Shown one piece after another: positions 1 to 48,532 of a stretch of 48,532 nt of DNA. The stretch is taken from positions 1 through 48,532 of the IMG/VR virus record IMGVR_UViG_3300031860_000003; one strand, written 5' to 3'. How positions within the stretch are numbered: position 1 is the stretch's first letter; every line of letters starts with the position of its first letter. Origin of the DNA: a virus (lineage: Duplodnaviria; Caudoviricetes). The position numbers and the translations under genes were made by a program. The notes under the pieces are model-generated. The model did not search any database. It saw only the letters and a list, made by a program, of their open reading frames with translations, and had not been told where the DNA came from.

Positions 1-1
1 T

Positions 2-3000
2 CGCGATATCCACCTTGCCGGTGCCCAAGGTGACCATCCACGGCGGGATCTGGAAGTGATACGTCCCGGCGGATAAGTATGCCGCCGATACCGCTGAGTA
101 TTGGGAGGTGCCGGGCGACCCGCTGAGTTGTAAATAGGGGATGCTGGACGAGTACTGCACGGGGCCGCTGCTGCTAGGCGGCGGGAGGGTGGCGGGCGCT
201 ATCCCGCCGCTGGTGCTGAGATTGCGGGTCAACGCCATCTGCCCGGCGGGGAACACACCCGGCTGTGGGGTCACCTGATGCTGGACCCCGGCCACCGAGT
301 ACGCCCCGGTACCCACCATGATCATTTCAGCGACGTAGTAGTGGCCGGGCTGGGTGGTGACGTAACTGGCCGAGGGCAGGTTGTAGGAGTTCCACACCAG
401 GGTCGGTCCGGTGCTGATGCTGGCGTGAATATCGGGTGAGGCGTACATCAGGGTCTGCGCCCCGGTCGTGGTGCTGATCGAGTAGATGTTGAGGTAGAAG
501 CCGCTGATAGTGCCGGTGGCGTTGCCGCCGAACCAGCGGATGGATTCCTTGATCCCGCCGTCCGGGGTGGCGATGATGCCGCATGCCGGGACGTTGTTGG
601 TCAGGGTGATCGTCGGGGTGGTGGTCCCGGTCAGCGCCGCGAAATTGAACACCGAGTCGCCGGTAGGGTCGATGCCCGCCGAGATGGCCTTCTGGCCGCT
701 ACGGGCGATCAGGTTGTTGTTCGCCTGAGTGGCGATGCTGTGGGCGCTGTCCAGAGTGCTGACGGCATTCGCCTGGCCGTAGCTGATGGCGGGCGGCGCG
801 ATGTCGCCGCTGCGCGCCGCCAGGCCGGAGGGGTTTCCAACAAGCCCGTCGTAGAGAGTGTTTGCGAAGCCCTGGATGGACGACAGGGCGTTGCCCATGC
901 CCCATGTGGGCGGCCCGGTGACGTTGGGTAGGGGTACGGCGTTGAGCACCGTCTGCACGGCGTTGATGTCGGAGCCGATAAGGCTGGGGATGCCGCCCAG
1001 CGTGGTGACCATCGCTGACTGCAACTCGGTCTGCGCGGCGGTGGTACCGCTGACCAGCGAGGCGTCCAGCGTTCCGGCCCACCCGGCGGGCAGGCTGGGG
1101 ATCAGGCCTGGGGAGAGCAGTCCTGAGATGATCTTGGAGGCGTCGAGACCCGCGACGTAACCCGCGCTGAGAATGCCACCGGCGCTGATCCCCTGTAGCC
1201 GGTTGGTGATCGGCGTGATCGAGCTGGGGATATCAGTGAAGCTGCCCAGGCCCAGCGCGTTGACCAGGGCGATCGCGTCCGTTTGCAGCATCCGGGCGAT
1301 CATCTGGGTGTTGATGTTGCTCAGCGTGCCGGTCAGCCCCGCCGTCCAATCGGTGGAGAACAGCCCGGTCTTGGTGATGGAACCGTCGTCCCACTGGATC
1401 GTCCCGGCGGTGACCGACGGCATCACCTGCAGCAGCAGCCGCACCGAGTCCACCCCGGCTGGCACCGTGTAGGTGCCCGACATCTGCTGCCAGCTCGCAG
1501 TCCCGCGCGAACCGGCCAGCAGCGGGCCACCGATGCTCGCCAGATCGACGACGCTCTGCAGCACCCCGAGCAGGTAGCAGGCCAGCGACAGCTTGAAGCA
1601 CGTCCCGGTGCCCGTGCACCCAGTCCACTGAATCCAGTGCGAGCAGGTCAGCGTCTGGCCCACCGACACGAAGCAGGGCGGGTCGGAGAACAGTTGCCCC
1701 AGTGTGCCGTTCGCGATCGCCTGCACCGCGCCGGAGCCGTCCGCGGTGTGGCTGATCGAGGAGATCCACGACCACATCCCGCCAGCGTTGACTGACGCCC
1801 CGGTGGCATATGTCGCGTTGGACAGCAGGTTGGGCAGGAAGTTGCCGATCTGGCCGACCGACAGGTTCGGCAGGCTCCACTGCCCGAAGATGCCCGAGAT
1901 GATCTTGGAGGCATCCAGACCCGGGATCTGCGGGGGGCTGAAGATGCCGGAGGTGATCTTGCTGGCGTCCAGGCCGGGGATGTTGATCGCGGGCACGGCG
2001 AACCCGGCGCCCAAAGGGGCCAGCGGGGCCAGCAGGTTGGTCGGCGCCAGCATCGTGTTGATGAAGTTGATCACCGCGTTGACGCTGTTGAACGGGATGG
2101 TGAGCAGCGCCGAGCTGGTGGTGCCCAGGATGGATTCCAGCGAGTTGATGTAGTTGGTCAGGTCGGTGATCGTCCCGGCGGGCAGGTCGGTGATCGCGGT
2201 GATGATCTGCTGGGTGCTGCCAGCCTCCACTCCGCCTAGCGCCGTTCCCAGGTCGCTGACGAGGTTGGTGACCATCGACTGGGCGAACTGGCCGGTGGCG
2301 ATCTTGGTGGCGTCCAGCGCCGGGACGATGGTCGCCAGGATCGGGGTCACGATGTTGACGCCGGGGATCTGCGTCAGCCAGTACTGCATCGTGGTCAGCG
2401 TGTTCCCGCTGGGCGGGCCGCCCTGCGAGTTCGCGACGGCGTTGTGGATCTGCGCCAGGCCCGGCACGAACGAGTTGGCGAACACCCCCGACGTGATCTT
2501 GGAGGTGTCCAGGTTGGGCAGGTTGATCTGCGGGATGAAACCGGACGCGTCCAGCGGGGCCAGCAGACCCTGCGGGATCAGCATCGTGGTGATGAAGTTC
2601 TGCACCGCGGTATCGGGATGGAACAGCCCCGACGTCAGCGGCGGGAAACCCAGCATTTGCAGCAGCTGCGAGAAGTACGTCTGCACCTCAGCGGGGGTGC
2701 CGACGCCGGGCGGGAACCCGACCGTGGACAGGATCGAGTCGATGATGGCCTGCCCGCCCCCGACCGCCTCGTTGATCAGGTTGATCGCCAGGTTCTCCAT
2801 CGGGATAAAACCCTTGAGACCCAGCTTGATGGTGGCATCCTCCGCCAGGCCGGCGACCAGCCCGGTCGGCCACATCATGACCTTGATGAAATCGGCCACC
2901 GCCAGCTGCGCGTTGAACCCCTCCGATGTCAGCGGCGGGTTCGCCAGCATCGACATCAGGTCGTTGAACATCTGGTTGACCTCGTTGGCGGTGCCGCTGC

Positions 3001-3556
3001 CCGGCGGGAAACCGATGGAGCCCAGAATCGCGTCAATGACGGCCTGCGCGCTGCCCAGCGTCTCACCGATGATGTCCATCGCGATGTTCTCGATCGGCAC
3101 GTACAAGCCCGGCAGCCCCGCCGACGTGGAGGCGTCCTGCACCAGGAACGCCAGCAACTCGGTCGGCTTGAGCTGGCCGGTGACGAAGTCGTGCACGACC
3201 GTCTGCGCCTGGAAGTCGACGGTGCCGAAAAGCCCGACGCCGACCCCGACGAACGACTCGATGTCGCGGAAGTATTGGCCGAGGTAGGGCCAGTTGAGCG
3301 GCGAGAGCTGGTCGAAGACGTTCGGCAGGTTCGCCAGGTCCTTCAGCAGCTCGGCGAGCGGGATGCCGAGGATCTGGCCGATCAGCTCCTCCAGCAGCTG
3401 CAGGAACTGGTTCGAGGCACCGCGGGCCTGCTTGCCGATGACGTCCTGCAGGCCCTCGTCGAGCTGGTTCAGGGGATTCTTGTTGACCTGGAACAGGTTG
3501 GTGCCGGTGATCGGGACTTGCCCCGAGAACAGGTCGATCGCGCCGAAGGCCGCCAT
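2..3556 (-). CDS. Large minor tail protein, runs off the left edge (>1180 aa)
   Basis: Manually read open frame from ATG 3556 (MAAFGAIDLFSGQ...); absent from the ORF track because no stop lies in the window. Repeated LD(A/T)(S/T)KI(I/T/A)(S/T)G motifs typical of mycobacteriophage minor tails; a CBM/galactose-binding-like segment (WQQMSGTYTVPAGVDSVRL). Confidence 0.85.
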   Translation of the reverse strand, partial: MAAFGAIDLFSGQVPITGTNLFQVNKNPLNQLDEGLQDVIGKQARGASNQFLQLLEELIGQILGIPLAELLKDLANLPNVFDQLSPLNWPYLGQYFRDIESFVGVGVGLFGTVDFQAQTVVHDFVTGQLKPTELLAFLVQDASTSAGLPGLYVPIENIAMDIIGETLGSAQAVIDAILGSIGFPPGSGTANEVNQMFNDLMSMLANPPLTSEGFNAQLAVADFIKVMMWPTGLVAGLAEDATIKLGLKGFIPMENLAINLINEAVGGGQAIIDSILSTVGFPPGVGTPAEVQTYFSQLLQMLGFPPLTSGLFHPDTAVQNFITTMLIPQGLLAPLDASGFIPQINLPNLDTSKITSGVFANSFVPGLAQIHNAVANSQGGPPSGNTLTTMQYWLTQIPGVNIVTPILATIVPALDATKIATGQFAQSMVTNLVSDLGTALGGVEAGSTQQIITAITDLPAGTITDLTNYINSLESILGTTSSALLTIPFNSVNAVINFINTMLAPTNLLAPLAPLGAGFAVPAINIPGLDASKITSGIFSPPQIPGLDASKIISGIFGQWSLPNLSVGQIGNFLPNLLSNATYATGASVNAGGMWSWISSISHTADGSGAVQAIANGTLGQLFSDPPCFVSVGQTLTCSHWIQWTGCTGTGTCFKLSLACYLLGVLQSVVDLASIGGPLLAGSRGTASWQQMSGTYTVPAGVDSVRLLLQVMPSVTAGTIQWDDGSITKTGLFSTDWTAGLTGTLSNINTQMIARMLQTDAIALVNALGLGSFTDIPSSITPITNRLQGISAGGILSAGYVAGLDASKIISGLLSPGLIPSLPAGWAGTLDASLVSGTTAAQTELQSAMVTTLGGIPSLIGSDINAVQTVLNAVPLPNVTGPPTWGMGNALSSIQGFANTLYDGLVGNPSGLAARSGDIAPPAISYGQANAVSTLDSAHSIATQANNNLIARSGQKAISAGIDPTGDSVFNFAALTGTTTPTITLTNNVPACGIIATPDGGIKESIRWFGGNATGTISGFYLNIYSISTTTGAQTLMYASPDIHASISTGPTLVWNSYNLPSASYVTTQPGHYYVAEMIMVGTGAYSVAGVQHQVTPQPGVFPAGQMALTRNLSTSGGIAPATLPPPSSSGPVQYSSSIPYLQLSGSPGTSQYSAVSAAYLSAGTYHFQIPPWMVTLGTGKVDIA

Positions 3557-3560
3557 AGGC

Positions 3561-5063
3561 TCACCGCCCGCGCCGTCTGGTTCCGCCTGCCAGCGCCGGC
3601 GTCATCATCATCGACGGCTCGCTGACCGGGACCACCATCACGAAGCCCTGCGCGTCGGTCGGGCTGAACTGATACAGGCCGATAGCACCGTCGTTGAACA
3701 GGTTGAAGTACAGGGTGCCCTCGGCCGGGTTGGAGTGATTCGCCGGCACCACCGCCAGCCCGTTGGTCGGGGTGATCGCGTTACCCGGATTGCTCGGATC
3801 GGAATAGTGCGGCATACAGTTCACTTCGCCCAGGTCGTTGCCGAAGCCGCGGCCGATCAGCGCGCCCGACGTCGGGTCGCCCAGGCGGATCTCCACACCG
3901 ATCTGCAGCGGGTTGGCCGAGAGCTCGAGGCCGAACGCACCGAGATGGCCCCACACCACCGGGGTCCACGGAAAGGCTTGCGGCGGAATCGGAAACGAGC
4001 CGATCGCGGCGCGCTGGGATAGGCCACTAAAGCCGGTGAACGAAGCCTCCGGCATGGAGTAGGGCGAGGGGATCAGCTGGGAGATCGCCACCGGCACCCA
4101 GACCGGGTAGTTCACCGTGGCACCGTTGGTGGCGGGCGGGGTCGCCAGTGTGCCCGTCGCCCCGGTGTCGGCGTAGGCGTTGGTGGTGACGGTGGCGATC
4201 AGGTGGTTCTCGCCGCCCGAGGCCAGGCCGCGGTAGAGGTTGTAGCTGTCCGCGCCCGGCACCGTGTCCCAGATCAGGTTGGCGGTCGATCCGGTGCCCA
4301 CCGTGGTCGAGCACTCGTTGGACGGAGTGGACTCCCCGGCCGCCGAGTTGACCGTGACCATCCAGAAGTATTCGCCGGACAGGCTGCCGCCGGAGGACAG
4401 GTGCGACACCGCCAGCCCGGTGGGCGGGCTGAGGTGACCGGCCACGGTGCGCCCGGTGTAGCCCAGCACGTCGCCGGGTGCCACGCCGCCGGACAGGTCG
4501 ACGTCGGGGCACAGCGCCATCGCCGGCGCCGGCCCGGTCGGGCCGACCGGGATGGACAGGTTCATGTTCCACGTCGGATACAGCGGGGTGCCGCCGATCG
4601 GGTCCACGTAGGACGCCATATCGGGCGGGATGATGTCCACCGACGGGGTGATGATCGGGCACGGTCCCGGCGGCCCGGGGGTGCCCAGCATGACCCGCCG
4701 CCAGCTCAGCCCGTACCAGATGTAGGCCGACGCCCCGATGATCGCGCCCTTGGAGTCCACGTCGTCGAGCAGCCAGAACTTGCCGATGTCGGCCTGGCTG
4801 TTCTGCAGCGTCTGCGGCAGGTCGCTCGGGTCGTCGACGCTCATGTCGTTTTCGAGCTTGAGCGCGAACGCCGCCGGGCCGGGCACGCCCTGATCGCCCA
4901 CCACCGCCGGGAACACCAGCGACCCGATGTCCCCGTAAATCTCGTAGGTCCCCGAGAACGGGGACTGTGAGTCGGGCGGGATGACCGACCCGAACAGGTA
5001 GGTGCCGACCAGGTAGGAGGCCACGAAGGACTGGTCGCCGGGGGCCGAGAGTGAGGTTGTCAT
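3561..5063 (-). CDS. Minor tail protein with short collagen-like GxxG motifs and an FN3-like insert
   Basis: 500 aa; GTPGPPGP; PPTGLAVS...YNLYRG...YADTG FN3-like pattern; position after the hub gene. Confidence 0.8.
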   Translation of the reverse strand: MTTSLSAPGDQSFVASYLVGTYLFGSVIPPDSQSPFSGTYEIYGDIGSLVFPAVVGDQGVPGPAAFALKLENDMSVDDPSDLPQTLQNSQADIGKFWLLDDVDSKGAIIGASAYIWYGLSWRRVMLGTPGPPGPCPIITPSVDIIPPDMASYVDPIGGTPLYPTWNMNLSIPVGPTGPAPAMALCPDVDLSGGVAPGDVLGYTGRTVAGHLSPPTGLAVSHLSSGGSLSGEYFWMVTVNSAAGESTPSNECSTTVGTGSTANLIWDTVPGADSYNLYRGLASGGENHLIATVTTNAYADTGATGTLATPPATNGATVNYPVWVPVAISQLIPSPYSMPEASFTGFSGLSQRAAIGSFPIPPQAFPWTPVVWGHLGAFGLELSANPLQIGVEIRLGDPTSGALIGRGFGNDLGEVNCMPHYSDPSNPGNAITPTNGLAVVPANHSNPAEGTLYFNLFNDGAIGLYQFSPTDAQGFVMVVPVSEPSMMMTPALAGGTRRRGR

Positions 5064-6663
5064 GGCACCACCCTTTGTGCGGTTGCTTGCAGGAAGCCCT
5101 CCCCGGAGAACAGCGGATAGGCCACGCCCTGTGGCGGTTTGGCGATCGGCCCCATCGGCTGCACCATGACGAACAACTGGGCCGCGGACGGGTTGAAGTC
5201 ATAGACCCCGATCTGGCCGTCGTTCCACAGGTTCGTATAGAGGGTGCCCATCGCCGGGTCGGTGTGGTTGGCCGGCACCACCGCGTAGCCGTTGGTCGGG
5301 GTGAGGGAGCGGTTCCGGTTGTTCTGGTTGTTCGCGCTCGAGGAGTAGTGCGGGTAGATGTTGATCCGGCCCAGCGTGTTGCCGATCCCGCGGGCCACCT
5401 GGATGCCCTGGGTGGGGTCGCCGAGCAGCACCTGCGCGCCGATCCGGAACGGATCGCCGGTGATGAATTCCAGCACGTCGTTGATCAGGTTGCCGCCGGA
5501 GTCGATGATGCCGATCACCGCCGACGACAGATCCGGTGGGATCAGGTTGGTGATGTCGGTGACGATCGGCGCGATCACCTGGGCGCCCAGCGTGTTGACG
5601 AACTCCAGCAGGGTGTTCGCCGCGCCCTGCAGGGTGGCGTTGATGTTGTTGACACCGACCGTGACCAGGTTCTCCAGGAATCCCTCGATGGTGGCCGGGT
5701 CGGCGTTGTAGGGGATCGGTGGGGTGGTGGCGCCGCCGACCGACAGGGTGAACGTGCCGCCCAGCGCGGTCACCTTGAGCAGCTGCTGGACGACGCGACC
5801 TGGGTGGTGTCCGTGCCGCCCAGGTGACCCCACACGATCGGCGTCCACGGATAGGGCTGCGGCGGGATCTGGAAGGAGCCGACACCGACCTGCTGGGCTA
5901 CCCCGCTGTAGGAGGCGAACGAGCCCTCCGGCATCGACCAGGTGGTCGGCAGCTGCGCGCCGATGCCGCCCGGGGCCCAGACCTCCTGGCCGGCCGCGGT
6001 GTAGCGCCCGGTGAACATCATCAGGTCCCCGTTGACCGGCGCGGCGGTGATTTCGTCGACGTCGGGGAAGTCGAAGATCGGGGTGGTCTGCCCGCACTGG
6101 CCGGCCGGGGCGGCCAGCTCGAACTCCCACGTCGGCGAGAGCCGCGGCCCGGAGGTGTTGACGAAGGACTTGTTCGGGTTGTTGCTCTCGTCGTAGGGCG
6201 GGATCAAATCGACGATCGGGGTGATGGCCGGCACCGGACCCGGCGGCCCGAAGCTGCCCATCATCATCCGGCGGTAGGCGGTGCCGTACCAGATGTACAT
6301 CGTCTGGCCGATCACCTGGCCCTGGTCGTTGAGGTCCTGCAGGACGTAGTAGCGCCCGATGTAGTCGGGGTTGTTGGGCAGCGGGACCAGGTCGGCCTCG
6401 GAGTTGACGGTGGGGTCGACGACCTCGCGGACCTGGAAGCCGATCTGGCCGGGCGGCCCCTGCGGGCCCTGCAGCGCGGCTTTGTCCAGGTCGCCCTGGT
6501 CGGCCATCACCTTCAGCGCCGCGGTGTAGCCGTTCGGGGTGTCGGGCATGGTGGTTTCGGCCGACACGTCCAGCTTGACGACGCAGTGGCCCAGCGGCAC
6601 CAGCTCGCCCAGCTGCGGCGGCGCCGGCGTCGGCACGCCCAGCGGATCCATCAGCGACGTCAC
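5060..6663 (-). CDS. Minor tail protein paralogous to 3561-5063, split by a 1-nt frameshift near 5795
   Basis: N-terminal part in ORF 5770-6663 and C-terminal part in the frame of ORF 5060-6670; both halves are collinear with the 500-aa neighbour. Confidence 0.8.
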
Positions 6664-7355
6664 GGCTCACCTCCGTGTCCGTTGGTGGACACCGAGTCGT
6701 GTGGACAGGACTCGTTTGGCTCCAGGGCCCTGCCGCAGACCGAGCAGACCCACTCCTCGGTGATCACCGGCGTGACCGCCCAGCCGCCCAGGTCCTGGGG
6801 CGGGTCGCCGTCGCGCTGCGCGGCCAGCCGCCGGGTGTCGGGCGGCAGATGGTGATCGCTCGAGCGGTGCTCGGGCAACAGTTCCTCGGCGGCGTCATCG
6901 GCGGCGCGGGCGTCCACCCAGGTGTAGGCACCCTCCGTCACGCCGGGGCCGCCGTAGTGGCGCTTCTTGATGTAGCAGCGGCCGCTCGAGCGGAAGCCCA
7001 GCAGCGCCAGCGTCCAGGCGATCGCCACCTTGGGCTGCGTCATGTGCACCCCGGACAGGTCGACGACGTGCCCGTCGGGGTCGTTGGGGTAGTCCAGGTT
7101 GTGATAAATCTCGATATAGGCGGCCTGCACCTTGAGGATCTCCTGCGCGCGCTTGCGCTCCTCGCCCTGCAATCCGGCCTGCTCGATGGTCTTGGGCGTC
7201 AGCTCGCCGTACTCGCCGAACTGCAACTTTGGCACCCCGCGCGAGCCCGCGTAGGGGTTGGTGCCGGAGAACCCGTAGCGCGAGCTGCCGATGCGGTTAT
7301 TGGAGCGCCCCGGCCCTTGCCGCGGTACGCCTTCCACTATGTTCTCGTCGTCCAT
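6660..7355 (-). CDS. Tail-region protein, possibly mycobacteriophage gene-29/DUF2744-like
   Basis: 231 aa, coupled to both neighbours; AWTLALLGFR segment and synteny. Confidence 0.55.
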   Translation of the reverse strand: MDDENIVEGVPRQGPGRSNNRIGSSRYGFSGTNPYAGSRGVPKLQFGEYGELTPKTIEQAGLQGEERKRAQEILKVQAAYIEIYHNLDYPNDPDGHVVDLSGVHMTQPKVAIAWTLALLGFRSSGRCYIKKRHYGGPGVTEGAYTWVDARAADDAAEELLPEHRSSDHHLPPDTRRLAAQRDGDPPQDLGGWAVTPVITEEWVCSVCGRALEPNESCPHDSVSTNGHGGEP

Positions 7356-9335
7356 TTATGCCTCGAAAATCGTTCCTTCTCCGGCCACCTCGGAAATGAG
7401 CCCGTACACGGCGGCGATGGTCTTGAATGCGGCGGCGAACGGATCGGATTTCTTCTTGTCCTCGCCGATCTTTATCGACACGGTCAGCGGTTTATCCCAC
7501 GACCATTCGCGTTTGATCCCGTACACGTTGTCGACGTAGATGATGCCGTTCTCCTCGAAGCCGACCCGGTCCCCGAGCTGGTAGTCGATGTTGGCCATCC
7601 ACGGATGCCCGTCGATGGTGTCGGCCTTGAACGCGGCGAAAGCCCTTGTCTTCCAATCGGCGTCGCGCAGCGTCAGCACGGACGCCAAGGTGTAGGCGGT
7701 GCCCGAGCCCTGCTCGAAATGCTCCTGCCAGGCCATGTCGCCGGCGATCAGCGCCCGGGCCGGATCGGTGTAGCGCTCCCAGGCCAGCAGGGTATTGTCC
7801 AGCTGGCCTTGATAGAGGTTGTCCAAACCGGGAGTGCCCGGAGTCTGCGCCTGACCGGGTATCCCGTTCTGCGTCTCCCACAACGAGATATAGGTATTGA
7901 TCACGTCGGACAATTGCGAGATGCCGTAGCGGATCGCAAAGGTGATCGCTTCATTGACAATGACCGGACTCTTGGAGCCGGTCATCATCGTCTTGACCGC
8001 GCCCTTGTTCCAGGTCAGGTCGGTGTTGATCATCCCGTTGTATTCGCCGTCCCACCAGATCACCTTCGGCGGCGCCGGCGCCACGTCCAGCAGCGCCTGC
8101 AGCAGGTCGGTCTGACTGACCCCGGCCGCATCGGCGAGCGTCTCTCCGTTCAGCGTGTTCGCCACGTCGTAGGTCTGACCGGTGGTCGGGTTCACCAGCA
8201 CCGGGGTCAGCAGGTCGTCGAGGGTGACCGCCACCGTGGAGATCAACCCGTCCGCGGCCGTGCCGGTGGGACCGGTGATCCCGTCGATCTGCTCGAAACT
8301 GCACACGCAGCAGTTGCGGATCGGCGCGGTCAGCGCGTTGATGTCGCCGCCCAGTTGGTCCACCAGGTTGGCGTCCAGGCCCAGCAGCCCCAGCACGTCG
8401 GCGCCCAGGCTGAGCAGGTTGGCGAGCTCGACGTTGGGGGAATCCGGGTCCGTGGTCAGGTAGACATACCAGCGCATGATGCAGCCCGAGTCGGTGAGCA
8501 CGTCCTTGAACGACTTGTACATGTCCGTCCAGGTGGCGCCGATCGCCGACCAGCGGGACTGGTCGAGCACCGGGTCCACGAACGCCACCTGGATGGGCCA
8601 CGCCAGAGGCGAGAAGTTCAGCAGCGCATCGGGACCGAGCGGGTTGATCCACTGCGCCGGGTTGAAGATGTTGGTGATCGTCGACCAGATCGGCATGAAC
8701 AGCCGGCCCAGGTTGACGAACGTGGACAGCGCGCAGATGGTGCGGCACGGTCCCGGCAGCACCCACATCCGCGGCAGCTGCACCTCGGGCGGGAAGATCG
8801 GGTTGGCCGCGATCAGGATGCGCTTGGCGTGCTCGTAGAAACTCAGCGCCGTCAGGGTGATCTCGTGGATACCCTTGTCGTCCTTCTTGACATGGATCTC
8901 GGTGACCTTGCCACCCCAGCGGGTTCTCCAGTCCTGCTTGGTCGGGATCGGGTCGATGAGCAGGTTGAGGTCGGTGAGCAGGTTGGTCTGCACCGTCATG
9001 TAGTCGGTGAGCCAGTTGTCGTAGAGGATGGTCACCGTGCACTTGCCGGTGTCGTCCATCAGTTCTTCCATGCTCACGTCGAGCTCGCCGTCGAGCTCCT
9101 GGAGGATCTCGATGTTGGAGTCGGCCAGCCGGATCAGCGGCTTCTGCTTGCTGCTCATCAGGGTGGTCAGCCGCACCCCGTTGAGGTAGGCCGCGGTCTG
9201 ACACGGCGCGCTGGCCAGGTCGGGCTGCTCGGGCACGCCCGGCGTGGGCAGGTGCTCGTCCACCCATTCGGTCAGCCGCATCCCGATGGTGGACTGCTGC
9301 GGCAGCAGGCCGATGCCGGACAGGAACTGGCTCAT
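7356..9335 (-). CDS. Minor tail protein (Gp37-like / hub)
   Basis: Start MSQFLSG at an ATGA overlap; RWGGKV, ANPIFPPEVQLPRMW and DYQLGDRVGF motifs of actinophage hub proteins. Confidence 0.85.
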   Translation of the reverse strand: MSQFLSGIGLLPQQSTIGMRLTEWVDEHLPTPGVPEQPDLASAPCQTAAYLNGVRLTTLMSSKQKPLIRLADSNIEILQELDGELDVSMEELMDDTGKCTVTILYDNWLTDYMTVQTNLLTDLNLLIDPIPTKQDWRTRWGGKVTEIHVKKDDKGIHEITLTALSFYEHAKRILIAANPIFPPEVQLPRMWVLPGPCRTICALSTFVNLGRLFMPIWSTITNIFNPAQWINPLGPDALLNFSPLAWPIQVAFVDPVLDQSRWSAIGATWTDMYKSFKDVLTDSGCIMRWYVYLTTDPDSPNVELANLLSLGADVLGLLGLDANLVDQLGGDINALTAPIRNCCVCSFEQIDGITGPTGTAADGLISTVAVTLDDLLTPVLVNPTTGQTYDVANTLNGETLADAAGVSQTDLLQALLDVAPAPPKVIWWDGEYNGMINTDLTWNKGAVKTMMTGSKSPVIVNEAITFAIRYGISQLSDVINTYISLWETQNGIPGQAQTPGTPGLDNLYQGQLDNTLLAWERYTDPARALIAGDMAWQEHFEQGSGTAYTLASVLTLRDADWKTRAFAAFKADTIDGHPWMANIDYQLGDRVGFEENGIIYVDNVYGIKREWSWDKPLTVSIKIGEDKKKSDPFAAAFKTIAAVYGLISEVAGEGTIFEA

Positions 9336-10471
9336 CGCGACCTCTTGAAGCGCTGCGGCACGACGGCCAGGATCTGCCCGTTCGGTTCGCTGTGCGCCAC
9401 CGTCAGGTTCACCACGGTCTGCGGCGGGATCGCGAACATAAACTTCCCGTTCCAGGTCAGCTGCAGCGGCAGCCCCTCGTTGGCGATGCCGGACAGGAAG
9501 AAGTCCAGGATCATCGACTGGCGGATGATGTCGAAGATCAGGTTGTCGGTGGGGTCGTTGGCCGCGGTCAGGGTGCGGTGTCCCGGCTCGGTGTCGGCCA
9601 TGTACGTCCCGACCGCGGGCTGGGTGAACGGCAGCACCACCAGCCGGGTGGACTCGTTGTCCTGCACGATCGCCTGCCCGGGTGAGCTGACGTAGAACGT
9701 GACGTAGGACGGCAGGTCGCCGCGGTTGGCGATCGGCAGCGTGCCCCAGTGGTACATGGGCAGCCCGGTGATCTCGTCGATCAGCGTCACCAGCGGGGAC
9801 AGCAAGCCGGAGAGGATGCCGCCGCCCGCCGGCGGGGCATACGGTGCGGCGTTGGCGCCGGCGGCGTCGAACAGTCGGTACAGCGCGGGCTTGGTGAAGT
9901 ACGGGCGGGCGGCCACCCAGGTCAGGTCCCACTGGCTGGCGTTGTTGCCGAACGCGGTCGGGTCGATCTTCTGCGGGCTCTTGACGGTCTCGGACGGGCG
10001 CACCGGGATCCAGCGCCACCCGGAATAGCGGGTGTAGACGCCGAACCAGCCGTCGTTGGATTCGTCCTGGCCGGCCCACCAATTGTCCTCGGCGAGGCGG
10101 TACTGGTACTCCGTCATGGGCGGGGCCTGCGAGCCGATGACGATGCCCAGGTCGAACATGCGCTCGGGGATGTTCTGGCGCTCGATGGTGGCACCGAACA
10201 TGTACGGCGAGTTGACCAGGACCTGCTTGTAGGGCCACTGCTGGTCGCCCGACACGGTGGTCGCCAGCCGCACCCCCTCGCGGCCCTTGGACGGGCCGGC
10301 CAGGTTGAAGATGCGGTCCTGCGGCGGGGTGATGTAGACGGCGTGGGTCATCATGCCGCGCACCGGCGGCGGCAGCTGGTCGAAGCTCACCGGCTCGACG
10401 AGCTGCGGGAGGTAGGCGGTCGAGGTGGTGCCCGGCCACAGCTGCGGCCCGACGATCGGCGCTGAGGTCAT
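9332..10471 (-). CDS. Distal tail (Dit-like) minor tail protein; alternative start GTG 10543
   Basis: First gene after the tape measure; FNLAGPSKGREGVRL, SGWRWIPVR and NRGDLPSY motifs. Confidence 0.8.
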   Translation of the reverse strand: MTSAPIVGPQLWPGTTSTAYLPQLVEPVSFDQLPPPVRGMMTHAVYITPPQDRIFNLAGPSKGREGVRLATTVSGDQQWPYKQVLVNSPYMFGATIERQNIPERMFDLGIVIGSQAPPMTEYQYRLAEDNWWAGQDESNDGWFGVYTRYSGWRWIPVRPSETVKSPQKIDPTAFGNNASQWDLTWVAARPYFTKPALYRLFDAAGANAAPYAPPAGGGILSGLLSPLVTLIDEITGLPMYHWGTLPIANRGDLPSYVTFYVSSPGQAIVQDNESTRLVVLPFTQPAVGTYMADTEPGHRTLTAANDPTDNLIFDIIRQSMILDFFLSGIANEGLPLQLTWNGKFMFAIPPQTVVNLTVAHSEPNGQILAVVPQRFKRSR

Positions 10472-10539
10472 CCACGGCGTCACGTCGCGGCCGCGGTGTC
10501 CGTTGGTGGACACCGGGGCTGCGGCACTGCGCGAGATTC

Positions 10540-13500
10540 TCACACCGGCACCCCCGCGCCGCCCGCCATCTCCGGCGCGCGACTCCACCGGTTGACCGCC
10601 TGCTGCGCGCGGTCCACGATCTGGTCGGGCGGCACGCTGTTGGCGTTGACGGTGATCTGCGGGCCGCCGGTCATCCGCTGGGCCTGGTTACTCAGCGCCC
10701 CGACGATGCCGCCCAGACCGCCGGGGCCCTGGCTGCCCGACATCCAGGAGGCGACCTCGGAGGGGGACCGCGGCGGCGGCATCCCGGGCAGCGTGCCGGT
10801 GCGCTGCTGGTAGTCCATCAGCGACGTGCGTGCCGGGTGCATCAGCCAGTCCATCGCCGTGGGCTTGCCGTCGGCCGACCACACCGCCGACACGGTCTGC
10901 GCGCCGTCCTGCGTGCCGTCCTGCGTGGCATACCCCGCGCCGCCCGCTCGGCTGCCGCGTCGCGGCCTAGGGGTCGGGGGCGGCTCCGGAGGCTGCCCCG
11001 GGAGCGGAATCACGTCCTGTGGTCCAACCGAGCGACCCAGGTAGCCGGACCAGCTCCCGATGTCACTCTGATGGAACTGCCCCGGGCGCGCTTGGCCGCC
11101 CCCTTGTCCTGACGGCGGCGCCGCGTGCGGCGCCGGGGGCGTCACCGGGGGTTGCTCCGGCGGTGGCGCGTTTGTCACCGGGCCGTTCTGGTCGTAGATG
11201 CCTTGCGACACGCCGTCCCTGATCAGCTCGCGGCGCCCGTCGGGGAGCATGTACCACCGCTCGTGGGTCGGGTCGAGTTTATGGCCGCCGAAGGTGTCTC
11301 CCTCGTCCGCTGGCGGAGGAACCGCCGGTGGGGCTTTCGGCGTATCGGCCTTGGCGTCCTTCTTCTTGTAGCGCCCCGGACCGATGTAGTCCCAGTTGGT
11401 TGCCGGGCCGTGCGCGTGGGCGTACTCACCCTGCGAGTTGGGCGCGTCGTCGCCGTAGACGTCGCGGCCCTGGGCGTCTTTGCTGCTGGGCGTTTCTTCG
11501 GTAGCCGGGAATGCCGTACTCGGGCCGGGCCCTGCCGGCACCGGCGGGGGTGTGGCGCCCACCGCCGGGGCGCCGCCGCCGGTGGCGGCGCTGCTTCTGC
11601 CTTCGCCCAGCTGATTGGCGATGCCCAGCGCGGCCGACGCGGTGCCGGCGAACAGCTTCCAGATGCCCCACTGCCACGGCGGTTTGCCGAACACGTCGCC
11701 GAACCCCAGCTCCTGGGCCATGCCCTTGATCAGGCCCGCGCCCATCGCGGCGGCGTTCTCGTCCGGGCTGACGGCCGCCTCCTTGGCTTTGCTCTCCCAC
11801 GGCGGCAGGTTGTCGAGTTGCTCGGCCTGGTCGACCTGGGCGTCGTGCAGGCGCTCATTCGCCTTGCTCAGCGCCTTGCTGGTCTCCTTCTCCTTGTTGA
11901 TGGCCTCGGTGAGTTCCTTCTTGGCTTTCGCCTCGTTCGTCGTCTGGTGCTGGTCGTCGGTCATGAGGTCGAGGTACTTCTGCCAGGTGTCGGGGAACTT
12001 CTGTTTCGCGTCGTTGACGACCTTGTCCCAGGCGTCGTTGGCGCTGCGCAGGCGGGCCAGCGCGTCGGTTTCGGCCTGGCTCGCGTCATGCAGGGCCTGC
12101 GCATCGTCGGTGGCTGTGCGGGCCCGCATCTCGGCCTCGTGCAGCCACTTGGTGAAGTCACGGCGCACCTCGGGGGTCAGGCTCGCGCCCTTGTCGGGCA
12201 TGTCCATCGGGTAGAGGAACCAGCCGTAGGGTGTCTCGACGGCCTGCGCTGCCGGGCGCGGTGCCCCGGCCGGGGCGATCGGCGCCGGCCAGCCCGCCGG
12301 CGGCGGCGTCAGCGGCTGGCCCGGCCCGACCGGCGCGGGCACCTTCGGCAGGTTCGGGTCGCCGTGCACGGTCTTATCGACCAGTACGACCCTCGGTAGG
12401 CCGCCAATCTGGTCCCCGCCGCCCTGGTCGTCCCCGCCGGTGCCGCCGCCGGGCTGGCGCCGCAGCAGCCGGCCCTGGTTCATCGCGTGCAACACACCGG
12501 GCGGCGCCGCACCGGGTGGAACCAGCAGCTCGCCCGGCTCGGTGATGATCGGCACCATCCCGCCGCCCGCCATCCCGAGGCCCATCTGACCCAGGACGTC
12601 GCGGTACTGCGCCGTGCGATGCCGGTTCAGGATGAACGTCCCGGCCGGCACGCTCATCGGCACGCTGTCGCGGCCCGGCCAGTGATAACCCTTGATGATG
12701 CCGCCGTTGGCCATGCCGAGCAGGCCGCCCTCCTGGACCATCGCGACGGTGTGGGTCGTATCCGGCGTATCCGGCGCGGGGCCCCAGCCCGGGGCCCAGG
12801 TCATCGGCTTGTCGGGACCGTGCCATACCTTGCCGGTGAAGTTCTTGCCCTCTTTGTCGGAATACACGTCCCCGGCGCCGTCGACCCAGCCTCCGGCGTC
12901 GTCGACGTGAGTCATGTGCTCGTAGCCGCCCACGGGTGCCGGTGATTTTCTCTCGCTTGCCTTTGTGCCCCACCAGTCGACCGGTGCGCCCTTGGTGTCC
13001 TTGGTGATGGCCGCCGTCGCGGGGGGTCCGGCGGCCGGGGGACCGGCCGGAGGGTTGGCGGCGCCGGGCGAGGATGCGGCCGCGGCCGGCGAGGCCGACG
13101 TGGCCTTTCCGCTCACCCAGTCCCAGAACGCCTCCGGGTGGGGCAGCTTGAAACCCAGCGCCTCGAACACGCCCTGGACCAGACCGGCGAACAGGGGAGC
13201 CAGCGGCCCCGCAGCGTGACCCGTACCGCCCGCACCGCCCGCGCTGCTGACCGCGCTGACCAGAGACACGTTAGAGCCGGAGTTGAAAGTCAACCCGTTA
13301 CCGGAGGTGTTCCAGTTCGCCGGCAGCGTGCCGCTGGTGGCGAGCTGCGCGAGGTCCGGCGCGGAACCGGGCACCATCGCGAGGTGGACGTGGTCGTGGT
13401 GTTCCCCCAAGGTCTTCGCGTCGTAATAGGAGTTCCCCTGCAGCTTCCAGTCGCGGATGAATTTGCCGTCGCCGATGTTGAAGTCGGTGTTCCAGCCCCC

Positions 13501-16500
13501 ACCAGCGTGGATCAGCTGGGCGATGTGGGGTCCGAAGTTGCTCGCCATGTAGGTGGCGAAGCGGGTTTCCGCCGGCGTGTCGGTGCCATCGGAGAAGTCC
13601 CCGGCCATGCCCTTGGGGTGATACCCGCTGTCGATCGAGTGGCGCGCCCTGCCCGAGGTCAGCGTCAGACCCATCCCGTGCGCGATGACGTCGGCGCCCA
13701 GGATCTCGGCGTCCACGCCCTGGATGTCGTCGTGGCTGTAGTCACCGCTCACCAGGCCACCGGGCAGGAACCCGCGGATCCCCTCCTTCTTGTGGATGGC
13801 CATGCCGAGGCCCGCCGCCAGCTCGTCTGCGTTCTCCCGCTTCGGGTCGGGCGGGATTCCCAGCCAGTCCCGGCCATCCGGGTGAGCGCGGAAGATGTTG
13901 GCAGCTATGTCGGCCTGCTGCTGCGGGGTCGCCATGCCGGGATGCCTCACGTCGAACTTCAAGCCGCCGTTGTCGGCCCACGTCGCCGGGGTGATCTGGA
14001 ACAGCCCCTCGGCCTCGTTCCAGCCGGTATTGACATCGACGTAGCCGTGCTGGGTGACCCTCGGGTCGCCGCCGGACTCGCGCATGATCAGGTGCGCCCA
14101 CGCCGCGTTCGGGGACGTCCACAACCCGGCGCCGGTGGGCGATATCGGCACCCCGCCGCCGAGCATGTGTGACCACACCGAGGTTTTCGACACCGGCAGC
14201 CCGACGTGCGGGGCCAGGTGGGACTCGGAGTGATACGACAGCGACGACGTCGCGCCGCCGTGCTGGAAGCCAGCCATGCCACCGGCAATATTGCTTATGC
14301 TGCCGAGTCCGGGTCCATAGATGGTTGTCAGCCACGGCACCATGCCATGCCAGCGGCTGTACTTCGGCGGATAGTCAGGGTCGAAATGGCCGGGGTTCTC
14401 GGTGACGTCGCGGGGGATCGGGCCACCAGTCGCGTTGTGCATGGGCAGATCGAAAGACAACCCAAGATAGTTACGCTCCAGGTAATCCAGCGCCCACTCC
14501 TCCTGGTCGTGGCCACTGTCGGCATGAGCACCGCCGCCACCCGCGAAGCCGGGAATCCGCAGATACTTTCCCACGAAGGGGATGTTCGTCAGGCCCAGCC
14601 CGTACCGGTGCCCCGGGGTCTGGGCGGAAACGCCGGTGTTCAGAATGTCGATGCCCCAGTTGAGGAACTCCCGCACCGGCCCCAGTTGGCGCTGCGACCC
14701 CACCGAGGTCATCGAGGTGTCGATTCTCATCCGCGGGTCGAAGTTGCTTCCCCCGGTCGGCAGGTTCGGATCAAAGGGCGGTGGCCAAGGCAATCGCCGG
14801 CGAGATGAGCCGGGCGCCCCGGGGTCATCGCCGCGCTCGCCAACATCGCCGCCGGGCTGGAAGGCGAAACCGCCACCGGCGAAACCGAGGAACTTGTATC
14901 CGGCGCTGCCCACACCCGGAACGGGGCGGTCCTCCTTCAGCCCCACATGGCCGCCGGTGGCGTAATTGCGATTGGCCGCCCACTGAACATCCCAGACGTG
15001 CTGCGGGCCGCCGTGGTAGCGGCCCTTCATGTAGTTCAGCATCGCCGTCACCTGCTGATACGGGGTCAGCGCCTGCGCCGCGGCGATGCTGGTGACCTGC
15101 GGGAAGCCGTAAGCCCGGTAATTCGACAGCGTCAACTGGCCCAAACCGACCGAGTTGTCACCCCGCTGCGCGTTGATGTCGGAGTAGTTGACGTTGGCCG
15201 GGTTCCACGACGATTCGCCTTGGATGATGTTGGACAGCGGCGCGAACTCGCTTTGCGGGAAGCCACCCGCCAGCATCCCGGCGAACCCACCGCCCAGCAG
15301 CGCCTGCAACGCCTGGTCCTGAACCGGACCGCCCGGGCCCGGTGCTGCCGCCCCGGCGACATTGAGCGTGGTGGAACCCGCGGCCAGGTTCAGCTTGACG
15401 TCGATCGCCACCCCTTCGGTGGTCTGCAGATTCGACGGGATACCGGCCGCGGTCATCACGTCTTCGGCGCTCTTGCGGTCCTGGTCCTTGACGGCCAGGT
15501 TGGTGGGCAGCGCCACCCCGGTCTCGGTGACGCCGGCCTGCGTCACCTCGCCCTGCAACTTGTCGGGTATCCCGGCGCTCGTCAGGGTGTCGGCCGCGCT
15601 CATCGGCAGCGGCGCTATCACGTTGATCGCGGCGGGCAGCGCGATAGCCCCGGTCGCACCGGCGAACGCGCCGCCCTGCATGCTGGCGGGGATGCCGGCG
15701 GCATCCAGGACGGTGCCGCCGTTGGCGAACGCCTGCAGGTTCATCGCGTCCAACATCGGCCCGTACTTGGCCACCGCGGGCAGGTTCATCACCTTCTCGC
15801 CCGCGGTCGCCCGGATCAGCACCTTGTCGGTGCCGCCGGGACCGGTGACGGTGCCACCGGACTGGAAGAAGGCCCCGACGATCGGCAGGCTCTTGAGGAT
15901 GGCCTTGCCCAGGTTTATTCCGCCGCCGCCGCCGTCCGCTCCTTCGTCGTCCCAATGCCCCGGCGAGATCCCGTGACCGGGCTCGCGGTGACCGGGCACC
16001 CAGTGGCGCTCGTGCTTCTTTTCCTCGGTGCTCGGCGGGGCGCCGCCGAAGTTGAGAATCTCGTCGAGGATGCGCTGCTGGTCGGGCGGCAGCTTCTGCA
16101 GGTCGAGGAAGATTTTGGCGTGAATCCCGTCGGTGCCGGCCAGTTCCTCGGGGACCCCGATCCCCTTCGTCAGGAACTCCTTGACGGCCTGATCGGGCAG
16201 GTTGTCGATCGAGAAGTTGACCTTCTTGACGATCTCGGGGAACTTGTCCGGCCCGAACAGGGTGTTCAGGTAGTCCTGGAGGTCGTCCATCTCCTTCTTG
16301 GTGTGCGCGGAGAAGCTGCGGATCTGCCCGGTCGACTTGTCGGCGTCAACGGTGATGCCCAACCCGGCCAGCTGATTGGTGACCTGTTCGAGCGCCGCCG
16401 GGTCGATCTTCATCCCACCCTCGAGGCTGCCGGAGATCGCCTGCTGCAACTTGGGGGCGTCGCGTTGGATGGTGCCGCGCCAATCCTTGAAGGGATCCTC

Positions 16501-19395
16501 GGTGCCGGGCATGTTGATCGGCGCCCCGAAGGTGGCGCGGGTGGCCTGCCACATCGCCCGCGCGCCCTGGGCCATCGTGGTCAGGGCGGCCAGCTTGGGC
16601 TCCAGGCTCGCGATCCCGTCGCCCAGCTCGTCGAGTCCCTCGGCGCCGCTGCGCATCCAGCCGCCGACATCGAGGTCGAGCATGGACTTCAACGCGCCCA
16701 TCGCGTGCACCGCGCCCTTGGTGACCTCGCCCAGCCCGGGGACGAACAGCGCCAGTTGCGCGGTGAACGTGATGAGCGCGGCATCGGCCGCCATCATCGC
16801 CAGCACGATCGCGTCCTTGGTGGACTCGACAAACCCGCTCATCTCGCGCAGCATCTTCGCCAACCAGTGGCTGATCCGCGAGCCCCAGTCCAGCAGCTTC
16901 TCCCCGATCGTCCCGACGAAGCCGATGAACTCGACCTGATGGGTCTGCAACCAGGTGCTGACCTTGTCGCCGATACCGGTCAGGCCGCGCACCAGCCCCA
17001 GTCCCATCGGCGCCAGCGCGGCCACCACCTGCTGGGAGAGCACCTCCAGCTCCTGGCCCAGGTCCTTGGTGGCCTGCAGCGCCTCGTCGATCGGCTCGTG
17101 CAGCTTGACGCCCTCCTTCGCCAACGCGGCGTTGACCTCGTCGACGGTGGCGGGGATCTCCTTGAGGTCGCGCAGCCACTTGGTCAGCACCTCGGCGCCC
17201 TTGGGTGAGGTGGCCAGGCCGATGGATTGCACAAATCTTTCGGCGGTGTTCTCGTCGGCGGCGTCGCGGACGATGTCCACCACTTCCTGCAAGGACATCC
17301 CCGTCTTGGCCAGCTCGTCTTGCATGTGCGCCAGGGTGAACGGGAAGCGTTGCAGCGCAGGCTGTCCGAGGATCTGCTGGATCTTGCCCATGATGAAGGC
17401 GGCCTGGTCCATGTTGTAGCCCATGTCGTTCCACGCGATCGAGGTGGCGTCCAGGTCGTGGGTGAGGTCGTTGATGGCGATCCCGGTCATCCGCTCCAGG
17501 TTGATCATCATCGTGAGCTCGTCGTTCGCCTTCTCGGCGGGGATGTTGAACGAGGTGAGCGCGGCGCTGAAGTTGTCGACGTTGATCTTGGTGTCGCCCA
17601 GGAGCTCGTTGCCCTCGGCCAGCGTGGTCGCCAACTCCTTCAGCTGGGCGTTGGTCAGCCCGGCGCCGTCATTGAGGACCGACAGCCGCTGAGAGAGCTC
17701 GCCCACCACATTGGCGACGTCCTTGAAGTGCACCAGATCACCGGAGGCGGCGATGTCCTGCACGATGGTCAGGTACTCGGACAGGTGCTCGAGGCCCAGC
17801 GTCTGGCCGGAGATGGTGCGGGCCGCCTGCTGCCACTTGTTACCGATGTCGAGGATCGCCTCGCCGAACTGCCCGGCGATCGACGTGTAGTCCTGGATCG
17901 CGGAGAACACCTGGCCCAGCACGCCCGAAATCTCCCCGGTGACCGAGGTGATCATCCCGCCCAGGATCGGGATCTTCCCGATGGTGGAGTCCAGGTAGGA
18001 GTTGACGGCGTTCAGCGGCATCTGAACCGCGGTCTGGATACCCTCCAGCCCGGCCCCGATCATCTGCTGAATGTTGGGCATCTTGCCCTCGACGACGCTG
18101 GTGAAGCCGCCCATCAGGGCGTTGCCGGCGTCCTTACCGACCTTCTCGAACGCCTGAAACTCGGTGTTGACCAGCTTGACGAAGTTGTGGATCGAGGACA
18201 CCGCGATATCGACGGCCAGCGCGATGCCCGCGGCGATGCCCGACTTCATCGCCAGCGACATCCCCTTGGCGGCCTCGCCGGCGGCCTGCGCGCTCTGGTC
18301 CGAGAACGTCTTCCAGCCGGAGAGCATCTTGCCGCCCATCTGGGCGGTGATGTTCTGCAGGTCTCTGGAGCCTTGAAGCATCCTTTCCGAGGCGTTGAGG
18401 CTGAACATCTCGGCGGCCTCGGCGCCGGTCTGGCCGAAGAATCGCGCGACCGCCGGACGCAGCGATGCCGGGGTGAACTTCTGCACCAACGGCAAAAACG
18501 CCCGGTCGAAGCCCGAGCCCATTGACTGCGCCGCTGCGGCGCCGACCTCCTCGAACCCTGCGGTTTTCCCGCTGGCGAGCATCCCCCGAAAGGCTTCTGC
18601 CGACAGGATCTGCTTGATGGTGGGCACGAACCCGCCCGCATAGCTCATCGCGGCGCGTTCGCCCTCGGAGAGCAAGGTCGCATTGGCGGCGGCGGTGGCT
18701 TCCCGGTAGGCGTTGGCCAGCTGATCGGTCAGCCCGCGCGCCATGATGGCCTGCATCCCGCCGGTGGACCACAACTCGCTCATGGTGGTGCGGATGCCGC
18801 CCTTGATGGCCTCGCCCATCCGCTCCCCGGCGGCGGCGGCCTGCATGGTCGGGATATTGAAGAACTGCTGGGCGATGGTCTGGCGGATGTCGCCGATGCC
18901 CCGCGAGGCGCCGCGCATGACGGTGCGGCCCCACTGCTCACCGACGGTCTCGGCCTGGGCGGCGTCGAACGCCTCCCGCATCTCCTTGTTCAGCGAGGCC
19001 CGCAGCGCCGGTCCCACCTTGGACAGCGAGCGGGTGATGTCGGCCGCGATCGCATCCGACGGCAGCGCCATCGCGCCCTGGAACGCGGTCTGCATCTCGC
19101 GCTGCAAACCTGCGCGCAGCGCCGGGCCGACCTTGCCCAGCGTGCGCTGCACGTCGGCGGTCAGGCTCTCCTCCAGCGAGCGGCCCAGCAGGCCCCGAAT
19201 CGAGCCGGCCTCCACCGCGGCCGCCATCGCGCCCTTGATGACCGGGGTCAGCGCCGACGGCAGCGACGACGCCATGCCCTGCGCCAGGCCCGACGCGGCC
19301 TGCGCGCCGATCGCCTGCATCTGTGAGTAGATGCCGGCGGCCGACGCGGCGACGTCAACCCAGGAGACGCCCTGCCCGGCGCCCGGCGCGCTCAC
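10540..19395 (-). CDS. Tape measure protein with C-terminal cell-wall hydrolase-like domains
   Basis: 2951 aa, Ala/Gly-rich helical N-terminal half, follows the chaperones; two transglycosylase-like (ES..N/DP...GLxQ) and one HxH peptidase-like segment. Confidence 0.93.
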
Positions 19396-19808
19396 GAGAC
19401 CAGCCCGGTGGCCGAGTAGACCCGGCTGCGACTGCGGCCCTTGGGCTTACTGGCGTAACGCGCCGCATCGCGCTTGTCGGCTTCCTCCCAGCTCATGGCC
19501 TGCATCGGGAAGAACTTCGCGCCCTCCATCGGATCGACCTCCCGCGCCGCCACGCCGGGACGGGGATAGGGCTGGGACAGCGTGCCGATGCCGGCCTGCT
19601 GCTCCTGCATGTTGGCCAACAGCTGCGCCTCGCGCGACCAGCCGCCGTCCAGGAAATACCGCACACTACTGGTGGGCGGGGCGCCCACCACGACCGTGAT
19701 CATCTCCGCCAACGTCAGGCTGTTCACGTCGCGGCCCAGTCTCATCACGTCGTAGTGGAAGGCATGCCAGCACTCGCCCACCACGCGCACCAGCATTAGG
19801 ATTCCCCC
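19392..19808 (-). CDS. Tail assembly chaperone, -1 frameshift extension (gpT-like)
   Basis: -1 frame is open from the slippery site to the tape measure start. Confidence 0.85.
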
Positions 19809-20341
19809 GGCAACCCCACTTCTTCCTTGGCCGGATTCACAGCCGGGGTGAACCACCCCATGAAGAACTCGCCCTGATCGTCGTCGGAGAGCAGCGTCAC
19901 CCGCTCCTGGATCGAATCAGGCACCTCCGCCATGTCCATCCACTCGAAGCTCTGCTGGACCTGGTCCACCTTGCGCAGCTTCCACATGAAGTTGTACGAG
20001 GGCCGGATGGTGGTGATGTGCGGGAACACGATCGGGTCGTCCCCGGCCTTGGACCCCCTCGTCGGGGTGAACACGTACACCTTGGTGAACTCCCCGTAGG
20101 GATGCTCCGGGGTGCCCGGCGGGTTCACCGGCGGCGGCTTGGGCTGCGTCGTCGGAATGTATTCCTGCGGCGGCGCCGCCGCGAACGGGTTCGCCGTTCC
20201 CGGCGCGGACGCGTCGGGTGGCGCCCCGGACATCGCCGAACCGGTCGGTACCGAACCGTTCGTGCCGGCCCGCCGCGGCGCCGCCCGACGTGGTGCTGTG
20301 CCCTTACGGGGCACAGACTTGCGCTTGGCTACTGCGGTCAC
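19796..20341 (-). CDS. Tail assembly chaperone (gpG-like)
   Basis: Lies between major tail and tape measure and ends ...LPGES at the slippery site. Confidence 0.88.
   Translation of the reverse strand: MTAVAKRKSVPRKGTAPRRAAPRRAGTNGSVPTGSAMSGAPPDASAPGTANPFAAAPPQEYIPTTQPKPPPVNPPGTPEHPYGEFTKVYVFTPTRGSKAGDDPIVFPHITTIRPSYNFMWKLRKVDQVQQSFEWMDMAEVPDSIQERVTLLSDDDQGEFFMGWFTPAVNPAKEEVGLPGES
19802..19809 (-). other. Programmed -1 frameshift slippery site CGGGGGAA
   Basis: CCG GGG GAA TCC TAA at the chaperone end; same type of site as used by mycobacteriophage chaperone genes. Confidence 0.85.
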
Positions 20342-20937
20342 AGCGGTTGCCCGTCGTCCCAGTACTCATACGCGTGGTTGTTGTAGCCGTCGGGGAACGG
20401 CCGCAGCGTCAGGTCGAACATCGCCAGCTCCTTGTGCACCCACTTCAGCGGGCCCACCAGGGTGATACGGCCGGTCGGGATCACCAGGCGCATGTTCATC
20501 TGCAGGTAGTAGGCGTCGATCACCCAGCTCTGGTACGGCAGCAGCTCGCGGTTCAGCTTGGCGCTGATCAGCGTGCCGCTTGTCGACGTCGGCGGGGTCA
20601 CCGTCACGTTGGCGGCACCGTGGGCGGCGCGCTGCACGTCGGCGTTCATCATCTGCATGAGCTTGAACTTGATCGTCAAGCCGTACTTGTCCTGCAGGAT
20701 GGCGATCAGGTCACCACCCCAGTCGTTGACCTCGGTGTTGGGGCGCTCCTCGGTGCGGTCCACACCTTCGACACTCACCCGGCCGAGCGTGATGAACGCC
20801 GGGTCCAGGGCGCTGGTCGCGTCGGTGGGCAGCGTGGTGCCCAGTGGGGCTGTCAGGACACCGCCGGTCACCTTGGGATACGGGGCGACAACTTCCTGGA
20901 CTTCCGCTTCCAGGAGTGGGGGCAAAACGGTCGTCAT
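20338..20937 (-). CDS. Major tail (tube) protein
   Basis: APLGTTLPTDATSALDPAFITLGRVSVEG and DWGGD motifs; AGGAGG SD. Confidence 0.92.
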   Translation of the reverse strand: MTTVLPPLLEAEVQEVVAPYPKVTGGVLTAPLGTTLPTDATSALDPAFITLGRVSVEGVDRTEERPNTEVNDWGGDLIAILQDKYGLTIKFKLMQMMNADVQRAAHGAANVTVTPPTSTSGTLISAKLNRELLPYQSWVIDAYYLQMNMRLVIPTGRITLVGPLKWVHKELAMFDLTLRPFPDGYNNHAYEYWDDGQPL

Positions 20938-21055
20938 CGGATTCCTCCTGCTCGATGGATAGATCGGGTGATGACGAGCAGGAGAGTCACACCATGTTTT
21001 CCGTGGTCAGGCGCGACACGCCGCGAAAATCCCGACCTAGATTGCCAATGGAGAC

Positions 21056-21475
21056 TTGTCTATTACCGTGCAGGTCAGCGAACCGCGGTGCAGCGTCGAG
21101 GGATGCCCGTATGCGCCGGCGCGCCGCGGCATGTGCTGGATGCACTACAAGCGCTGGCTGAAATACGGTACCGCCGGACCTGTCGGGCGCATCGGCCGCA
21201 AATCCACCCTGGAGGAACGGTTCGTCAACAGGGTGCGCCTCGGTCCCGGTCCCTGCTACGTCTGGACCGGCTACGTCCACAAACCCAGCGGCTTCGGTGC
21301 GCTGGTCGTGGGGCACCGGTTCATCTACGTGCACCGCTACGCCTGGGAACGCGAGTTCGGGCCGATCCCGCTCAAGGCCCGGGTGATCCAGACGTGCGGG
21401 AACCGGCTGTGCGTGCGCCCCGACCACCTCGAGCTGCGGGTGTCCACGCGCGGACACCGACTTTCGTCACAGTGA
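21056..21475 (+). CDS. HNH-endonuclease-like protein, possibly inactive
   Basis: N-terminal CSVEGC...RGMCWMHY zinc motif; HRYAWEREFGPIP...VIQTCGNRLCVRPDHL. Confidence 0.8.
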   Translation: MSITVQVSEPRCSVEGCPYAPARRGMCWMHYKRWLKYGTAGPVGRIGRKSTLEERFVNRVRLGPGPCYVWTGYVHKPSGFGALVVGHRFIYVHRYAWEREFGPIPLKARVIQTCGNRLCVRPDHLELRVSTRGHRLSSQ

Positions 21476-21490
21476 CGAAACGCCCCGGTG

Positions 21491-21898
21491 TCATCGCCTA
21501 CGGGAGAACGTCACCTTGAGCAGGTCGAACTCTGAGGGGCTGAGGTTGACGCGGTTGTACCACCTCGCCCAGCGCTGCCACATCCACAGCACCTGCGGGT
21601 CGTCGTCGGCCGCGCCGATCACGTTGACGCCGTTCTTGAGCAGCTGACACGCCACGTCGTACTTGAACAGCGCCGCGCCGCGGCGATCCCCCGGCGGCCG
21701 GCAGAACGGGCCCAGGATCGGCAGTGGGAAGCTGGCGTCCAGCCAGGACTGCACGTCGGACGCGGGGCTCAGGCTCACGATCGCGATCGCGTGGCCGAGC
21801 TGGTGGTGCTTCTGCGCGAACGCCAGGCCCTTGCCGATCACCGAGCCGTCCCAGTCCCGCAGCGTGCCGTCGAGGTCCAGGACTACCGCTGGCGTCAT
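21491..21898 (-). CDS. HAD-superfamily phosphatase (PNKP phosphatase-domain-like)
   Basis: VVLDLDGTL motif I, Ser motif II, Lys, ADDD motif IV; ATGA overlap with the upstream gene. Confidence 0.75.
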   Translation of the reverse strand: MTPAVVLDLDGTLRDWDGSVIGKGLAFAQKHHQLGHAIAIVSLSPASDVQSWLDASFPLPILGPFCRPPGDRRGAALFKYDVACQLLKNGVNVIGAADDDPQVLWMWQRWARWYNRVNLSPSEFDLLKVTFSRRR

Positions 21899-22491
21899 GA
21901 GCGCCTGCGGCTGGGCCGCGGCGGGTTGTGCGGCAGCGGGCCGGGCGGTGCCGCGGCTCCCTGCGCGACCACGTTCTGGGCGGTGATCTGCTCGGGCGTG
22001 ACGATTCGCTTGAACCGCTGGCCGGGGATGATCGGCAGGCCGGGCATGCGCCAGGTGACCATGCTGCGATACCGGGTCATCGGGACCAGCGGGTCGCCCT
22101 TGCGCTGGTTCCATCCGGAGCACCGCGCGTAGGTGCAGTACCAGACGTCGCCGTTGGGCATCTTCACGGAGCTGCCGGTGAAGTTGGCGCCCCACGCGAC
22201 GGCCTCCTCGCCGAGCTGCTCGGCCATCGCCTCGTCGGTGTTGTTGGCGTAGGCGTGCAGGATGCAGGACACGTCCCACAGGATGCCGTCGCTGCGCAGC
22301 ACGCCGCCGCCGGCCTCCACCCGCAGGAACCCGTTGATGGTGTCGGCGGTGTTGGACGGCTTGGGCACCCGGGTGCCGCACGGCGTGGGCGCGATGAGCG
22401 GGGTGAAGTACGCCAGGGCGACCAGCTCGGTCGGTGGTGGCCGCACCGTCTGGTAGGTGCGGACCTGGCTGGGGGAAACCGGGGTGCTCAT
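21895..22491 (-). CDS. Tail terminator / tail completion protein
   Basis: GFLRVEAGGG...ILHAYA motif and synteny. Confidence 0.7.
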   Translation of the reverse strand: MSTPVSPSQVRTYQTVRPPPTELVALAYFTPLIAPTPCGTRVPKPSNTADTINGFLRVEAGGGVLRSDGILWDVSCILHAYANNTDEAMAEQLGEEAVAWGANFTGSSVKMPNGDVWYCTYARCSGWNQRKGDPLVPMTRYRSMVTWRMPGLPIIPGQRFKRIVTPEQITAQNVVAQGAAAPPGPLPHNPPRPSRRRS

Positions 22492-23129
22492 ATCTCGGCG
22501 TCGCCCGGATCCAGCGAGGCCGCGCCGAAGTAGTTGCCGCCCCGGGCGGCCTGCTCGTCGACGGCGGCCAAGTCCTGAATCTCCAGGTGCTCGGGCACCT
22601 CGGCTCCCTCCATCGCGTACACCGAGTGGAACTCGTCGTGCTCGCCCAGGTAGCGTTCGTAGGCCTCGTTGCCCTCGTACTGCGCCGGCAGCGGGTCGGA
22701 ACCGACCGTGGCCAGCGCCTTGAGCAGGGTGGCGTTCAGGTCGTCGTCGACGCGGGCGGCCGCATTGCCGGGCTTCACCCGGCCGCGGGCGCGGATGTTC
22801 TCGGTGTTGTTGGACACCTGGTAGACGTAGATCGCGCCCTTCGTGATGGCCGCCGCATTGGCTTCGTTCGCGATCTCCTCGCAGCGCTGGTCGACCATCG
22901 CGGTGATCTCCGGGCTGTGCATGATCATCCGGAAGTAATCGGGGTTGATCTGCAGCACGATGCCCCCGCCCAGGTCCCACGAGATCGGCATGGACTCATC
23001 GGAGCGCCGTTCGAGCACCAGCTCGCCCTCGTGTTCCAGGACGATCTCGGCGCCCTCGGCGGTGAAGAAGGCTTTCTCGGCGTCGCCGCCCCAGCTGGGC
23101 AAATCGCCGAACAGCCGCGGCTCGGTCAT
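22488..23129 (-). CDS. Neck protein (HK97 gp10-like position)
   Basis: ATGA-coupled; RARGRVKP...TLLKAL motif; synteny. Confidence 0.6.
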   Translation of the reverse strand: MTEPRLFGDLPSWGGDAEKAFFTAEGAEIVLEHEGELVLERRSDESMPISWDLGGGIVLQINPDYFRMIMHSPEITAMVDQRCEEIANEANAAAITKGAIYVYQVSNNTENIRARGRVKPGNAAARVDDDLNATLLKALATVGSDPLPAQYEGNEAYERYLGEHDEFHSVYAMEGAEVPEHLEIQDLAAVDEQAARGGNYFGAASLDPGDAEI

Positions 23130-23587
23130 GTCACCCTCCTGATCTTGACGATGCCGCCGAACTGCATGGTCAGCCGCGGCCACGGTGACATCCGGTCCTC
23201 GGCCGGGTCGCCGTCGACGAAGTAGGCGATGCCGTTGGGCGACCCGTCGGCGGTGGTGGGCTCGTAGTAGTAGTTGCCGTCGGCGTCCTTCGGCAGGTCG
23301 GCGAACAGGATGATCTGATCGCCCGCCTGATACAGCGTCGGGTCGGGCACGCTCATGTGCAGGATCGTCTCGGCGCGTTCCTGGAACTCCGCGCCCATCA
23401 CCAGGTGGCTGGAGCCGCGCCGGCCGAACTGGGAGATGTCGTAGAAGTCGCGGACCACCGGAGGGTCCTCCACCACCACGTAGTTCTGGTGCTCGTCGAG
23501 CTGGGTGGCGTCCTCCCAGCGGGCGATGTGCACGCACTGCCAGGGCGTGGTGGTGAACGGGCGGCTCACCCACGGTTTGGTGGGCAT
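23126..23587 (-). CDS. Head-to-tail stopper
   Basis: DEHQN, YFVDGDPAED...GGIVKIRRVT pattern; synteny. Confidence 0.75.
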   Translation of the reverse strand: MPTKPWVSRPFTTTPWQCVHIARWEDATQLDEHQNYVVVEDPPVVRDFYDISQFGRRGSSHLVMGAEFQERAETILHMSVPDPTLYQAGDQIILFADLPKDADGNYYYEPTTADGSPNGIAYFVDGDPAEDRMSPWPRLTMQFGGIVKIRRVT

Positions 23588-24204
23588 CAGATCACCGTGG
23601 GCAGCCGGTACGGCGAGAGCCGGTTCTTCTGGTCGGCGGACAGCGTGGCGCCGTAGGCCTGCATCAGCGACAGCCTAAATCCCGGGGTCTGGATCTCCTT
23701 GACGTTGCCGGCCGACACCTCGGTGGTGGTGGTGGTCAGCTCGTAGGCGACCTCCTTGACCGGGGTCGGCACCTCGGGGAAGCCGCTGTTGCACGCCACC
23801 GTCGCATACCCGAACTGGTATATCGGCAGGAACGACCAGTTGTCGGGACCGTAGTAGTAACCGGCGTACTGCGTCCACTGCTGCACGGAGGTCGGCTCGA
23901 TCACCCCGTAGTCGAACCAGGTGTACTGCGTCGGGTCCAGCAGCCACGGGTTCTCCCCGTTGGGGTCCTGGATGGTCACCGACGCCACGTCGGTGACAAA
24001 CGTCGAGGGCACCTGGATGATGCCCTTGGACTGGATCGGCAGGTTGGGGATGGTCAGCGCCAGGTTGGGGTAGATGTGCCAGCCGCAGTAGACGCGGATC
24101 GCCTCGCCGGCGACATGCAGGAACCAGTCCGGGTCCTGGTTCTGGAACTTCAGCCAATCCGGGTCGGCGGGGTCGAGCAGGTCGGGCGGCTGGGGAACGG
24201 TCAC
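23587..24204 (-). CDS. Head-to-tail adaptor
   Basis: AIRVYCGWHIYP, SGFPEVP and LSPYRL motifs. Confidence 0.8.
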   Translation of the reverse strand: MTVPQPPDLLDPADPDWLKFQNQDPDWFLHVAGEAIRVYCGWHIYPNLALTIPNLPIQSKGIIQVPSTFVTDVASVTIQDPNGENPWLLDPTQYTWFDYGVIEPTSVQQWTQYAGYYYGPDNWSFLPIYQFGYATVACNSGFPEVPTPVKEVAYELTTTTTEVSAGNVKEIQTPGFRLSLMQAYGATLSADQKNRLSPYRLPTVI

Positions 24205-24206
24205 GG

Positions 24207-24713
24207 CTACCCCTCTAGCGCATCGCGGAGCTTCTCTTGCAGGTCGGCCTTGCGGTCCTCATGGGTGTGTTCGATGCCCAGGCTGTCCAGCTCGGTGCGC
24301 AGCTCGGCCACCGTCAGCGACTCCACGTCGAACACCTCGGCCTGGGGCTCGGGCTCGGGCTCGGCCTCGGGTTCTTCCTCGTCGGCGACCTGTTCCTCGG
24401 TGGGCCCGTCGTCGTCGATCTCGACGACGTCGGCCTCGGCGAGCAGCTCGCCGGTCATCGCGTCCACCAGGTCGATCAACTCGTCGTCATCGCTGACCTC
24501 GCACTCGGCGGCCAGCGCCGCCAGCCCCTCGGGCACCTCCTCGTCGGCTTCCTCGAACGCCTTGACCCGTTCCAGTAGGGCGCGGGCCCGCGCCGCCTCG
24601 ACGTCACGCACATAGAGACCGCCCTCCGGTGGTGGTGAGATCCGGCCGGCCTTGCCCGCGACGATCTCCACCTCCCTGGGGGCGACCGCCTTGGATTCAC
24701 GACCTACAGCCAT
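24207..24713 (-). CDS. Acidic protein with C-terminal HeH/Rho-N-like helical domain
   Basis: LTVAELRTELDSLGIE...RKADL; TATCCT 6 nt before the ATG suggests a leaderless mRNA. Confidence 0.65.
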   Translation of the reverse strand: MAVGRESKAVAPREVEIVAGKAGRISPPPEGGLYVRDVEAARARALLERVKAFEEADEEVPEGLAALAAECEVSDDDELIDLVDAMTGELLAEADVVEIDDDGPTEEQVADEEEPEAEPEPEPQAEVFDVESLTVAELRTELDSLGIEHTHEDRKADLQEKLRDALEG

Positions 24714-24785
24714 GACGGCAGGATATGTGCGAGCGGGCCGATCATCCGCGCGGCGCGCCGCAGCGGGGTACGGTAAGGCGGTTAC

Positions 24786-24855
24786 GGCAAGGTTCGGCGA
24801 GGCGCGGCCTGGTAGGGCACGGCTAGGCATGGCACGGCTCGGCTGGGTTTGGCAA
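24786..24855 (+). repeat. GGY-NN pentamer array 1 (14 perfect units)
   Basis: GGCAA GGTTC GGCGA GGCGC GGCCT GGTAG GGCAC GGCTA GGCAT GGCAC GGCTC GGCTG GGTTT GGCAA. Confidence 0.9.
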
Positions 24856-24858
24856 GGG

Positions 24859-24893
24859 GAAGCCCCCGGTGTAAACCGGGGGCTTCGCCTTTG
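24859..24893. terminator. 12-bp hairpin, probably a bidirectional terminator
   Basis: GAAGCCCCCGGT-GTAA-ACCGGGGGCTTC; follows the capsid stop on minus and array 1 on plus; short U tails. Confidence 0.75.
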
Positions 24894-24898
24894 CTGGA

Positions 24899-26350
24899 TC
24901 AGAAGGTCGGAGCCGTGAGGCCCGTGATCTCGACCACTGACTGCGGGTAACGACCTGCGGAAAAGGCCAGGTAGTTGTAAATCTGCAACAGCACCGTGAG
25001 GTTCGTGGCCAGTGTTTCCGGCAGCACGCGGGCGCGGATGCCGGATTCCCATAGAACTAGATCGCTGGCTCGCAAAACATAAATTAAATCTTGATTGCCT
25101 GGCGACCCACCGGCGGTGGTGGTGATGTTCGGATCGGTCACGACCGGCAGACCGTGCATCTGTCCCACCACCTGCTGGCTTGCCACGTCGCTCAGCACAC
25201 CGCCGACGTTCATCGGGGAGTTCGCCGCTGGCAGGAACAGCGGGCGCTCCTGGTTGTCCAGCAGGCTCAGGAACCAGCCCCACCGGACCGGGTGCATGAC
25301 GATCACCTCGGGTGGCAGGAAGCGCTGGGTGTGGACCAGCTGGATCGCGTTGGCGATCGCCGAGTACACGCCCTGAATCGTCACGGCGCTCGCGGCCACC
25401 GTGAGGATTCCCGGCGTGTTGTTGACGCCCAAAACCTGACCGCCGGTGCCCGAACCGGCAAGCACCTGGGTGTCGGTCGACGCGGCGTGCGCGGCCACCA
25501 GGTCGCGGAACACCACATCGTCGAAAGCGATCGGGCTCTGGTCGATCAACTGGATCGAAACCCCTTGCGCGCCAGCGATTGTCCGCACTGGAGCGTTGAT
25601 GAAGGTGTCGGTCAAATCGACCTTGGCGATAGCGGTGTTGTCGGCGGTCTGTACGCCAACTGCGGTACCAGTCAACAACTTTGGAATGTTGATGCTGTCC
25701 GTTCCGCCGGGCAATGCCTGGCGTTGCACCAGGTTGGCGAAAGCCCTACCGGGACGGGCCAATTCGATGTACTGGTCCATCAGCCACGCCGGCGGAACAG
25801 CGTAGCCGCCCTGGCCGTCGACCCGGCTGATGTCACGGTACTCCTTGAAGGAGTCATCGCTGGCCACGTCTTGGGCGTGGCGCATCAGCCGGCCACGGGC
25901 TTCGCCGTCGCCGTCGAGGTTGCACGTCATCTTCACGAGGTCGGTGACGTAGCTGCTGCGCCGGTCGCCCTTCTGGTAGGTCAGCTGCTCCTTGACCTGG
26001 ATGCGGGCGTCCTTGGCCTTGCGGATGCCGGCCAGGTTCTTGGCGATCTGCCCGGAACGTTCCACCTCGGCGCGGATCTCGTTGATCCTCTCGTCGAGGC
26101 CGATGACCTCGGCGCCCTGGGTCCGCATGTCGCCCATGTACTTGCGGTACTCGGCGTCCTCCTCGAGCTCCAGCTTCTCGCGGCCCTGCTCGCGGGCCAG
26201 CAGGAGTACGGCTTCGGCCTTCTGCTGGGAGCGGGCGCGATTCTCGGCAGTGGACTCGCGCCGCTTGAGCAACTGGTCGAGGAAGTCCTCGAGGCCGCCC
26301 GCGGGCGGCACCATGAGGTCCCGCCGTTCTTGAATCTCGGTCATGTTCAT
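24899..26350 (-). CDS. Major capsid protein (HK97 fold, N-terminal coiled-coil delta domain)
   Basis: GGYAVPPAWL, TIAGAQGVSIQLIDQS and GLPVVTDPNI motifs. Confidence 0.93.
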   Translation of the reverse strand: MNMTEIQERRDLMVPPAGGLEDFLDQLLKRRESTAENRARSQQKAEAVLLLAREQGREKLELEEDAEYRKYMGDMRTQGAEVIGLDERINEIRAEVERSGQIAKNLAGIRKAKDARIQVKEQLTYQKGDRRSSYVTDLVKMTCNLDGDGEARGRLMRHAQDVASDDSFKEYRDISRVDGQGGYAVPPAWLMDQYIELARPGRAFANLVQRQALPGGTDSINIPKLLTGTAVGVQTADNTAIAKVDLTDTFINAPVRTIAGAQGVSIQLIDQSPIAFDDVVFRDLVAAHAASTDTQVLAGSGTGGQVLGVNNTPGILTVAASAVTIQGVYSAIANAIQLVHTQRFLPPEVIVMHPVRWGWFLSLLDNQERPLFLPAANSPMNVGGVLSDVASQQVVGQMHGLPVVTDPNITTTAGGSPGNQDLIYVLRASDLVLWESGIRARVLPETLATNLTVLLQIYNYLAFSAGRYPQSVVEITGLTAPTF

Positions 26351-26577
26351 GACTCTCTTTGGTGTGGGCCCGTTTTCGGGCATAGACAGGGAAGGACGTG
26401 GCTCGAACTGGGCGGATAGCTCGTCACCGGTCCGCTGCGATGGAGGGCTCGTCGCCGCATCACCGGAGCTACTGGCCCGAACCCGGCGGCCGACCGGGCA
26501 CATGACCTGACCAGGATCGTAGGCGCAGATTTTCCGTGGTCGGCGGCGCGACACGCGGAGTGTCCGTGCGTGGACAC

Positions 26578-26760
26578 TCAGACCAGGTCTTTGACCGGCC
26601 CCCAGATCGGGAGTCTCCACCACGGCGGCAACCAGCCGACCCAGCGGATGCCGTCCAGATACGCGGCGATCTGCTCCTCGGTCCAGCCCTTGCCGCGCAG
26701 CCAGCCGCCCTTCTCCGCGCGGGCCTCCGCGATGATCTGCTCGCGGGTGCGCTCACTCAT
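26578..26760 (-). CDS. Hypothetical protein (60 aa)
   Basis: Fills the operon between protease and capsid. Confidence 0.5.
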   Translation of the reverse strand: MSERTREQIIAEARAEKGGWLRGKGWTEEQIAAYLDGIRWVGWLPPWWRLPIWGPVKDLV

Positions 26761-26899
26761 CAGCGGCGACCGCGGCGATGGCGGCGTCCTGGGCGGCCCG
26801 CAGATCGGGAACCACGGCGTCGTCGTCGGCCGGGATCACGGTGATCTCCACGCCGCCGCCGGGTGCCACCTTGGCCACCACCTGGCCTACGTCGGGCAT
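26753..26899 (-). CDS. Hypothetical protein (48 aa, MPDVGQVVAKV...)
   Basis: TGATG overlap with the protease stop; high GC3. Confidence 0.55.
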   Translation of the reverse strand: MPDVGQVVAKVAPGGGVEITVIPADDDAVVPDLRAAQDAAIAAVAADE

Positions 26900-28632
26900 C
26901 ACGATGCCGGCTTCATCACGTCGGCGTAGCCGGACTTGGCGATCGCGCGCAGTCCCTCACTCACGGTGATGGTGTCAGGGTCGCCGAACTCGCTGCGCAA
27001 CTCCTCCAGCTTCTTGGAGATGTCGATATCCTTGCCGGGGATGTGCTGCAGGTCGCGGACCTGCCGGCGCGCCCGGGCCAGCATGTTGCGGATGTCCTTG
27101 TCGCCGATCGCCTCGGCCATCTCATAGCAGGTGACGATCGTCTTCTCCAGTGCGGCGGCCAGCGACAGGTCGATCGGCTCGGAACGCTTATCGTCGTCGT
27201 CCTCGTCGCCGTCGGGCTCCTTGTCGTCACCGTCGTCGTCGCGTTCCTCGTCGTCACCGGCGTCGGCGCGATCGTCGTCGTCGTCGGAGCCGAACGGCTT
27301 GGCCTGCTTGCCGCCGAAGTTGTCGGCCTGGCGCTCGTCGGTGCCGTCCATTGCGTTCTCCTCGCTTCCGTGGTCGGGACAGGTGTCGCCGGGGCAGCGG
27401 TCCCCGCCCGGGCAGACTTCGTCGTTGGCCAGCAGCCACAGCGCGTACTGCTGCTTGGTGTATGCCTCGTCGTGCGCGTCGTAGCCGCCCTTGGGCCCCA
27501 CGCCGACCACGTCGGCGCCCGGTGCCACGTCGGGACGCCCGCCCAGCGTCTCGTCGTAGTCGGACGGGTAGCCCTTGGTGTAGGGCTGGTCCTGGCCGGT
27601 GCTGGCCACGGTGTCGGGCGCCCAGGTGTAGGGCTGGGAGAACGCCCGCCCGCCGTCGCCCGGAACCGACCAGGCCTTGGGCGCGGGCTTGATCAAAGCC
27701 TTCTTGTCGCTGTCGTCGCTGATCTCCACGCCGAACTGCTTGGCGGCCGCACGGATCTTGCCCATGATCGCCGACTGCTGCTCGGAGGTGTAGCGGCCCT
27801 TGTTCTGCGCGAACCGGGCGGCGGCGTTACGCACCCGCGCCGCGGAGTTCAGCGGGTAACGCTTCTTGCCGTTGCCGTCCTTGGCCGGCTTGCCCGCGCT
27901 GTCCAGGTAGCCGGGGTCGGCGAAGTTGGACACGCCGGCGTACTTCTTCGGGGTGCTCGCGCGGATGCCACCGCCGACGATGCGCTGGAGCACGTCCACG
28001 GCGCTGCGGATCTGGCCCGGGTCCATCTTGCTGCGGATCTCCACGAGCTCCTTGTTGGACAGCGACGCCAGTGCGCCCACGGCCTCGGTCACCCGCGCCG
28101 CGGTGTTCGGGTTCATCCCGTAGTTGACCACGCTGACATCGCCCTTGCGCAGGTCGACCTCGGTGATCATCCGGTGGGTGTAATCGCTCGACCAGTCGTG
28201 CGCCCGGACGTGGAAGGCGAAGCTCATCTCGTCCATGTCGCCGCGCTTCATCTTCGGCAGCAGTCGCTGCACATCGGGGTCGCTGGGGTCCAGATCGGCG
28301 CGCACCAGCAGACCGTGGTCGTCGACGCGCAACTGCAGCGTGCCGCTCTTGGTGCGCGCCAGCGGCATGTCGGTGTGGTTGATCAGCAGCATCACGTCGG
28401 GGTTGCCGGCCAGGGTGGTGTCGAACGCGCGGGTGTGCAGCTGCTCCACCCAGCCGCCGGCACGCGGGCCGCCGTGCACGTCGTACTCGTGGAAGGTCGA
28501 CGCGTAGCCCTCCAGGATGATGTGCCCGGACAGGGCGTCGGTCCGCATCTCCAGCGGGGAGGCCATGCGGCGGCTTTCGCGGACATCGAGGATCTTCTCC
28601 CGGGTGCGCCGCTCCTCCAGGGTGGTCGTCAT
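26899..28632 (-). CDS. HK97-family prohead protease with long C-terminal extension
   Basis: LEGYASTF, LINH, EMSFAF and GDVSVVNYGMNP motifs. Confidence 0.9.
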   Translation of the reverse strand: MTTTLEERRTREKILDVRESRRMASPLEMRTDALSGHIILEGYASTFHEYDVHGGPRAGGWVEQLHTRAFDTTLAGNPDVMLLINHTDMPLARTKSGTLQLRVDDHGLLVRADLDPSDPDVQRLLPKMKRGDMDEMSFAFHVRAHDWSSDYTHRMITEVDLRKGDVSVVNYGMNPNTAARVTEAVGALASLSNKELVEIRSKMDPGQIRSAVDVLQRIVGGGIRASTPKKYAGVSNFADPGYLDSAGKPAKDGNGKKRYPLNSAARVRNAAARFAQNKGRYTSEQQSAIMGKIRAAAKQFGVEISDDSDKKALIKPAPKAWSVPGDGGRAFSQPYTWAPDTVASTGQDQPYTKGYPSDYDETLGGRPDVAPGADVVGVGPKGGYDAHDEAYTKQQYALWLLANDEVCPGGDRCPGDTCPDHGSEENAMDGTDERQADNFGGKQAKPFGSDDDDDRADAGDDEERDDDGDDKEPDGDEDDDDKRSEPIDLSLAAALEKTIVTCYEMAEAIGDKDIRNMLARARRQVRDLQHIPGKDIDISKKLEELRSEFGDPDTITVSEGLRAIAKSGYADVMKPAS

Positions 28633-28652
28633 CGCTGTACCTCCAGTTGCGG

Positions 28653-30014
28653 TTAGGTTCTCATCAGAAAGCTGCGGCCGTTGCGAGGCGCGCCGTCGTC
28701 CTGCGGCTCGTCTTCGTCCTCGTCCTCGCCGCCGTCCTTCTCGCCGCCGGCGATCGGCGGCTGCGGGAAGCGGTCGCCACCCGGCGACGGCGGCGGCGGC
28801 GGGTTGTTGAGTGCGGGCGGGGTGCCGGCGGGCATCATCCGGTTGGAGATGTAGAGCACGTCTCCGCCCTTGACCGGGTCCATCTCCTCGCGGGCCCGGA
28901 CCTCGTTGGCGGTCATGAACGCGTTGGTGGTCTGCCCGCCCAGCGCCTTGGCGTAGGCGGCGTAGCGGCCCTCGATGTCACCGCGCAGCAGCGCGTCGTA
29001 GTCGAACTGCACGTACTGTCCTCCCGGTAGGCACGCGGATACGATCGACTCGACGCAGGACGTCCAGGCGCGGAACGTGAAAGTGATTGCACCCAAAGTG
29101 ATTTGCTCGACACCGGTTCCCCAAGCAGTGGTCTCTTTCGTGTCTCCGATCAGGATCGGCGGCACCCCGTACATCAGGCAAATCTCGGAGCGCTGGAACT
29201 GGCGCGTGGCCAAGAACTGACTTTCCTCGGGACTGATACTCAGGTTCTCCCACTTGAACCCGTTGGTCAGCACCGCGGGCAGGCGGCGCCCACCGTGCGA
29301 CGCGATCCAGTTCTTCTGCTGGCGGGTGACCGCCTTCTCATCCAGGTCCTGCTCGGTGAACAGGATCCCGGACGGGTTGGCGCTCTCCTTGAAGTAGCGG
29401 TAGCCGTACTCCTCGGCGCCCAGGCTCATCCCGATCGCGACCGCGGCCTGCTTTATCGGACTCAGGCCCCAGGGCTCGCCGGGCATGGTGAACCGGCGGA
29501 TGTGGATCATGTCCTTGGTGGGCATCTGCTCACCCATCACCCGGTAGATCGGGTCGAACCACAGCAGCAGATCGGGGCGGCGCTCGAGGAACACCACGTC
29601 GGGATGCAGCGGCAGCAGCGAGGTCGGGTAGCCCAGCTTGTCGCGGCTGGTGATCAGGTGATAGCTGTTGCCGCGCAACGCCATCGACGCGATCACCATC
29701 CACTTCCACTGGTAGAGGTCGAAGCCCGGGAACGGGGCCCGCAGGATCGCCGGCTGCGGCTTGACCTCCTTGGGCACCCCCTTGGAGTCGCGCCGGTAGG
29801 CCTTCCACGGCAGGCTCGCGATGGTGTCGGCCAGCACCCGCACGCAGGCCAGCACCGTCATGCAGGCCATCGCGCGGTGCACCCCGAGGTAGTCGTCCAG
29901 CACCCCGACCTGGGGTGGCGGCACGAACGCCGAGCTGGTCAGTGTGCGCTGCTCCATACCAGCGGGGCTGACGCCGGCGCGACCGCCGGTGACGAGTCGG
30001 GCGAGGATGCTCAC
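28653..30014 (-). CDS. HK97-family portal protein
   Basis: VLACVRVLADTIASLP, LRGNSY, GLSPI, SQFLATR and MTANEVRAREEM motifs. Confidence 0.93.
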   Translation of the reverse strand: MSILARLVTGGRAGVSPAGMEQRTLTSSAFVPPPQVGVLDDYLGVHRAMACMTVLACVRVLADTIASLPWKAYRRDSKGVPKEVKPQPAILRAPFPGFDLYQWKWMVIASMALRGNSYHLITSRDKLGYPTSLLPLHPDVVFLERRPDLLLWFDPIYRVMGEQMPTKDMIHIRRFTMPGEPWGLSPIKQAAVAIGMSLGAEEYGYRYFKESANPSGILFTEQDLDEKAVTRQQKNWIASHGGRRLPAVLTNGFKWENLSISPEESQFLATRQFQRSEICLMYGVPPILIGDTKETTAWGTGVEQITLGAITFTFRAWTSCVESIVSACLPGGQYVQFDYDALLRGDIEGRYAAYAKALGGQTTNAFMTANEVRAREEMDPVKGGDVLYISNRMMPAGTPPALNNPPPPPSPGGDRFPQPPIAGGEKDGGEDEDEDEPQDDGAPRNGRSFLMRT

Positions 30015-30028
30015 GGCCGAAGTTTCCC

Positions 30029-30499
30029 CTAGCCGCTGAAGTTCCTGCTGGTCGCCACGCCGAGCAGGACCAGACACAGACCGGCAATTAAGGTGCCCAG
30101 CCAGGCGGTGATCAGGAATCCGGTGGTGATCAGCAGGCCGATTCCGACGAGCTCGAGCCCGGTGGACACCACCTCGCGGATCTCGCCGCGGCGGTCCCGG
30201 GGCGCCTTGGGCTCCTCGATGCGCCCGACCTTCATCGGCGGCGGGTTCTCCACCGTGCGTTCGCGTTCGGGCTCGCTCTTGCGCTTGCGCTTGGGTTCGA
30301 CCTTGCGTTCGGGCTCGGGCTCGGGCTGATCAGCCCACGGCGGGGCCTCCGGCGCCATCATCTCGGCGACCCGCGCCTCCTCGATGGACTCGCGCGCCAG
30401 GCCCATCGCGGCGGCCGCGGGGGCGTCCTCCTCCCGGTAGAGCCGGCCGCCGCCGCCGAACCGGGGCCGGGAGATACTACTGCTCGTTGAATCGCTCAT
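30029..30499 (-). CDS. Hypothetical membrane protein
   Basis: Two C-terminal hydrophobic helices; lies between terminase and portal. Confidence 0.6.
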   Translation of the reverse strand: MSDSTSSSISRPRFGGGGRLYREEDAPAAAAMGLARESIEEARVAEMMAPEAPPWADQPEPEPERKVEPKRKRKSEPERERTVENPPPMKVGRIEEPKAPRDRRGEIREVVSTGLELVGIGLLITTGFLITAWLGTLIAGLCLVLLGVATSRNFSG

Positions 30500-32078
30500 C
30501 GGTTTCCTTCCGCCATTCGTTGAGGGTGTCGTCGTCGGGCCACTCCCACACGGTCGGATCGCCGACCTCGGGAGGCGGGTTGTTCAGCAGCCACACCGCG
30601 CCGCAGCAGGCGATCACCGGGGAGGCGTCCACCGGGGAGGTGCGCCGGTCGAAGAACCAGGCGTCTCCGACGCGGCGTGCCGGAGTGGACGCGGCCGCGC
30701 GATCCAGCACGGGGGCCGGTCGGTGTTTGATGGACCCGTCCACGATGCCGTCGTAGAACTCCCCGGCCCCGGCCGCGAGCTGGGCCACCGGCGCGCCCCA
30801 GTCGGTGATGGTGATCCCCACCGCGCGCAGGTCGTCGGCCAGCCCGGACACCGGCGCGTTGGTCTTCTGCAGGCAGACGCCGGCGAACTTGTCCTTGCGG
30901 GTCTTCAGCCAGTCGGGCAGCCAGCCGGTGCCCTTCGGCGGGGTCTTGATCACCTCGATGTGGATCTTCCCGTCGGACCGCCGCGACGCCACCCCGACGT
31001 AGGCGCGGGTGCGGTGGTAGTTGTACTCGATGCAGGCGTAGGCCGGGGATTCGGGATCGCGCTTGGACTCCTTGTCGACGGTGTCCTGCCACGCCTGGGC
31101 CGGGATGATGCCCGGCAGCAGCGAGTCGACCCACTGGCAGAGATATTCCGTGCGGAAGCCCGGCATGTCGTCGGCTTCCATGTTCTCGAAATGCGCCCGC
31201 AGGTCGTCCAGGCAGAACTCGTTGAGCAGCCCCAGGGCCGGGTTGGCCAGATACCAGTAGCGGTCGTCGCGCGGGTCCACGTCCTCGGGCACCGACCACT
31301 CGAAGAACCCGGTCTGCGTCTCGGCGGTGTCGCCGAGCGTGATCTTGCGCACCGCGACGGTGCGCAACTCCTTGAGCTTGACGGAGCTGTTCTCCCCGGC
31401 GTTGGAGGTCGCCAGCACCTGGCTGCAGATCCGCACGTTGGTGGTCGGGGTGACCGCGTTCCAGGCGTCCGGGGTGGTGTGCGTGCGCAGCTCGTCGAGC
31501 CAGGCGAAGTCCACCGAGAGCGAGCGGCCGCCCTTCTTGTTCGCCGTCGCCGCGCGCCAGTAGCGCCGGTAGCTTAAGATCGCGCGGTGCTTACCGTTGG
31601 TGACCCGGTGATTCAGCAGCTCGGGCGCCAGCAGCGGCTGGTCGCGGATCTCGTCGACGATGTCCTTCAGGGTGGTCTCGGCGTAGTCGAGGTTCTGCGC
31701 GGCCACCACGGCCAGCCGCGCGGCCGGCCACTCCGCGCACGGCCGGCCCTTCTTGTCCATGAACAGCCGCCACAGCCCCAGCCCCATCCCCCACTTGGTC
31801 TTCCCGTTTTGCCGGGCGACCAGGATGATCAGGTAACGGAACCTGAAACCCGTTCCGTTGCGGCGCTTTTCGAGCGCCCGGTAGTACAGCCACTTCTGCC
31901 ACGGCAGCAGCTGCCACTTGAGGATGTTCTCCAGGAAGTAGCAGCACAGCGGGCCCCAGGTGGCCTCGGGGCGGATGCCGAACTCGGCGGTCTCATCGAC
32001 GTGCTCGGGCAGCGGCGGGGTGAACAGCCGCGGGAGCGTGGAACCGACATAGGGATCGGCCTGCAGGACTGCACTCAC
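30477..32078 (-). CDS. terL: Terminase large subunit
   Basis: Walker A ARQNGKT, Walker B AWLDELR, TSNAG, ANPALG and FRTEYLCQWV. Confidence 0.95.
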   Translation of the reverse strand: MSAVLQADPYVGSTLPRLFTPPLPEHVDETAEFGIRPEATWGPLCCYFLENILKWQLLPWQKWLYYRALEKRRNGTGFRFRYLIILVARQNGKTKWGMGLGLWRLFMDKKGRPCAEWPAARLAVVAAQNLDYAETTLKDIVDEIRDQPLLAPELLNHRVTNGKHRAILSYRRYWRAATANKKGGRSLSVDFAWLDELRTHTTPDAWNAVTPTTNVRICSQVLATSNAGENSSVKLKELRTVAVRKITLGDTAETQTGFFEWSVPEDVDPRDDRYWYLANPALGLLNEFCLDDLRAHFENMEADDMPGFRTEYLCQWVDSLLPGIIPAQAWQDTVDKESKRDPESPAYACIEYNYHRTRAYVGVASRRSDGKIHIEVIKTPPKGTGWLPDWLKTRKDKFAGVCLQKTNAPVSGLADDLRAVGITITDWGAPVAQLAAGAGEFYDGIVDGSIKHRPAPVLDRAAASTPARRVGDAWFFDRRTSPVDASPVIACCGAVWLLNNPPPEVGDPTVWEWPDDDTLNEWRKETDERFNEQ

Positions 32079-32263
32079 TCGCCGTGCCTCGCGTACCGGT
32101 CGAACTCCCGGTCATCCTTGTTGGTCCAGTTCAGCGACTTGTACAGCGCGCGCCGGGCCTCCGACTCGCGGGCCTCGGCCATCGCCTCGTCGACGAGCTC
32201 GCGGAACGGCGCGAACACAAGCCGGCACAGTGCGATGACCGCATCACACAACAACCTGCGCAC
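32075..32263 (-). CDS. Hypothetical protein (62 aa)
   Basis: GTGA overlap with the terL start. Confidence 0.5.
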   Translation of the reverse strand: MRRLLCDAVIALCRLVFAPFRELVDEAMAEARESEARRALYKSLNWTNKDDREFDRYARHGE

Positions 32264-32345
32264 GGGGTAATGGTCCCGCGCTAGTTTCCGTTACTGGGGT
32301 CAAGCACATTCCCCGGCGTGTCGCATTTCGCTTTACGCGAAACAG

Positions 32346-32421
32346 TAGCGCGGGTCGGATTCGAACCGACGATTGCTTGGTTATGAGCCAAGAGGGATAG
32401 GCCTGGCTTCCCTACCGCGCT
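32346..32421 (-). tRNA. tRNA-Met(CAT)
   Basis: Cloverleaf; anticodon loop CTCATAA. Confidence 0.9.
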
Positions 32422-32423
32422 CG

Positions 32424-32495
32424 CTGAGGTGCCTGGACTCGAACCAAGATCAACGGAGCCAGAGTCCGTTGTGCTGCCGTTTACACCACACCTCA
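32424..32495 (-). tRNA. tRNA-Gln(CTG)
   Basis: Cloverleaf; loop CTCTGGC. Confidence 0.9.
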
Positions 32496-32499
32496 TTCG

Positions 32500-32572
32500 C
32501 TGACCTGGGAGGAGTCGAACCTCCAACTACTGGATTAACAGTCCAGCGTTCTGCCAGTTGAACTACAGGCCA
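32500..32572 (-). tRNA. tRNA-Asn(GTT)
   Basis: Cloverleaf; loop CTGTTAA. Confidence 0.92.
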
Positions 32573-32576
32573 CCGG

Positions 32577-32649
32577 CGCCTCCTGCCGGGATCGAACCGG
32601 CGATCTCCTGGATGAGAGCCAGGTGAGATGACCGCTACTCCAAGGAGGC
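32577..32649 (-). tRNA. tRNA-Glu(CTC)
   Basis: Cloverleaf; loop CTCTCAT. Confidence 0.9.
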
Positions 32650-32650
32650 G

Positions 32651-32723
32651 TGATTCCGATCGGACTCGAACCGATGTCGTCCGGCTTGAAAGGCCGGCAG
32701 GCTAACCGCTACCCCACGGAACC
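32651..32723 (-). tRNA. tRNA-Glu(TTC)
   Basis: Cloverleaf; loop CTTTCAA. Confidence 0.9.
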
Positions 32724-32727
32724 GGGG

Positions 32728-32799
32728 TGCGCCCGGTCGGGCTCGAACCGACGTCTCAGGATTAAAAGTCGAGAGCTAAACCATCTCAGCTACGGGCGC
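32728..32799 (-). tRNA. tRNA-Lys(TTT), two anticodon-stem mismatches
   Basis: Loop CTTTTAA; stem CTCGA/TCCTG. Confidence 0.82.
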
Positions 32800-32841
32800 C
32801 TGATTGGGCATGCGTTCAGGCTCCGGTTTACGCTGTCGCAT
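32776..32841 (-). CDS. Candidate leader peptide MRQRKPEPERMPNQAPVAEMV
   Basis: GAAGGAG SD, TATACT -10 at 32876-32881; codons match the downstream tRNAs. Confidence 0.7.
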   Translation of the reverse strand: MRQRKPEPERMPNQAPVAEMV

Positions 32842-32907
32842 TTCAGGCTCCTTCCGTGCTCGGGATGTCGCGTTGAGTATAACCTCCCACCGCGCCACAC
32901 TGGCGCA

Positions 32908-33954
32908 ATGGACGCTCAATCCCCGCCGCCGCCGGCGATCCCCGCCGATGACGACGAGCTGCACCAGATGCTGGTCGCCAAATTCCGCAGCCGCACCATC
33001 AGCTCCTGGGCGCTCACCGCACCCGCCATCCCCAGCCTGATCGACGAGTACATCGACACATGCGACAAGATGCTCGTCCCGGTGTCCCGGCCCTGGGCGT
33101 CGTTGACCCGCGAGGACAAGCGCGACATGCTCGCGCCCACCATCCAGGAGGCATTCGACGCCTCCCCCCGGTCGCGCGTCACCCTCGACTGGGATTCCAA
33201 CACCGACGTCCTGCGTATCTCCGCGCGGGTCCAGAGCATCAGCGACAGCTACGACTCCTGGCTGGACGATCGCGGCTGGGCCCCGTTCGGCACCCACGCC
33301 GACGCGCGCGTGTGGCTGTTGGCCGAAGAACTCTCGGGGGGCCGGCGCGACATCCCCATCCTGGACATCGGCGCCGGCGTCGGCCGCAACGCGATCGCGC
33401 TGGCCCGGCACGGCTACCCGGTCGATGCGGTCGAGCTGGCCCCGCGGTTCGCCGCGCAGATCCGTGCCAACGCCGACTACCTGGAGCTGACCAACATCCG
33501 CGTCCTGGCCTGCGACGTGTTCGACACCGAGGACCTGCGCGACGACTATCAGCTGATCTTCGCCGCCGAGGTGGCCACCGACTGGCAGTTCGCCCAGTGC
33601 CGCAACCTGTTCGAGCTCGCCGCCAAGCGGTTGGCTCCCGGTGGCCTGCTGCTGTTCTCCGCGTTCATCGCGCGGCAGGGTTACACCCCCACCCAGGTGG
33701 CGCGCGAGCTCGGCCAGCACGCCCTGTGCCGCCCGTTCACCGCCGACGAGATGACCGAGGCGGCGGCGGGCCTGCCGCTCGAGCTGATCGCCGACGACTC
33801 GGTCTACGACTACGAGAAGGGGCACCTGCCCAAGGAGGCGTGGCCGCCTGCAATATGGTTCGAGGCTTGGGCCACCGGCAACAACCTGTTCGCCGGCGCG
33901 CCCGATGCGTCCCCGATGCAGCTGCGCTGGCTGGTCTACCGGCGCAACTACTGA
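32908..33954 (+). CDS. Class I SAM-dependent methyltransferase
   Basis: ILDIGAGVGRN motif I, VDAVEL and LAPGGLL; high GC3. Confidence 0.9.
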   Translation: MDAQSPPPPAIPADDDELHQMLVAKFRSRTISSWALTAPAIPSLIDEYIDTCDKMLVPVSRPWASLTREDKRDMLAPTIQEAFDASPRSRVTLDWDSNTDVLRISARVQSISDSYDSWLDDRGWAPFGTHADARVWLLAEELSGGRRDIPILDIGAGVGRNAIALARHGYPVDAVELAPRFAAQIRANADYLELTNIRVLACDVFDTEDLRDDYQLIFAAEVATDWQFAQCRNLFELAAKRLAPGGLLLFSAFIARQGYTPTQVARELGQHALCRPFTADEMTEAAAGLPLELIADDSVYDYEKGHLPKEAWPPAIWFEAWATGNNLFAGAPDASPMQLRWLVYRRNY

Positions 33955-33976
33955 GTGTCCACGGGGTGGACACCTG

Positions 33977-34046
33977 CTGCTCCGCCAGGATTCGAACCTG
34001 GACAACGAGAACCAAAATCTCGACGGCTGCCGGTTACCACGGAGCA
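33977..34046 (-). tRNA. tRNA-Gln(TTG), shortened D arm
   Basis: Loop TTTTGGT; intact T and acceptor arms. Confidence 0.8.
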
Positions 34047-34047
34047 G

Positions 34048-34117
34048 TGCCCCCGAGTGGAGTCGAACCACCGCAACCGAGTTTCGGAAACTCAGGGCCA
34101 GATCCGCTGGCGAAGGC
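34048..34117 (-). tRNA. tRNA-Arg(CCG), atypical D arm
   Basis: Loop TTCCGAA; D hairpin CCAG/CTGG directly abuts the acceptor stem. Confidence 0.7.
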
Positions 34118-34148
34118 TAATTGCGAATTCCGAAATTGGAAATTAGCG

Positions 34149-34222
34149 CCCCGCCGGAGGGATTCGAACCCCCATTTCATGGCTTAGAACACCACCGCTG
34201 ATCCAGATTCAGCTACGGCGGG
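34149..34222 (-). tRNA. tRNA-Arg(TCT)
   Basis: Cloverleaf; loop GTTCTAA. Confidence 0.82.
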
Positions 34223-34271
34223 CAGGCGAGACTGAGCGTTGTCGCCTTCGTCTCGCCTGCCGTCGCATCAT
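34209..34271 (-). CDS. Candidate leader peptide MMRRQARRRRQRSVSPARRS
   Basis: GGTGAGG SD; uses all six Arg codons and both Gln codons. Confidence 0.7.
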   Translation of the reverse strand: MMRRQARRRRQRSVSPARRS

Positions 34272-34350
34272 GACCTCACCTAACCGAACCAGACCACAGC
34301 CTGCCGTGCCCTATCATGCCCGACCTTGCCAGACCTATCCGGACCGGACC
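34271..34350 (-). repeat. GGY-NN pentamer array 2 (13 of 16 units perfect)
   Basis: Minus strand GGTCC GGTCC GGATA GGTCT GGCAA GGTCG GGCAT GATAG GGCAC GGCAG GCTGT GGTCT GGTTC GGTTA GGTGA GGTCA. Confidence 0.88.
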
Positions 34351-34371
34351 ATACGGCATCACATCACTGCG

Positions 34372-34444
34372 TGCCCTCACGAGGAATCGAACCCCGGGCC
34401 TCCTGGTCCGTAGCCAGGCGCTCTCTCCGCTGAGCTATGAAGGC
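34372..34444 (-). tRNA. tRNA-Arg(ACG)
   Basis: Cloverleaf; loop CTACGGA. Confidence 0.9.
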
Positions 34445-34445
34445 G

Positions 34446-34519
34446 TTCCTGCTCCTGGGATCGAACCAGGGTCCTTCTCCTTATCAGGGAGCTGCCCCTA
34501 CCAACTGGGCCAAGCAGGA
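34446..34519 (-). tRNA. tRNA-Ile(GAT)
   Basis: Cloverleaf; loop CTGATAA. Confidence 0.88.
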
Positions 34520-34520
34520 C

Positions 34521-34595
34521 TGGCGACCCATACGGGGAACGATCCCGCGACCTCCGGCTTGACGGGCCGGCGCTCTACCACTGAGCTAATGAGCC
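34521..34595 (-). tRNA. tRNA-Asp(GTC), encoded CCA
   Basis: Loop CCGTCAA; T loop ATCGTTC. Confidence 0.85.
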
Positions 34596-34671
34596 AGGTG
34601 GGCAACTCCCCTCCGACGAGAGGGGCGGCAGTTACCAGATCCGTAGCTGGGTTCGCCGATGGTAGTTACCC
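34596..34671 (-). ncRNA. Unknown structured RNA, copy A
   Basis: Fills the Gly-Asp spacer; homologous to 35673-35769. Confidence 0.55.
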
Positions 34672-34672
34672 G

Positions 34673-34745
34673 AGCACCCGACGGGCTACGATCCCGCGGC
34701 CTCCACGTTGGCAACGTGGCGCTCTGCCTGCTGAGCTACGAGTGC
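34673..34745 (-). tRNA. tRNA-Gly(GCC)
   Basis: Loop TTGCCAA; T loop ATCGTAG. Confidence 0.88.
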
Positions 34746-34774
34746 CTGCGCTTCGCTGATTCAGTTATTGTACG

Positions 34775-34850
34775 AGCCGCAGACAGGAATCGAACCTGCG
34801 CTCTGCTTGCTTACAAGGCAAGTGCTACAGCCAACATGAGCTACTGCGGC
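34775..34850 (-). tRNA. tRNA-Thr(TGT)
   Basis: Cloverleaf; loop CTTGTAA. Confidence 0.88.
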
Positions 34851-34853
34851 CTG

Positions 34854-34926
34854 TGCGCTCGGCAGGGATCGAACCTGCGGCCTGAAGATTAAGAGTCAAC
34901 AGCTCTACCGACTGAGCTACGAGCGC
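34854..34926 (-). tRNA. tRNA-Lys(CTT), two anticodon-stem mismatches
   Basis: Loop CTCTTAA; stem GTTGA/TCTTC. Confidence 0.85.
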
Positions 34927-34985
34927 GGATCAACCGGGGCGGTCGTCGGCTTTCGCCGCCCCTGTGTGCGCGTTCGTCGCATCAT
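34917..34985 (-). CDS. Candidate leader peptide MMRRTRTQGRRKPTTAPVDPRS
   Basis: AAG plus four Thr codons directly upstream of tRNA-Lys(CTT) and tRNA-Thr(TGT). Confidence 0.6.
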   Translation of the reverse strand: MMRRTRTQGRRKPTTAPVDPRS

Positions 34986-34986
34986 G

Positions 34987-35058
34987 TGTCCCGAGCAGGT
35001 ATCGAACCTGCGGCCTCCACCGTGTCGGGGTGGCGCTCTCCCGCTGAGCTACCAGGAC
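34987..35058 (-). tRNA. tRNA-Val(GAC)
   Basis: Cloverleaf; loop CCGACAC. Confidence 0.87.
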
Positions 35059-35139
35059 GGGGCCCAGGCTTTTGATGACGGTGAACCTGAGCCCGAAACA
35101 CCGGACGGTCAAGTCTCGTGGCGCCACGGCTTGACCCAG

Positions 35140-35211
35140 TGTCCCGTCGTGGTATCGAACCACGGGCCTCCTGCGTGTGAAACAGGCGCTCTCCCGCTGA
35201 GCTAACAGGAC
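35140..35211 (-). tRNA. tRNA-Val(CAC)
   Basis: Cloverleaf; loop TTCACAC. Confidence 0.88.
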
Positions 35212-35212
35212 G

Positions 35213-35285
35213 TGCCAAGACGTGGAATCGAACCACGGCCTCCGGCTTTTCAGACCGGCGCTGCTACCAACTGAGCTATCGAGGC
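35213..35285 (-). tRNA. tRNA-Phe(GAA)
   Basis: Loop CTGAAAA; two acceptor-stem mismatches. Confidence 0.83.
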
Positions 35286-35286
35286 G

Positions 35287-35360
35287 TGGACCAGGGCGGA
35301 TTCGAACCGTCATCCGTCTCCTTGCAAGGGAGCTGCTCTGCCAATTGGAGCTACAAGCCC
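35287..35360 (-). tRNA. tRNA-Ala(TGC)
   Basis: Loop CTTGCAA; G3:U70 identity pair. Confidence 0.88.
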
Positions 35361-35450
35361 GTATGAAGTTGGGTCCGGTCCTTCGCGTCTTTCGTTCCGG
35401 CTACCCCCACCGAGGTCTGACCTCGCGCTGGTGGACGAGGGGCGCTAGCG

Positions 35451-35521
35451 AGCGGATGACCGGAATCGAACCGGTGTCGGCAGCTCGGAGGGCTGCTGCG
35501 CGGCCACTACGCCACACCCGC
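35451..35521 (-). tRNA. tRNA-Gly(TCC)
   Basis: Loop CCTCCGA; U73. Confidence 0.85.
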
Positions 35522-35596
35522 TGGGGTAACCGACCGGAATCGAACCGGCGTCCTCGGGGCCACATCCCGATGCTCTGCCATTGAGCTACGACTACC
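35522..35596 (-). tRNA. tRNA-His(GTG), G-1:C73 and encoded CCA
   Basis: Cloverleaf; loop ATGTGGC. Confidence 0.9.
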
Positions 35597-35597
35597 G

Positions 35598-35669
35598 AGC
35601 GCCCGGCGTGGGTCGAACACGCTTAAGCGGGTTTGCAGCCCGCCACCTGATCCGTTCGGTCACAGGCGC
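35598..35669 (-). tRNA. tRNA-Cys(GCA)
   Basis: Loop CTGCAAA; U73. Confidence 0.88.
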
Positions 35670-35672
35670 TTT

Positions 35673-35769
35673 GGTGGTGGCGCTCCCCTCCGGCGAGAGG
35701 GGCGACACGCTCCCCGAGTGGGGAGCTCATACCGGAACCGTAGCCGGATTGGCCGTTGGTAGCGTCACC
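35673..35769 (-). ncRNA. Unknown structured RNA, copy B
   Basis: Homologous to 34596-34671 with an extra hairpin; starts 7 nt after TGGACC-N17-TACCGT. Confidence 0.55.
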
Positions 35770-35816
35770 GTGTACCACGGTAAACCCTGCCGCCGACAAG
35801 GTCCATCCATTTTCCG

Positions 35817-35897
35817 TACCGGCAGCAGGAGTCGAACCTGCACAGCTCACGCCACGGATTTACAGTCCGCTTCCCTCGCCACATGGGATGCGCCGGC
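35817..35897 (-). tRNA. tRNA-Tyr(GTA)
   Basis: Loop CTGTAAA; extended variable arm. Confidence 0.88.
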
Positions 35898-35898
35898 G

Positions 35899-35969
35899 CA
35901 CGCTCCCCAGGAATCGAACCCAGACCAAGAGGTTTGGAAGCTCTTGTGCTACCACTACACCAGGAGCGC
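35899..35969 (-). tRNA. tRNA-Trp(CCA)
   Basis: Loop TTCCAAA; G73. Confidence 0.85.
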
Positions 35970-35973
35970 CTCG

Positions 35974-36047
35974 TCGGGGAGGCAGGATTCGAACCTGCGA
36001 TGTCTTGATCCCAAATCAAGTGGGCTGCCTGGCTGCCCTACACCCCG
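35974..36047 (-). tRNA. tRNA-Pro(TGG)
   Basis: Loop TTTGGGA; C1-G72, A73. Confidence 0.9.
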
Positions 36048-36080
36048 GTTTGGTCCCGGCGTGTGTCCACGACCGGGCGG

Positions 36081-36116
36081 CTAGCGCCAGGGATACGGTC
36101 GTGGGGCGAAGAACAT
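36081..36116 (-). CDS. Candidate leader peptide MFFAPRPYPWR
   Basis: TATGAT 7 nt before the ATG (leaderless spacing); Pro/Tyr/Trp codons upstream of tRNA-Pro, -Trp and -Tyr. Confidence 0.72.
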   Translation of the reverse strand: MFFAPRPYPWR

Positions 36117-36132
36117 GGTGATCATCATAGCG

Positions 36133-36204
36133 TGCGCTTCCAGGGATTCGAACCCTGACTGGGCCGGGTTTAAGCCAGCTGCCTCTGCGTTGGGCTAGAA
36201 GCGC
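36133..36204 (-). tRNA. tRNA-Leu(TAA), short variable loop
   Basis: Cloverleaf; loop CTTAAAC. Confidence 0.85.
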
Positions 36205-36205
36205 G

Positions 36206-36278
36206 TACACCCTCTGGGATTCGAACCCAGACTTGACCGGGTTTGAGCCGGATGCCTCTCCCGTTGGGCTAAGGGTGC
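36206..36278 (-). tRNA. tRNA-Leu(CAA), short variable loop
   Basis: Cloverleaf; loop CTCAAAC. Confidence 0.85.
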
Positions 36279-36284
36279 TTGCCG

Positions 36285-36358
36285 TACTCCCGGTGCGATT
36301 CGAACGCACACTGTCTGGTTCCTGAGACCAGTGCTTCTGCCAGTTGAGCGACGGGAGC
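36285..36358 (-). tRNA. tRNA-Leu(CAG), short variable loop
   Basis: Cloverleaf; loop CTCAGGA. Confidence 0.85.
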
Positions 36359-36387
36359 AGGTTTCTTGTTTCTTTGTTTCGTAAAAG

Positions 36388-36476
36388 CGGAGGGCGGAGG
36401 TCATGCTCCCCGAGCGCCATCACGCGCTACCCGGTATTCGACGCCGGTCGCAGGCTATCCCGCTGCTTCACCCTCC
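36388..36476 (-). tRNA. tRNA-Ser(CGA), atypical T arm
   Basis: Loop GTCGAAT; long variable arm AGCGC/GCGCT; T arm lacks TTC. Confidence 0.7.
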
Positions 36477-36477
36477 G

Positions 36478-36562
36478 AGGAGGGCTACGGGATTGAACCG
36501 TAAGCGGTGAGGCTTGCTCGGGTTAGCAACCCGGCTCCGGCGACCAACCGGAAAAGCCCTCC
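36478..36562 (-). tRNA. tRNA-Ser(GCT)
   Basis: Loop TTGCTAA; long variable arm. Confidence 0.82.
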
Positions 36563-36566
36563 AGAC

Positions 36567-36614
36567 TTAGCTAAGTCGTAAGGGACTAGATGACAGCAAT
36601 CGGTGGTCGCGCAC
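36567..36614 (-). CDS. Candidate leader peptide MRDHRLLSSSPLRLS
   Basis: TACACT 7 nt before the GTG; 8 Leu/Ser codons upstream of the Ser/Leu tRNAs. Confidence 0.75.
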   Translation of the reverse strand: MRDHRLLSSSPLRLS

Positions 36615-36631
36615 GTCAAGCAGTGTAGCAG

Positions 36632-36699
36632 TGCCGCACAAGGGATTTGAACCCTTCCCGTTCGCTTGGTTAGGGCTCACGGTCTGCCGTCGGTGCGGC
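36632..36699 (-). ncRNA. tRNA-like element or pseudo-tRNA
   Basis: Perfect 7-bp acceptor and AAGGG-TTCAAAT-CCCTT T arm; no canonical anticodon arm. Confidence 0.5.
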
Positions 36700-36776
36700 T
36701 TTCCAGCGGTGCTCCATAAACGTCAGCATCAGATACCAGCGCAGGGCCCGCCAGCGCATGGCCCACCACTCGGACA

Positions 36777-36929
36777 TCAGCACGCCAGCCTGGGGATGTT
36801 GATGCACCTGCACAAGTAGTACATGTCGTCATCCTCGGTCAACTCAGCGGCGGTGCCGATCTCGATGCCCTCGCTGTCGTAGATCACGCTGACGTCGGGC
36901 ATCATGCCCATCGTCACCAGCCCGTTCAC
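36777..36929 (-). CDS. Hypothetical protein (50 aa)
   Basis: GTGA-coupled; high GC3. Confidence 0.5.
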   Translation of the reverse strand: MNGLVTMGMMPDVSVIYDSEGIEIGTAAELTEDDDMYYLCRCINIPRLAC

Positions 36930-37009
36930 AGGCGCCCGCTTTTCTGCAGGGCCGCCACCAGGAAGTACAGCAGGATCAAGCCGCCGATCACCCCGACCAG
37001 TGTGTTCAC
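36926..37009 (-). CDS. 27-aa single-TM peptide
   Basis: MNTLVGVIGGLILLYFLVAALQKSGRL; overlaps both neighbours by GTGA. Confidence 0.5.
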   Translation of the reverse strand: MNTLVGVIGGLILLYFLVAALQKSGRL

Positions 37010-37458
37010 GTCTCTCCGTTCACCTGTTTGCGCTGCGCGCGGTAGGCCGACAGCTCGTCCAGCACGTCGCCGTCGTCGAGCTCGGCGTCGCTCATCGGCG
37101 GGGTCGGGCCGGCGCTGATCCGCTCGTCGACCATGTCGTAAATCTTGGCCTGGTCGGCCATCAGCCGCCGCGCCACCTCGATCGCCTTGAGGTCGTTGTT
37201 GTCGACGTGGCTCATCGCCTTCTTGACCAGGTGCTCCATCCGGGCCATATAGATCGTCATGGCGTTGGCGTTGCGCAGGATGTGGTCGGCGGCGCAGCGC
37301 TCCAGCTCGGCCTTGATGATCTGGTTGACCCGGGCGTCAGTCAGATTGACCTGCGCGTTGGCACCGATCGTCTTCTGGCTGTGCCCGGCCACGAACAGGT
37401 CCAGGATCAGCGCGTCCCGCTGCTGGCGTTCCTTGCGGGTCAGCGCCCGACCGGTCAT
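37006..37458 (-). CDS. Probable terminase small subunit (N-terminal HTH, helical)
   Basis: RDALILDLFVAGHSQKTIG HTH; DLKAIEVARRL; DELSAYRAQR-type C terminus. Confidence 0.6.
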   Translation of the reverse strand: MTGRALTRKERQQRDALILDLFVAGHSQKTIGANAQVNLTDARVNQIIKAELERCAADHILRNANAMTIYMARMEHLVKKAMSHVDNNDLKAIEVARRLMADQAKIYDMVDERISAGPTPPMSDAELDDGDVLDELSAYRAQRKQVNGET

Positions 37459-38231
37459 GGTTTGTATCTTCCCGCCAGAGCGTGGTTCAGGTCGGGATCG
37501 CCGAGGTTGGGCGTGTCGCCCAGCGGGTCGGTGCCGACCCGCTCCTTGATGATCTCCCGCATCAGCCAGGCCCGGCCGCGGGCGACCCGGTAGCGCGACA
37601 TCAGCGCTTCGTTGCGGCCGTAGTCGCGGTCCCAGCCCGGGCTGTCGGCCTTGGCGCCGGTGTACCCGCCGGCCGCGGCGCTGTTGTGCTCGAAGGCGTA
37701 GATGTTGCCCGGCGTTCGGCGCAGCGTGGACAGGGTTTCCACCACGAAGGTGAACGCGGTGTCCTCGTGCCCCCAGCCGATGAACGCGGGGTCCTGCCCG
37801 CCCAGGCGCCAGTATTCGGCGGTGGTGGTGACCAGGCAGCCGCCCACCCCGGCCGCGCCGTCGCCGCCCCACTCATACAGCGTGGGCAGCTCGGCGAGCC
37901 TGCGGAACGGGACCTCGACGTACTCGGGCGCCAGGATGCGGTAGCGGGTGAACGGCCAGCACACCCCGACCGGGTCGGCGACGGCGGCCTTGACGTTGGC
38001 GATGTCGGGCACGGTGTCGGCGTCGCAGATCACCACCACGTCGGTCTTCGCCTGGGCCACCGCGTTGTTGCGGGCCTGGCTCAAGCTGAAGATATCGCCG
38101 TCGGAGTCGGCGGTGATCACCGGCCAGCCGGTTTTCCACCAGAGCTCGAGCACCCGGTTGTAGGCGGCCATCCGCGAGGGGCTGGGCCGCCACGGGATGC
38201 ACACCGTGGCCGGCGCCCTACGGCGGCTCAC
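37455..38231 (-). CDS. GT-A glycosyltransferase (GT2/GT7-like)
   Basis: VCIPWR, SQARNNA, DAD motif and GGQDPAFIGWGHED. Confidence 0.88.
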   Translation of the reverse strand: MSRRRAPATVCIPWRPSPSRMAAYNRVLELWWKTGWPVITADSDGDIFSLSQARNNAVAQAKTDVVVICDADTVPDIANVKAAVADPVGVCWPFTRYRILAPEYVEVPFRRLAELPTLYEWGGDGAAGVGGCLVTTTAEYWRLGGQDPAFIGWGHEDTAFTFVVETLSTLRRTPGNIYAFEHNSAAAGGYTGAKADSPGWDRDYGRNEALMSRYRVARGRAWLMREIIKERVGTDPLGDTPNLGDPDLNHALAGRYKP

Positions 38232-38470
38232 ACCTTCACCTTGCCGCAGTGCACGCAGTTCGGGGAGGCTGACACGTACTCGCAGGCGCACATGTTGTCG
38301 GGATCCTCGCCGTGATAGCCGGGGCAGCCGCACGGCCGCCACGAGGTGTACTGGCCGGTCTCAAAGTTCCAGCCGGACAGGATGCGGACCCGGCATTTAC
38401 CGTCGCCATCGAGGTTGTGCTGCTTGGCCAAATGCGGGCATTCCGTACACTTCGGGCTCACCCTCCTCAT
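38228..38470 (-). CDS. Small Cys/His-rich protein
   Basis: CxxCxH...C, CGC and CxxC motifs. Confidence 0.55.
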   Translation of the reverse strand: MRRVSPKCTECPHLAKQHNLDGDGKCRVRILSGWNFETGQYTSWRPCGCPGYHGEDPDNMCACEYVSASPNCVHCGKVKV

Positions 38471-38582
38471 TGTCGGCGTCCTCCGCTGATTCGCCGGGAT
38501 GCCGGGGCCGTGTCATCACCACGATCAGCACCATGTTGAACACGCACACGCACACCAGGGCCAGAAACGTCGCGAACAGCAT
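38397..38582 (-). CDS. Small membrane protein
   Basis: N-terminal hydrophobic helix and acidic tail. Confidence 0.5.
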   Translation of the reverse strand: MLFATFLALVCVCVFNMVLIVVMTRPRHPGESAEDADNEEGEPEVYGMPAFGQAAQPRWRR

Positions 38583-38680
38583 GGGTATCTACAAGTACCA
38601 GACGGACTTGAATTCCGTGTTACGGCAAGCTAATCGGGCCATAACCCGAGCCGCCACACGTCATCGTCGCGAACTCCTCG

Positions 38681-39334
38681 TCAGGGCTCATCGTGGACGT
38701 ATTTCCAGTGCCCGTTGCCGGCGGCGGCGCGCCACACCGACTTCACGGCCGGCACGTCCACCAGCCGGAACCCGGCCGCCATCAGCGCGAAGCACTCGTG
38801 GATGTCGGCGCCCCAGTGCGCGAACTCGCCGTCCGGGTAGGGGAACGCGCGCAGCACGTCGCGGCGGGCGGCGAACACCCCGCCCTGGACGTGGATTTGC
38901 GGCAGGTCGGCCGGGAAGCCGTGGCTCTGCGGCGGCCCGGCGGCCTGCAGGCAGCCGGTCATCGCGACGGTGCGGGTCTGGTCGTCGACGATCGGCGCCA
39001 GCAGGTCGACCGCCCAGGACGGGTCGCGGGCGAAGCCGTGATTGGTGCACACGTACAGCAGGTACGGGCGGGTGGCGAGCTTGACCGCGAGGTTCATCGC
39101 CGGCCCGTAGAGCAGGTTGTTGCCCAGCTGCCATTGGTACCGGGTGCGCTGGATACCCTCAGCCTCCGCGGTGATGAGCGCGTCGGCGAGGCGCTGGCTG
39201 GTGGTGTCGGAGTTGTCGATGACGATCAGCTCGGAGTCCAGCGGCGTCAGCGCGGGCAGCAGGTCGCGGTTCAGCCGCTCCAGGGCCCGGTCCTCGTTGT
39301 TGTGGGCGATCATGATCGCCGTCACCGGGATCAC
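38681..39334 (-). CDS. GT2-like glycosyltransferase
   Basis: ELIVIDNS, NLLYGPAMNLA, GGVFAARRDV and WGAD motifs; DxD position degenerate. Confidence 0.72.
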   Translation of the reverse strand: MIPVTAIMIAHNNEDRALERLNRDLLPALTPLDSELIVIDNSDTTSQRLADALITAEAEGIQRTRYQWQLGNNLLYGPAMNLAVKLATRPYLLYVCTNHGFARDPSWAVDLLAPIVDDQTRTVAMTGCLQAAGPPQSHGFPADLPQIHVQGGVFAARRDVLRAFPYPDGEFAHWGADIHECFALMAAGFRLVDVPAVKSVWRAAAGNGHWKYVHDEP

Positions 39335-39588
39335 GCGAGCCTCCAGTAGCCCACGATCTTCGCCGTACCACCCTCGCTGGGGTCGAAGATGTCGTGGATC
39401 ACGCCGTCGACGACCGCGCTGGGATGGCCGTCGGCGCGCAGCACGATCAGGGAATGCGCGGCAGGCAGGTTCTCCTGGACGAAGTCGACCGCGAACGGGA
39501 ACTGGACATACGGCCAGCCGCCCTCCCGTGCGATCTCGCGCAGCCGCCCGAGCGATCCGTCCTGCGCGCAGGTGCAGACGTGCGTCAT
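39331..39588 (-). CDS. Hypothetical protein
   Basis: Coupled ORF; GHPSAVVDGVIHDIFD. Confidence 0.55.
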   Translation of the reverse strand: MTHVCTCAQDGSLGRLREIAREGGWPYVQFPFAVDFVQENLPAAHSLIVLRADGHPSAVVDGVIHDIFDPSEGGTAKIVGYWRLA

Positions 39589-39794
39589 CAGTGCCCCTCT
39601 CCGCTGGCGAGGCGCTGCAGCGCGGTCGCGGCGATCATCGCCAGCATGATGATCCGTTGCGGGTGATCCAGGGCCAGCATCGAGATCATGATCTGGGAGG
39701 TCGGTTGCGGGGCGGTGCGCAACGCCTTGATGAATTGGTCCACGATGTCGTCGGCGGCGGCCCACTGGACGGGGTCATCAGCGTGGTGGTTCAT
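39588..39794 (-). CDS. Hypothetical protein
   Basis: ATGA-coupled ORF. Confidence 0.55.
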   Translation of the reverse strand: MNHHADDPVQWAAADDIVDQFIKALRTAPQPTSQIMISMLALDHPQRIIMLAMIAATALQRLASGEGH

Positions 39795-40294
39795 TTGACG
39801 GCCAGCGCGTAGATGTCGCCGGCGTTGGACTCGTCGGCGAACCAGAAGTGGAACGGCTCCAGCCACTTTCGCAGATCGTCGCGGGTGACGTTGCGGTAGA
39901 ACTCGCCGTCGCGGATCGGTCCGCCGTCCACCGCGGAGTGCGGTGCCCGCCCTTCTCCGGCGGTGGTCATCAAAAACACTCCGCCCGGACCCAGCATCGC
40001 GTGCGCGTTGTGGCAGATCGCCTCGGCCTCGTCGGTGTGTTCCAGGGTTTCGCAGCAGACCACCGTGTCGGCCATCGGCCCGTGCCAGGTCGCCGCGTTG
40101 CCGACGCGGTCCACGTTGGGGCCGGGCACGATGTCGACACCGACGTAGTGACGGGCGTCGGTGAACAGCGGGCGCACCGGCCCCGAGTACGGCCAGTCCC
40201 CGGCCACGGTGCGACTGCCCAGCTCAACCACCCACTTGCGGGGCTCCAGCCGTTCCAGCATCGAGAAGATGAACTTGTACGCGCCCTCATGCAT
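39791..40294 (-). CDS. Class I SAM-dependent methyltransferase
   Basis: VVELGSR, YVGVDIVPGPNVD, CCETLEH and LGPGG. Confidence 0.85.
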   Translation of the reverse strand: MHEGAYKFIFSMLERLEPRKWVVELGSRTVAGDWPYSGPVRPLFTDARHYVGVDIVPGPNVDRVGNAATWHGPMADTVVCCETLEHTDEAEAICHNAHAMLGPGGVFLMTTAGEGRAPHSAVDGGPIRDGEFYRNVTRDDLRKWLEPFHFWFADESNAGDIYALAVK

Positions 40295-40360
40295 CAAATC
40301 TCCCGATCTAGATCGTTGTGGCTCCATAGGCGACGGGCGCGGATAGACGCCAGGTGGCAC

Positions 40361-41026
40361 CTAAGCTCCTCTCGACCAACCTGGGCAGTAGCCCAGGATC
40401 ACGTTGCCGGTGTCCCAGTTGGTGCGGGTGCCCACCTTCCACGCCTTGCGCTCGGTGCGCTGCTGCATCGGCCACGGCCCGTCGATCGGCACCCCGTCGG
40501 CGTGGTCGACCAGCGAGGGCACCGTGTAGCAGATGCCGACGTTCCAGCTCTGCGCCCAGCGGGTGATCCGCAGCGGCAGCTCCTCACCCCGCTGGGTGAT
40601 GTCGTCGAGCATCGGGGTGACCATGCGGATGCGGATCGCGTAGGCCACCGACCCGATCAGGCAGTCCCCGAGGATCCACGCCTTGCGCTCGGACTCGGCG
40701 GTACGCACCGCGTCGGCGGCCGCCTGCTGGGTCTCCTGTGAGGGGTGGCCGTAGCCCAGGTAGAGCCCGACAATCGGCGCCGGCGCGTGCGCCAGCGCCC
40801 GTTTGAGCTGGGTGCGGAAGTCGCGCACCGGCCACGCGTCGTCCTCGAGCACCACGCACCAGTCGGTGTGCCGGTAGGCCAGGGCCTTGAGCACGGCGAT
40901 GTGGTTGCCCTCGCGGCCCAGGGTGCCGTCGTCGACGTTCATCGCGATCGCCCCGACGTCGTTGCGCAGTGCCCGCGCGGTCGGGGCCCGCGAGGTGTGC
41001 GCGACCACGCCGACCGCGATGGTCAC
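40361..41026 (-). CDS. Actinophage glycosyltransferase (GT25-like)
   Basis: IAVGVVAH, WCVVLEDDA, LYLG and PSLVDHAD motifs. Confidence 0.8.
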   Translation of the reverse strand: MTIAVGVVAHTSRAPTARALRNDVGAIAMNVDDGTLGREGNHIAVLKALAYRHTDWCVVLEDDAWPVRDFRTQLKRALAHAPAPIVGLYLGYGHPSQETQQAAADAVRTAESERKAWILGDCLIGSVAYAIRIRMVTPMLDDITQRGEELPLRITRWAQSWNVGICYTVPSLVDHADGVPIDGPWPMQQRTERKAWKVGTRTNWDTGNVILGYCPGWSRGA

Positions 41027-41050
41027 GGCTTCACGACGAAGTAGGGCAAG

Positions 41051-41266
41051 TCATCGGCCCGCCCGGGGCCGGACCTTGAACCCCAGCGCGGTGCGCGCCG
41101 GGAACGTGTCCACCCGCAGCTGATCCAGGCCGGGCCGGAACTCCACGTCGGTCGCGATCACCCACTCGTCCATGTTCTCCTCCGTGTTGTAGCCCTTGTG
41201 CTCCAGCTCGCAGGGCACCTCGGTGCCATCCGGGCGCACGATCCGCACCCCCTCCGGTCTACCCAT
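41051..41266 (-). CDS. Hypothetical protein
   Basis: Coupled ORF, high GC3. Confidence 0.55.
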   Translation of the reverse strand: MGRPEGVRIVRPDGTEVPCELEHKGYNTEENMDEWVIATDVEFRPGLDQLRVDTFPARTALGFKVRPRAGR

Positions 41267-41474
41267 CGCCGATCACCTCGGTCAGCAGCTCGTCCAGCAC
41301 CGCGAACACGCCCCCCAGCAGAACCCACATCGCTCGCGGCCGTTCATTCGCCGGAGGACCCCACGGCTCCGATGCGCGGGCAAGCTCGCCGGTCTCCCGC
41401 AGATTCCGCCGAAGCTGAGCGATCCGCTCCTTGTCGACCATCACCAGCTTTTCGTCCTCAGCCATCACGCTCAC
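41259..41474 (-). CDS. Hypothetical protein
   Basis: Coupled ORF. Confidence 0.5.
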   Translation of the reverse strand: MSVMAEDEKLVMVDKERIAQLRRNLRETGELARASEPWGPPANERPRAMWVLLGGVFAVLDELLTEVIGDG

Positions 41475-42573
41475 CCAGCATCTCGTTCAGGACCGCATCG
41501 AGGATGGCGCCGTGCACCCGCAGCAGCCGCCCGATCGTCTCCTGGCTGTTGTCGATTCCGGCGGCCGCCAGGATCTCCCGGTGTTCGTCGCGCAGGCCGC
41601 GCAGCAGCTCGTTGCGGCCGATCGGGCGCCCCTGCATCCGCGCCGCCTTGTCGGATTTACCCAGGCCGCCCTTCTCCACGTCGGCGGCCCAGCGGGCGAT
41701 GGTGTCGTGAAACGAGAACACCCCTCCCGCTTCACCTTTGGCGTCCAACTCACCCTGACAGTCAACGCAGACAGTGGCGACGGTGTCATCGGCGCGGTGC
41801 ACCCGATAGGTGGAGGCGTGCGCGCAGTTCGGGTCGGGCTCGTTGAACACGTCGACCGGTTTCCAGCCGCCCCACTGGGCACACTCGGCCACGTCCAGAT
41901 CGGCGATCGCCGGCGCCGGGATCAGCTCGAACAGCGCCAGCTCGTGCGGCGCCATCAGCACGCCGGCGTCGGCGGCCGGCTCGTGGATCGCCTCGATCCG
42001 GGTCGGCAGGTTGAACGGCGGGGCCTCCATGTCCAGGGCGCGTTCCATGTAGCCGCGCCACGCTAGCCCTTCCGGCTCGTAGTCCTCGTTGGACCCGTCC
42101 TCCCAGTGGCTGGTCAGCAGGTAGCGCGCGCCGCAGGCTCGCATCTTGTCGAGCACCTTGGTGATCTCGTCGTTGGGGAAGTGGATCAGGACGTGGCGCG
42201 CCAGGATGCAGTCCACAGGCGGCATCACCTCGCAGGTGAGCAGGCTGGTTGCGGCGAACTGGATGTGGGGGTTGCCGTAGTTGTCGGTATTGGCCTCGAT
42301 GAAGCTTGGCTCGACATCCCAGCCCATATAGAGATCCAGCCCGGACAGGTCGACCTTGCTCATCCAGTTCCAGTCGCCACAGCCCACGTCCAGCACCGTC
42401 TTGATCCCGTACCGCTTGAAAATCTCGGGCAGGATCTCCCGTAGGTTCTCGGTCTGCGCGAGCGTGGCACCTGGACCGTTGGCAGTCTCGGTGTTACCGA
42501 ACTCGTCGGGCCGCGATTTATGCAGCTCAACGATCTCACTCCATGCTTTGACATTGTCGTCGGCAAAGCTCAT
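41458..42573 (-). CDS. Class I SAM-dependent methyltransferase with C-terminal extension
   Basis: GPGATL, VLDVGCGDWNW, YMGWDV and RHVLIHF; about 150 extra residues with CxxC. Confidence 0.85.
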   Translation of the reverse strand: MSFADDNVKAWSEIVELHKSRPDEFGNTETANGPGATLAQTENLREILPEIFKRYGIKTVLDVGCGDWNWMSKVDLSGLDLYMGWDVEPSFIEANTDNYGNPHIQFAATSLLTCEVMPPVDCILARHVLIHFPNDEITKVLDKMRACGARYLLTSHWEDGSNEDYEPEGLAWRGYMERALDMEAPPFNLPTRIEAIHEPAADAGVLMAPHELALFELIPAPAIADLDVAECAQWGGWKPVDVFNEPDPNCAHASTYRVHRADDTVATVCVDCQGELDAKGEAGGVFSFHDTIARWAADVEKGGLGKSDKAARMQGRPIGRNELLRGLRDEHREILAAAGIDNSQETIGRLLRVHGAILDAVLNEMLGERDG

Positions 42574-43088
42574 GATGCGCGCTCCCTCGATCGCCTAGCT
42601 CGATCTTTCGCGCAAGTGACACAGTCGCGTCGGGTACGCCCATTCGCCATGACTTCCACGTAGGTGTTCTCTGGCGTGAAGGCATGTCCGTTCTTGCAGT
42701 GCGTCTTGCGGGCGTTGTTGTGGCTGCCGTTGGCAACCATGTCATTTGTGTTATCGGGTCGATTGCCCCAGTAAAGATTCTCGGCCCGGTTGTTCAGTGG
42801 ATCGTCATCCCGATGCAGGCCGAAGGGGCGTTCATCTGGGCGCGGGCCCTCGAACGCTTCAAGGATCAGCAGATGTACCTTCGTCGGGCCACGCGGCGGA
42901 ATGTTGACGAACGGATAGAGTCGCCCCTTCCGGTCGGCCAAAGAGAATTTTAATATCCGGCCGCGAGAAAATCTCTGGCGTCCATCCTTCCGGTCGATCT
43001 GCCTATCGAGGCTGCGTATCCGGCCTAGCGATGACGCTTGGTAGCCGGGGCAACTAGGGATGTCGCGCCATTCTTCCGCGAAACTCAT
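42570..43088 (-). CDS. NUMOD4-HNH homing endonuclease
   Basis: EEWRDIP..GYQASSLGRIRS; LHRDDDPLNNRAENL; KTHCKNGHAFTPENT; lower GC. Confidence 0.92.
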   Translation of the reverse strand: MSFAEEWRDIPSCPGYQASSLGRIRSLDRQIDRKDGRQRFSRGRILKFSLADRKGRLYPFVNIPPRGPTKVHLLILEAFEGPRPDERPFGLHRDDDPLNNRAENLYWGNRPDNTNDMVANGSHNNARKTHCKNGHAFTPENTYVEVMANGRTRRDCVTCAKDRARRSRERAS

Positions 43089-43186
43089 GTCCACTCCCAG
43101 GTGATCGTCAGGGTCTTGCCGAACAGCGGTCCGAATATCCAGCCCCGCTTGCGCCGGGCCGCCCAGTTGAAACTGCTGTAGATCAT
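43085..43186 (-). CDS. Hypothetical protein (33 aa)
   Basis: ATGA overlaps at both ends. Confidence 0.45.
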   Translation of the reverse strand: MIYSSFNWAARRKRGWIFGPLFGKTLTITWEWT

Positions 43187-43368
43187 GCGATCCCTTCCTC
43201 GTGGTGTTTGTTGACGAAATCCTCGACGTCGTCGATGCACTGCCGGTAGCCCTGCCACCATGCCTTCTGCCGGGAGTGGTCCTGCTTCGGCGACTCGCTT
43301 TCACGGTGGTCGATGGTGCGCAGCGCGCCCTCGGCCAGCTTGCGCAGCCTGCCCAGCTGCTCGGTCAT
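43183..43368 (-). CDS. Hypothetical protein
   Basis: ATGA-coupled ORF. Confidence 0.55.
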   Translation of the reverse strand: MTEQLGRLRKLAEGALRTIDHRESESPKQDHSRQKAWWQGYRQCIDDVEDFVNKHHEEGIA

Positions 43369-43490
43369 CTCCACAGCCGGTCCCACAGCGCGTGGAACCG
43401 CTCCGAGAGGGTCTTGGGCCGATCGTGCACCGGGCAGCCCGGCTCCATGCTGGGCCAGTCGTGCTCGTCGAAATCACAGATACAGGTCAT
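43365..43490 (-). CDS. Hypothetical protein (CxC...CPVH, 41 aa)
   Basis: ATGA overlaps at both ends. Confidence 0.5.
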   Translation of the reverse strand: MTCICDFDEHDWPSMEPGCPVHDRPKTLSERFHALWDRLWR

Positions 43491-43729
43491 AAGCCCACCA
43501 GGGTCGTGAGGTTGATGTAGCCGATCATGCACCGCTTGTTGCACAGCTTGAACACCAGCGTGTGGCGGGCCCCGCCACCGGGGCCGCGGTGACCCTTCTT
43601 GCCGGGCATGACGAACGTGGTCGCGCCGCGCGATGGTTTGTTGCCGCAGATCGGGCAGTGCCCCATGACGTGGAACGGCCCGGGGATTCTCATCTCCCCG
43701 TCGCCGACCTTCACCGTCAGCCCGGTCAC
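43487..43729 (-). CDS. Hypothetical Zn-binding protein
   Basis: CPIC...CNKRC. Confidence 0.55.
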   Translation of the reverse strand: MTGLTVKVGDGEMRIPGPFHVMGHCPICGNKPSRGATTFVMPGKKGHRGPGGGARHTLVFKLCNKRCMIGYINLTTLVGL

Positions 43730-43917
43730 GGGGTGTTCCTGGGCGCGAACACGATCGACGTGGGCGCCGGCACCGGCTCCCCGGAGGCCGGGCAGCGCAG
43801 CTTCGCCCGGCCGGTCCCGATGAAGTGGCGCTGGTAGCGGTAGCGGCGCTCAGAGGGAATCCACTGCACCGGCGCCGTCGCCGAGCAGGTGTGGCACTGC
43901 ACCTGCACCCCGCTCAT
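43726..43917 (-). CDS. Hypothetical Zn-binding protein
   Basis: CHTC...H...CPASG. Confidence 0.55.
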   Translation of the reverse strand: MSGVQVQCHTCSATAPVQWIPSERRYRYQRHFIGTGRAKLRCPASGEPVPAPTSIVFAPRNTP

Positions 43918-44090
43918 GACAGCGGCTCCGCCACCGGCAGGCTGTGGTCGTCGCCGCAGTGCCGATAGGTGGGCGCGGCCCCGTGCGGGGTGGCGTGCCA
44001 CCATCTGTCGCCGTACTTGACGAAGTGGATCTTCATGACGGCCTCTCCGCAGTGTCGGCAAATCTTCACAGGTATCGGGGGTTGGCCCAT
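43914..44090 (-). CDS. Hypothetical protein (CRHC...WWH)
   Basis: GGAGG SD; coupled to the next gene. Confidence 0.5.
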   Translation of the reverse strand: MGQPPIPVKICRHCGEAVMKIHFVKYGDRWWHATPHGAAPTYRHCGDDHSLPVAEPLS

Positions 44091-44221
44091 CGGACCTCCA
44101 CCCAGGGGGTGTTCTCGATCAGCGTCCGCATCGGGCTGGTCACCGCGCGCAAGACCTCGATCACGCCGAGCTGGGCCGCCACCCCGGCGGCGTCCTGCTG
44201 ATCACGCACGATGATGAGCAT
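44066..44221 (-). CDS. Hypothetical protein (51 aa)
   Basis: Fills the gap; high GC3. Confidence 0.45.
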   Translation of the reverse strand: MLIIVRDQQDAAGVAAQLGVIEVLRAVTSPMRTLIENTPWVEVRWANPRYL

Positions 44222-44222
44222 T

Positions 44223-44480
44223 TTATGTGGCGACCCGCTCGTCGTAGACGACGGCCTCGGACGGATCGCGCCCGTACACCAGGCCGCCGGCCAGCAGCTC
44301 GTTGTACTCGGCGCAGTCGCCGCAGTGATGGCGGCGCACCACGAACCCGTTGGTCAGCGGCTTGAAGTTCGGCGGCTCCGACCAGGACTTCCAGCGGGTG
44401 TCGGGCACCAGCACCGCCACCGCGCCGCACTTGTCACAGCACACCAGTGCGTTCATTCCGTACAGGTTCATCTCGGTCAC
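44223..44480 (-). CDS. Hypothetical Zn-binding protein
   Basis: CDKC...HCGDC. Confidence 0.55.
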   Translation of the reverse strand: MTEMNLYGMNALVCCDKCGAVAVLVPDTRWKSWSEPPNFKPLTNGFVVRRHHCGDCAEYNELLAGGLVYGRDPSEAVVYDERVAT

Positions 44481-44570
44481 GCGCTGATGGTAACGGCAAA
44501 CCCGGACAGGACTCCGAGACTCGCCGCATCGCGGCGAAAACTGCCGAAAAATCCGTATATTCGCAGATCA

Positions 44571-44981
44571 TCACGGATTGTCCTGGATTGACGCGGAGGT
44601 GTCCACCGGTGGACACTCCTGGCGCATTTTGTCCAGACCCTCGGCGATCTCGGTCAAACACGCCTTCATGTCCGGCCCAAGCATGTCATCGGTCCAGCCC
44701 TGCCTGCGCAGCCCGGCTTCGATCCCGGCGGCGCTGACCCGCTCGACACGCGGCCGGATCGGGATCGCGATGTCGATGGTGTTCTTCTCCGCCTCGTCCA
44801 TGAACGCCGCCAGCGCCCGACCGCAGTCGGTGCACAGGTCATACCCCGTCGGCGTCCCGCGCGGATCGTCCGACACCGTCAGCCGCACCCACCCCTCGAT
44901 CCGGTTCCGCCCGCCCTTGCCGCCCGGGTCGACCACCGTCGTCCCGCAGCGGTCGCACGTCACTGTGGCCTCCCTGCTCAT
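44571..44981 (-). CDS. Hypothetical Zn-binding protein
   Basis: CDRCG...DLCTDC. Confidence 0.6.
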   Translation of the reverse strand: MSREATVTCDRCGTTVVDPGGKGGRNRIEGWVRLTVSDDPRGTPTGYDLCTDCGRALAAFMDEAEKNTIDIAIPIRPRVERVSAAGIEAGLRRQGWTDDMLGPDMKACLTEIAEGLDKMRQECPPVDTSASIQDNP

Positions 44982-45211
44982 AAGGCCTCGACCAGCAGGG
45001 TGAACAGCGCCCAGCCGTAGAACAGCAGCGCGAACGGGGCTATGGCCGCACACAGCCACAGCGTGGCGCGGTACTCGAGGCGGGTGCGGTCGGTGAAGTC
45101 GTGCGGGTCGCCGGTGTAGCCGAACAGCCAGCGGCGCGCCTGCTCGGTCATCTGAACCGCGTCCACCGCGCGATGTCGCGCCACGCGGGGCGCCATCGCG
45201 TGCCTATTCAT
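44978..45211 (-). CDS. Hypothetical membrane protein
   Basis: C-terminal hydrophobic helix. Confidence 0.5.
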   Translation of the reverse strand: MNRHAMAPRVARHRAVDAVQMTEQARRWLFGYTGDPHDFTDRTRLEYRATLWLCAAIAPFALLFYGWALFTLLVEAL

Positions 45212-45506
45212 CGGCCCAGACCACGGTGGTGGCGCCGTCATGGCCGTGGATGGCGACCAGGTCATCCACAGAGTTGTACACAGCTGTGGACCGCAGCGCC
45301 ACGATCCAGCGCAGCGCCACCGTGCCGTCGGTGAACGCCACTCCCTCGGCCACCACCCCCACCCCGGAGGTGCCGGAAGGGTCCTCGGTCCGGTTCAGCA
45401 CGAACCGCCGCGGCAGCGACCCGGTGATGAACGCGGCCTGCGGTTTCGCCTCGCCGGGGTCGGCCCACTGGCCGCTCTCGCCCAGGGCCCTGCTGTGTTC
45501 GACCAT
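45204..45506 (-). CDS. Conserved phage hypothetical protein
   Basis: AGGAGG SD; RTEDPSGTSGVGVVAEGVAFTDG...IHGHDG motif. Confidence 0.7.
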   Translation of the reverse strand: MVEHSRALGESGQWADPGEAKPQAAFITGSLPRRFVLNRTEDPSGTSGVGVVAEGVAFTDGTVALRWIVALRSTAVYNSVDDLVAIHGHDGATTVVWADE

Positions 45507-45592
45507 TCTTCCTCCTTCTCGGCACTCGACGATGCATCCCTGGTGCACGAAGCAGGCCAGCGGATACGGACACCACTGCTGGACGGGACACG

Positions 45593-45796
45593 TCACAGCA
45601 CCCCGCCGAACGGCGGGTCGTCACGGTGCGGGCGGTCCGGGTTCTCTTTGAGCCACTGGCGGCCGAGCCGCTGACGTGCGCGCACCGCGCGCCGCTGCCG
45701 CCGGTGGCGCCACTTGTTGCCCAGCCACCAGCCGGTCGCGATGCAGCCGGGAACGGTGATCGCGACGTAGATCAGGTAATACTCAATGATGCTCAC
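45593..45796 (-). CDS. Hypothetical membrane protein
   Basis: TM helix followed by an Arg-rich tail. Confidence 0.5.
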   Translation of the reverse strand: MSIIEYYLIYVAITVPGCIATGWWLGNKWRHRRQRRAVRARQRLGRQWLKENPDRPHRDDPPFGGVL

Positions 45797-46017
45797 CACC
45801 ACCTCGCCACGACGCCGACCGCCAGGATTAGCGCGAGCGCCGAGAGCGCCGCGCTGAACACGCTCAACCGCAGCCCCCACGTCGGGTGCTCGAGGACGAA
45901 CCGCGCCACGGGATGCGCCGCCTCCCATTCGCAGGCCTTGCAGGTGGGGAACTGCTCGCGCAGGTGTTCGGGCATGGTGGTTTCCGGGTTGAATCCGTGC
46001 CTACACGTCGGCGTCAT
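45793..46017 (-). CDS. Hypothetical membrane protein
   Basis: CRHG...CKAC plus C-terminal TM helix. Confidence 0.5.
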   Translation of the reverse strand: MTPTCRHGFNPETTMPEHLREQFPTCKACEWEAAHPVARFVLEHPTWGLRLSVFSAALSALALILAVGVVARWW

Positions 46018-46204
46018 AAGGTGGCTTCCCTTCACTCTCTCGCAGGAATCGGCGGGCCCGCTCCATCGGATCCACCGAGGAGGTGTAGCCGTGGCAGTTG
46101 CCGCAGTACCCCCACTCGATGTCGTGCGGGTTGTAGCTGGTCATGTGGCAGACCGGGCAGGTGACGTGCGGGTACTGCTCGGTGTGCGGGTAGTCCTTAG
46201 TCAT
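46001..46204 (-). CDS. Small Zn-ribbon protein
   Basis: TCPVCHMTSYNPHDIEWGYCGNCH. Confidence 0.65.
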   Translation of the reverse strand: MTKDYPHTEQYPHVTCPVCHMTSYNPHDIEWGYCGNCHGYTSSVDPMERARRFLRESEGKPPYDADV

Positions 46205-46547
46205 CGGGGTTCCTCGGGATCAGCTTGTCCATGAACTCGGCGCGGCTCATCGTCTCGCCCACCATCCAGGGGGAATCAGGGGTGTCGAGGACCTGGCGCA
46301 ACTCCTCGGCTGCGGACAGCCTGCTCTCGGCCGTAGGAGGGGTCGGGGAGCCCTTCGCCGTGCCCTTGGGTTCCTGTAGCTCCCCGACCCCACGTTCATC
46401 CACCGGTTCGGCCAGCACGTTGCGGCACTCCCGGTGCGCGTGATGCCCGTCCAGGTGATACCACTGGCCGGGGTCCAGCTTGTGGGTGCTGATCAGCTGG
46501 ATCGGCTGGTGGCAGTGCTTGCACGTCGACTCGGTCGACTTAGTCAA
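46197..46547 (-). CDS. Hypothetical protein
   Basis: CKHC...WYH motif. Confidence 0.55.
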   Translation of the reverse strand: MTKSTESTCKHCHQPIQLISTHKLDPGQWYHLDGHHAHRECRNVLAEPVDERGVGELQEPKGTAKGSPTPPTAESRLSAAEELRQVLDTPDSPWMVGETMSRAEFMDKLIPRNPDD

Positions 46548-46716
46548 TCTGCACCCCCATCAGCACGTCGGTCAGGTGGTCCAGGTAGGCGGGCAGGTAC
46601 TCGCCGGCGAACCCGCAGGTGCAGTTGCCCGAGAGCTGGCGGCCGGCGTGCTGGTGGTTCTCCAGCAGCAGCCGGGTCACGTCCCACTCGGCCCGCACCA
46701 TCTGCGCCTCGCTCAT
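46540..46716 (-). CDS. Hypothetical protein
   Basis: H...CTCG...HLTDVL motif; ATGA-coupled. Confidence 0.55.
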   Translation of the reverse strand: MSEAQMVRAEWDVTRLLLENHQHAGRQLSGNCTCGFAGEYLPAYLDHLTDVLMGVQID

Positions 46717-46874
46717 GTGATCGCCCCGTCCGGCCAGACCATGTCGTAGTTCTCCGTCCCGCAGTGCACGCACCGCTTGAGCGCGAACACCGGCATGTCG
46801 GCCCACTCGCGCGGCGGCTCGATCCGCCGGTGGACCTGCCAGTCATGGCTCCCGAACAGACACCGCAGTCTCAA
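46713..46874 (-). CDS. Hypothetical protein (RCLFGSHDW...RCVHCG); start uncertain
   Basis: Common phage C-x-x-G-x-H-x-W motif. Confidence 0.5.
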   Translation of the reverse strand: MRLRCLFGSHDWQVHRRIEPPREWADMPVFALKRCVHCGTENYDMVWPDGAIT

Positions 46875-47092
46875 CAGCGCACCTCCACGCTCATCTCGAT
46901 CTTGTGATCGCTGGACAGCGGGCCCGTGCCGTGCTGGTGCGCCCACGCGTCGCGCTCACGCTCGGTGGCGAACGGCATCGGCGCCCAGCGGTCCGGCCAG
47001 CAGTCCCCGCAGTAGGCCAGGAAGAACACCCTGGGGCGGCCCAGGAAGCGGTGGGTTTCCCCGGTGCCGGTGATGTGTTCGACGGTCATCAT
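46871..47092 (-). CDS. Hypothetical protein
   Basis: CGDC...ERDAWAHQH. Confidence 0.55.
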   Translation of the reverse strand: MMTVEHITGTGETHRFLGRPRVFFLAYCGDCWPDRWAPMPFATERERDAWAHQHGTGPLSSDHKIEMSVEVRC

Positions 47093-47223
47093 CGCCGCTG
47101 CCTCTCCAGATAGGCGACCAGCTTGGCCGGATAGGGACGGCCCGTCTTGTCGCAGTTGCGCTTGAGCACCACCATGATTCGGCGCTCCAATTCCTCGTCG
47201 CTCATATTCGCCAGATCCGCCAC
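47089..47223 (-). CDS. Hypothetical protein (44 aa)
   Basis: GGGAG SD and ATGA overlap. Confidence 0.45.
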   Translation of the reverse strand: MADLANMSDEELERRIMVVLKRNCDKTGRPYPAKLVAYLERQRR

Positions 47224-47224
47224 G

Positions 47225-47365
47225 CTAGCGCCGACTCCCGTCCTCGATATAGGCGACCAGCAGTTTGAGCGCCTGAGCGGCGGGGCTGGGCCAGTTGCGT
47301 GGATCGTCAACCGCTCGAAGGCATTGCTTGGACTCTGCGAGCACCTGGTCGAGTTGTTTGCCCAT
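47225..47365 (-). CDS. Hypothetical protein (46 aa)
   Basis: GAAAGGA SD after an AT-rich gap. Confidence 0.5.
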   Translation of the reverse strand: MGKQLDQVLAESKQCLRAVDDPRNWPSPAAQALKLLVAYIEDGSRR

Positions 47366-47410
47366 CGTTAGTTCCTTTCATAGATAAACGTTGCCGATCC
47401 TTGGGTGTCG

Positions 47411-47806
47411 TCATATCGTTCCGAACCTCCCGAAGTCGGGCAGCGCCGGCTTGCCGTCCAGGCGCCCCCACAGGTGCAGCACGTTGCTGCGGATGTTGAT
47501 GTGCTGCTCGGGCGGCACGAAGCACTGATAGGCGTGCCCGTCGCCGAACACCGCGCGGTGCAGCTCTTTCAGGTCGGAGTAGCTCGGGACGCGGGCCTGC
47601 ATCCGGTAACTGACCGACGCGTGCAGCCAGTCGGTGCCCGGCTCGCTGGCCGGGTCGATCGACACGATGATTCCCTTGCCGCCCGGGCCCAGGATGAACC
47701 AGGCGTCCTCGGACTCCTGTCCGTCCCAGCTCCACGCCGATGGCTTCTCCCACTGATGCCCCAGCCGCTTGTGGATGGCGGCGATGTCGATGCGGTCGCG
47801 GTTCAT
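47411..47806 (-). CDS. Conserved phage protein (DUF7694-like)
   Basis: WLHASVS...PSYSDL...HINIRSNVLHLW; family name from recollection. Confidence 0.7.
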   Translation of the reverse strand: MNRDRIDIAAIHKRLGHQWEKPSAWSWDGQESEDAWFILGPGGKGIIVSIDPASEPGTDWLHASVSYRMQARVPSYSDLKELHRAVFGDGHAYQCFVPPEQHINIRSNVLHLWGRLDGKPALPDFGRFGTI

Positions 47807-48117
47807 GTGCGCTGCCGCCCGGTGAAGATGTGCCACACGTAGCGGTCCATCACCACGGTGCCCAGGTAGCTACTGAACGCGCCGAGATTGTCCGGCTCGA
47901 TCTCCCGCGGCATCGGGTGCCCGGTGCCCACGATGTAGATCGGCACCGTCACCGGGTCGTGGCGGGAATCCTGCTCGTCGAGGACCATCGCCCACAGGTC
48001 GATGTCGCCGTCCTTGCCGATCGCCACCGTGAGCACCTCGGCCGGCCAGCCGATGGACAGCTCCTGATACTCGGTCAGCTCCAGCGGGTAGCGCAGGATG
48101 CGGTAGTCATCGGGCAT
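47803..48117 (-). CDS. Conserved phage protein (DUF7352-like)
   Basis: LWAMV...IVGTGHP...YLGTV...VWHIF; family name from recollection. Confidence 0.7.
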   Translation of the reverse strand: MPDDYRILRYPLELTEYQELSIGWPAEVLTVAIGKDGDIDLWAMVLDEQDSRHDPVTVPIYIVGTGHPMPREIEPDNLGAFSSYLGTVVMDRYVWHIFTGRQRT

Positions 48118-48280
48118 AAGGCACGTCCGATCGGGGCCGCTCCGACTCGGGCGGCAAGGTGCCCGCCTCTTTCGCCGCGGCGTAGTGCGGGCAGTGCGAC
48201 CAGTGCCCGCACGCCAGGTTTCTCAGGTTCATCGTCTCGAAACCGCAAGTGCCGCAGCGGTATCCCTGTATTCCACTCAT
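48107..48280 (-). CDS. Hypothetical Cys-rich protein (57 aa)
   Basis: GAGGTGA SD; CGTCG...CGHWSHC. Confidence 0.45.
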   Translation of the reverse strand: MSGIQGYRCGTCGFETMNLRNLACGHWSHCPHYAAAKEAGTLPPESERPRSDVPYAR

Positions 48281-48283
48281 CAC

Positions 48284-48493
48284 TCACCTCGCATACGGGT
48301 TGTATCTGCGCCGTTTCCACCACGGGCGGGCCTCGACCTCCTCGATCGCGCGCAACAGGCTGATGTTGGCGCCCACCAGCTTGGTGATGATCTCCCACAG
48401 CACCGGATCGCTCTGCGCGATCGGCTTCTGGATCTCGTGCCAGCGGTCCATCATCGCCACCACGTCGCGCCGGGCGCGCTCCGCGTGACTCAT
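48284..48493 (-). CDS. Hypothetical protein
   Basis: GGAGG SD; RPWWKRR tail. Confidence 0.55.
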   Translation of the reverse strand: MSHAERARRDVVAMMDRWHEIQKPIAQSDPVLWEIITKLVGANISLLRAIEEVEARPWWKRRRYNPYAR

Positions 48494-48532
48494 TTGCGCT
48501 GCCTCCGTTGCTGCACCCGATAGCTCATCACG

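Follow-up and report, generated by a model that had tools for sequence, protein, structure and literature searches.

It has long been asked why phages carry tRNA genes, and the present view is that they refill pools depleted by the host. The window analysed here, a 48,532-nucleotide stretch of viral DNA (IMG/VR record IMGVR_UViG_3300031860_000003), raises a narrower one, i.e., whether short leader reading frames, rich in the codons of the tRNAs that follow them, control the supply of those tRNAs.

Short reading frames precede five blocks of a phage tRNA array

The window is a siphophage fragment whose host is probably of mycobacterial type. Its array holds 30 sense tRNA genes, the number originally predicted, of which 28 were called by ARAGORN and two (Ser-CGA and Arg-CCG) were read from the sequence. 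The five short open reading frames (ORFs) that had been predicted before tRNA sub-clusters were all found in place on the minus strand; they are 11-22 codons long, and the five blocks that they precede hold 19 tRNAs:

36614-36567, minus strand: leader A, 15 codons, GTG start, with TTG, CTG, TCA, TCT, AGT, TTA, CTT and AGC
36132..36562, minus strand: block A, Ser-GCT, Ser-CGA, Leu-CAG, Leu-CAA, Leu-TAA (ARAGORN and sequence reading)
36476-36388, minus strand: Ser-CGA, missed by ARAGORN, read from the sequence
36116-36081, minus strand: leader B, 11 codons
35816..36047, minus strand: block B, Pro-TGG, Trp-CCA, Tyr-GTA (ARAGORN)
34985-34917, minus strand: leader D, 22 codons (AAG; ACG, ACA, ACG, ACC)
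34774..34926, minus strand: block D, Lys-CTT, Thr-TGT (ARAGORN)
34271-34209, minus strand: ORF of leader E, 20 codons (CGG, AGA, AGG, CAA, CAG)
33976..34222, minus strand: block E, Arg-TCT, Arg-CCG, Gln-TTG (ARAGORN and sequence reading)
34117-34047, minus strand: Arg-CCG, D-arm-poor, missed by ARAGORN, read from the sequence
32841-32776, minus strand: ORF of leader F, 21 codons (CAG, AAA, GAG, GAA, ATG, AAT)
32345..32799, minus strand: block F, Lys-TTT, Glu-TTC, Glu-CTC, Asn-GTT, Gln-CTG, Met-CAT (ARAGORN)

The stop codon of leader A lies 4 nt upstream of tRNA-Ser-GCT, leader D starts at the 3′ end of tRNA-Val-GAC and stops at nt 8-10 of tRNA-Lys-CTT, and the stops of leaders E and F fall within tRNA-Arg-TCT and tRNA-Lys-TTT, respectively. 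A matching leader is absent for 11 of the 30 tRNAs (Cys, His, two Gly, Ala, Phe, two Val, Asp, Ile and Arg-ACG), which are arranged as follows, along with a further tRNA-like gene:

34986..35669, minus strand: Cys, His, Gly-TCC, Ala, Phe, Val-CAC, Val-GAC, without a matching leader in this genome (ARAGORN, spacer tests)
34371..34772, minus strand: -10-like TACAAT (34772-34767), then Gly-GCC, Asp, Ile and Arg-ACG without a matching leader
36699-36631: a 31st tRNA-like gene, CTA anticodon

An FTVVH-type stretch upstream of the Cys block was discarded as a candidate leader, because its reading frame is not the same from array to array. As for start signals, four leaders had been credited with a -10 element at leaderless spacing or an SD, and this was borne out at the level of motifs: TANNNT hexamers precede A and B, SD-like motifs precede E and F, and D has neither. 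A sigma-70 scan, which requires a TTGACA-like -35, found no promoter.

36622..36627, minus strand: -10-like hexamer TACACT, 7 nt upstream of the leader A GTG (leaderless spacing, predicted)
36124..36129, minus strand: -10-like hexamer TATGAT, 7 nt upstream of leader B
34281-34274, minus strand: SD-like AGGTGAGG before leader E
32881-32876, minus strand: -10-like TATACT before leader F
32855-32848, minus strand: SD GGAAGGAG before leader F

Two further features lie in the array, the first of them present in six copies in the window versus 0.17 expected:

33955..33973, no strand: operator-like palindrome GTGTCC-N7-GGACAC
32908..33954, plus strand: SAM-dependent methyltransferase gene, between block E and leader F (PF13649, 1e-10)

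Leader codons match the tRNAs that follow

An exact Watson-Crick codon was present in the tRNA’s own leader for 16 of the 19 tRNAs, versus 14 of 131 non-own leader/tRNA pairs (Fisher 8e-11), confirming that the leaders are rich in codons of the next tRNAs. When wobble was allowed, 18/19 tRNAs were covered in frame, against 4 and 1 for the two alternative frames. The claim that the match reaches the isoacceptor level held for the 16 exact codons and failed for Ser-CGA, the sole uncovered tRNA of the window (leader A has TCA and no TCG); Ser-CGA is unmatched in three arrays, and the related array G001 misses CAG, CAT and TAT. The leader codons TTA, AGA and AAA are rare in the genome, as had been stated (0.27, 1.3 and 3.3 per 1000 codons in nine long phage genes).

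With block borders set by us with the leaders in view, the true leader-to-block assignment ranked best among 2520 permutations, and a test that corrects for ORF choice, in which each spacer was shuffled 1000 times and the best ORF taken per shuffle, gave p 6e-4 for nine spacers combined. The leader score was reached by 39 (A), 43 (B), 10 (D), 69 (E) and 3 (F) shuffles per 1000 with wobble, and by 30, 217, 30, 33 and 55, respectively, with exact codons; four further spacers of the array showed no signal in this test. A fully automatic test was weak when confined to ARAGORN genes (p 0.086) and gave p 0.014 over 10 spacers once the two missed tRNAs were added. Its values for the window and its relatives were 0.086, 0.21, 0.086, 0.047 and 0.28.

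These modest single-spacer p values and the weak automatic test in the window and its relatives are what one might see if the ORFs were by-products of conserved hairpins, chance, or functional peptides, with no codon sensing. The 11 leaderless tRNAs would fit as well, as would the AAG of leader D, which sits within a conserved GCGAAAGC hairpin loop. Alternatively, no ribosome might be needed: as in a T-box riboswitch, anticodons could pair with the codons directly, which would suit an isoacceptor-level match to tRNAs made in cis. The leaders, however, are 39-91 nt long with start and stop codons, their codons lie in one frame, and Rfam gave no T-box match at E<=1 in positions 30000-40000, where only tRNA reached the gathering score; we regard such direct reading as extremely improbable. 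The spacers likewise contained no match to GOLLD or another Rfam RNA of tRNA arrays.

Leaders are kept in related arrays and are rewritten where blocks change

The comparison comprises only five independent related arrays, and the leaders are kept, in frame, in the four related arrays L003, L004, L005 and G001. In-frame coverage with wobble was 22/23, 18/19, 9/9 and 18/21, respectively, and at most 4 out of frame. Leader A is retained in L003, L004 and G001, and the leader B core (CGA, CCG, TAT, CCC, TGG) is invariant across four arrays. Leaders that end inside the tRNA vary in leader-to-tRNA length by whole triplets (59/62, 49/52, 39/42), stops interchange between TAA and TAG, and in related pairs cognate residues were kept in 82/102 cases versus 69/108 for other residues. 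Start signals vary: TACACT precedes leader A at the same spacing in L003 and L004; leader B has TACAAT in L003, TACCGT in L004 and an SD in G001; and leader D has none in three arrays including this genome, its G001 copy having TATGGT 7 nt upstream. Overall, TANNNT lies 6-7 nt upstream in 9/24 leaders and an SD-like motif 4-7 nt upstream in 9/24.

Differences in block content are accompanied by differences in the leader. In L003, the Arg/Gln leader precedes Ile-GAT and contains ATA and ATT; in L004, the leader lacks TTA and Leu-TAA is split off by a 181-nt insertion. G001, whose terminase is 68% identical, carries a different 14-codon leader before a rearranged Asn/Gln/Met/Arg block, covering 7/9 tRNAs, and its lone Lys-TTT is preceded by a separate AAA-bearing ORF. 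These sequence comparisons show that rearranged blocks have their leader rewritten to match, and the comparative test that accompanied the original prediction thus came out in its favour in the four related arrays. Peptide sequences are not retained when blocks change.

The surroundings of the leaders vary too: in L003 and L004, leaders A and F each have the palindrome in their promoter region, and the methyltransferase gene is missing from this site in L003, L004 and L005. No tyrosine integrase was found in the four records searched; G001 has one ParA-like match.

Further relatives were scarce. A BLAST search of phages and plasmids with the array gave single-tRNA matches only, with no record covering 80%; a terminase search of genome contigs found no relative; and viral and metagenome contigs, when searched with tRNA-body patterns, yielded nothing beyond known arrays or near-identical copies, such as L092 (1 base different). 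Leader-based patterns found no new array among the matches listed, 80 terminase-profile loci yielded one (L027/G001), and the records of four other relatives, which are fragments, had no tRNA match. RNA run X24 provides contigs, and only contigs, of a relative less than 90% alike.

Retrieved by tRNA similarity, the cultured M. smegmatis phage StAugustine has one leader covering 6/6 tRNAs (p 0.001-0.003) and a second covering 3/5, and shows the same design in unrelated sequence. Thirteen other named arrays (pCBMA213_1, Myrna, Cali, Rey, Samisti12, GMA2, Gaia, BRock, Jace, Rctr197k, Magritte, Lolly9 and WilliamBoone), taken as stretches around the match and not always the whole array, had no array-level signal; only 7/160 of their spacers reached p<=0.05, so the test does not fire by default. 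The plasmid array pCBMA213_1 and the cluster C/M phage arrays are thus unlike the window, having no codon-matched leaders in the automatic test. That low rate, the loss of peptides when blocks change, the frame specificity, frame-keeping indels, swapped stops and start signals that are changed yet retained, along with the rewriting in G001 and L003 and the sequence-unrelated StAugustine case, argue against ORFs that arise without codon sensing, which we consider quite improbable.

Predicted pairing between each leader and the tRNA that opens its block

In minimum free energy folding predictions, 22/22 leaders form a helix with the first tRNA’s 5′ acceptor strand. A leader’s own tRNA end exceeded every other-type end for 16/24 leaders, and their mean for 23/24. 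GC-rich RNA pairs readily, and pairing probability by itself did not separate leaders from shuffles: 10/22 leaders beat shuffles at <=10 of 200, in the window E alone, the shuffles (of 200) matching window leaders numbering 157 (A), 35 (B), 16 (D), 7 (E) and 64 (F). For leader B, the prediction is a four-segment switch:

36041..36106, minus strand: predicted four-segment switch, leader B (folding prediction)
36106-36096, minus strand: segment 1, Pro-Arg-Pro codons
36077-36067, minus strand: segment 2
36066-36056, minus strand: segment 3
36047-36041, minus strand: segment 4, the tRNA-Pro 5′ acceptor strand
34261-34250, minus strand: predicted pairing arm, leader E
32825-32814, minus strand: predicted pairing arm, leader F

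Such a ribosome-position-dependent RNA switch had not been named in the original prediction. In each of the four Pro leaders, the predicted cost of freeing tRNA nt 1-7 was 11-12.5 kcal/mol without a ribosome, 3-6 when a Pro/Tyr/Trp codon occupies the A site, and 12-14 with the ribosome at the stop; codons 2-10 are the only ribosome positions predicted to free the switch of the Pro/Trp/Tyr leader. Predicted exclusive helices chosen by ribosome position were clear for the four Pro leaders and partial for A, D, E and F. In L004 and G001, the AAG and the last Thr codon of leader D are predicted not to release the helix; late leader F codons place the ribosome upon the tRNA itself, and the StAugustine Thr helix is predicted to be released at no ribosome position. 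Once the entire tRNA is included in the folding, the cloverleaf prevails for leaders A, D, E and F of the window (cost 0-0.2 kcal/mol), so there the helix would be only a transient, co-transcriptional state; in this whole-tRNA test, Fisher values were 0.75 for the window and 6e-4 for G001, and 7/24 leaders had p<=0.05.

How would the helix act? No U-tract intrinsic terminator lies between leaders and tRNAs, and a scan of 32100-37000 found 2 terminator-like sites versus 2.5 expected, neither at a minus-strand leader. We lean towards the view that the leaders are ribosome-read attenuators that gate tRNA blocks via the helix with the first tRNA’s 5′ acceptor strand. When translation is fast or absent, leader RNA would pair with that strand as the tRNA emerges from RNA polymerase, and the block would be silenced with polarity, Rho-dependent termination being the most likely means; on a depleted codon, the stalled ribosome would cover the pairing arm, letting the tRNA fold and the block be made. 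We infer the OFF step by exclusion, because a U-tract terminator is absent, leaders list codons for all tRNAs of the block, and tRNAs that abut would, without such polarity, each be excised on their own. That stalling turns on replacement tRNAs, as first proposed, is supported in part: it agrees with the comparative test, and the folding switch points to the stall as the ON state, at the level of prediction. The depletion that is sensed might stem from anticodon nucleases, from amino-acid starvation or from host tRNA shut-off.

The same sensor might instead switch tRNA maturation or decay: the helix would hide the RNase P site of the first tRNA, the uncut precursor would be destroyed, and a stall would expose the site. 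What the helix would sequester is precisely the acceptor 5′ strand; for most homologs, the acceptor stem is predicted to be abolished by the leader at equilibrium and restored by ribosome cover, and intrinsic terminators are lacking; moreover, CCA is encoded in only 2/28 tRNA genes, so that all depend on processing. Yet leaders also list the codons of second to sixth tRNAs, expected to fold and be cut independently, and the finished cloverleaf beats the helix for four of the five window leaders, making this reading unlikely in our judgement. It is also conceivable that the leaders are translated and coupled by another logic, general speed or completed translation keeping the block on and cognate codons serving feed-forward or timing. 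The rare Arg codon CGA occurs in every window leader whatever its block (10/84 codons versus 0.7% in phage genes), and three ORFs extend into the tRNA, so that a terminating ribosome would block the helix too. A general sensor, however, would not need block-specific rewriting, and the Pro leader in four arrays is predicted to be ON-like for a ribosome at codons 2-10 alone, and OFF-like for one that has reached the stop; we deem this logic improbable.

Discussion

Leader-peptide transcription attenuators are familiar from E. coli trpL, the multivalent ilvL and thrL, and pheM-pheST. We know of no ribosome-read leaders controlling tRNA genes, and our literature search found no paper on codon-matched leaders gating tRNA arrays. 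The leaders resemble attenuators in being short ORFs enriched in codons of several cognate amino acids, and the Pro/Trp/Tyr leader is predicted to share the 1:2 / 2:3 / 3:4 layout, with ON predicted when the ribosome is on the sensor codons. Unlike classical attenuators, whose outputs are amino-acid biosynthesis or synthetase genes, the output here is tRNA genes, and segment 4 is the tRNA itself in place of a U-tract terminator. Since the match reaches isoacceptors, such leaders would detect the loss of a tRNA in addition to shortage of an amino acid.

In mycobacteria, the ilvB1 uORF is described as a leader-peptide transcription attenuator (PMC13236596), and Ms5788A as a leaderless sORF translational attenuator whose poly-Cys tract hides a protein gene’s SD, an earlier case of a sensor ORF that pairs with an element farther downstream (10.1101/834739). 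The likeness, as predicted for the window, includes a leaderless short ORF, sensor codons that pair downstream, a stalled ribosome that frees a segment and the lack of an intrinsic terminator; by motif, leaderless -10 spacing of this type is found for A and B in the window and 9/24 leaders overall. Unlike the poly-Cys tract, one or two codons per tRNA and several amino acids are involved here, and the predicted partner is the tRNA 5′ acceptor strand and not an SD.

Phage tRNAs have been put forward as counter-defence to anticodon nucleases (PMC10264068), and the window shares with such phages a large actinobacteriophage tRNA set able to refill a depleted host pool. The accessible text of that paper proposes no regulation (“leader” occurs 0 times), whereas here supply appears gated per block. 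The array also resembles the mycobacterial tRNA array units, dense sets of ~30 tRNA genes on a mobile element, in whose main text “leader” and “promoter” each occur 0 times (PMC5966550, accessible text).

Our judgement is evenly balanced on the wider reading of a tRNA-on-demand regulon, in which each block’s leader lists the codons supplied, the tRNA is itself the switch, trapped unless a ribosome stalls, the phage replaces only those host tRNAs that are destroyed or starved, and a cultured mycobacteriophage repeats the design with unrelated sequence. As StAugustine can be grown on M. smegmatis mc2 155, the idea is testable at once, and the leaders could double as compact reporters of individual tRNA levels. 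If true, the tRNA acceptor strand as switching segment would be a new attenuator output, and single-isoacceptor leaders would make tRNA supply conditional and name the codons under attack.

The tRNA array and its leaders

On its - strand, the 48.5-kb virus record (completeness, 53%) has genes for portal, prohead protease, capsid, tape-measure-like and tail proteins, and its tRNA array lies on that strand directly upstream of the packaging genes. The terminases of mycobacteriophages Hilltopfarm, Typha and Bipper share about 49% identity with that of the record, so the host is likely of mycobacterial type. The array is present in 23 soil DNA runs, each flagged as a possible source. ARAGORN called 28 tRNA genes, to which Ser-CGA and Arg-CCG were added by reading the sequence. 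Eleven tRNAs have no leader, and one group without a matching leader has a -10-like hexamer immediately upstream.

All five leader ORFs of the original prediction were found as described, each before its tRNA block: A (Ser/Leu), B (Pro, Trp, Tyr), D (Lys-CTT, Thr), E (Arg/Gln) and F (Lys-TTT, Glu, Asn, Gln, Met). The exact codon occurs in the own leader for 16 of 19 block tRNAs, versus 14 of 131 when a tRNA is paired with another block's leader, and the true leader-to-block assignment ranks best among 2520. With wobble allowed, the ORF frame covers 18/19 tRNAs, and the two other frames cover 4 and 1. To handle the post hoc choice of ORFs, we shuffled each spacer 1000 times and repeated the best-ORF pick; 39, 43, 10, 69 and 3 shuffles per 1000 matched leaders A, B, D, E and F, respectively, and the four other window spacers gave no signal in this test (p 6e-4 for all nine combined, with analyst-set block borders). 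An automatic variant, in which a fixed 40-nt rule defined the borders, gave p 0.086 without two atypical tRNAs and 0.014 with both added. Of note, the rare codon CGA occurs in all five leaders (10/84 codons, versus 0.7% in phage genes), possibly as a speed-setting feature.

Conservation and rewriting in related arrays

Related arrays were found through their terminases, without reference to the leaders (terminase identity to the window: L003, L004 and L005, 85-88%; G001, 68%). The conservation expected of functional leaders was borne out: A, B and D are kept in L003, L004 and G001, and E and F in L003, L004 and L005. Where a leader's stop lies inside the tRNA, length differences between arrays are 3 nt; stop codons interchange between TAA and TAG, and the -10 hexamer varies, with the form TANNNT and the 6-7 nt distance preserved, or gives way to a Shine-Dalgarno-like motif (SD). 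Cognate residues were retained in 82/102 comparisons, versus 69/108 for other residues, a descriptive contrast as the pairs are related.

The strongest evidence is the rewriting of leaders. In L003, the Arg/Gln leader, which there precedes Ile-GAT, has acquired ATA and ATT. In G001, a merged block (Asn, Gln, Met, four Arg, a TAT-anticodon gene and Gln) is preceded by a new 14-codon leader covering 7/9, and a lone Lys-TTT has its own AAA-bearing ORF in front. In L004, Leu-TAA is separated by an insertion and the leader is without TTA. Against a perfect code, Ser-CGA lacks a matching codon in three arrays, and in G001 CTA replaces TTA although Leu-TAA is kept. That the ORFs are by-products, or encode peptides with their own function, appears quite improbable.

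Two further features were seen in L003. A tRNA-like gene (8638-8735) holds two anticodon arms (CCT, TCT) in one acceptor/T-arm frame; in G001, Arg-CCT and an atypical Arg-TCT are separate genes. An ORF before the Cys block (6590-6730) opens with Gly, Ala, Cys, His and Ala codons, has Phe, Gly, Phe and Val codons further on and contains a duplicated stretch of 5 codons. This ORF is possibly a sixth leader that the window has lost or carries out of frame.

Leaders in named arrays

We put 14 named arrays through the automatic leader test, and one was positive, that of M. smegmatis phage StAugustine (PV251870), picked on tRNA similarity alone. It has two unannotated, codon-matched leaders (positions in L094, the StAugustine sequence analysed):

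7261-7332 and 7906-7968

The leader preceded by an SD has codons for Thr, Ile, Arg x3 and Tyr (6/6, p 0.001-0.003); the second has TATGCT 7 nt upstream and matches Trp, Asn and Gln but neither Lys (p 0.086). Given the ~160 spacers tested, one such p value does not by itself settle the matter, and the start signals and second leader carry the remaining weight. In the other 13 arrays, 7/160 spacers reached p<=0.05, which is chance level; the sequences therefore indicate that the leader design is patchy and no general trait of actinophage arrays.

Other elements in the window

36631-36699, - strand, tRNA-like gene with CTA anticodon (amber/Pyl-type; ARAGORN at lowered threshold)
32908-33954, + strand, methyltransferase gene inserted opposite to the array direction
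35361-35449, - strand, conserved structured spacer, tRNA-Gly-TCC to tRNA-Ala
35775-35800, - strand, motif TGGACC-N14/15-GTTTACC before the Cys block
6675, 10496, 21440, 26560, 33955 and 44599, palindrome GTGTCC-N7-GGACAC

The palindrome (6 copies versus 0.17 expected) resembles an operator that a phage regulator would bind, making a second control layer possible; its copies in L003 and L004 overlap the promoter regions for leaders A and F. The methyltransferase gene stands between a palindrome copy and leader F, and methyltransferase- and glycosyltransferase-like genes also occur at 37455-42573 (several matches below cut-off). The CTA-anticodon gene adjoins leader A on its upstream side and is missing at the same place in L003 and L004. 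The Gly-TCC/Ala spacer, with no Rfam match and no matching ORF, has a similar copy in G001 and a more distant one in L003/L004. The motif before the Cys block, retained in L003 and L004 regardless of frame, is a possible promoter or binding site.

A predicted RNA switch

While the ORFs, their codon match, conservation and rewriting are directly observed, a leader-tRNA helix is predicted by folding. When each leader was folded together with nt 1-14 of its tRNA, the acceptor 5' strand was predicted to pair with the leader in 22/22. Since GC-rich RNA pairs this way easily, we controlled by shuffling: the energy gain exceeded shuffles (<=10 of 200) for 10/22 leaders, in the window for E only. The own tRNA end was preferred over every other-type end by 16/24 leaders, including L003 Ile and G001 Asn, where both partners changed.

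We then assumed a ribosome mask of 26 nt, placed from -15 to +10 around the A site; an occlusion of 26 nt is also used in PMC13236596. In the four Pro leaders, the tRNA strand is predicted to be trapped without a ribosome or with one at the stop (11-14 kcal/mol), and freed when a Pro, Tyr or Trp codon occupies the A site (3-6 kcal/mol), much as in the trp attenuator. For window B folded with the whole tRNA, the cost was 5.9 both with no ribosome and with one at the stop, and fell to 0 at codons 2-10. Switch behaviour of leaders A, D, E and F is partial in these models: in most homologs the leader would abolish the acceptor stem and ribosome cover bring it back, and in the window the finished cloverleaf is predicted to beat the leader helix. 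At some leader D codons the helix stays closed under the mask, and no ribosome position is predicted to release the StAugustine Thr helix. Coupling of leader translation to tRNA output that is non-specific or inverse seems improbable.

Proposed mechanism

A stalled ribosome would prevent the leader helix during tRNA transcription, so that the block is made; without a stall, the block would be shut off. Because the leaders list all block tRNAs, and RNase P would excise abutting tRNAs independently, shut-off would have to be polar. No U-tract terminator was found at the leaders, and at D, E and F polymerase would already be well past the helix when the ribosome reaches the stop; we therefore favour, with modest confidence, Rho-dependent termination as the OFF step over a block to tRNA processing, which we regard as unlikely. 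In an Rfam search of the array, tRNA alone reached gathering level, and T-box-like codon reading appears extremely improbable.

A full-text search of mainly open-access literature found no report of leader-ORF control of tRNA genes, and the word 'leader' occurs 0 times in the searched text of PMC5966550 and PMC10264068. The closest likenesses are the mycobacterial leaderless attenuator Ms5788A (10.1101/834739) and the ilvB1 uORF (PMC13236596), from which the phage leaders differ in being without intrinsic terminator, SD target and protein output. These leaders would nonetheless work like leader-peptide attenuation, with the stall triggered by nuclease attack, starvation or host shut-off, each of which would fit the sequence.

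Follow-up and report, generated by a model that had tools for sequence, protein, structure and literature searches.

Can a phage tune the supply of its own tRNAs, and could a small open reading frame (ORF) that runs into the first gene of a tRNA block be the means? The reason why phages carry tRNA arrays is itself described, in the accessible text of PMC10264068, as a question that has been open for decades. The window (the whole stretch of DNA analyzed here, 48,532 nt) is a 48.5-kb soil virus record whose portal, prohead protease, capsid, and tail genes all lie on the minus strand. The host is likely a mycobacterium, since the best cultured-phage matches of the terminase are mycobacteriophage terminases (~49%) and the window has a methyltransferase gene with mycobacterial homologs. 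Immediately upstream of the terminase, a tRNA array spans 4.2 kb (32345-36562, minus strand), with 28 tRNA genes detected by ARAGORN and 30 when two added by hand are counted. A dense cluster of at least 20 tRNA genes is the threshold for a tRNA array unit of mycobacterial mobile elements, and the window array has this density.

The array has close relatives. A terminase scan returned 18 loci, 15 of which were examined: two are the same phage, three (L005, L006, and L007; 85-88% identity) have the same array, one has the last tRNA only, and nine have no tRNA in the DNA sampled. No tRNA was found in the DNA sampled around the terminase of eight relatives at 70-88% terminase identity. Only four distinct arrays of this family were available. 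The features of the focal locus are the following:

32876..32881, minus strand: putative promoter of the block, a TANNNT-type -10 hexamer TATACT (sequence)
32854..32860, minus strand: upstream arm AGCACGG, predicted partner of tRNA-Lys nt 5-12 (invariant in 4/4 copies; consensus fold)
32848..32854, minus strand: Shine-Dalgarno (SD) sequence GAAGGAG (sequence; invariant in 4/4 copies)
32842..32851, minus strand: box 1, GGAGCCTGAA, which overlaps the SD and pairs in the predicted free-RNA lock
32776..32841, minus strand: leader ORF, MRQRKPEPERMPNQAPVAEMV then stop, 21 codons from the ATG at 32841
32815..32824, minus strand: box 2, GGAGCCTGAA, over the Glu codons, a predicted back-up lock once box 1 is covered
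32788..32803, minus strand: target strand, made of the final 4 nt of the leader and tRNA-Lys nt 1-12
32345..32799, minus strand: six-tRNA block Lys(UUU), Glu(UUC), Glu(CUC), Asn(GUU), Gln(CUG), Met(CAU) (ARAGORN, Rfam RF00005)
32899..33954, plus strand: gene for a class I SAM-dependent methyltransferase, inserted after tRNA-Gln(UUG) and before the focal leader (Pfam PF13649)

The initial annotation had placed TATACT, GAAGGAG, and an ATG-initiated leader ahead of tRNA-Lys, and all of them are found there on the minus strand. It had written the SD as directly joined to the ATG; both elements are present, and the junction is not, as six bases (CCTGAA) lie between them. The repeat that it had reported over the SD and over the Glu codons was recovered at 32851-32842 and 32824-32815. 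We take TANNNT to be the -10 consensus of these promoters. Such hexamers have a background of 0.84 per kb, and each of the three homologs also has one upstream of its leader; a sigma-70 promoter scan called no promoter at the focal leader. Fourteen codons of the ORF precede tRNA-Lys, and its TAG stop (32778-32776) falls within the D-loop of this tRNA. The six tRNAs are separated by gaps of just 0-3 nt and their order is identical in L005, L006, and L007.

In these three relatives the leader directly follows tRNA-Gln(UUG), and the methyltransferase, whose mycobacterial homologs are at ~43-47%, is missing from the corresponding site. The insertion is no part of the switch. The gene is reversed within the window array, and a 70% identical one lies upstream of the array in L006 (1851-2850). 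A short hairpin beside tRNA-Gln remained on the Gln side of the insertion.

As had been proposed, every one of the six tRNAs downstream is represented by a codon in the leader, all within 13 codons: codons 3, 5, 7, 9, 11, and 13 are CAG, AAA, GAG, GAA, ATG, and AAT, and codons 2, 4, 6, 8, 10, and 12 each encode Arg or Pro. AAT is decoded by tRNA-Asn(GUU) through wobble, and the CAU tRNA was counted as a match to ATG, a count that does not distinguish elongator Met, initiator, and Ile2. Three codon-sampling nulls put six matches out of six in 13 codons at p = 2e-5, 1.5e-5, and 3.5e-5, and reading in the other two frames yields 1/6 and 0/6. A looser null, which takes the best ATG/GTG ORF in a dinucleotide-shuffled 120-nt spacer, gives p = 0.016 for the focal leader, and across spacers few rows reach p <= 0.05 under it (with blocks drawn without tRNA-Arg(CCG)). 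The focal leader has the short ORF with a start signal and the operon-matched regulatory codons by which leader-peptide transcription attenuators are recognized. Two compositional traits were also seen in the set of leaders, homologs counted in: CGA makes up 35 of 227 leader codons vs 7.7 per 1000 in the phage structural genes, and 38 of 62 matching codons are preceded by Arg or Pro, vs 49 of 150 other codons.

The focal leader is not alone. We searched the spacers of the four related arrays with a start rule that ignores codons (TANNNT, 6-8 nt, and ATG/GTG; or an SD; or an ATG at a tRNA 3' end), which gave candidate starts in 19 spacers. In 17 of them the ORF covers all, or all but one, of the tRNAs of its block, and the matches fall off at the block border. 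The misses are the Cys block of the window and a 110-nt insertion in L005. This Cys block has 0/3 matches under the rule, and 2/3 in a 19-codon ORF (p 0.09-0.35); of the eight blocks in the window, three lack a leader that matches. Four sister leaders complete the set in the window:

34209..34271, minus strand: (M)MRRQARRRRQRSVSPARRS then stop, with AGA, CGG, and CAA, before Arg(UCU), Arg(CCG), and Gln(UUG); 3/3 matches
34917..34985, minus strand: MMRRTRTQGRRKPTTAPVDPRS then stop, with AAG and ACA, before Lys(CUU) and Thr(UGU); 2/2 matches, the block end being set at a TANNNT spotted by eye past tRNA-Thr
36081..36116, minus strand: MFFAPRPYPWR then stop, leaderless type (TATGAT + 7 nt), before Pro(UGG), Trp, and Tyr; 3/3 matches
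36567..36614, minus strand: (GTG)RDHRLLSSSPLRLS then stop, leaderless type (TACACT + 7 nt), before Ser, Ser, Leu, Leu, and Leu; 4/5 matches, TTA among them

When the five leaders were reassigned onto the eight blocks of the window, the true assignment alone, out of 6720, scored this high (the failed Cys ORFs being excluded as leaders and the Cys block retained as a target). Leader codons also change along with block content. More precisely, AGA is present in the leaders of the window, L006, and L007, whose block has Arg(UCU). The L005 leader, which precedes Ile(GAU), Arg(ACG), Arg(CCU), Arg(CCG), and Gln(UUG), has ATT, AGG, CGG, and CAA, no AGA, and 5/5 matches; here the Arg(CCU) that replaces Arg(UCU) is our manual reading of a gene without an ARAGORN name. 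In L006, Leu(UAA) is separated by 181 nt and the TTA codon of the leader has become TTC.

The leader at 34917-34985 begins two bases past the acceptor strand of tRNA-Val. The same spacing, with the ATG exactly two bases past the acceptor strand of the preceding tRNA, is found in six leader copies (window 34985; L005, L006, L007). The order is discriminator, C, ATG, which places the start codon where the next tandem tRNA would begin. Processing of the upstream tRNA might create a leaderless message at these sites.

Over 61 nt the leader is 90-95% identical between the window and L005, L006, and L007, vs 74-76% for tRNA-Lys and 60-80% for the other five tRNAs of the block, save one identical Asn gene. 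Fourfold terminase positions are identical in 170/255, 165/253, and 183/262 cases (65-70%). Differences in the focal ORF are confined to codon 4 and to a 3-nt loss of codon 12, and the matching codons are invariant. The 3-nt deletion, in L005, leaves the frame intact, and length differences in the three ORFs that extend into a tRNA are all multiples of 3. We conclude that the focal leader is a real and conserved regulatory feature within a system of five leaders. It probably acts as a translated codon sensor.

How could such a sensor act on tRNAs? In folding models of all four copies, the 5' end of tRNA-Lys is taken up by box 1 as long as the RNA is free (-22.8 to -28.3 kcal/mol) and by box 2 once box 1 is masked (-15.9 to -18.2 kcal/mol), which bears out the earlier proposal that either box can pair there. 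The strand concerned, TCAGGCGCC (32803-32795, minus strand), straddles the tRNA-Lys(UUU) 5' end at 32799. A further arm takes part in the lock: AGCACGG, located upstream of the SD, pairs with CCGUAGCU. In the predicted free fold of the focal leader, the upstream arm, box 1, and the AUG region are part of one lock that hides the SD and the AUG. The initial annotation had viewed the two boxes as a candidate two-state switch: both pairings are indeed predicted, yet each takes up the tRNA strand, which makes both of them predicted OFF states and not the two states of a switch. An ON state would need a ribosome paused over box 2. Since box 2 doubles as Pro-Glu-Pro-Glu codons, its conservation is no evidence of pairing.

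The predicted capture of the first tRNA recurs across leaders: in minimum-energy folds, its 5' strand is usually the arm that closes a long hairpin formed with the leader. When the tRNA strand was swapped and the leader hairpin kept, the 5' 13-mer of the own tRNA ranked in the top 9 of 134-135 in 17 of 25 leaders vs 0 of 20 control spacers; the 25 leaders contain homologs and are not independent. The window copy of the focal leader is one of the eight exceptions, ranking 45/134 because of a C at tRNA position 4, and its homologs rank 4, 5, and 9. Plain leader-tRNA duplex energy is better than that of shuffles (p < 0.05) in just 4/25 leaders. In full-tRNA folding (two rows dropped, no shuffled control), the free leader cuts the acceptor-stem probability to at most 0.21 in 17 of the 23 cases where the tRNA folds alone. 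Two-sided compensatory changes were found in none of the pairs of three leader alignments (0/24 for the focal one, 0/20, and 0/19).

We then placed ribosomes on the four focal copies in a barrier model where only the RNA 3' of the ribosome folds. A stall at AAA gives acceptor-stem probabilities of 0.75, 0.95, 0.13, and 0.63; the values are 0.68-0.98 at GAG and 0.98-0.99 at GAA, and the stem forms at ATG in 3/4 copies. With the ribosome at codons 1-3, the three homologs stay at or below 0.10 (0.00-0.09 at codons 1-2), and the box-2 lock of the window is leaky (0.50-0.73). If pairing around the ribosome is permitted, the three homologs are locked at every codon (<= 0.27). In mycobacteria, RNA is cleaved ~15 nt 5' of the A site at AAA-stalled ribosomes, according to the accessible text of PMC6620280, and such cleavage helps the assumption that the ribosome acts as a barrier. 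Folding of tRNA-Lys leaves the sensing of Asn and Gln unexplained, because ribosomes stalled at AAT or at the last CAG cover its 5' strand, so that the acceptor is not formed, and because box 2 of the homologs is still free when the ribosome stalls at the first CAG.

These elements can be assembled into a mechanism. The free leader would bind the tRNA-Lys 5' strand and thereby hold the block in its off state. A pioneer ribosome would read the leader; if it ran through, or never advanced, the RNA would lock and the block would be terminated or degraded, the back-up lock of box 2 holding while the ribosome sits only at the start. Upon shortage of a charged tRNA, the ribosome would pause on the matching codon and cover the boxes, the tRNA would fold, and the output of the block would rise. 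Release is predicted with the ribosome at AAA, GAG, GAA, or ATG. We regard it as probable, if less so than the sensor itself, that codon-stall release of the tRNA-Lys 5' strand raises block output in this way. The leader is likely translated, and the proposed direction of its response is likely too. Stalling of mycobacterial ribosomes at AAA upon cleavage of tRNA-Lys(UUU) is described in PMC6620280 as far as its accessible text goes, and background on RNase Z and RNase P can be found in the corresponding part of PMC10673834. For the polar step that would extend the effect over six tRNAs, our preferred candidates are precursor decay and Rho-dependent termination on the first tRNA in its unfolded state, since the leader has no U-tract terminator.

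A wider reading is tentative and, in our opinion, somewhat less probable than not. It holds that the leaders are terminator-free attenuators in which the acceptor strand of the regulated tRNA is the switching strand, that each block monitors the charged tRNAs of the host one isoacceptor at a time, that blocks are released only by stalls on their own codons, that the array is an inducible counter-defence against tRNA-cleaving immunity, and that some AUGs are exposed by processing of the upstream tRNA.

The strongest rival keeps the translated sensors and places the output in termination or pausing at a leader hairpin or Rho site; the paired tRNA strand would just form the base of this hairpin, tRNA folding being irrelevant. 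It would explain how one leader controls all six tRNAs, and the folds of leader plus tRNA start, with z of -2 or lower in 19/25, agree with it. So do the Pro/Trp/Tyr leaders, which have trp-like 1:2, 2:3, and 3:4 alternatives with the tRNA strand as region 4. That these leaders are mostly not released at equilibrium counts against the mechanism proposed above. Against the rival, mycobacterial polymerase generally needs a U-tract for termination, and from leader start to tRNA nt 30 all leaders have at most 3-5 T per 8-nt window. The terminator scan was empty at the focal leader, i.e., it found no intrinsic terminator and none of the hairpin with U-tract by which attenuators are also defined. 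We consider this rival unlikely.

Release of the tRNA-Lys strand could alternatively be a local, post-transcriptional event: cleavage 5' of a stalled ribosome would remove the upstream arm and box 1, RNase P would mature the first tRNA, and the remaining codons would just broaden the trigger. Cuts at this position relative to stalled ribosomes are reported in mycobacteria (PMC6620280, accessible text), and comparison of the two folding models indicates that release in the focal homologs requires the 5' part to be out of play. This reading leaves unexplained why codons for tRNAs two to six persist and track the block. Propagation of misfolding from tRNA to tRNA along the tandem genes, like dominoes, was also considered and is unsupported, as the ranks are scattered. 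We judge local cleavage improbable.

It is very improbable that the response has the opposite sign, with fast translation by working tRNAs opening the lock as a self-test or positive feedback. Several ORFs do end inside the first tRNA, where a passing ribosome would melt the lock, but with a ribosome sitting at those stops the acceptor strand is covered (probability 0), and RNA left free returns to the locked state; the known leader attenuators described in 10.1101/834739 and PMC13236596 respond to stalling.

Scarcely any weight falls on an account without translation (triplets by chance, remnants, T-box-like specifiers, or a repeat that binds a protein as DNA): 10-nt repeats are unremarkable per se (19 of 606 80-nt window tiles contain one) and conservation of nearly every base is compatible with a nucleic-acid constraint, but the matches lie in a single frame behind an SD or leaderless-type start, length changes are in-frame, GGAGCCTGAA has exactly two copies within the whole window and is missing from the sister leaders, and Rfam, where only tRNAs reach thresholds, gives neither a T-box nor a leader, even with E relaxed to 1. 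A T-box riboswitch was specifically rejected for the focal leader, which has no Rfam match and is just ~70 nt long.

Leader-peptide transcription attenuators are classically represented by trp, thr, ilvGMEDA, and pheST. The closest working model for the phage leaders is found in another group, the leaderless short-ORF attenuators with polycysteine of mycobacteria (10.1101/834739, accessible text). As described there, a short, often leaderless ORF senses charged tRNA through ribosome pausing, in the same host group, and pairing of the ORF with a downstream strand is the off state, with no intrinsic terminator. Whereas these attenuators hide the ribosome-binding site of a protein gene and sense with a run of one amino acid, the phage leaders would hide a tRNA acceptor strand, regulate tRNAs, and mostly have one codon per isoacceptor. 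Next come terminator-type leader-peptide attenuators such as mycobacterial ilvB1 (PMC13236596, accessible text), which share multivalent regulatory codons, alternative helices, and the opposition between a ribosome at the stop and a stalled one. Unlike them, the phage leaders have no U-tract terminator, their products are tRNAs and not enzymes, and several of the ORFs end in the first regulated gene. Lacking both a terminator and a downstream ribosome-binding site, the phage leaders fall outside both attenuator classes.

Other tRNA arrays offer more distant parallels. The stress-induced L-array of Anabaena (trn operon) is an accessory tRNA array that is presumed to stay silent as long as translation is unimpaired; in the accessible text of PMC8421152, promoter repeats together with a hypothetical repressor are credited with the control of the whole operon, and neither a leader nor attenuation is mentioned, whereas control in the phage would be block by block and codon-specific. 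In phage tRNA counter-defence (cluster C1, PMC10264068; T5, PMC11555353), arrays that include Lys(UUU) could replace cut host tRNAs. In the accessible portions of these two papers the explanations are anticodon loops that are resistant, or a promoter that is strong, with no sensing step, and accounts of phage tRNAs and mycobacterial arrays are likewise given without leader control in the accessible portions of PMC10264068, PMC10865867, PMC12803027, and PMC11555353. Our literature search, which mostly covered journals other than subscription ones, found no published leader-ORF control of tRNA genes.

Similar leaders occur in six cultured mycobacteriophages (Cali, Colt, Tonenili, ScoobyDoobyDoo, Sparky, and StAugustine), and none is annotated in the records examined. 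With the codon-blind rule, a leaderless-type ORF precedes Pro/Trp/Tyr in Cali (3/3 matches) and Tonenili (2/3 strictly), another precedes Gln/Asn in Colt (2/2), and StAugustine has two leaders (3/5 and 4/6 strictly). Taken one by one these leaders are weak (p 0.008 to 0.31). Further leaders were recognized by eye: two in Sparky, for Pro/Trp/Tyr and Ser/Ser, and one in ScoobyDoobyDoo before Trp/Pro/Tyr, outside the 130-nt window of the rule. Other candidates given by the rule had no convincing match in Cali (1), Tonenili (2), ScoobyDoobyDoo (3), Phendrix (3), and Stigma (6), and the rule gave no candidate in pCBMA213_1, DirkDirk, Lolly9, and Nadezda. Putative leaderless starts (TANNNT, 6-7 nt, ATG/GTG) are found in two of the window sisters and in seven leaders of cultured phages, and the focal ORF is SD-led. 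Cali and StAugustine also have in common an unannotated element of ~55 nt with complementary ends, in the spacer after a tRNA block; it is possibly a small tRNA-like RNA.

Pattern searches at larger scale returned few tRNA-associated loci. The repeat pattern matched nine loci over viral contigs (two of the same phage and seven without tRNAs), the leader pattern five loci that were all previously known, and a metagenome scan one locus, the same phage at 99.98%. A genome scan gave 53 matches, none with the leader continuation. A second leader pattern gave 32 loci, four with tRNAs, of which two were known, and a Pro/Tyr/Trp pattern had scattered matches over 401 genomes, with a tRNA in 0 of the 30 loci retrieved. 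By chance, we also found a 22-codon leader upstream of a tRNA block (4976-5484, minus strand) in an unrelated AT-rich viral contig. It matches 5/6 downstream tRNAs (Leu, Leu, Tyr, Ser, Cys, Ser) and is followed by a hairpin and T-run, i.e., it is a terminator-type version.

The phage leaders appear to be a new form of ribosome-mediated attenuation, with an unusual target and apparently an unusual output. As they list the codons of each block, the array would be a feedback-controlled supply, which favours counter-defence or shortage over plain codon compensation. If the proposed mechanism is true, the leaders unlock exactly those tRNAs that are in short supply. Output through tRNA folding, and not through a terminator or a ribosome-binding site, seems likely, and would if true be a new end point for ribosome-mediated attenuation. 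The idea is testable in cluster C phages, Sparky, and StAugustine, where such leaders are also unannotated and which all grow on M. smegmatis. Codon-matched leaders could moreover act as compact reporters of the shortage of a single isoacceptor.

The analysis of the array gave several further observations. A tRNA-Arg(CCG)-like gene (34045-34117, minus strand), whose D-arm apparently begins directly after the acceptor strand, is missed by Rfam and by ARAGORN at its default score. It recurs in L005, L006, and L007, and has close unannotated homologs in Cali and Tonenili. A tRNA-Ser(CGA)-like gene (36387-36476, minus strand) is also missed by ARAGORN and Rfam. Ahead of the array (36631-36699, minus strand) there is a tRNA that scores low and whose anticodon is CUA (amber); a CUA tRNA is annotated in cluster C records. 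Two spacers (34596-34671 and 35670-35815, minus strand) have in common a structured motif that has a C-rich/G-rich hairpin at its end; L005 contains related text, and there is no Rfam match. Between the last tRNA and the terminase genes, a conserved element (32285-32342) is also found in L005, L006, and L007, inverted in the latter. Elsewhere in the window, a 2951-aa protein of the tail region (10540-19395, minus strand) has two transglycosylase-like domains, and the region at 39.8-43.3 kb contains an HNH gene along with two further methyltransferase-like genes.

Follow-up and report, generated by a model that had tools for sequence, protein, structure and literature searches.

Codon-matched leader reading frames before tRNA blocks of a phage tRNA array suggest attenuator-like control of tRNA genes

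What phages gain from their tRNA arrays has long been debated, and phage tRNAs have been discussed as an answer to host tRNA cleavage (PMC10264068). The tRNA clusters of cluster C mycobacteriophages (PMC10264068, PMC6409571) are similar in gene order to the array described here, include a tRNA with a CTA anticodon and carry the same Pro/Trp/Tyr leader; the accessible portions of those papers address tRNA content and nuclease resistance and contain no leader ORF. The Anabaena trn operon is also a mobile-type tRNA array tied to translational stress, and the accessible text on it proposes control at the promoter through a repressor (PMC8421152). The strings "leader" and "attenuat" are absent from the text of PMC8421152, PMC6582537, and PMC6409571. 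A search of full texts, for the most part of open-access papers, returned no paper on leader-ORF control of tRNA genes.

The enterobacterial thr and ilvGMEDA operons have multivalent leader-peptide attenuators. Like the phage leaders considered here, the classical attenuators (trp, his, and others; mechanism as in 10.1101/834739) have a short ORF with codons that match the downstream supply. The leaderless polycysteine sORF attenuators of the Ms5788A type lack a terminator, as the window leaders do; they belong to an actinobacterial setting, which is probable here too, and start leaderless or after a short leader, as is predicted for some of the present leaders. In them, stalling of the ribosome prevents a long duplex that would otherwise conceal a downstream element (10.1101/834739), which resembles what is predicted here.

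The window, which is the whole stretch of 48,532 nucleotides that was analyzed (positions 1–48,532 of IMG/VR record IMGVR_UViG_3300031860_000003), is a tailed-phage contig of 67% GC with terminase, portal, capsid, and tail genes. The best cultured matches of its terminase are mycobacteriophages (∼48% identity), and an actinobacterial host is therefore probable. The listed holders of the sequence are soil metagenomes; four DNA sequencing runs confirm the sequence but may be its own source, and the 24 holders listed include no RNA dataset. The tRNA array lies on the minus strand at 32345–36699, upstream of the terminase gene, and comprises 28 standard calls together with Arg(CCG), Ser(CGA), which was entered manually by its likeness to a called gene in a related array (L004), and a CTA-anticodon tRNA-like gene. 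The last of these (36631–36699) is just upstream of the promoter-like box of the Ser/Leu leader, as in cluster C mycobacteriophages. The 30 tRNAs form nine blocks, of which five are preceded by leader ORFs and four are not. A GC-rich hairpin motif is repeated before the Cys and Asp tRNAs (35670–35760 and 34596–34671) and occurs also in a second related array (L003:4574–4814), where it is in tandem and every copy has an MGACH frame before a Cys-His-Gly block. It has no Rfam match and is possibly another leader type or a structured RNA.

The sequence-only reading had described a 20-codon Arg/Gln ORF and a 12-bp hairpin before a block of three tRNA genes. The ORF is present as described, on the minus strand at 34271–34209, and ends with a stop codon inside tRNA-Arg(TCT). 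It reads ATG ATG CGA CGG CAG GCG AGA CGA AGG CGA CAA CGC ... CGC CGT AGC TGA, with the product MMRRQARRRRQRSVSPARRS. A purine run similar to a Shine-Dalgarno (SD) sequence (34274–34282, with AGGTGAGG at 34281–34274) stands ahead of it as the putative ribosome-binding site and forms the end of a 99-nt insert of GGNNN pentamer repeats (34272–34370) that is absent in the arrays L004 and L005. A second run of GGNNN pentamers is found in the window at 24786–24860 on the plus strand. The hairpin (34221–34261) is likewise real, with arms at 34261–34250 and 34232–34221, an inner 4-bp stem, and a 3′ arm that includes nucleotides 1 and 2 of tRNA-Arg(TCT); a predicted extension pairs 34267–34262 with the tRNA nucleotides at 34219–34214. 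All three genes of the block are there, one of them with a reservation. tRNA-Arg(TCT) (34148–34222), a standard call, is the first gene and tRNA-Gln(TTG) (33976–34046) is the last; tRNA-Arg(CCG) (34049–34113) is non-canonical, with a short D arm, and was called by ARAGORN at a lowered threshold after default ARAGORN and Rfam runs had missed it, and it is kept in all three related arrays. Because the window yielded no tRNA-Arg(CCT) call, the reading of AGG would fall to Arg(TCT), by wobble. The spacer between the two Arg genes (34114–34147) is an AT-rich hairpin and is longer and different in L005 (439–520). In L003, a tRNA-Arg gene of ∼97 nt (6638–6735) apparently has two tandem anticodon arms, CCT and then TCT.

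A single ORF of this kind is modestly unusual. Dinucleotide shuffling of the 148-nt spacer (5000 shuffles) produced a short ORF containing all six Arg codons 42 times and one with AGA, CGG, and CAA in frame 167 times. The latter count, and the fact that off-frame Arg codons are common in GC-rich DNA, would suit an alternative in which the frame is an untranslated chance product and the hairpin a constitutive processing or spacer element. Among the 433 short ORFs of the window, only the Arg/Gln leader has all six Arg codons and six have the AGA, CGG, and CAA trio; a perfect 12-bp stem was obtained in none of 300 shuffles (longest, 9 bp). By itself, the Arg/Gln ORF is only modestly beyond chance, and the weight of the case comes from its conservation and from four sister leaders.

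The Arg/Gln leader is not a lone Arg sensor but one of five leaders in the array, all of which match their own block: Ser/Leu, Pro/Trp/Tyr, Lys/Thr, Arg/Gln, and Lys/Glu/Asn/Gln/Met. The sister leaders are also on the minus strand. The Ser/Leu leader (VRDHRLLSSSPLRLS; 36567–36627 including its −10 box, start at 36614) is predicted to be leaderless, with an extended −10 box TG-C-TACACT, and precedes Ser-Ser-Leu-Leu-Leu. The Pro/Trp/Tyr leader MFFAPRPYPWR (36081–36129 including its −10 box, start at 36116), also predicted to be leaderless, has the −10 box TATGAT and precedes Pro-Trp-Tyr. The ATG of the Lys/Thr leader (MMRRTRTQGRRKPTT...; 34917–34985) abuts tRNA-Val(GAC), and the block that follows is Lys(CTT)-Thr(TGT). 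The fifth leader (MRQRKPEPERMPNQ...; 32776–32881 including its start signals, start at 32841) has a −10 box TATACT and the SD sequence GGAAGGAG and stands before Lys(TTT)-Glu-Glu-Asn-Gln-Met. A SAM-methyltransferase-like gene on the opposite strand (32800–33975), absent in L003–L005, is inserted between Gln(TTG) and this leader, and a −10 box is present again behind the insert.

Candidate leaders were collected as ORFs of 8–30 codons upstream of tRNA blocks, chosen by start signal alone (a −10 box 6–8 nt upstream, an SD sequence, or an ATG abutting a tRNA), after five non-canonical tRNAs had been added by hand. The selection was not fully blind, because the start-signal patterns were written after several leaders were known; it recovered the Ser/Leu leader, which had earlier been overlooked. 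The yield was 35 signal ORFs at 201 blocks in 19 arrays, a set that does not include phage Teal. Eight of the 19 arrays (pCBMA213_1, Aziz, Sixama, Finemlucis, L5, Soups, Jace, and Nadezda) had no signal ORF, so the leader design is patchy. Five of the seven signal ORFs in the window match their block, four of them ranking it first of nine and one second, whereas the two unmatched ORFs rank their own block eighth and ninth. Over all 35 ORFs, the block-match score was 60.7 against a permutation mean of −13.9 (0/20000 permutations), with orthologous leaders not being independent; a 16-ORF subset with one genome per lineage gave 1/20000. For the window alone the value was 91/100000, and 76/100000 with Arg ignored. 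Judged by eye, 27 of the 35 ORFs are matched and 8 are not. The match is also largely confined to one frame: non-Arg block residues were present in 71 of 84 cases in frame versus 29 and 38 of 84 in the other two frames. A block-specific match in frame that persists without Arg speaks against the untranslated chance frame.

The frame test bears on another alternative, that the triplets pair directly as RNA with tRNA anticodons in the fashion of a T-box, with no ribosome. Many triplets are indeed exact anticodon complements, but the match is locked to the frame that the start codon sets, and some of the matching triplets, TAT and AAT among them, are wobble codons; moreover, Rfam searches at the gathering score or with E values up to 5 returned tRNAs only, with no T-box or other leader match. 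Direct pairing is thus the most improbable of the readings considered here.

The use of all six Arg codons might be taken as a code. All six are present in the ORF, but as a code they were rejected: the CGT codon sits within the tRNA-Arg(TCT) gene, and CGA is common to all matched leaders, which weakens any Arg-specific reading. CGA makes up 56 of the 431 codons of the 27 matched leaders, as compared with 7.0 per 1000 in twelve window genes, an enrichment of ∼18-fold. Within matched leaders, the non-Arg codon that follows CGA is a cognate one in 39 of 48 cases versus 83 of 275 elsewhere (17/20 versus 39/127 in a 12-leader subset). CGA was slow in a Salmonella his-leader assay (PMC4046918). Because of its enrichment and because a cognate codon is usually next, CGA looks like a shared sensitizing or pacing codon that provides the context in all five leaders. 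The Arg content and the conservation of the peptide sequence in orthologues might instead point to small basic peptides that act on nucleic acids, the codon match being incidental. This is very unlikely, since the five leaders share only scattered Arg while their other residues track the tRNA block, the leaders use codons that are rare in the genes of the phage, and Pfam had no match for the three leader peptides tested.

Terminase and glycosyltransferase scans gave 34 loci, including copies of the window phage and three related arrays, L003, L004, and the partial L005, with the same tRNA gene order as the window. Orthologues of the Arg/Gln leader are at L004:6208, L005:314, and L003:6432. The leader before Arg(TCT) is MTARRRRFRRQPQRMSPSRRS in L004 and MTARRCRRRRQRNVSPSRRS in L005, and both keep AGA, AGG, CGG, and CGA-CAA. 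Their ATG directly follows the discriminator and C74 of tRNA-Arg(ACG), where the window has its 99-nt insert. The L003 leader, MLIRARRIRQRRQSR, stands before Ile-Arg-Arg-Arg-Gln and has gained two Ile codons, ATA and ATT; the gain of Ile codons on relocation of the leader is hard to reconcile with a chance frame. Related inserts of 600–800 nt separate Leu(TAA) from the Pro leader in L003 (3555–4340) and L004 (3898–4520) and are absent in the window. A pattern scan of the genome collection found no stretch, and a terminase scan there confirmed none of 31 candidates. The metagenome scan returned one contig, apparently of the same phage, and further viral scans added no new array (16 of 21 loci had no tRNAs in one, and all four contigs were already known in another).

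The start signals of the leaders are conserved as well. The window, L003, and L004 agree in the placement of their TANNNT boxes, although the letters vary: there is one ahead of the Ser leader, one ahead of the Pro leader, one between Tyr and Cys, where a TGGACC 17–18 nt farther upstream is also conserved, one behind Thr, and one ahead of the Lys(TTT) leader. The box 6–7 nt before the Pro-leader ATG is kept despite a replaced flank. One promoter-like element of the window, TGGACC and TACCGT separated by 17 nt (35777–35805), has its boxes kept in L003 and L004 with a variable spacer. The Pro and Ser leaders have a −10 box and 7 nt to the start, and a 5′ ATG or GTG is enough for translation in mycobacteria (PMC4633059). 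The Arg/Gln leader is internal to its unit and has the SD-like run; upstream of it, Gly(GCC), Asp, Ile, and Arg(ACG) (34371–34745), which have no leader, probably belong to the same transcription unit, with a promoter-like −10 box TACAAT at 34767–34772 (TATGAT in L003 and L004) as its likely start. A strict sigma-70 scan found no promoter, so the array promoters are putative ones. Behind gated blocks one to four there is always a conserved −10 box, and the fifth block ends the array. The coincidence of gated-block ends with the next box fits polarity, and it would explain why the Lys/Thr leader lacks GGC despite the nearby Gly(GCC). A scan for ATGs abutting a tRNA 3′ end gave 25 matches, with codon-matched frames only at the two already known. 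Where the tRNA was called, such an ATG opens an ORF of at least 100 codons at 5 separate places. Long ORFs whose ATG falls exactly on position 75 of a tRNA gene occur in the unrelated viral contigs L082/L083, L085, L088, L097, and L100, which suggests gene starts made by tRNA processing.

The 12-bp stem proved specific to the window and was rejected as a conserved feature. What is conserved in its place is a shorter inner hairpin together with a predicted outer helix: in nascent-RNA folds of the four Arg-leader orthologues, leader codons 2–6 pair with tRNA nucleotides 1–13, in a hairpin of about −27 to −38 kcal/mol. In L003, tRNA-Ile becomes the predicted partner of the leader 5′ arm. Decoy tRNA heads matched the pairing of the four orthologues in 9/147, 3/147, 11/147, and 7/149 cases, and shuffled leaders did so in 1/60, 4/60, 0/60, and 1/60. 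The median rank of anti-tRNA pairing was 0.157 for 26 leaders (orthologues again not independent) versus 0.598 for 72 control spacers; the leader at L003:3020 was omitted, since an uncalled tRNA separates it from the first one that was called. The Ser and Lys(TTT) leaders of the window and three C2-phage Pro leaders had no special anti-tRNA pairing, and the Asn and Gln codons of the Lys(TTT) leader are too near the tRNA for a ribosome stalled on them to leave it uncovered. Covariation is weak, with two-sided change in 1 of 15 consensus pairs among four sequences only. With a modeled ribosome at early codons, acceptor pairing rose from 0.35 to mostly 1.0 in L004, from 0.31 to 0.9–1.0 in L005, and from 0.00 to 0.5–0.6 in L003, and it dropped to zero once the ribosome entered the tRNA. 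The window model depends on context: acceptor pairing was 0.8–1.0 at codons 2–12 with 15 upstream nucleotides included and 0.1–0.4 at codons 5–9 without them.

These features are compatible with a four-step switch. The leader would be translated from the SD-like run in the window and, in the relatives, from the ATG at tRNA position 75, probably exposed by tRNA processing. CGA and then a cognate codon would form the stalling unit, so that a lack of charged or intact tRNA would hold the ribosome at codons 4–11. A ribosome held there is predicted to mask the leader arm and leave the tRNA uncovered, so that the first tRNA folds; a fast ribosome would reach the stop within the tRNA and cover the tRNA 5′ end, and after its release the leader arm would capture tRNA nucleotides 1–13. 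In the last and weakest step, Rho-dependent termination or decay may end the misfolded RNA, with loss of the whole block, and transcription of the next block would begin anew from the promoter-like box behind the gated one. For mycobacteria, Rho-dependent termination has been reported in a leader that carries a uORF (PMC12810186). No U-tract follows the predicted helix of the window leaders (the Arg/Gln leader has at most four T in any 8 nt), and mycobacterial RNA polymerase requires one, with no termination in its absence (PMC3993855); the output step is therefore a guess. That the leader-tRNA helix is itself a U-less intrinsic terminator, which would make the locus a near-classical attenuator, is improbable. 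The stability of the nascent hairpin in all four orthologues agrees with it, and PMC3993855 mentions proposals of U-less terminators in mycobacteria; the same work saw none act, however, and in the model a ribosome running to the stop within the tRNA would block the helix until the polymerase had passed.

The same codon sensor might act through a purely post-transcriptional output: the position of the ribosome, together with the anti-tRNA helix, would determine how accessible the precursor is to RNase P and how stable it is, and transcription would not be terminated. The leader stop inside the first tRNA would suit this, as would the position of the last sensed codon (CAA, codon 11) near the last modeled ribosome position that does not cover the tRNA and the empty strict promoter/terminator scan at the Arg/Gln leader; the polycysteine leaders of mycobacteria, in which a duplex conceals the SD sequence, are a close parallel (10.1101/834739). 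Polarity gives a better account of leaders whose codons extend to tRNAs two through six of a block and of the promoter-like boxes behind gated blocks, and we regard the purely post-transcriptional output as rather unlikely, although clearly ahead of the U-less terminator. Sensing by translation, whichever of these outputs it has, is very probable from the sequence comparisons. For the main reading, that the Arg/Gln leader is a ribosome-stalling sensor in which slow codon reading turns the Arg/Arg/Gln block on, via tRNA folding and Rho or decay, we estimate a probability of about 0.6. The codon-sensing interpretation is well supported by comparison (conservation, the block-specific match in frame, the Ile gain, and the start signals), and the leaders are real, conserved, and probably regulatory.

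Equivalents are present in cultured phages. In Cali, Myrna, ScoobyDoobyDoo, Tonenili, Phabba, and Bxz1, the Pro/Trp/Tyr block is preceded by an ORF that contains codons for these three amino acids and is predicted to be leaderless. The Cali leader region has 202 matching records, 129 of them over at least 80% of the region, and the leader is annotated in none of 25 records among the matches listed. In Phabba, MRTNRLNRQQ also precedes Gln-Asn. The Thr-Ile-Arg-Tyr-Arg-Arg block of StAugustine follows MRTRIIARPLVAPRRRYSRR, and this phage has a second leader with Trp, Gln, and Asn codons, and without Lys codons, before Trp-Asn-Gln-Lys-Lys. The Microbacterium phage Magritte (OR553905.1) has MNTAYRFEEHLDLPI before Pro-Asp-Glu-Glu-Tyr-Phe-Leu-Leu and a second, Ser-rich leader before a Ser-to-Ala run; these two unannotated elements before tRNA runs look like textbook attenuators with U-tract terminators (L078:2290–2400 and 4047–4190). 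The leaders of StAugustine and Magritte are independent and their tRNA order is different, which further lowers the standing of the chance frame, now improbable. In the Magritte model, the terminator 5′ arm is captured upstream with the ribosome at codons 2–12 or 2–13 and is freed with the ribosome at the stop. A stall would thus favor the antiterminator and arrival at the stop the terminator; a stall therefore likely means that the tRNA block is on.

Block-matched leaders would point to on-demand synthesis of the tRNAs and would reveal which shortages the phage anticipates; here the decoding of their own codons would control tRNA genes. We suggest, tentatively and with less confidence than in the sensor itself, that the array is a panel of independent sensors that read the host tRNA pool codon by codon and release only those blocks whose tRNAs have been destroyed or are uncharged, for example by an anticodon-nuclease defense; the tRNA gene would supply the switch with its own 5′ strand, and excision of the upstream tRNA would give rise to some of the sensor mRNAs as leaderless ones. 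Bxz1 and its relatives, StAugustine, Phabba, and Magritte, which carry the unannotated equivalents, all have laboratory hosts, so that the idea is open to direct test.

As compared with the classical attenuators, the window leaders have both a short upstream ORF with a start signal and matching control codons. Mutually exclusive helices are clear in the models of L003–L005 and, in the window, context-dependent with weak covariation. In the phage leaders, too, ribosome position is predicted to choose between RNA helices, and the two Magritte leaders model fully in this way. The phage leaders differ in that they would regulate tRNAs, match isoacceptor codons, and occur as several sensors per array; those of the window lack the U-tract terminator, which was seen only in Magritte. 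In the Ms5788A type, the sensed codons form a homopolymer run and pair with the ribosome-binding site of a downstream protein gene (10.1101/834739), whereas the predicted partner of the window leader is tRNA nucleotides 1–13, the phage leaders use single CGA-cognate pairs, and their output would be an RNA. The window design lacks the terminator of a multivalent attenuator but would work like one, with tRNA genes as its target.

Follow-up and report, generated by a model that had tools for sequence, protein, structure and literature searches.

The tRNA array and its leader spacers

The window, that is, the whole 48.5-kb virus record that was analysed, contains portal, prohead protease and capsid genes and is mycobacteriophage-like, its portal sharing 44% identity with mycobacteriophage portals, e.g. 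that of Courthouse. A 28-gene tRNA array (32345..36562, on the minus strand, as are all the features below unless stated otherwise) adjoins the packaging and head genes. Leader spacers within it have the same layout: an ATG, an anti-tRNA segment, a hairpin and then the tRNA.

The leader of tRNA-Lys(CTT) is a mini-ORF, MMRRTRTQGRRKPTTAPVDPRS plus stop (34917..34985), which begins 1 nt past the discriminator of tRNA-Val(GAC), holds an AAG codon at 34952-34950 and uses U8-A9-G10 of tRNA-Lys(CTT) as its stop; frame and stop are kept in 4/4 arrays. Its anti-tRNA segment (34970..34984) includes an 11-mer extendable to 12 bp with tRNA nt 1-14, and its hairpin (GGGGCGG/CCGCCCC, loop CGA AAG, 34936..34962) is found in 4/4 arrays. 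The first gene past the leader is tRNA-Lys(CTT) (34853..34926, called by ARAGORN and Rfam), followed after 2 nt by tRNA-Thr(TGT) (34774..34850), for which the leader contains the codons ACG/ACA. As read from the sequence, the anticodon stem of this tRNA-Lys(CTT) has two U-U mismatches, and one in L084 and L085.

The leader of tRNA-Arg(TCT) lies behind a Shine-Dalgarno-like AGGTGA (34276..34281), recognized in the sequence and by a rule-based scan. Its mini-ORF, MMRRQARRRRQRSVSPARRS plus stop (34209..34271), ends on a TGA formed by nt 12-14 of tRNA-Arg(TCT) (34148..34222, ARAGORN and Rfam) and contains CGG, AGA (codon 7), AGG (codon 9) and CAA (codon 11), the last three at identical codon numbers in 3/3 Arg leader arrays. 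The anti-tRNA segment (34256..34267) favours a register in which 34267-34260 form 7 bp with tRNA nt 2-9, and a 10-bp hairpin, CAGGCGAGAC/GTCTCGCCTG (34223..34259), ends at nt -1. The rest of the Arg block (33976..34116) consists of an atypical CCG-anticodon tRNA-like gene and tRNA-Gln(TTG). The atypical gene (34047-34116) has a short D-arm and is conserved in L084, L085, L093 and BeanWater, where a similar gene is annotated as Gly(tcc); it was missed by ARAGORN defaults and by Rfam, and called only at a relaxed threshold (34049-34113). Between tRNA-Arg(ACG) and the Arg leader lies a 99-nt stretch of GG-led 5-nt periodic repeats (34272-34370), missing from L085 and L093, which is the source of the Shine-Dalgarno-like motif.

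Two sister leaders were recognized in the same array. The Lys(TTT) leader (32776..32881) comprises TATACT (32881-32876), GAAGGAG (32854-32848) and an ORF beginning MRQRKPEPERMPNQ (32841-32776), in which every one of the 6 tRNAs of the Lys(TTT)-Glu-Glu-Asn-Gln-Met block is represented by a codon. Within it (32800-32860), GGAGCCTGA occurs twice, over the Shine-Dalgarno motif and right after AAA, and either copy is able to pair across the leader-tRNA junction in 4/4 arrays. The Pro leader (36081..36129) has TATGAT (36129-36124), 7 nt and the ORF MFFAPRPYPWR plus stop, followed by Pro-Trp-Tyr. The peptide end RPYPWR plus stop is kept in the Pro(TGG) leaders of 4 arrays (window 36048-36080, L084, L085 and L365), each with a local 6-8 bp hairpin that runs into the tRNA start, past the stop codon.

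The spacers before Asp(GTC) and Cys(GCA) (34596-34671 and 35670-35760) have in common a 25-nt hairpin with 92% identity and a similar upstream segment, with no Rfam match, and structured spacers with no ATG ORF precede Val(GAC) and Ala(TGC) (35059-35138 and 35361-35449), the Ala one being partly conserved in L094. A likely extra Ser tRNA-like gene, uncalled by ARAGORN, is found at 36359-36476, where the equivalent place in L085 is occupied by Ser(CGA), and a CTA-anticodon tRNA-like gene (36631-36699) is called only at a relaxed threshold. Within the array, antisense to it, is a gene for a 348-aa SAM-dependent methyltransferase (Pfam Methyltransf_25; 32908-33954, plus strand), of which L085 has a 58%-identical copy upstream of its array.

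Distribution of the array family

Scans of viral records delineated a family of 5 distinct arrays (the window, L084, L085, L093 and L094), in which near-copies of the window (L039/L080, L078/L081, L128) and duplicate loci were each counted once. The array is missing from the syntenic site in two relatives, L087 and L089, and we thus consider it an optional module; related portal-bearing records contained no tRNAs (0/5). A scan of metagenomes returned one near-copy of the window and unrelated arrays, the latter serving as controls. The Lys-leader pattern was absent from 401 genomes of the phylum of an actinobacterial MAG (0/401) and from 3 further records (0/3), BLAST of the leaders against cultured phages gave chance-level matches only, and a genome scan with a loose pattern yielded mostly ordinary chromosomal tRNAs. 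One locus with a similar motif before tRNA-Lys(TTT), beside apparent aroA and cmk genes (L350), was dropped as a probable chance match, because its motif was the search pattern. Such a leader pattern was not seen in the arrays of Myrna, BeanWater and Francesca. In StAugustine, a cultured M. smegmatis phage (L121 3861-3995, L366), a leader encoding MRTRIIARPLVAPRRRYSRR plus stop, with no CDS annotated, precedes Thr-Ile-Arg-Tyr-Arg-Arg, and a second one, MRFERPPR plus stop, precedes Pro.

Coding features of the leaders

The leaders before tRNA-Lys(CTT) and tRNA-Arg(TCT) are conserved mini-ORFs that are likely translated, as suggested by their length, codon and context features. The distances from ATG to tRNA are 59, 59, 62 and 62 nt for Lys(CTT), 49, 52 and 49 for Arg(TCT), and 42, 39, 42 and 45 for Lys(TTT), and the at least 5 leader indels are all of 3 nt (naive chance 0.004); a 1-nt offset in the hairpin arm of the window Lys leader is compensated before the tRNA. 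Rare codons are concentrated in frame, with 37/188 against 11/184 and 8/181 out of frame in 11 related leaders. The ORF starts 1 nt past the upstream discriminator in 6/6 directly abutting cases, and the other leader starts are preceded by a Shine-Dalgarno-like motif or, at a distance of 6-7 nt, by a TANNNT hexamer.

The codon content of the leaders follows the tRNA content of their array. The cognate codon is present in all 12 Lys(CTT), Arg(TCT), Ile and Lys(TTT) leaders, and coverage of the codons read by the whole downstream block, with block limits set by eye and two odd genes read as Arg(CCG)-like and Arg(CCT), is complete in the four Lys(TTT) leaders (6/6 each, p<=0.0006), the Ile leader of L084 (5/5, p 0.003), the StAugustine Thr leader (6/6, p 0.004) and the Arg leaders (3/3, p 0.05-0.06). 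It is incomplete in the Lys(CTT) leaders (4/6; 3/4 in L084), in Pro (4/10) and in the Glu(CTC) leader of L094, which covers 4/10 and has no Glu codon. For Lys(CTT), a TANNNT shortly before Gly(GCC) in 3/4 arrays could restrict the block to Lys and Thr, both in the leader inventory. Two cases illustrate how inventory tracks tRNA content: L084 has a tRNA-Arg(CCT) and its leader has AGG and no AGA, and the leader of the lone Pro gene of StAugustine has neither Tyr nor Trp codons.

Complementarity between leaders and tRNA starts

An initial annotation of the locus had described the two leaders as antisense to the acceptor strand of the next tRNA, and its counts were confirmed: GCGACGAACGC (34980-34970) forms 9/11 pairs with nt 1-11 of tRNA-Lys(CTT) (nt 1 = 34926), and GCGACGGCAGG (34266-34256) forms 9/11 with nt 1-11 of tRNA-Arg(TCT) (nt 1 = 34222). 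The two tRNAs differ at nt 1, 3, 4 and 5, and on reading the sequences the leaders differ, as had been claimed, at exactly the opposite positions; both pair at tRNA nt 1 and nt 5, each has one mismatch at nt 3/4, and a mismatch opposite A9 is common to both. The further proposal that pairing explains the shared ATG CGA CG start does not hold, since the Lys(TTT) leader also opens with ATG CGA and ATGCGAACGCGA opens a StAugustine leader that pairs poorly (83/276 alternatives as good). Taken from the window only, the complementarity is borderline by shuffles: the probability that a dinucleotide shuffle attains 9/11 is 0.024 for Lys and 0.046 for Arg, these being 2/11 long window spacers, and the 148-nt Arg spacer pairs with tRNA-Tyr at 10/11, better than with its own tRNA, and with Leu(CAG) at 9/11. 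When tRNA starts were swapped, both window leaders outranked all 60 sampled alternatives over the last 100 nt of the spacer, and 8/389 (Lys) and 29/391 (Arg) alternatives were as good from the ATG onward, the Arg leader showing no preference between Lys and Arg starts. The match is therefore genuine, and in the window it exceeds chance by a modest margin; a stronger signal is carried by the homologues.

Among the relatives, own-start fold energies were ranked against 60 swapped starts for 175 spacers of 21 arrays, the control arrays being 16 chosen representatives, with low-GC chromosomal clusters and L122-family repeats left out; such energy tests were used in place of a pair-probability shuffle test, which saturates. 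A percentile <=0.05 was obtained by 4/4 Lys(CTT), 3/3 Arg(TCT) and 1/1 Ile leaders, and overall by 9/17 ORF leaders against 9/158 control spacers (medians 0.04 and 0.56), where leader rows within one type share ancestry. After dropping the Lys(CTT) and Arg(TCT) types, the other 5 leader types still rank low (Mann-Whitney p 0.001), and when ORF leaders were defined by rule the counts were 9/18 against 3/26 in the family (Fisher p 0.007, rows related) and 3/14 in other arrays. Dinucleotide-shuffled leaders were as good as the natural ones in 33/150 (window Lys), 28/150 (window Arg) and 51/150 draws (L084 Lys), and in only 1-6 of 150 for the remaining five leaders. Fresh spacers gave mixed results: the number of alternatives as good was 1/97 (Pro), 19/97 (Glu), 61/97 (Pro) and 62/98 (Leu) for those with an ORF, and 79/98 (Leu) and 0/98 (Ser) for those with none. 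Counted from their ATG, the Lys(TTT) leaders pair weakly, 87-156 of 393 alternatives being as good. As to specificity, Lys starts are bound more strongly than Arg starts by 4/4 Lys(CTT) leaders, the margin being about 7-10 kcal/mol, and the Ile leader pairs more stably with Lys starts than with that of its own tRNA. The Arg homologues reach 11-12 bp, up to tRNA nt 13, through leader bases different from those of the window (7 bp).

Covariation, which the initial annotation had put forward as a check, was looked for in 4 sequences: the Lys helix is paired in 42/48 cells, but double-sided changes were found at 0/12 pairs, and a tRNA change from GCGTC to GCGCT has no matching change in the leader. 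With the peptide fixed, synonymous recoding equals the observed duplex in 11-48% of draws for 7/8 leaders, so that coding and pairing are inseparable there; the window Lys leader alone stands out (0.3% of recoded draws).

Predicted folds, termination and maturation

The proposal that an unoccupied leader misfolds the tRNA fits the homologues, in which the anti-tRNA fold equals or beats the cloverleaf in 6/6 leaders (+0.2 to +8.2 kcal/mol), but not the window, where the cloverleaf wins by 2.0 (Lys) and 3.1 kcal/mol (Arg), these folding energies omitting tRNA tertiary contacts. The RNAalifold consensus is the anti-tRNA fold for Lys(CTT) and the cloverleaf for Arg. In the window, the Lys helix first described has a pair probability of at most 0.10 and a register cost of 1.9 kcal/mol, and the Arg helix first described has a pair probability of 0.0. 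The Arg register of the initial annotation was abandoned: forcing it costs 12.8 kcal/mol, because the 10-bp leader hairpin holds the same bases, and a shifted 7-bp register, in which the hairpin is extended into tRNA nt 2-9, costs 4.0 kcal/mol. In these models, the versions found in the window are the weakest of the leader family. The predicted leader stems are irregular and about 17-25 bp long as read from the folds, and the Lys helix spans nt 2-16, second ATG included. The Arg hairpins end at most 2 nt from the tRNA in all three arrays; in the window, where the hairpin ends at nt -1, nt -4 to -1 are predicted to be single-stranded with p 0.02. RNase P needs about four free leader nucleotides according to PMC7897497, and by that rule the predicted Arg hairpin of the window would hinder the enzyme by itself.

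The initial annotation had noted that no U-tailed terminator follows the leaders, and indeed a scan of 32000-37100 found nothing terminator-like after either of them. That region holds 4 terminator-like sites (2.5 in shuffles), the sole minus-strand one lying within tRNA-Gln(CTG), and tRNA nt 1-35 contain at most 4 T per 8 nt for 8/8 leaders' tRNAs. The mycobacterial polymerase needs a U-tract for intrinsic termination (PMC3993855), and on that basis the missing U-tract rules out intrinsic termination by this polymerase. The suggestion that control acts at maturation rather than termination is thereby favoured as regards intrinsic termination, but Rho or decay are still compatible with the data; for leaders that have no terminator in mycobacteria, Rho-type control has been proposed (PMC1262725). 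The block-wide codon inventories suggest that the output may be wider than one RNase P cut. Rfam covariance models matched the tRNAs and, up to E 10 in 32200-36800, none of the spacers, including models for the T-box, other cis-regulatory RNAs and aptamer-like families.

Modelled ribosome occupancy

Ribosomes were modelled as a blocked 27-nt footprint moved along each ORF, a scheme that leaves out tertiary structure and steric bulk. With no ribosome, the acceptor-stem probability is 0.90 and 0.72 for the window leaders, as against 0.00-0.36 for the 6 homologues. The idea that a stalled ribosome frees the tRNA is reproduced by this model for early positions, codons 2-5 restoring the acceptor stem in 8/8 leaders: with the A-site there, its probability is about 0.9-1.0 in 7/7 Lys/Arg leaders and 0.7, the level of the tRNA alone, in the Ile leader. 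It fails for the cognate codon of Lys, as a stall at AAG leaves the tRNA off in 3/4 Lys models; the modelled probability is 0.0-0.1 in these 3/4 with a single stall and 0.2-0.7 with a queue back to the start. The simple version, in which a stall on the cognate codon frees the tRNA, was not borne out by the model for Lys. For Arg, a stall at AGA gives modelled values of 0.1, 0.4 and 1.0, and for the Lys(TTT), Pro and StAugustine Thr leaders a cognate-codon stall does not switch the tRNA on in the model. All 8 leaders have a CGA among codons 3-6.

A possible tRNA-maturation switch and its alternatives

On these results, we regard as evenly balanced the chances that the leaders are a switch that is set by the ribosome and works through the 5' strand of the tRNA, i.e. 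a form of translational attenuation with the tRNA as output. The unoccupied leader RNA would form a long irregular hairpin that extends into the tRNA that follows and takes up its 5' strand; with a ribosome paused on the earliest codons this hairpin would open, allowing the tRNA to fold and be cut. Fast transit of the ribosome, with the stop codon inside the tRNA, would leave the precursor misfolded or its RNase P site hidden, and the tRNA would be switched on when the first Arg/Thr (or Ile) codons are decoded slowly or when ribosomes queue up upstream of a later stall. Blockage of RNase P by the leader is plausible given the predicted folds. The misfolded state probably limits the downstream tRNAs as well, since the codon inventories of the leaders extend to the entire downstream block; this might proceed by Rho-dependent termination or decay, the least certain step. 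We tentatively propose, as a possibility that we hold with some doubt, the full version of this scheme: a natural tRNA-maturation switch in which leader ORFs sample the codons of their block, the unoccupied leader strand-invades the acceptor and D strands of the first tRNA, and the tRNAs are freed only when decoding falters, for example when host anticodon nucleases cut Lys or Arg tRNAs.

A somewhat unlikely account is that the leaders are translated codon sensors that match the acceptor strand only incidentally, because their Arg/Thr codons (CGA ACG CG) lie opposite a conserved GC-rich tRNA start; their output would depend either on the leader hairpin by itself or on Rho loading or decay governed by the ribosome. 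The outcome of synonymous recoding, not significant in 7/8 leaders, and the lack of covariation (0/12 pairs in 4 sequences) agree with it, as do the ATGCGAACGCGA start present with no good pairing in StAugustine, the weak pairing that accompanies the best inventory (6/6, Lys(TTT)), the three Arg hairpins that all end within 2 nt of the tRNA and the Rho-type control proposed (PMC1262725) for mycobacterial leaders with no terminator. Incidental pairing is less in keeping with a low-ranking leader for each of three different tRNA starts, with Arg homologues that lengthen the pairing through different codons, and with the preference of 4/4 Lys(CTT) leaders for Lys starts by about 7-10 kcal/mol.

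We consider it improbable that the element is a constitutive processing or stability hairpin, such as a site for a double-strand RNase, or that the tRNA strand serves to hide the start codon. The predicted irregular stems of about 17-25 bp, the Lys helix at nt 2-16 that covers the second ATG and the strong anti-acceptor hairpin with no ATG ORF at tRNA-Ser of StAugustine (0/98) would suit such roles, but frame-keeping indels, in-frame rare codons and block inventories would be left unexplained, and a stable helix inside the tRNA would oppose maturation. Little probability is likewise given to a complete lack of regulation, in which GC-rich spacers with fortuitous ORFs and hairpins would have come down from a shared ancestor. 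Only 5 related arrays are at hand, 2/11 window spacers reach p 0.02-0.05, and the Myrna, BeanWater and Francesca arrays have no such pattern, all of which is in line with chance; against it, leaders in the 5 arrays kept frame and codons while neighbouring tRNAs and spacers were swapped or lost, and their inventory tracks tRNA content, as in L084 (Arg(CCT) with AGG, no AGA) and the StAugustine Pro leader, which lacks Tyr and Trp codons.

Comparison with known systems

An Arg-rich short ORF in a tRNA transcript has a precedent in tpr of the E. coli tyrT operon, which lies downstream of the tRNA, unlike the leaders described here, which precede it; to our knowledge, tpr has no known role as a switch. 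Long tRNA arrays known as L-arrays are reportedly controlled by a DNA-binding repressor. The present array is like them in being mobile and in its approximately 28 tRNA genes (PMC8421152), and the title of that report ties one long tRNA array operon to translational stress; the word 'leader' does not occur in its main text.

The trp and ilv attenuators, with actinobacterial cases in PMC1262725, resemble the present leaders in having a leader ORF rich in product-linked codons and competing helices. They differ in that no U-tailed terminator is found here, the genes that would be regulated are tRNAs, and the stop codons of the Lys and Arg leaders lie inside the regulated tRNA. A closer parallel is Ms5788A, a mycobacterial leaderless polycysteine sORF attenuator (bioRxiv 10.1101/834739): in that system, a short ORF with no ribosome on it base-pairs through its RNA to a functional site downstream, ribosome stalling keeps the two strands apart, and no transcription terminator takes part. 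What is masked there is the Shine-Dalgarno of an mRNA, and the sensing concerns a single amino acid (10.1101/834739), whereas here the predicted target is the 5' strand of a tRNA (nt 1-14) together with its RNase P site, and several codons are represented in the ORF; no pairing of the sORF RNA with the Shine-Dalgarno of a downstream protein gene was found, the downstream genes being tRNAs.

The reason for the presence of tRNA genes in phages has long been debated, and one current hypothesis (PMC10264068) is that they offset host defences that cleave tRNAs. If the proposed switch is true, a leader that lets tRNA go only while ribosomes are slowed at the corresponding codons would couple the supply of phage tRNA directly to tRNA depletion. 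A test would be cheap, as leader-tRNA precursors are shorter than 140 nt and StAugustine, a cultured M. smegmatis phage, has a related codon-inventory leader. Searching the full-text literature (titles and starts of abstracts, few subscription papers, no supplements) did not return any natural ORF-controlled pre-tRNA switch, and within the literature searched such control is known in print only for engineered RNAs. In the synthetic RNase P riboswitches, or aptazyme-tRNA switches, of PMC7897497, engineered leaders that pair with the proximal leader or with the 5' part of the tRNA control processing, and the leaders of the window resemble them in having a predicted hairpin in which the proximal leader is hidden or the 5' part of the tRNA is included. 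Those switches are engineered and sense theophylline (PMC7897497), whereas the one proposed here would be natural and set by the ribosome; if it is true, the leaders of this array family would be the natural counterpart of engineered RNase P switches.

Follow-up and report, generated by a model that had tools for sequence, protein, structure and literature searches.

An open reading frame of 22 codons, lying between the tRNA-Val(GAC) and tRNA-Lys(CTT) genes of a viral tRNA array, is on the evidence of its sequence a real conserved element. It carries codons of both tRNAs that follow it and is most likely a codon-sensing leader of a new type, with an unusual predicted output. We consider it highly probable that this Lys/Thr leader is translated and acts as a codon-specific sensor. 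We favour, with moderate confidence, a ribosome-read sensor in which a predicted helix, joining the first codons of the leader to the 5' strand of tRNA-Lys, would gate how tRNA-Lys(CTT) and tRNA-Thr(TGT) mature.

The window, i.e. the whole stretch of 48,532 nucleotides that was analysed, is a virus record of 48.5 kb that contains genes for portal, protease, capsid, tape-measure and tail proteins. Its host is likely mycobacterial, because the terminase and the minor tail protein have their nearest relatives in the Mycobacterium phages Hilltopfarm, Typha and Bipper and in M. abscessus prophages (~48% and ~43%). The tRNA array consists of 28 called tRNA genes on the minus strand, upstream of the terminase gene.

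The Lys/Thr leader

The features around the leader are the following.

34917..34985, minus strand: Lys/Thr leader ORF, 22 codons, overlapping positions 1-10 of tRNA-Lys(CTT); start, frame and stop are kept in the relatives L003 and L004
34986..35058, minus strand: tRNA-Val(GAC), with no encoded CCA; its N73-C74 end abuts the leader ATG, and its 3' processing would give the leader 5' end
34854..34926, minus strand: tRNA-Lys(CTT), the first tRNA that would be gated; its positions 8-10 are the leader stop
34774..34850, minus strand: tRNA-Thr(TGT), second tRNA of the block, reading ACA/ACG
34767..34772, minus strand: -10-like TACAAT directly 3' of tRNA-Thr (TATGAT in L003 and L004), a putative promoter element that ends the Lys/Thr block
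34936..34962, minus strand: apex hairpin GGGGCGG(CG)/(CGA)CCGCCCC, with AAG (34950-34952) in the loop and no U tract after it
34970..34984, minus strand: predicted anti-tRNA arm (leader nt 2-16), which in the nascent RNA would form 12 pairs with tRNA-Lys nt 1-14

The ORF runs on the minus strand from an ATG at 34985 to a TAG at 34919-34917 and is translated as MMRRTRTQGRRKPTTAPVDPRS. An earlier note on this DNA had placed the start 1 nt past the discriminator of tRNA-Val(GAC) and the stop at positions 8-10 of tRNA-Lys(CTT), and both placements are correct (discriminator 34987, C74 34986, ATG 34985). The codons ACG, ACA, AAG, ACG and ACC that it listed are all in frame, and the AAG (34952-34950) is indeed located inside the 8-nt loop of the GC-rich stem. 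Under standard wobble the ACC is not decoded by the downstream tRNA-Thr(TGT). The fold of region 34915-34986 was better than those of 200/200 shuffles (z -2.79). A start shared with the Arg leader had also been proposed; the 11-mer ATGATGCGACG does occur twice in the window, at both ORFs, with 0.05 occurrences expected, but the shared start is not conserved, because among the 18 loci the 11-mer was found only in the two near-identical window copies.

Taken alone the leader is a modest signal, given that an open frame with AAG was obtained in 17% of dinucleotide shuffles and an open frame with AAG and three ACA/ACG codons in 3%. The leader contains a single AAG, which is a frequent codon (2.85% across ten genes of the window). 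The leader frame matches 2/2 of the block tRNAs and the other frames across the spacer match 0/2 and 1/2. What takes the leader beyond chance is conservation together with the sister leaders described below. At gathering score, and likewise with E values up to 5, the spacer gave no Rfam match, and no known ncRNA, T-box included, was recognised. A degenerate tRNA remnant was considered and rejected: the complementary arm is located at the 5' end of the spacer and pairs also with tRNA nt 8-14, unlike a tRNA 3' end.

Conservation in related arrays

A terminase search yielded 18 loci, 15 of which were scanned for tRNAs; L001, L006 and L043 are copies of the window and were left out of the counts. 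The Val-Lys junction is covered by L003 and L004 (terminase 85-86% identical) and L005 spans the later array only, and the evidence base is three independent sequences and four sister leader families. The earlier note had held that a lack of conservation in related arrays would speak against the leader. Both relatives keep the ATG right after N73-C74, the in-frame ACG, ACA and AAG and the same stop, and the proposal came through this comparison intact. The spacer measures 59 nt in the window and 59 and 62 nt in L003 and L004, and the peptides of the relatives are MMRTRTDQGRRKPTRRPDSARP and MGMLRTRTLGRRKPTRRPDSARP. In the 5' half of the leader 3-nt indels are the only differences among the three sequences; in the 3' half a compensated one-base shift alters the residues (TTAPVDP vs TRRPDSA in the last third) and the stop is retained. 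A second in-frame ATG is present in 3/3 copies.

The core 17-mer of the leader was found in 17 viral stretches, 4 of them from this clade, and a leader-plus-tRNA pattern search returned the same 4 clade stretches. One genome match was an unrelated tRNA-Arg(CCT) gene and was rejected. A metagenome scan gave nothing further beyond one identical copy, and no cultured phage or plasmid covering the tRNA array was found. A generic tRNA-C-ATG-tRNA pattern was matched by 34 stretches, with tRNAs on both sides in 11, of which 6 belong to this clade. In L106, an unrelated viral contig with a match at 722, an ATG directly after tRNA-Ala(CGC) opens a frame that contains four Ala codons and is followed by tRNA-Ala(GGC).

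Sister leaders and codon-block matching

Each array contains five short ORFs, each with codons of the tRNAs located from its own position to the next -10-like box. The four sister leaders of the window and a promoter-like sequence are listed here.

36567..36627, minus strand: sister leader 1; TACACT box, 7 nt, GTG; VRDHRLLSSSPLRLS; before Ser, Ser, Leu, Leu and Leu tRNAs
36081..36129, minus strand: sister leader 2; TATGAT box, 7 nt, ATG; MFFAPRPYPWR; before Pro, Trp and Tyr tRNAs
34209..34271, minus strand: sister leader 4 (Arg leader); MMRRQARRRRQRSVSPARRS, with CGG, AGA, AGG and CAA; before Arg(TCT), Arg(CCG) and Gln(TTG) tRNAs
32776..32881, minus strand: sister leader 5; TATACT box, SD GGAAGGAG, ATG 32841; MRQRKPEPERMPNQAPVAEMV; before Lys(TTT), Glu, Glu, Asn, Gln and Met tRNAs
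35777..35805, minus strand: promoter-like TGGACC-N17-TACCGT before tRNA-Cys, conserved in 3/3 arrays; probable start of the transcript containing the Lys/Thr leader

In the window, L003 and L004 the array is divided into blocks by TANNNT boxes, which are found each time ahead of the Pro leader and behind the Tyr, Thr and Gln(TTG) tRNAs. The assignment of the leader to Lys and Thr, made in the earlier note, agrees with this division, since its codons match the two tRNAs between the ORF and the next conserved -10-like box, with 2/2 block tRNAs covered in 3/3 arrays. Codon coverage in the window was 4/5 for Ser/Leu, 3/3 for Pro/Trp/Tyr, 2/2 for Lys/Thr, 3/3 for Arg/Arg/Gln and 6/6 for Lys/Glu/Glu/Asn/Gln/Met, and in each of the three arrays (window, L003 and L004), which are homologous, the true pairing of leaders to blocks ranked first among 120 permutations. 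The match extends to isoacceptors, AAG standing ahead of Lys(CTT) and AAA ahead of Lys(TTT). The Arg leader of L003 is located two tRNAs further upstream, before tRNA-Ile, where it has ATA/ATT codons and is predicted to pair with the tRNA-Ile 5' strand. No codon-matched leader was found at the Cys/His/Gly, Ala/Phe/Val and Gly/Asp blocks; a candidate ORF ahead of tRNA-Cys was rejected as a leader given that its frame is not conserved and that it is better read as promoter.

A mechanical ORF scan was added because the blocks had been drawn after the leaders were seen. It found a fully covering ORF before 11/23 multi-tRNA blocks in the clade vs 2/34 in other arrays, one of the latter in StAugustine. 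Grayson has one 2/2 fully covering ORF, which is probably due to chance, and none was found in Myrna, BeanWater, LeBron, StarPlatinum, Nanosmite, Rey, Sixama or the plasmid pCBMA213_1, nor in Neville, where 0 blocks qualified under the rule of the scan. StAugustine (PV251870.1, L049), a cultured mycobacteriophage, has two similar unannotated leaders at 3261-3332 and ~3905-3967. The first consists of a TATGCT box, 7 nt and an ATG followed by Trp, Gln and Asn codons, and has the same type of predicted hairpin into tRNA-Trp (z -2.89). The second (Thr/Ile/Arg) has an SD and mirrors 6/6 of the following tRNAs, and showed no switch in the modelled ribosome walk.

It could be argued that the ORF is translated but that a general stall (Arg-rich sequence, CGA, Arg-X-Arg) or a basic peptide is what matters, rather than a shortage of Lys and Thr tRNAs. 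CGA, an uncommon codon in the genes of this phage (0.74%), is present in all five leaders, and Arg/Lys-X-Arg/Lys is a macrolide arrest motif, which would favour this explanation. We nevertheless regard it as very improbable: the last third of the peptide differs between relatives by the compensated frameshift, the codon content tracks the tRNA block, and the peptide has no Pfam match.

Two observations concern the Arg leader. In L004 and L005 it begins directly after the tRNA, and in the window a 99-nt insert of short GG-rich repeats (34272-34370) lies between it and tRNA-Arg(ACG) and gives an SD-like AGGTGAGGT.

Predicted pairing of the leader with the tRNA 5' strand

When the nascent RNAs were folded, 7/7 of the Lys(CTT), Arg(TCT) and Ile leaders formed one long hairpin in which the first codons are joined at the base to the first 11-14 bases of the tRNA. 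To see how specific this pairing is, we joined every spacer computationally to 65 tRNA 5' ends and ranked its own tRNA among them. The Lys/Thr leaders of the three arrays ranked their own tRNA 5, 2 and 1 of 65. A rank within the top 7 was obtained for 12/16 leader spacers vs 1/21 other spacers of the same arrays and 1/68 spacers in nine other arrays (Fisher values 1e-5 and 2e-10, which overstate the strength because the rows are homologous and not independent). The 4/16 leader spacers outside the top 7 include the Ser and Lys(TTT) leaders of the window. The leader together with tRNA nt 1-14 gave fold z-scores of -2.7, -2.4 and -4.5; a simple count of paired tRNA bases was equalled by 28, 66 and 0 of 200 leader shuffles. 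RNAalifold recovered the leader:tRNA helix, with 0/20 pairs changed on both sides among the three sequences.

In the window and L003, the acceptor strand was sequestered at ~0.1 instead of ~0.85 once a modelled ribosome stood on codons 2-4, and a ribosome on codons 3-6 had this effect in L004. With the ribosome at AAG, the probability of the acceptor stem was 0.99, 0.93 and 0.56 when pairing across the ribosome was disallowed, and 0.99, 0.28 and 0.00 when pairing around it was allowed, i.e. the switch then fails in L003 and L004. The clearest switch was that of the Pro leader (sister leader 2), which has predicted alternative helices with the tRNA-Pro 5' strand as the last arm; sequestration of the tRNA-Pro acceptor went from 0.9-1.0 to 0.1-0.5 with the modelled ribosome on Pro and Tyr codons. 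In the full-length precursor of the window without a ribosome the cloverleaf is favoured (P 0.90; -48.8 vs -45.1 kcal/mol), and the off state there would therefore need kinetic trapping or unwinding by the ribosome.

Start signals and tRNA 3' processing

The earlier note had found no clear SD or -10 for the Lys/Thr leader, and in none of the three sequences (window, L003 and L004) did we observe a TANNNT at a distance of 11-15 nt upstream of the ATG. Scans of the leader gave neither a sigma-70 site nor a terminator-like site, and no U-tract intrinsic terminator was seen between 34985 and 34770 on the minus strand. A -10 box exactly 7 nt before the start is a property of the Ser/Leu and Pro/Trp/Tyr sister leaders and not of the Lys/Thr leader. 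CATGAT at the leader start was rejected as a -10 box, as it is not kept in L004 and lies 14 nt from the T-loop hexamer vs the usual 16-18 nt. Several -10-like boxes (window 36129, 34772 and 36627) are located 16-18 nt past the T-loop hexamer (TTCGAA/TTCGAT/TTCAAA) of the preceding tRNA, a spacing that looks as if the T loop served as -35 element.

An ATG or GTG directly follows 13/143 N73-C74 junctions vs 4% background, and six of these are leaders of this clade. In cultured actinophages, ORFs with KOW and HNH domains begin exactly after N73-C74. GTG-start frames at this place were seen in L074 (5268 and 5523), L077 (1322 and 3830), L075 (1632) and L076 (1453); some of these frames have KOW or HNH matches and 0 have a -10 box 11-15 nt upstream.

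RNase Z cuts CCA-less tRNA precursors after the discriminator. Mycobacterial RNase E, according to the accessible part of PMC10641625, cleaves 5' of a C with U three bases on, a signal that the C-A-U of the Lys/Thr leader fits in part. Cleavage by either enzyme would leave C-AUG, and we infer that ribosomes initiate there. Our literature searches turned up no description of initiation on such a processed C-AUG end, and the accessible part of PMC9569102 yielded nothing on tRNA 3' processing.

The RNase E signal also bears on the idea that the spacer is an untranslated, structured processing spacer, its C-A-U a nuclease signal and its ORF incidental. U is found at the RNase E-type place in 50/143 N73-C74 junctions, the GGC-GAAA-GCC tetraloop-type element of the invariant core would fix AAG too, and about 1/3 of frames reach a stop at tRNA positions 8-10. 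An untranslated spacer would, however, leave unexplained the 3-nt indels, the block-matched codons of five leaders and the Ile codons gained in L003. Moreover, ordinary spacers in other arrays avoid their own tRNA (median rank 42 of 65), whereas leader spacers seek it, and we judge this explanation quite improbable.

Proposed mechanism

Given the conserved cognate codons and the predicted pairing with tRNA-Lys, the tRNAs are likely matured only when ribosomes stall on the Lys and Thr codons. In the mechanism that we favour, tRNA-Val would be cut off at the discriminator by RNase Z or RNase E and the resulting RNA, starting with C-AUG, would be loaded by ribosomes as a near-leaderless message. 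If Thr and Lys codons are decoded fast, the ribosome would enter the tRNA, unwinding its acceptor strand, and depart after the stop at positions 8-10; the long leader:tRNA hairpin would then close, leaving no RNase P substrate, and the RNA would be lost. If ACG/ACA or AAG is decoded slowly, the stalled ribosome would mask the anti-tRNA arm or the apex hairpin while standing clear of the tRNA, and tRNA-Lys would fold and be excised. The loss of tRNA-Thr in the off state might occur by decay or by termination.

The same codon sensor might instead control transcription, which would end unless a ribosome stalls, either at the long hairpin of leader and tRNA or through the action of Rho on the misfolded tRNA. 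Such an output would directly explain why the leader mirrors the whole block up to the next -10-like box, tRNA-Thr included, and it is the simpler account of the loss of tRNA-Thr. It would also suit the sister leaders with their own -10 box, and uORF-controlled transcription attenuation works in mycobacteria (ilvB1, accessible part of PMC13236596). Against it, the leader has no U tract or terminator-like site, and because there is no -10 box or clear SD, the cut at tRNA-Val and ribosome loading would both have to occur before the polymerase moves ~70 nt. We consider this output unlikely, and maturation is preferred to termination because of the missing U tract and because the leader start depends on prior processing.

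Comparison with known systems

In the T-box riboswitch, a codon displayed in a loop senses the cognate tRNA. The Lys/Thr spacer differs in that it has no Rfam T-box match and in that its codon belongs to a reading frame whose start and stop are conserved.

As far as the accessible part of 10.1101/834739 describes them, mycobacterial leaderless-sORF attenuators (the polycysteine sORF Ms5788A) resemble the Lys/Thr leader in having a short ORF without SD and no intrinsic terminator, and in placing the sensor codons in a long duplex with the regulated element, which ribosome occupancy opens (predicted here). The hidden element there is a Shine-Dalgarno sequence, whereas here it would be the tRNA acceptor strand (predicted, nt 1-14) and the product a tRNA. 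The Lys/Thr leader further differs from the type so described in that its start has no promoter box and would be made when the tRNA ahead of it is processed.

Multivalent leader-peptide transcription attenuators have short ORFs with codons for each thing that the downstream genes supply, and mutually exclusive RNA structures are picked by ribosome position, as in M. tuberculosis ilvB1 in the accessible part of PMC13236596. For the Lys/Thr leader the candidate alternatives are the predicted anti-tRNA helix and the cloverleaf, with no two-sided covariation in the helix and with an outcome at AAG that varies with the ribosome model. Compared with that description, the Lys/Thr leader has no U-tract terminator, is internal to a transcript and overlaps the regulated gene, and the phage leaders mirror tRNA isoacceptors (AAG/Lys-CTT, AAA/Lys-TTT) and not amino acids alone. 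The absence of a terminator, a hidden SD and a promoter-made start places the Lys/Thr leader outside both attenuator classes. The thr and ilvGMEDA operons of E. coli are further multivalent attenuators of this kind.

The Anabaena trn operon with TrcR is an accessory tRNA array turned on under translational stress, a likeness to the array studied here; in the accessible part of PMC10272220 a DNA-binding repressor controls that array as a whole, as opposed to block-specific leaders here. A literature search, with most subscription journals outside its reach, found no paper on translated leaders controlling tRNA genes or on an acceptor-pairing output. The accessible parts of PMC5966550, on mycobacterial tRNA arrays, and of PMC10264068, on phage tRNAs, make no mention of leaders or promoters, nor does the latter mention attenuation.

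Somewhat more tentatively, the leader may represent a third attenuation output, in which processing makes a near-leaderless test message and the ribosome on it decides whether the next tRNA folds or forms a dead hairpin; isoacceptors depleted by the host might then be refilled blockwise without a terminator or a protein regulator. If so, tRNA folding or maturation would join termination and ribosome-binding-site exposure as outputs of attenuation, and tRNA 3' processing could yield translated near-leaderless messages. It has long been asked why phages have large tRNA arrays, and it has been proposed that these arrays offset tRNA depletion by host nucleases (accessible part of PMC10264068). Codon-sensing leaders, if real, would show the array answering tRNA shortage on demand, and their codons would name the tRNAs that the phage expects to lose. 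The idea can be tested directly in StAugustine, which has two leaders of similar type and for which M. smegmatis mc2 155 is a host.

Other features of the tRNA arrays

Searches for an integrase and for WhiB in the L003 record (61% complete) were empty, and at 6638-6735 this record has a tRNA-Arg(TCT) with an insertion of ~23 nt 3' of the anticodon arm. Three tRNA-like genes of the window (36631-36699, 36387-36476 and 34049-34113) were not called at default settings; they are a CTA-anticodon tRNA (called Pyl) and tRNA-Arg(CCG), both of which a relaxed ARAGORN score brings out, and a Ser(CGA)-like gene that is called in L004. A methyltransferase gene on the plus strand (window ~32906-33954) is an antisense insertion within the array, absent at the same place in L003, L004 and L005. 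Inserted between tRNAs at 34596-34671 and 35675-35775 of the window is a repeated element that has the form of a three-way junction, its terminal stem tRNA-like and its 3' end ACC; it gave no Rfam match, and L003 has two copies at 4574-4814. Finally, a CCGAGGCG...ATATCGG-type stem recurs just 5' of tRNA genes in L003 (5037-5114) and L004 (5025-5102), and it is found in cluster M phages too, before tRNA-Phe in L075 and L076 and before tRNA-Lys in L076.

What the first reader, a model, noticed from the sequence alone, without database searches (positions are those of the whole stretch)
36040..36129. Pro/Tyr/Trp leader MFFAPRPYPWR with alternative helices
TATGAT-N7-ATG TTC TTC GCC CCA CGA CCG TAT CCC TGG CGC TAG, directly upstream of tRNA-Pro, -Trp and -Tyr. 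CCACGACCG pairs with downstream CGGTCGTGG (9 bp). TCCCTGGCG can instead pair with CGCCGGGA, and that same segment (CACGCCGG) can pair with CCGGGGTG at the tRNA-Pro 5' end. This is an attenuator-like set of competing helices.
Basis: partly seen in the sequence, partly recalled or inferred. Interest (0 to 1): 0.82.

Follow-up and report, generated by a model that had tools for sequence, protein, structure and literature searches.

The report
Ribosome-sensing leaders gate phage tRNAs
In this likely mycobacterial phage, a tiny reading frame written in the codons of the proline, tryptophan and tyrosine tRNA genes right behind it is kept in cultured mycobacteriophages, and is predicted to let the first of those tRNAs fold only while a ribosome lingers on it, which would let the phage make tRNAs on demand.

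Summary
The mini-ORF MFFAPRPYPWR* (36116-36081, minus strand) follows TATGAT-N7, a leaderless-start signature found only 6 times on the 48.5-kb strand. Like leaders with in-frame Pro, Trp and Tyr head Pro/Trp/Tyr tRNA blocks in 12 other loci, including Sparky, cluster C1 and Myrna-like mycobacteriophages; seven other arrays have none. Four more codon-matched mini-ORFs head other tRNA blocks in the window (18 of 19 tRNAs have their codon in their own leader; best of 120 pairings; leaders chosen after seeing codons). Masked folding predicts tRNA-Pro blocked with no ribosome or one at the stop, and free with one on codons 2-10 (0 of 150 shuffles match). No U-tract terminator follows. The likely mechanism is stalling-gated tRNA folding and RNase P maturation, perhaps with Rho. 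Against: no expression data; Tyr (Sparky) and Trp/Tyr (cluster C1) fall outside the predicted free zone; control of tRNA-Trp and -Tyr is unexplained. This scan noted codon-matched leaders before on other DNA, mostly with terminators; I found none in print.

The parts
36124..36129 (-). -10 box TATGAT (TANNNT), 7 nt before the ATG; likely promoter of a leaderless transcript
   Evidence: TANNNT-N6/7-RTG in all 13 Pro/Trp/Tyr leaders examined; only 6 such sites on the strand
36081..36116 (-). Mini-ORF MFFAPRPYPWR* with Pro CCA/CCG/CCC, Tyr TAT, Trp TGG; CGA precedes CCG
   Evidence: in-frame P, W, Y in all 13 leaders examined
36067..36104 (-). Helix A (36104-36096 with 36075-36067), 9 bp, predicted when no ribosome is bound
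   Evidence: 8 bp in L003/L004
36054..36093 (-). Helix B (36093-36085 with 36061-36054); not the predicted switch in the window, a like helix is the freeing one in cluster C1 and L143
36055..36077 (-). Helix D (36077-36068 with 36063-36055), predicted freeing helix; starts 10 nt after the last Trp codon here and in the Sparky clade
   Evidence: the window/L003 differences within this helix fall in its loop or opposite its bulge
36040..36064 (-). Helix C (36064-36056 with 36048-36040): leader captures the 5' acceptor strand of tRNA-Pro; no U-tract follows
35973..36047 (-). tRNA-Pro(TGG), with a U6.U67 mismatch in the acceptor stem
35898..35969 (-). tRNA-Trp(CCA)
35816..35897 (-). tRNA-Tyr(GTA)
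36567..36614 (-). Sister leader VRDHRLLSSSPLRLS* after TACACT-N7, before tRNA-Ser(GCT), Ser(CGA), Leu(CAG), Leu(CAA), Leu(TAA)
   Evidence: homologs in L004, L143, Rizal, Myrna, Sparky
34917..34985 (-). Sister leader MMRRTRTQGRRKPTT..., starts at the 3' end of tRNA-Val, stops inside tRNA-Lys(CTT); before Lys(CTT), Thr(TGT). Picked by eye: no -10 or SD by my rule
   Evidence: kept in L003, L004
34209..34271 (-). Sister leader MMRRQARRRRQR... (AGA, AGG, CGG, CAA), stops inside tRNA-Arg(TCT); before Arg(TCT), Arg(CCG), Gln(TTG)
   Evidence: kept in L004, L005
32776..32841 (-). Sister leader MRQRKPEPERMPNQ... with SD, stops inside tRNA-Lys(TTT); before Lys(TTT), Glu(TTC), Glu(CTC), Asn, Gln(CTG), Met
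   Evidence: kept in L003, L004, L005

Best explanation
The element is a mini-ORF in Pro, Tyr and Trp codons, likely translated from a leaderless transcript, whose RNA is predicted to act as a ribosome-position switch on the folding of the tRNA-Pro behind it. Shown: the ORF, the -10 spacing, the four helices, their conservation and the codon match. Inferred: a host 70S ribosome loads at the 5' AUG. With no ribosome, helix A forms and helix C holds the tRNA-Pro 5' strand (OFF). A ribosome that lingers on codons up to Trp10 breaks A, so D forms; this leaves 7 unpaired leader nucleotides and an intact acceptor stem for RNase P (ON). A ribosome that reaches the stop breaks D and C re-forms (OFF). 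Dwell time would be longest when tRNA-Pro, -Tyr or -Trp is scarce, so the phage would supply these tRNAs when host tRNAs are depleted. How the OFF state reaches tRNA-Trp and tRNA-Tyr is not shown; Rho termination or decay of the misfolded precursor is the likeliest link.
For: (1) 13 of 13 Pro/Trp/Tyr-block leaders examined have TANNNT-N6/7-RTG and in-frame P, W, Y (window, L003, L004, Sparky, L142, L161, L143, Rizal, Koguma, Tonenili, Myrna, Phabba, ScoobyDoobyDoo; about four lineages). The frame survives a swapped 5' part (Rizal vs Koguma) and a 3-nt indel (Myrna vs Phabba). In the 11 checked, neither other frame holds P, W and Y. (2) The leader is nearly identical in window, L003 and L004 while tRNA-Pro itself differs strongly. 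(3) Five leaders in the window: 18 of 19 block tRNAs have a cognate codon in their own leader (16 exact), best of 120 pairings under all four scorings; Lys AAG/AAA and Gln CAG/CAA sort with their isoacceptors. (4) Sparky, with no tRNA-Leu in the stretch read, has 1 Leu in its Ser leader against 4-5 in window, Rizal and Myrna. (5) CGA is 10 of 70 leader codons against 7 per 1000 in genes, and 9 of 10 are followed by a block amino acid (8 of 5000 shuffles). (6) 14 of 26 leaders pair with their own tRNA 5' end in the top 10% of 218 ends, against 4 of 80 control spacers ranked among 61 ends. (7) Masked folding, window: acceptor probability 0.00 with no ribosome, 0.69-0.79 on codons 2-10, 0.00-0.01 on codon 11 or stop; amplitude 4.1 kcal/mol, 0 of 150 shuffles. 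In Sparky, L142 and L161 the free zone sits on P-W-P-W. (8) Precedents, passages read: leaderless sORF attenuators in mycobacteria (10.1101/834739); a leader hairpin controls RNase P cleavage in engineered switches (PMC8925977).
Against: No transcript, ribosome or cleavage data. The five window leaders were chosen after seeing their codons: of 9 starts passing my rule, 4 were matched and 5 were not, and the Lys/Thr leader was added by eye. Homologs are related, so counts are not independent. The window switch responds to a ribosome anywhere on codons 2-10, not to P/Y/W as such, and with a +6 footprint the stop state is barely blocked (1.0 kcal/mol). The best shuffle reached 4.06 against 4.14 observed. 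L003/L004 stay 96-100% blocked in every state with the whole tRNA; the cost drops to 0.6 only at Trp10 and is 4.8-5.4 at Pro7, Tyr8, Pro9. Tyr13 in the Sparky clade and Trp/Tyr in Rizal, Koguma and L143 lie in the predicted blocked zone; a queued second ribosome, an extra assumption, only partly mends this. Myrna-like leaders do not pair with their first tRNA (ranks 106-148 of about 218), Rizal/Koguma weakly (56-64), and the window's Ser/Leu and Lys/Glu leaders rank 78 and 55. For four of the five window leaders the acceptor stem costs under 1 kcal/mol even without a ribosome. I saw no two-sided compensatory pair in helices A or D. L161 shows no tRNA-Tyr yet keeps the Tyr codon.
Confidence: 0.55

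Rival explanations
1. Same codon sensor, but the output is transcription termination (Rho-dependent, or a pause at helix C), not RNase P access; pairing with tRNA-Pro only supplies a pause hairpin or exposes a Rho site.
For: It would control all three tRNAs at once. Most mycobacterial transcripts end by Rho and uORF-gated Rho attenuation is known (PMC12360218, passages). Myrna-like leaders keep a CACCC/GGGTG hairpin that does not involve the tRNA, followed by TTTT in Myrna.
Against: No U-tract after helix C in six homologs, and none in the tool's terminator scan at this site. The Myrna U-run is absent in Phabba and ScoobyDoobyDoo. The leader gives Rho under 70 nt, mostly paired or ribosome-covered. 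It is compatible with the best explanation as a second step.
Confidence: 0.27
2. The mini-ORFs are translated and selected for these codons but act in trans or on the ribosome, for example as minigenes that trap host tRNAs as peptidyl-tRNA; the helices are secondary.
For: Codon conservation alone fits. A cluster C1 array carries an annotated peptidyl-tRNA hydrolase (Tonenili). Lambda bar minigenes are the model (recalled, not checked).
Against: Does not explain why each ORF sits in cis before its matching block or pairs with that tRNA's 5' end. The ORFs are 11-25 codons, longer than typical toxic minigenes (recalled).
Confidence: 0.08
3. The spacer is a structured non-coding RNA (pseudoknot A+B, HDV/theta-like ribozyme, or CCA-ended tRNA-like hairpin) and the ORF is incidental.
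For: A,B,A',B' order with a small nested hairpin resembles HDV topology; helix B is followed by ACCA; the array holds other tRNA-like RNAs.
Against: No Rfam match over the spacer at E<=10 or over five homolog leaders at E<=1. ACCA is ATCA in L003/L004. Structures differ between lineages while frame and P/W/Y persist. The loop does not fit the HDV L3 consensus (recalled).
Confidence: 0.05
4. Chance ORF and chance helices in a GC-rich spacer.
For: Short ORFs and 8-9 bp helices are common at 65% GC; a 9+9 bp pattern gave 49 of 50 unrelated hits. Single-leader P values are modest (0.015-0.11).
Against: Conservation across four lineages, five matched leaders in one array, rarity of the start signature, and no such leaders in seven other arrays.
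Confidence: 0.03

Closest known systems
Mycobacterial leaderless sORF attenuators (polycysteine Ms5788A; Canestrari et al., 10.1101/834739, passages read)
   Same: Leaderless start, short ORF in sensed codons, stalled ribosome breaks a sequestering helix, no terminator needed.
   Different: There the hidden element is a Shine-Dalgarno of a metabolic gene; here it is the 5' acceptor strand of a tRNA, the sensed codons are several and isoacceptor-matched, and the locus is a phage.
Classical ribosome-mediated transcription attenuators (trpL, hisL; multivalent thrL, ilvL) (trp/his described; thr/ilv recalled)
   Same: Leader peptide in codons tied to the downstream product; three-state helix logic (A, D, C as 1:2, 2:3, 3:4).
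   Different: No intrinsic terminator; the downstream genes are tRNAs; single codons, often after CGA, rather than runs.
Synthetic RNase P riboswitches (Ender et al. 2021, as described in PMC8925977, passages read)
   Same: A leader hairpin blocks tRNA 5' maturation; ON exposes about 7 single-stranded leader nucleotides.
   Different: Engineered, theophylline-driven, and masks the leader only; here natural, ribosome-driven by prediction, and invades the acceptor stem.
uORF-gated Rho-dependent attenuation (tnaC, tufB, mgtCBR; PMC12360218, passages read)
   Same: Ribosome position on a short ORF decides expression without a U-tract terminator.
   Different: No Rho site was shown here; targets are tRNA genes.

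Membership tests
Classical leader-peptide transcription attenuator | Short ORF with codons tied to the downstream genes | tested here: met
Classical leader-peptide transcription attenuator | Mutually exclusive helices set by ribosome position | tested here: inconclusive
   Predicted for window and, for P/W, the Sparky clade; not for W/Y in cluster C1 and L143; no probing
Classical leader-peptide transcription attenuator | Intrinsic terminator (hairpin plus U-tract) as output | tested here: not met
Mycobacterial leaderless sORF attenuator | -10 box with RTG at the expected start, no SD | tested here: met
   13 of 13; C at -1 in 12 of 13, as preferred in PMC4633059. Sequence signature only; start not mapped
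Mycobacterial leaderless sORF attenuator | Ribosome occupancy and response to amino-acid or tRNA limitation | not testable with these tools
   needs ribosome profiling and reporters
Mycobacterial leaderless sORF attenuator | Sequesters the SD of a downstream protein gene | tested here: not met
   downstream genes are tRNAs; the captured strand is tRNA nt -1 to 8
Rho-dependent uORF attenuator | Rho-dependent 3' ends gated by the uORF | not testable with these tools
   no RNA data
HDV-like/theta ribozyme | Covariance-model match or conserved nested pseudoknot with catalytic loop | tested here: not met
   no Rfam hit; fold not kept across homologs; loop consensus recalled
tRNA or tRNA-like RNA | Cloverleaf or acceptor stem with a conserved CCA end | tested here: not met
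   no ARAGORN or Rfam call; ACCA changes to ATCA in L003/L004

The most novel reading that the evidence does not exclude
Mycobacteriophage tRNA arrays are banks of isoacceptor-specific sensors: each block has a mini-ORF that test-reads the codons of its own tRNAs, and a stalled ribosome decides whether the next tRNA folds and is cut by RNase P. This would be a natural ribosome-gated tRNA maturation switch that lets a phage detect which host tRNAs have been depleted and replace just those.
Probability: 0.4. Interest if true: 0.9.

Novelty: new variant of a known kind. Interest (0 to 1): 0.76.

Why it matters
Why phages carry tRNAs has been open for decades; one current answer is that they replace host tRNAs cut by defence nucleases (PMC10264068, passages). 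A leader that reads the codons of its own tRNA block would mean the phage monitors tRNA supply and responds block by block. It would also add tRNA folding as a new output for attenuation. The element is unannotated in the records I opened of cultured phages of M. smegmatis (Sparky, Rizal, Koguma, Tonenili, Myrna, Phabba); 129 phage records carry at least 80% of the Rizal leader, so it can be tested at the bench directly.

Tried and rejected
Rfam: nothing on the spacer or homolog leaders. BLAST of the spacer: no phage match, only weak chance plasmid matches; the distant homologs came from synteny with tRNA-Pro. Helix-A pattern scan: 49 of 50 hits unrelated. Core 18-mer: 3 of 8 viral and 1 of 48 metagenome hits were the element. 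Terminase search in genome contigs: none. Trp-codon-plus-tRNA-Pro pattern: 4 of 5 viral and 1 of 24 genome hits were leaders; this pattern fixes TGGCG, so L142, L143 and L161 are biased towards Trp, though not towards frame or start. Rizal leader pattern in viral contigs: 0. Folding the whole Pro-Trp-Tyr precursor to test a domino effect was uninformative: tRNA-Trp was almost never folded in any state. Sequencing runs for L145: no RNA holder listed; no reads laid. MAFFT alignments did not put helix C in register across lineages, so I made no formal covariation count. Ribozyme, tRNA-like and pseudoknot readings rejected as above. No matched leader in Wildcat, Bongo, LeBron, Sixama, Wakanda (only 4 kb read), pCBMA213_1 or the Arthrobacter plasmid, nor by my rule in WXIN. 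Literature: eight searches, top 12-25 listings each; none described leader ORFs controlling phage tRNA genes. Subscription papers and bioRxiv supplements were not searchable.

Full report
Setting. The window is a phage contig with head, tail and terminase genes on the minus strand. Its terminase is 48-49% identical to those of Mycobacterium phages Hilltopfarm, Typha and Bipper, so a mycobacterial host is likely but inferred. ARAGORN tRNAs at 32345-36562; two more, Ser(CGA) and Arg(CCG), I read from spacer folds. The finding is the 84-nt spacer between tRNA-Leu(TAA) and tRNA-Pro(TGG).

Observation. TATGAT, 7 nt, then MFFAPRPYPWR* at 36116-36081 are as described, as are helices A, B and C. A and B do not share nucleotides. 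A fourth helix, D (36077-36068/36063-36055, -16.8 kcal/mol), overlaps both A and C. No U-tract follows C. TANNNT-N6/7-RTG occurs 6 times on the strand; two of these head tRNA blocks with matched codons, one lies in a tRNA-like spacer, three are elsewhere. In mycobacteria an RTG at the transcript start behind a -10 box marks leaderless translation (PMC4633059, passages).

Conservation. Two related viral contigs, L003 and L004, keep the leader almost unchanged although unrelated DNA lies upstream and tRNA-Pro has diverged. Looking upstream of tRNA-Pro in annotated phages gave distant versions: Sparky MTSARRRPWPWRYTAEG*, Rizal MFEIRPPEPRWRYQPSLGR*, Koguma and Tonenili VFKSSGIGRPESPRWRYQPSLGR*, and Myrna, Phabba and ScoobyDoobyDoo with YRPWH. 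A pattern scan added L142, L143 and a Mycolicibacterium locus, L161; that pattern is biased towards a Trp-like word. All 13 have the leaderless signature and in-frame Pro, Trp and Tyr. They fall into about four lineages, so they are not 13 independent cases, and single-leader P values run from 0.015 to 0.11. The same rule found no matched leader in seven other arrays.

A system. The rule-based scan passed 9 starts in the window's array; 4 were codon-matched and 5 were not. I added a fifth, before Lys/Thr, by eye. For these five, 18 of 19 block tRNAs have a cognate codon in their own leader, and the true pairing is the best of 120 whether scored exactly or with wobble, by block or by next three tRNAs. 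Lys AAG goes with Lys(CTT) and AAA with Lys(TTT). Many of the codons are rare in this phage (TTA 0.1, AGA 1.2, AAA 3.4 per 1000). CGA is 20-fold enriched and usually precedes a sensed codon: 9 of 10 in the window, 26 of 32 over 15 related leaders; that it slows decoding is my inference. Sparky's Ser leader has one Leu where phages with tRNA-Leu in the block have 4-5, and L143, with one tRNA-Leu, has two. Eleven of the 28 called tRNAs (Cys to Val, Gly to Arg-ACG) have no leader that I could find.

Mechanism. Fourteen of 26 leaders pair with the 5' end of their own first tRNA in the top tenth of 218 tRNA ends, against 4 of 80 control spacers (controls ranked among 61 ends). With ribosome masks, the window's tRNA-Pro acceptor stem has probability 0.00 without a ribosome, 0.69-0.79 with the A site on codons 2-10, and 0.00-0.01 on codon 11 or the stop; none of 150 shuffled leaders gave as large a switch, though one came close. 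Helix D begins 10 nt after the last Trp codon in both the window and Sparky clades, and in the latter the free zone is P-W-P-W. In the ON fold the last 7 leader nucleotides are unpaired, the feature that engineered RNase P switches use (PMC8925977, passages). Three sister ORFs stop inside their first tRNA, so a ribosome that runs on would unfold it while one stalled upstream would not; this agrees with stall = ON. Translation, stalling, switching and RNase P gating are all inferred.

What does not fit. L003/L004 remain blocked in all states by probability, with a cost minimum only at Trp10. Tyr in the Sparky clade and Trp/Tyr in cluster C1 and L143 fall in the blocked zone; a queued ribosome helps only partly. 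Myrna-like leaders do not touch their first tRNA and keep a separate hairpin, which favours a termination reading there. For the other four window leaders the acceptor stem wins at equilibrium even without a ribosome, so any block would be kinetic. Control of tRNA-Trp and tRNA-Tyr is unexplained (one search was uninformative). The result depends on the footprint assumed. No RNA data bear on it.

Known systems. It works like the mycobacterial leaderless sORF attenuators (10.1101/834739, passages) and shares the three-state logic of trp/his leaders, but it fails membership of both: no terminator, no downstream SD. Rho-gated uORF control is common in mycobacteria (PMC12360218, passages; 10.1101/2022.06.01.494293, listing only) and is the main rival or a second step. 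The eLife study of cluster C1 tRNAs has no occurrence of 'leader' or 'attenuat' in its main text (PMC10264068). Eight library searches found no account of such leaders; subscription papers and preprint supplements were out of reach.

Earlier scan notes. After I had formed this reading, the look-up showed that this scan noted codon-matched leaders at phage tRNA arrays on other DNA, mostly with terminators; one check stands and one is in doubt. One note describes hairpins on the first tRNA's acceptor strand. I did not test their DNA and do not count them as support.

Verdict. The codon-matched leader is real and conserved (about 0.85 that it is a translated sensor). The tRNA-folding output is the likeliest mechanism (0.55). 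It is a new variant of ribosome-mediated attenuation, present in cultured phages and directly testable. Interest 0.76.

Noticed in passing
window 35670-35770 and 34596-34671 (-): Two related tRNA-like RNAs not called by ARAGORN or Rfam: closing stem, a CUACGG-loop arm and a shared CCCCUCUCG-N-CGGAGGGGA hairpin, ending ACCA and ACCU; fold z -3.1 and -2.6.
   Followed up: partly
window 36630-36700 (-): tRNA-like RNA with a CUA loop, called tRNA-Pyl only at relaxed threshold; z -3.7. Cluster C arrays carry a CTA 'Sup/Pyl' tRNA too.
   Followed up: partly
window 36388-36476 and 34047-34118 (-): Uncalled tRNA-Ser(CGA) with an atypical T loop and tRNA-Arg(CCG) with a reduced D arm; the latter is kept in L003-L005 and, in similar form, Rizal.
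   Followed up: partly
window 34985; L004 6208; L005 314; L003 7432: Several leaders begin with ATG right at the 3' end of the previous tRNA, so tRNA 3' processing might create a leaderless mRNA.
   Followed up: no
L003 4555-5258; L004 3898-4440: An insertion with an opposite-strand ORF after tRNA-Leu(TAA); in L003 the tRNA 3' end is duplicated, as at an integration site.
   Followed up: no
window 34773-34746 and 35815-35770 (-): TACAAT and TGGACC...TACCGT promoter-like sites ahead of the Gly and Cys blocks, which lack leaders and may be constitutive.
   Followed up: no
window 32900-33970: An insertion of about 1.1 kb between tRNA-Gln and tRNA-Lys holding a plus-strand ORF (33060-34187) that looks methyltransferase-like by eye; absent in L003-L005.
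   Followed up: no
window 34320-34275 (-): Run of short GGNNN-like repeats upstream of the Arg/Gln leader, absent in L004 and L005.
   Followed up: no
window 37006-43304 (-): Upstream of the array: an RNase E-like ORF, two glycosyltransferases, two methyltransferases and an HNH endonuclease (PHROGs).
   Followed up: no
L173 6136-6397 (ScoobyDoobyDoo): tRNA order is Trp-Pro-Tyr, yet the same YRPWH leader heads the block.
   Followed up: partly
L161 after tRNA-Trp: tRNA-Tyr appears truncated while the leader keeps its Tyr codon.
   Followed up: partly
L004 5103-5174: tRNA-Ala anticodon is CGC where the window and L003 have TGC.
   Followed up: no
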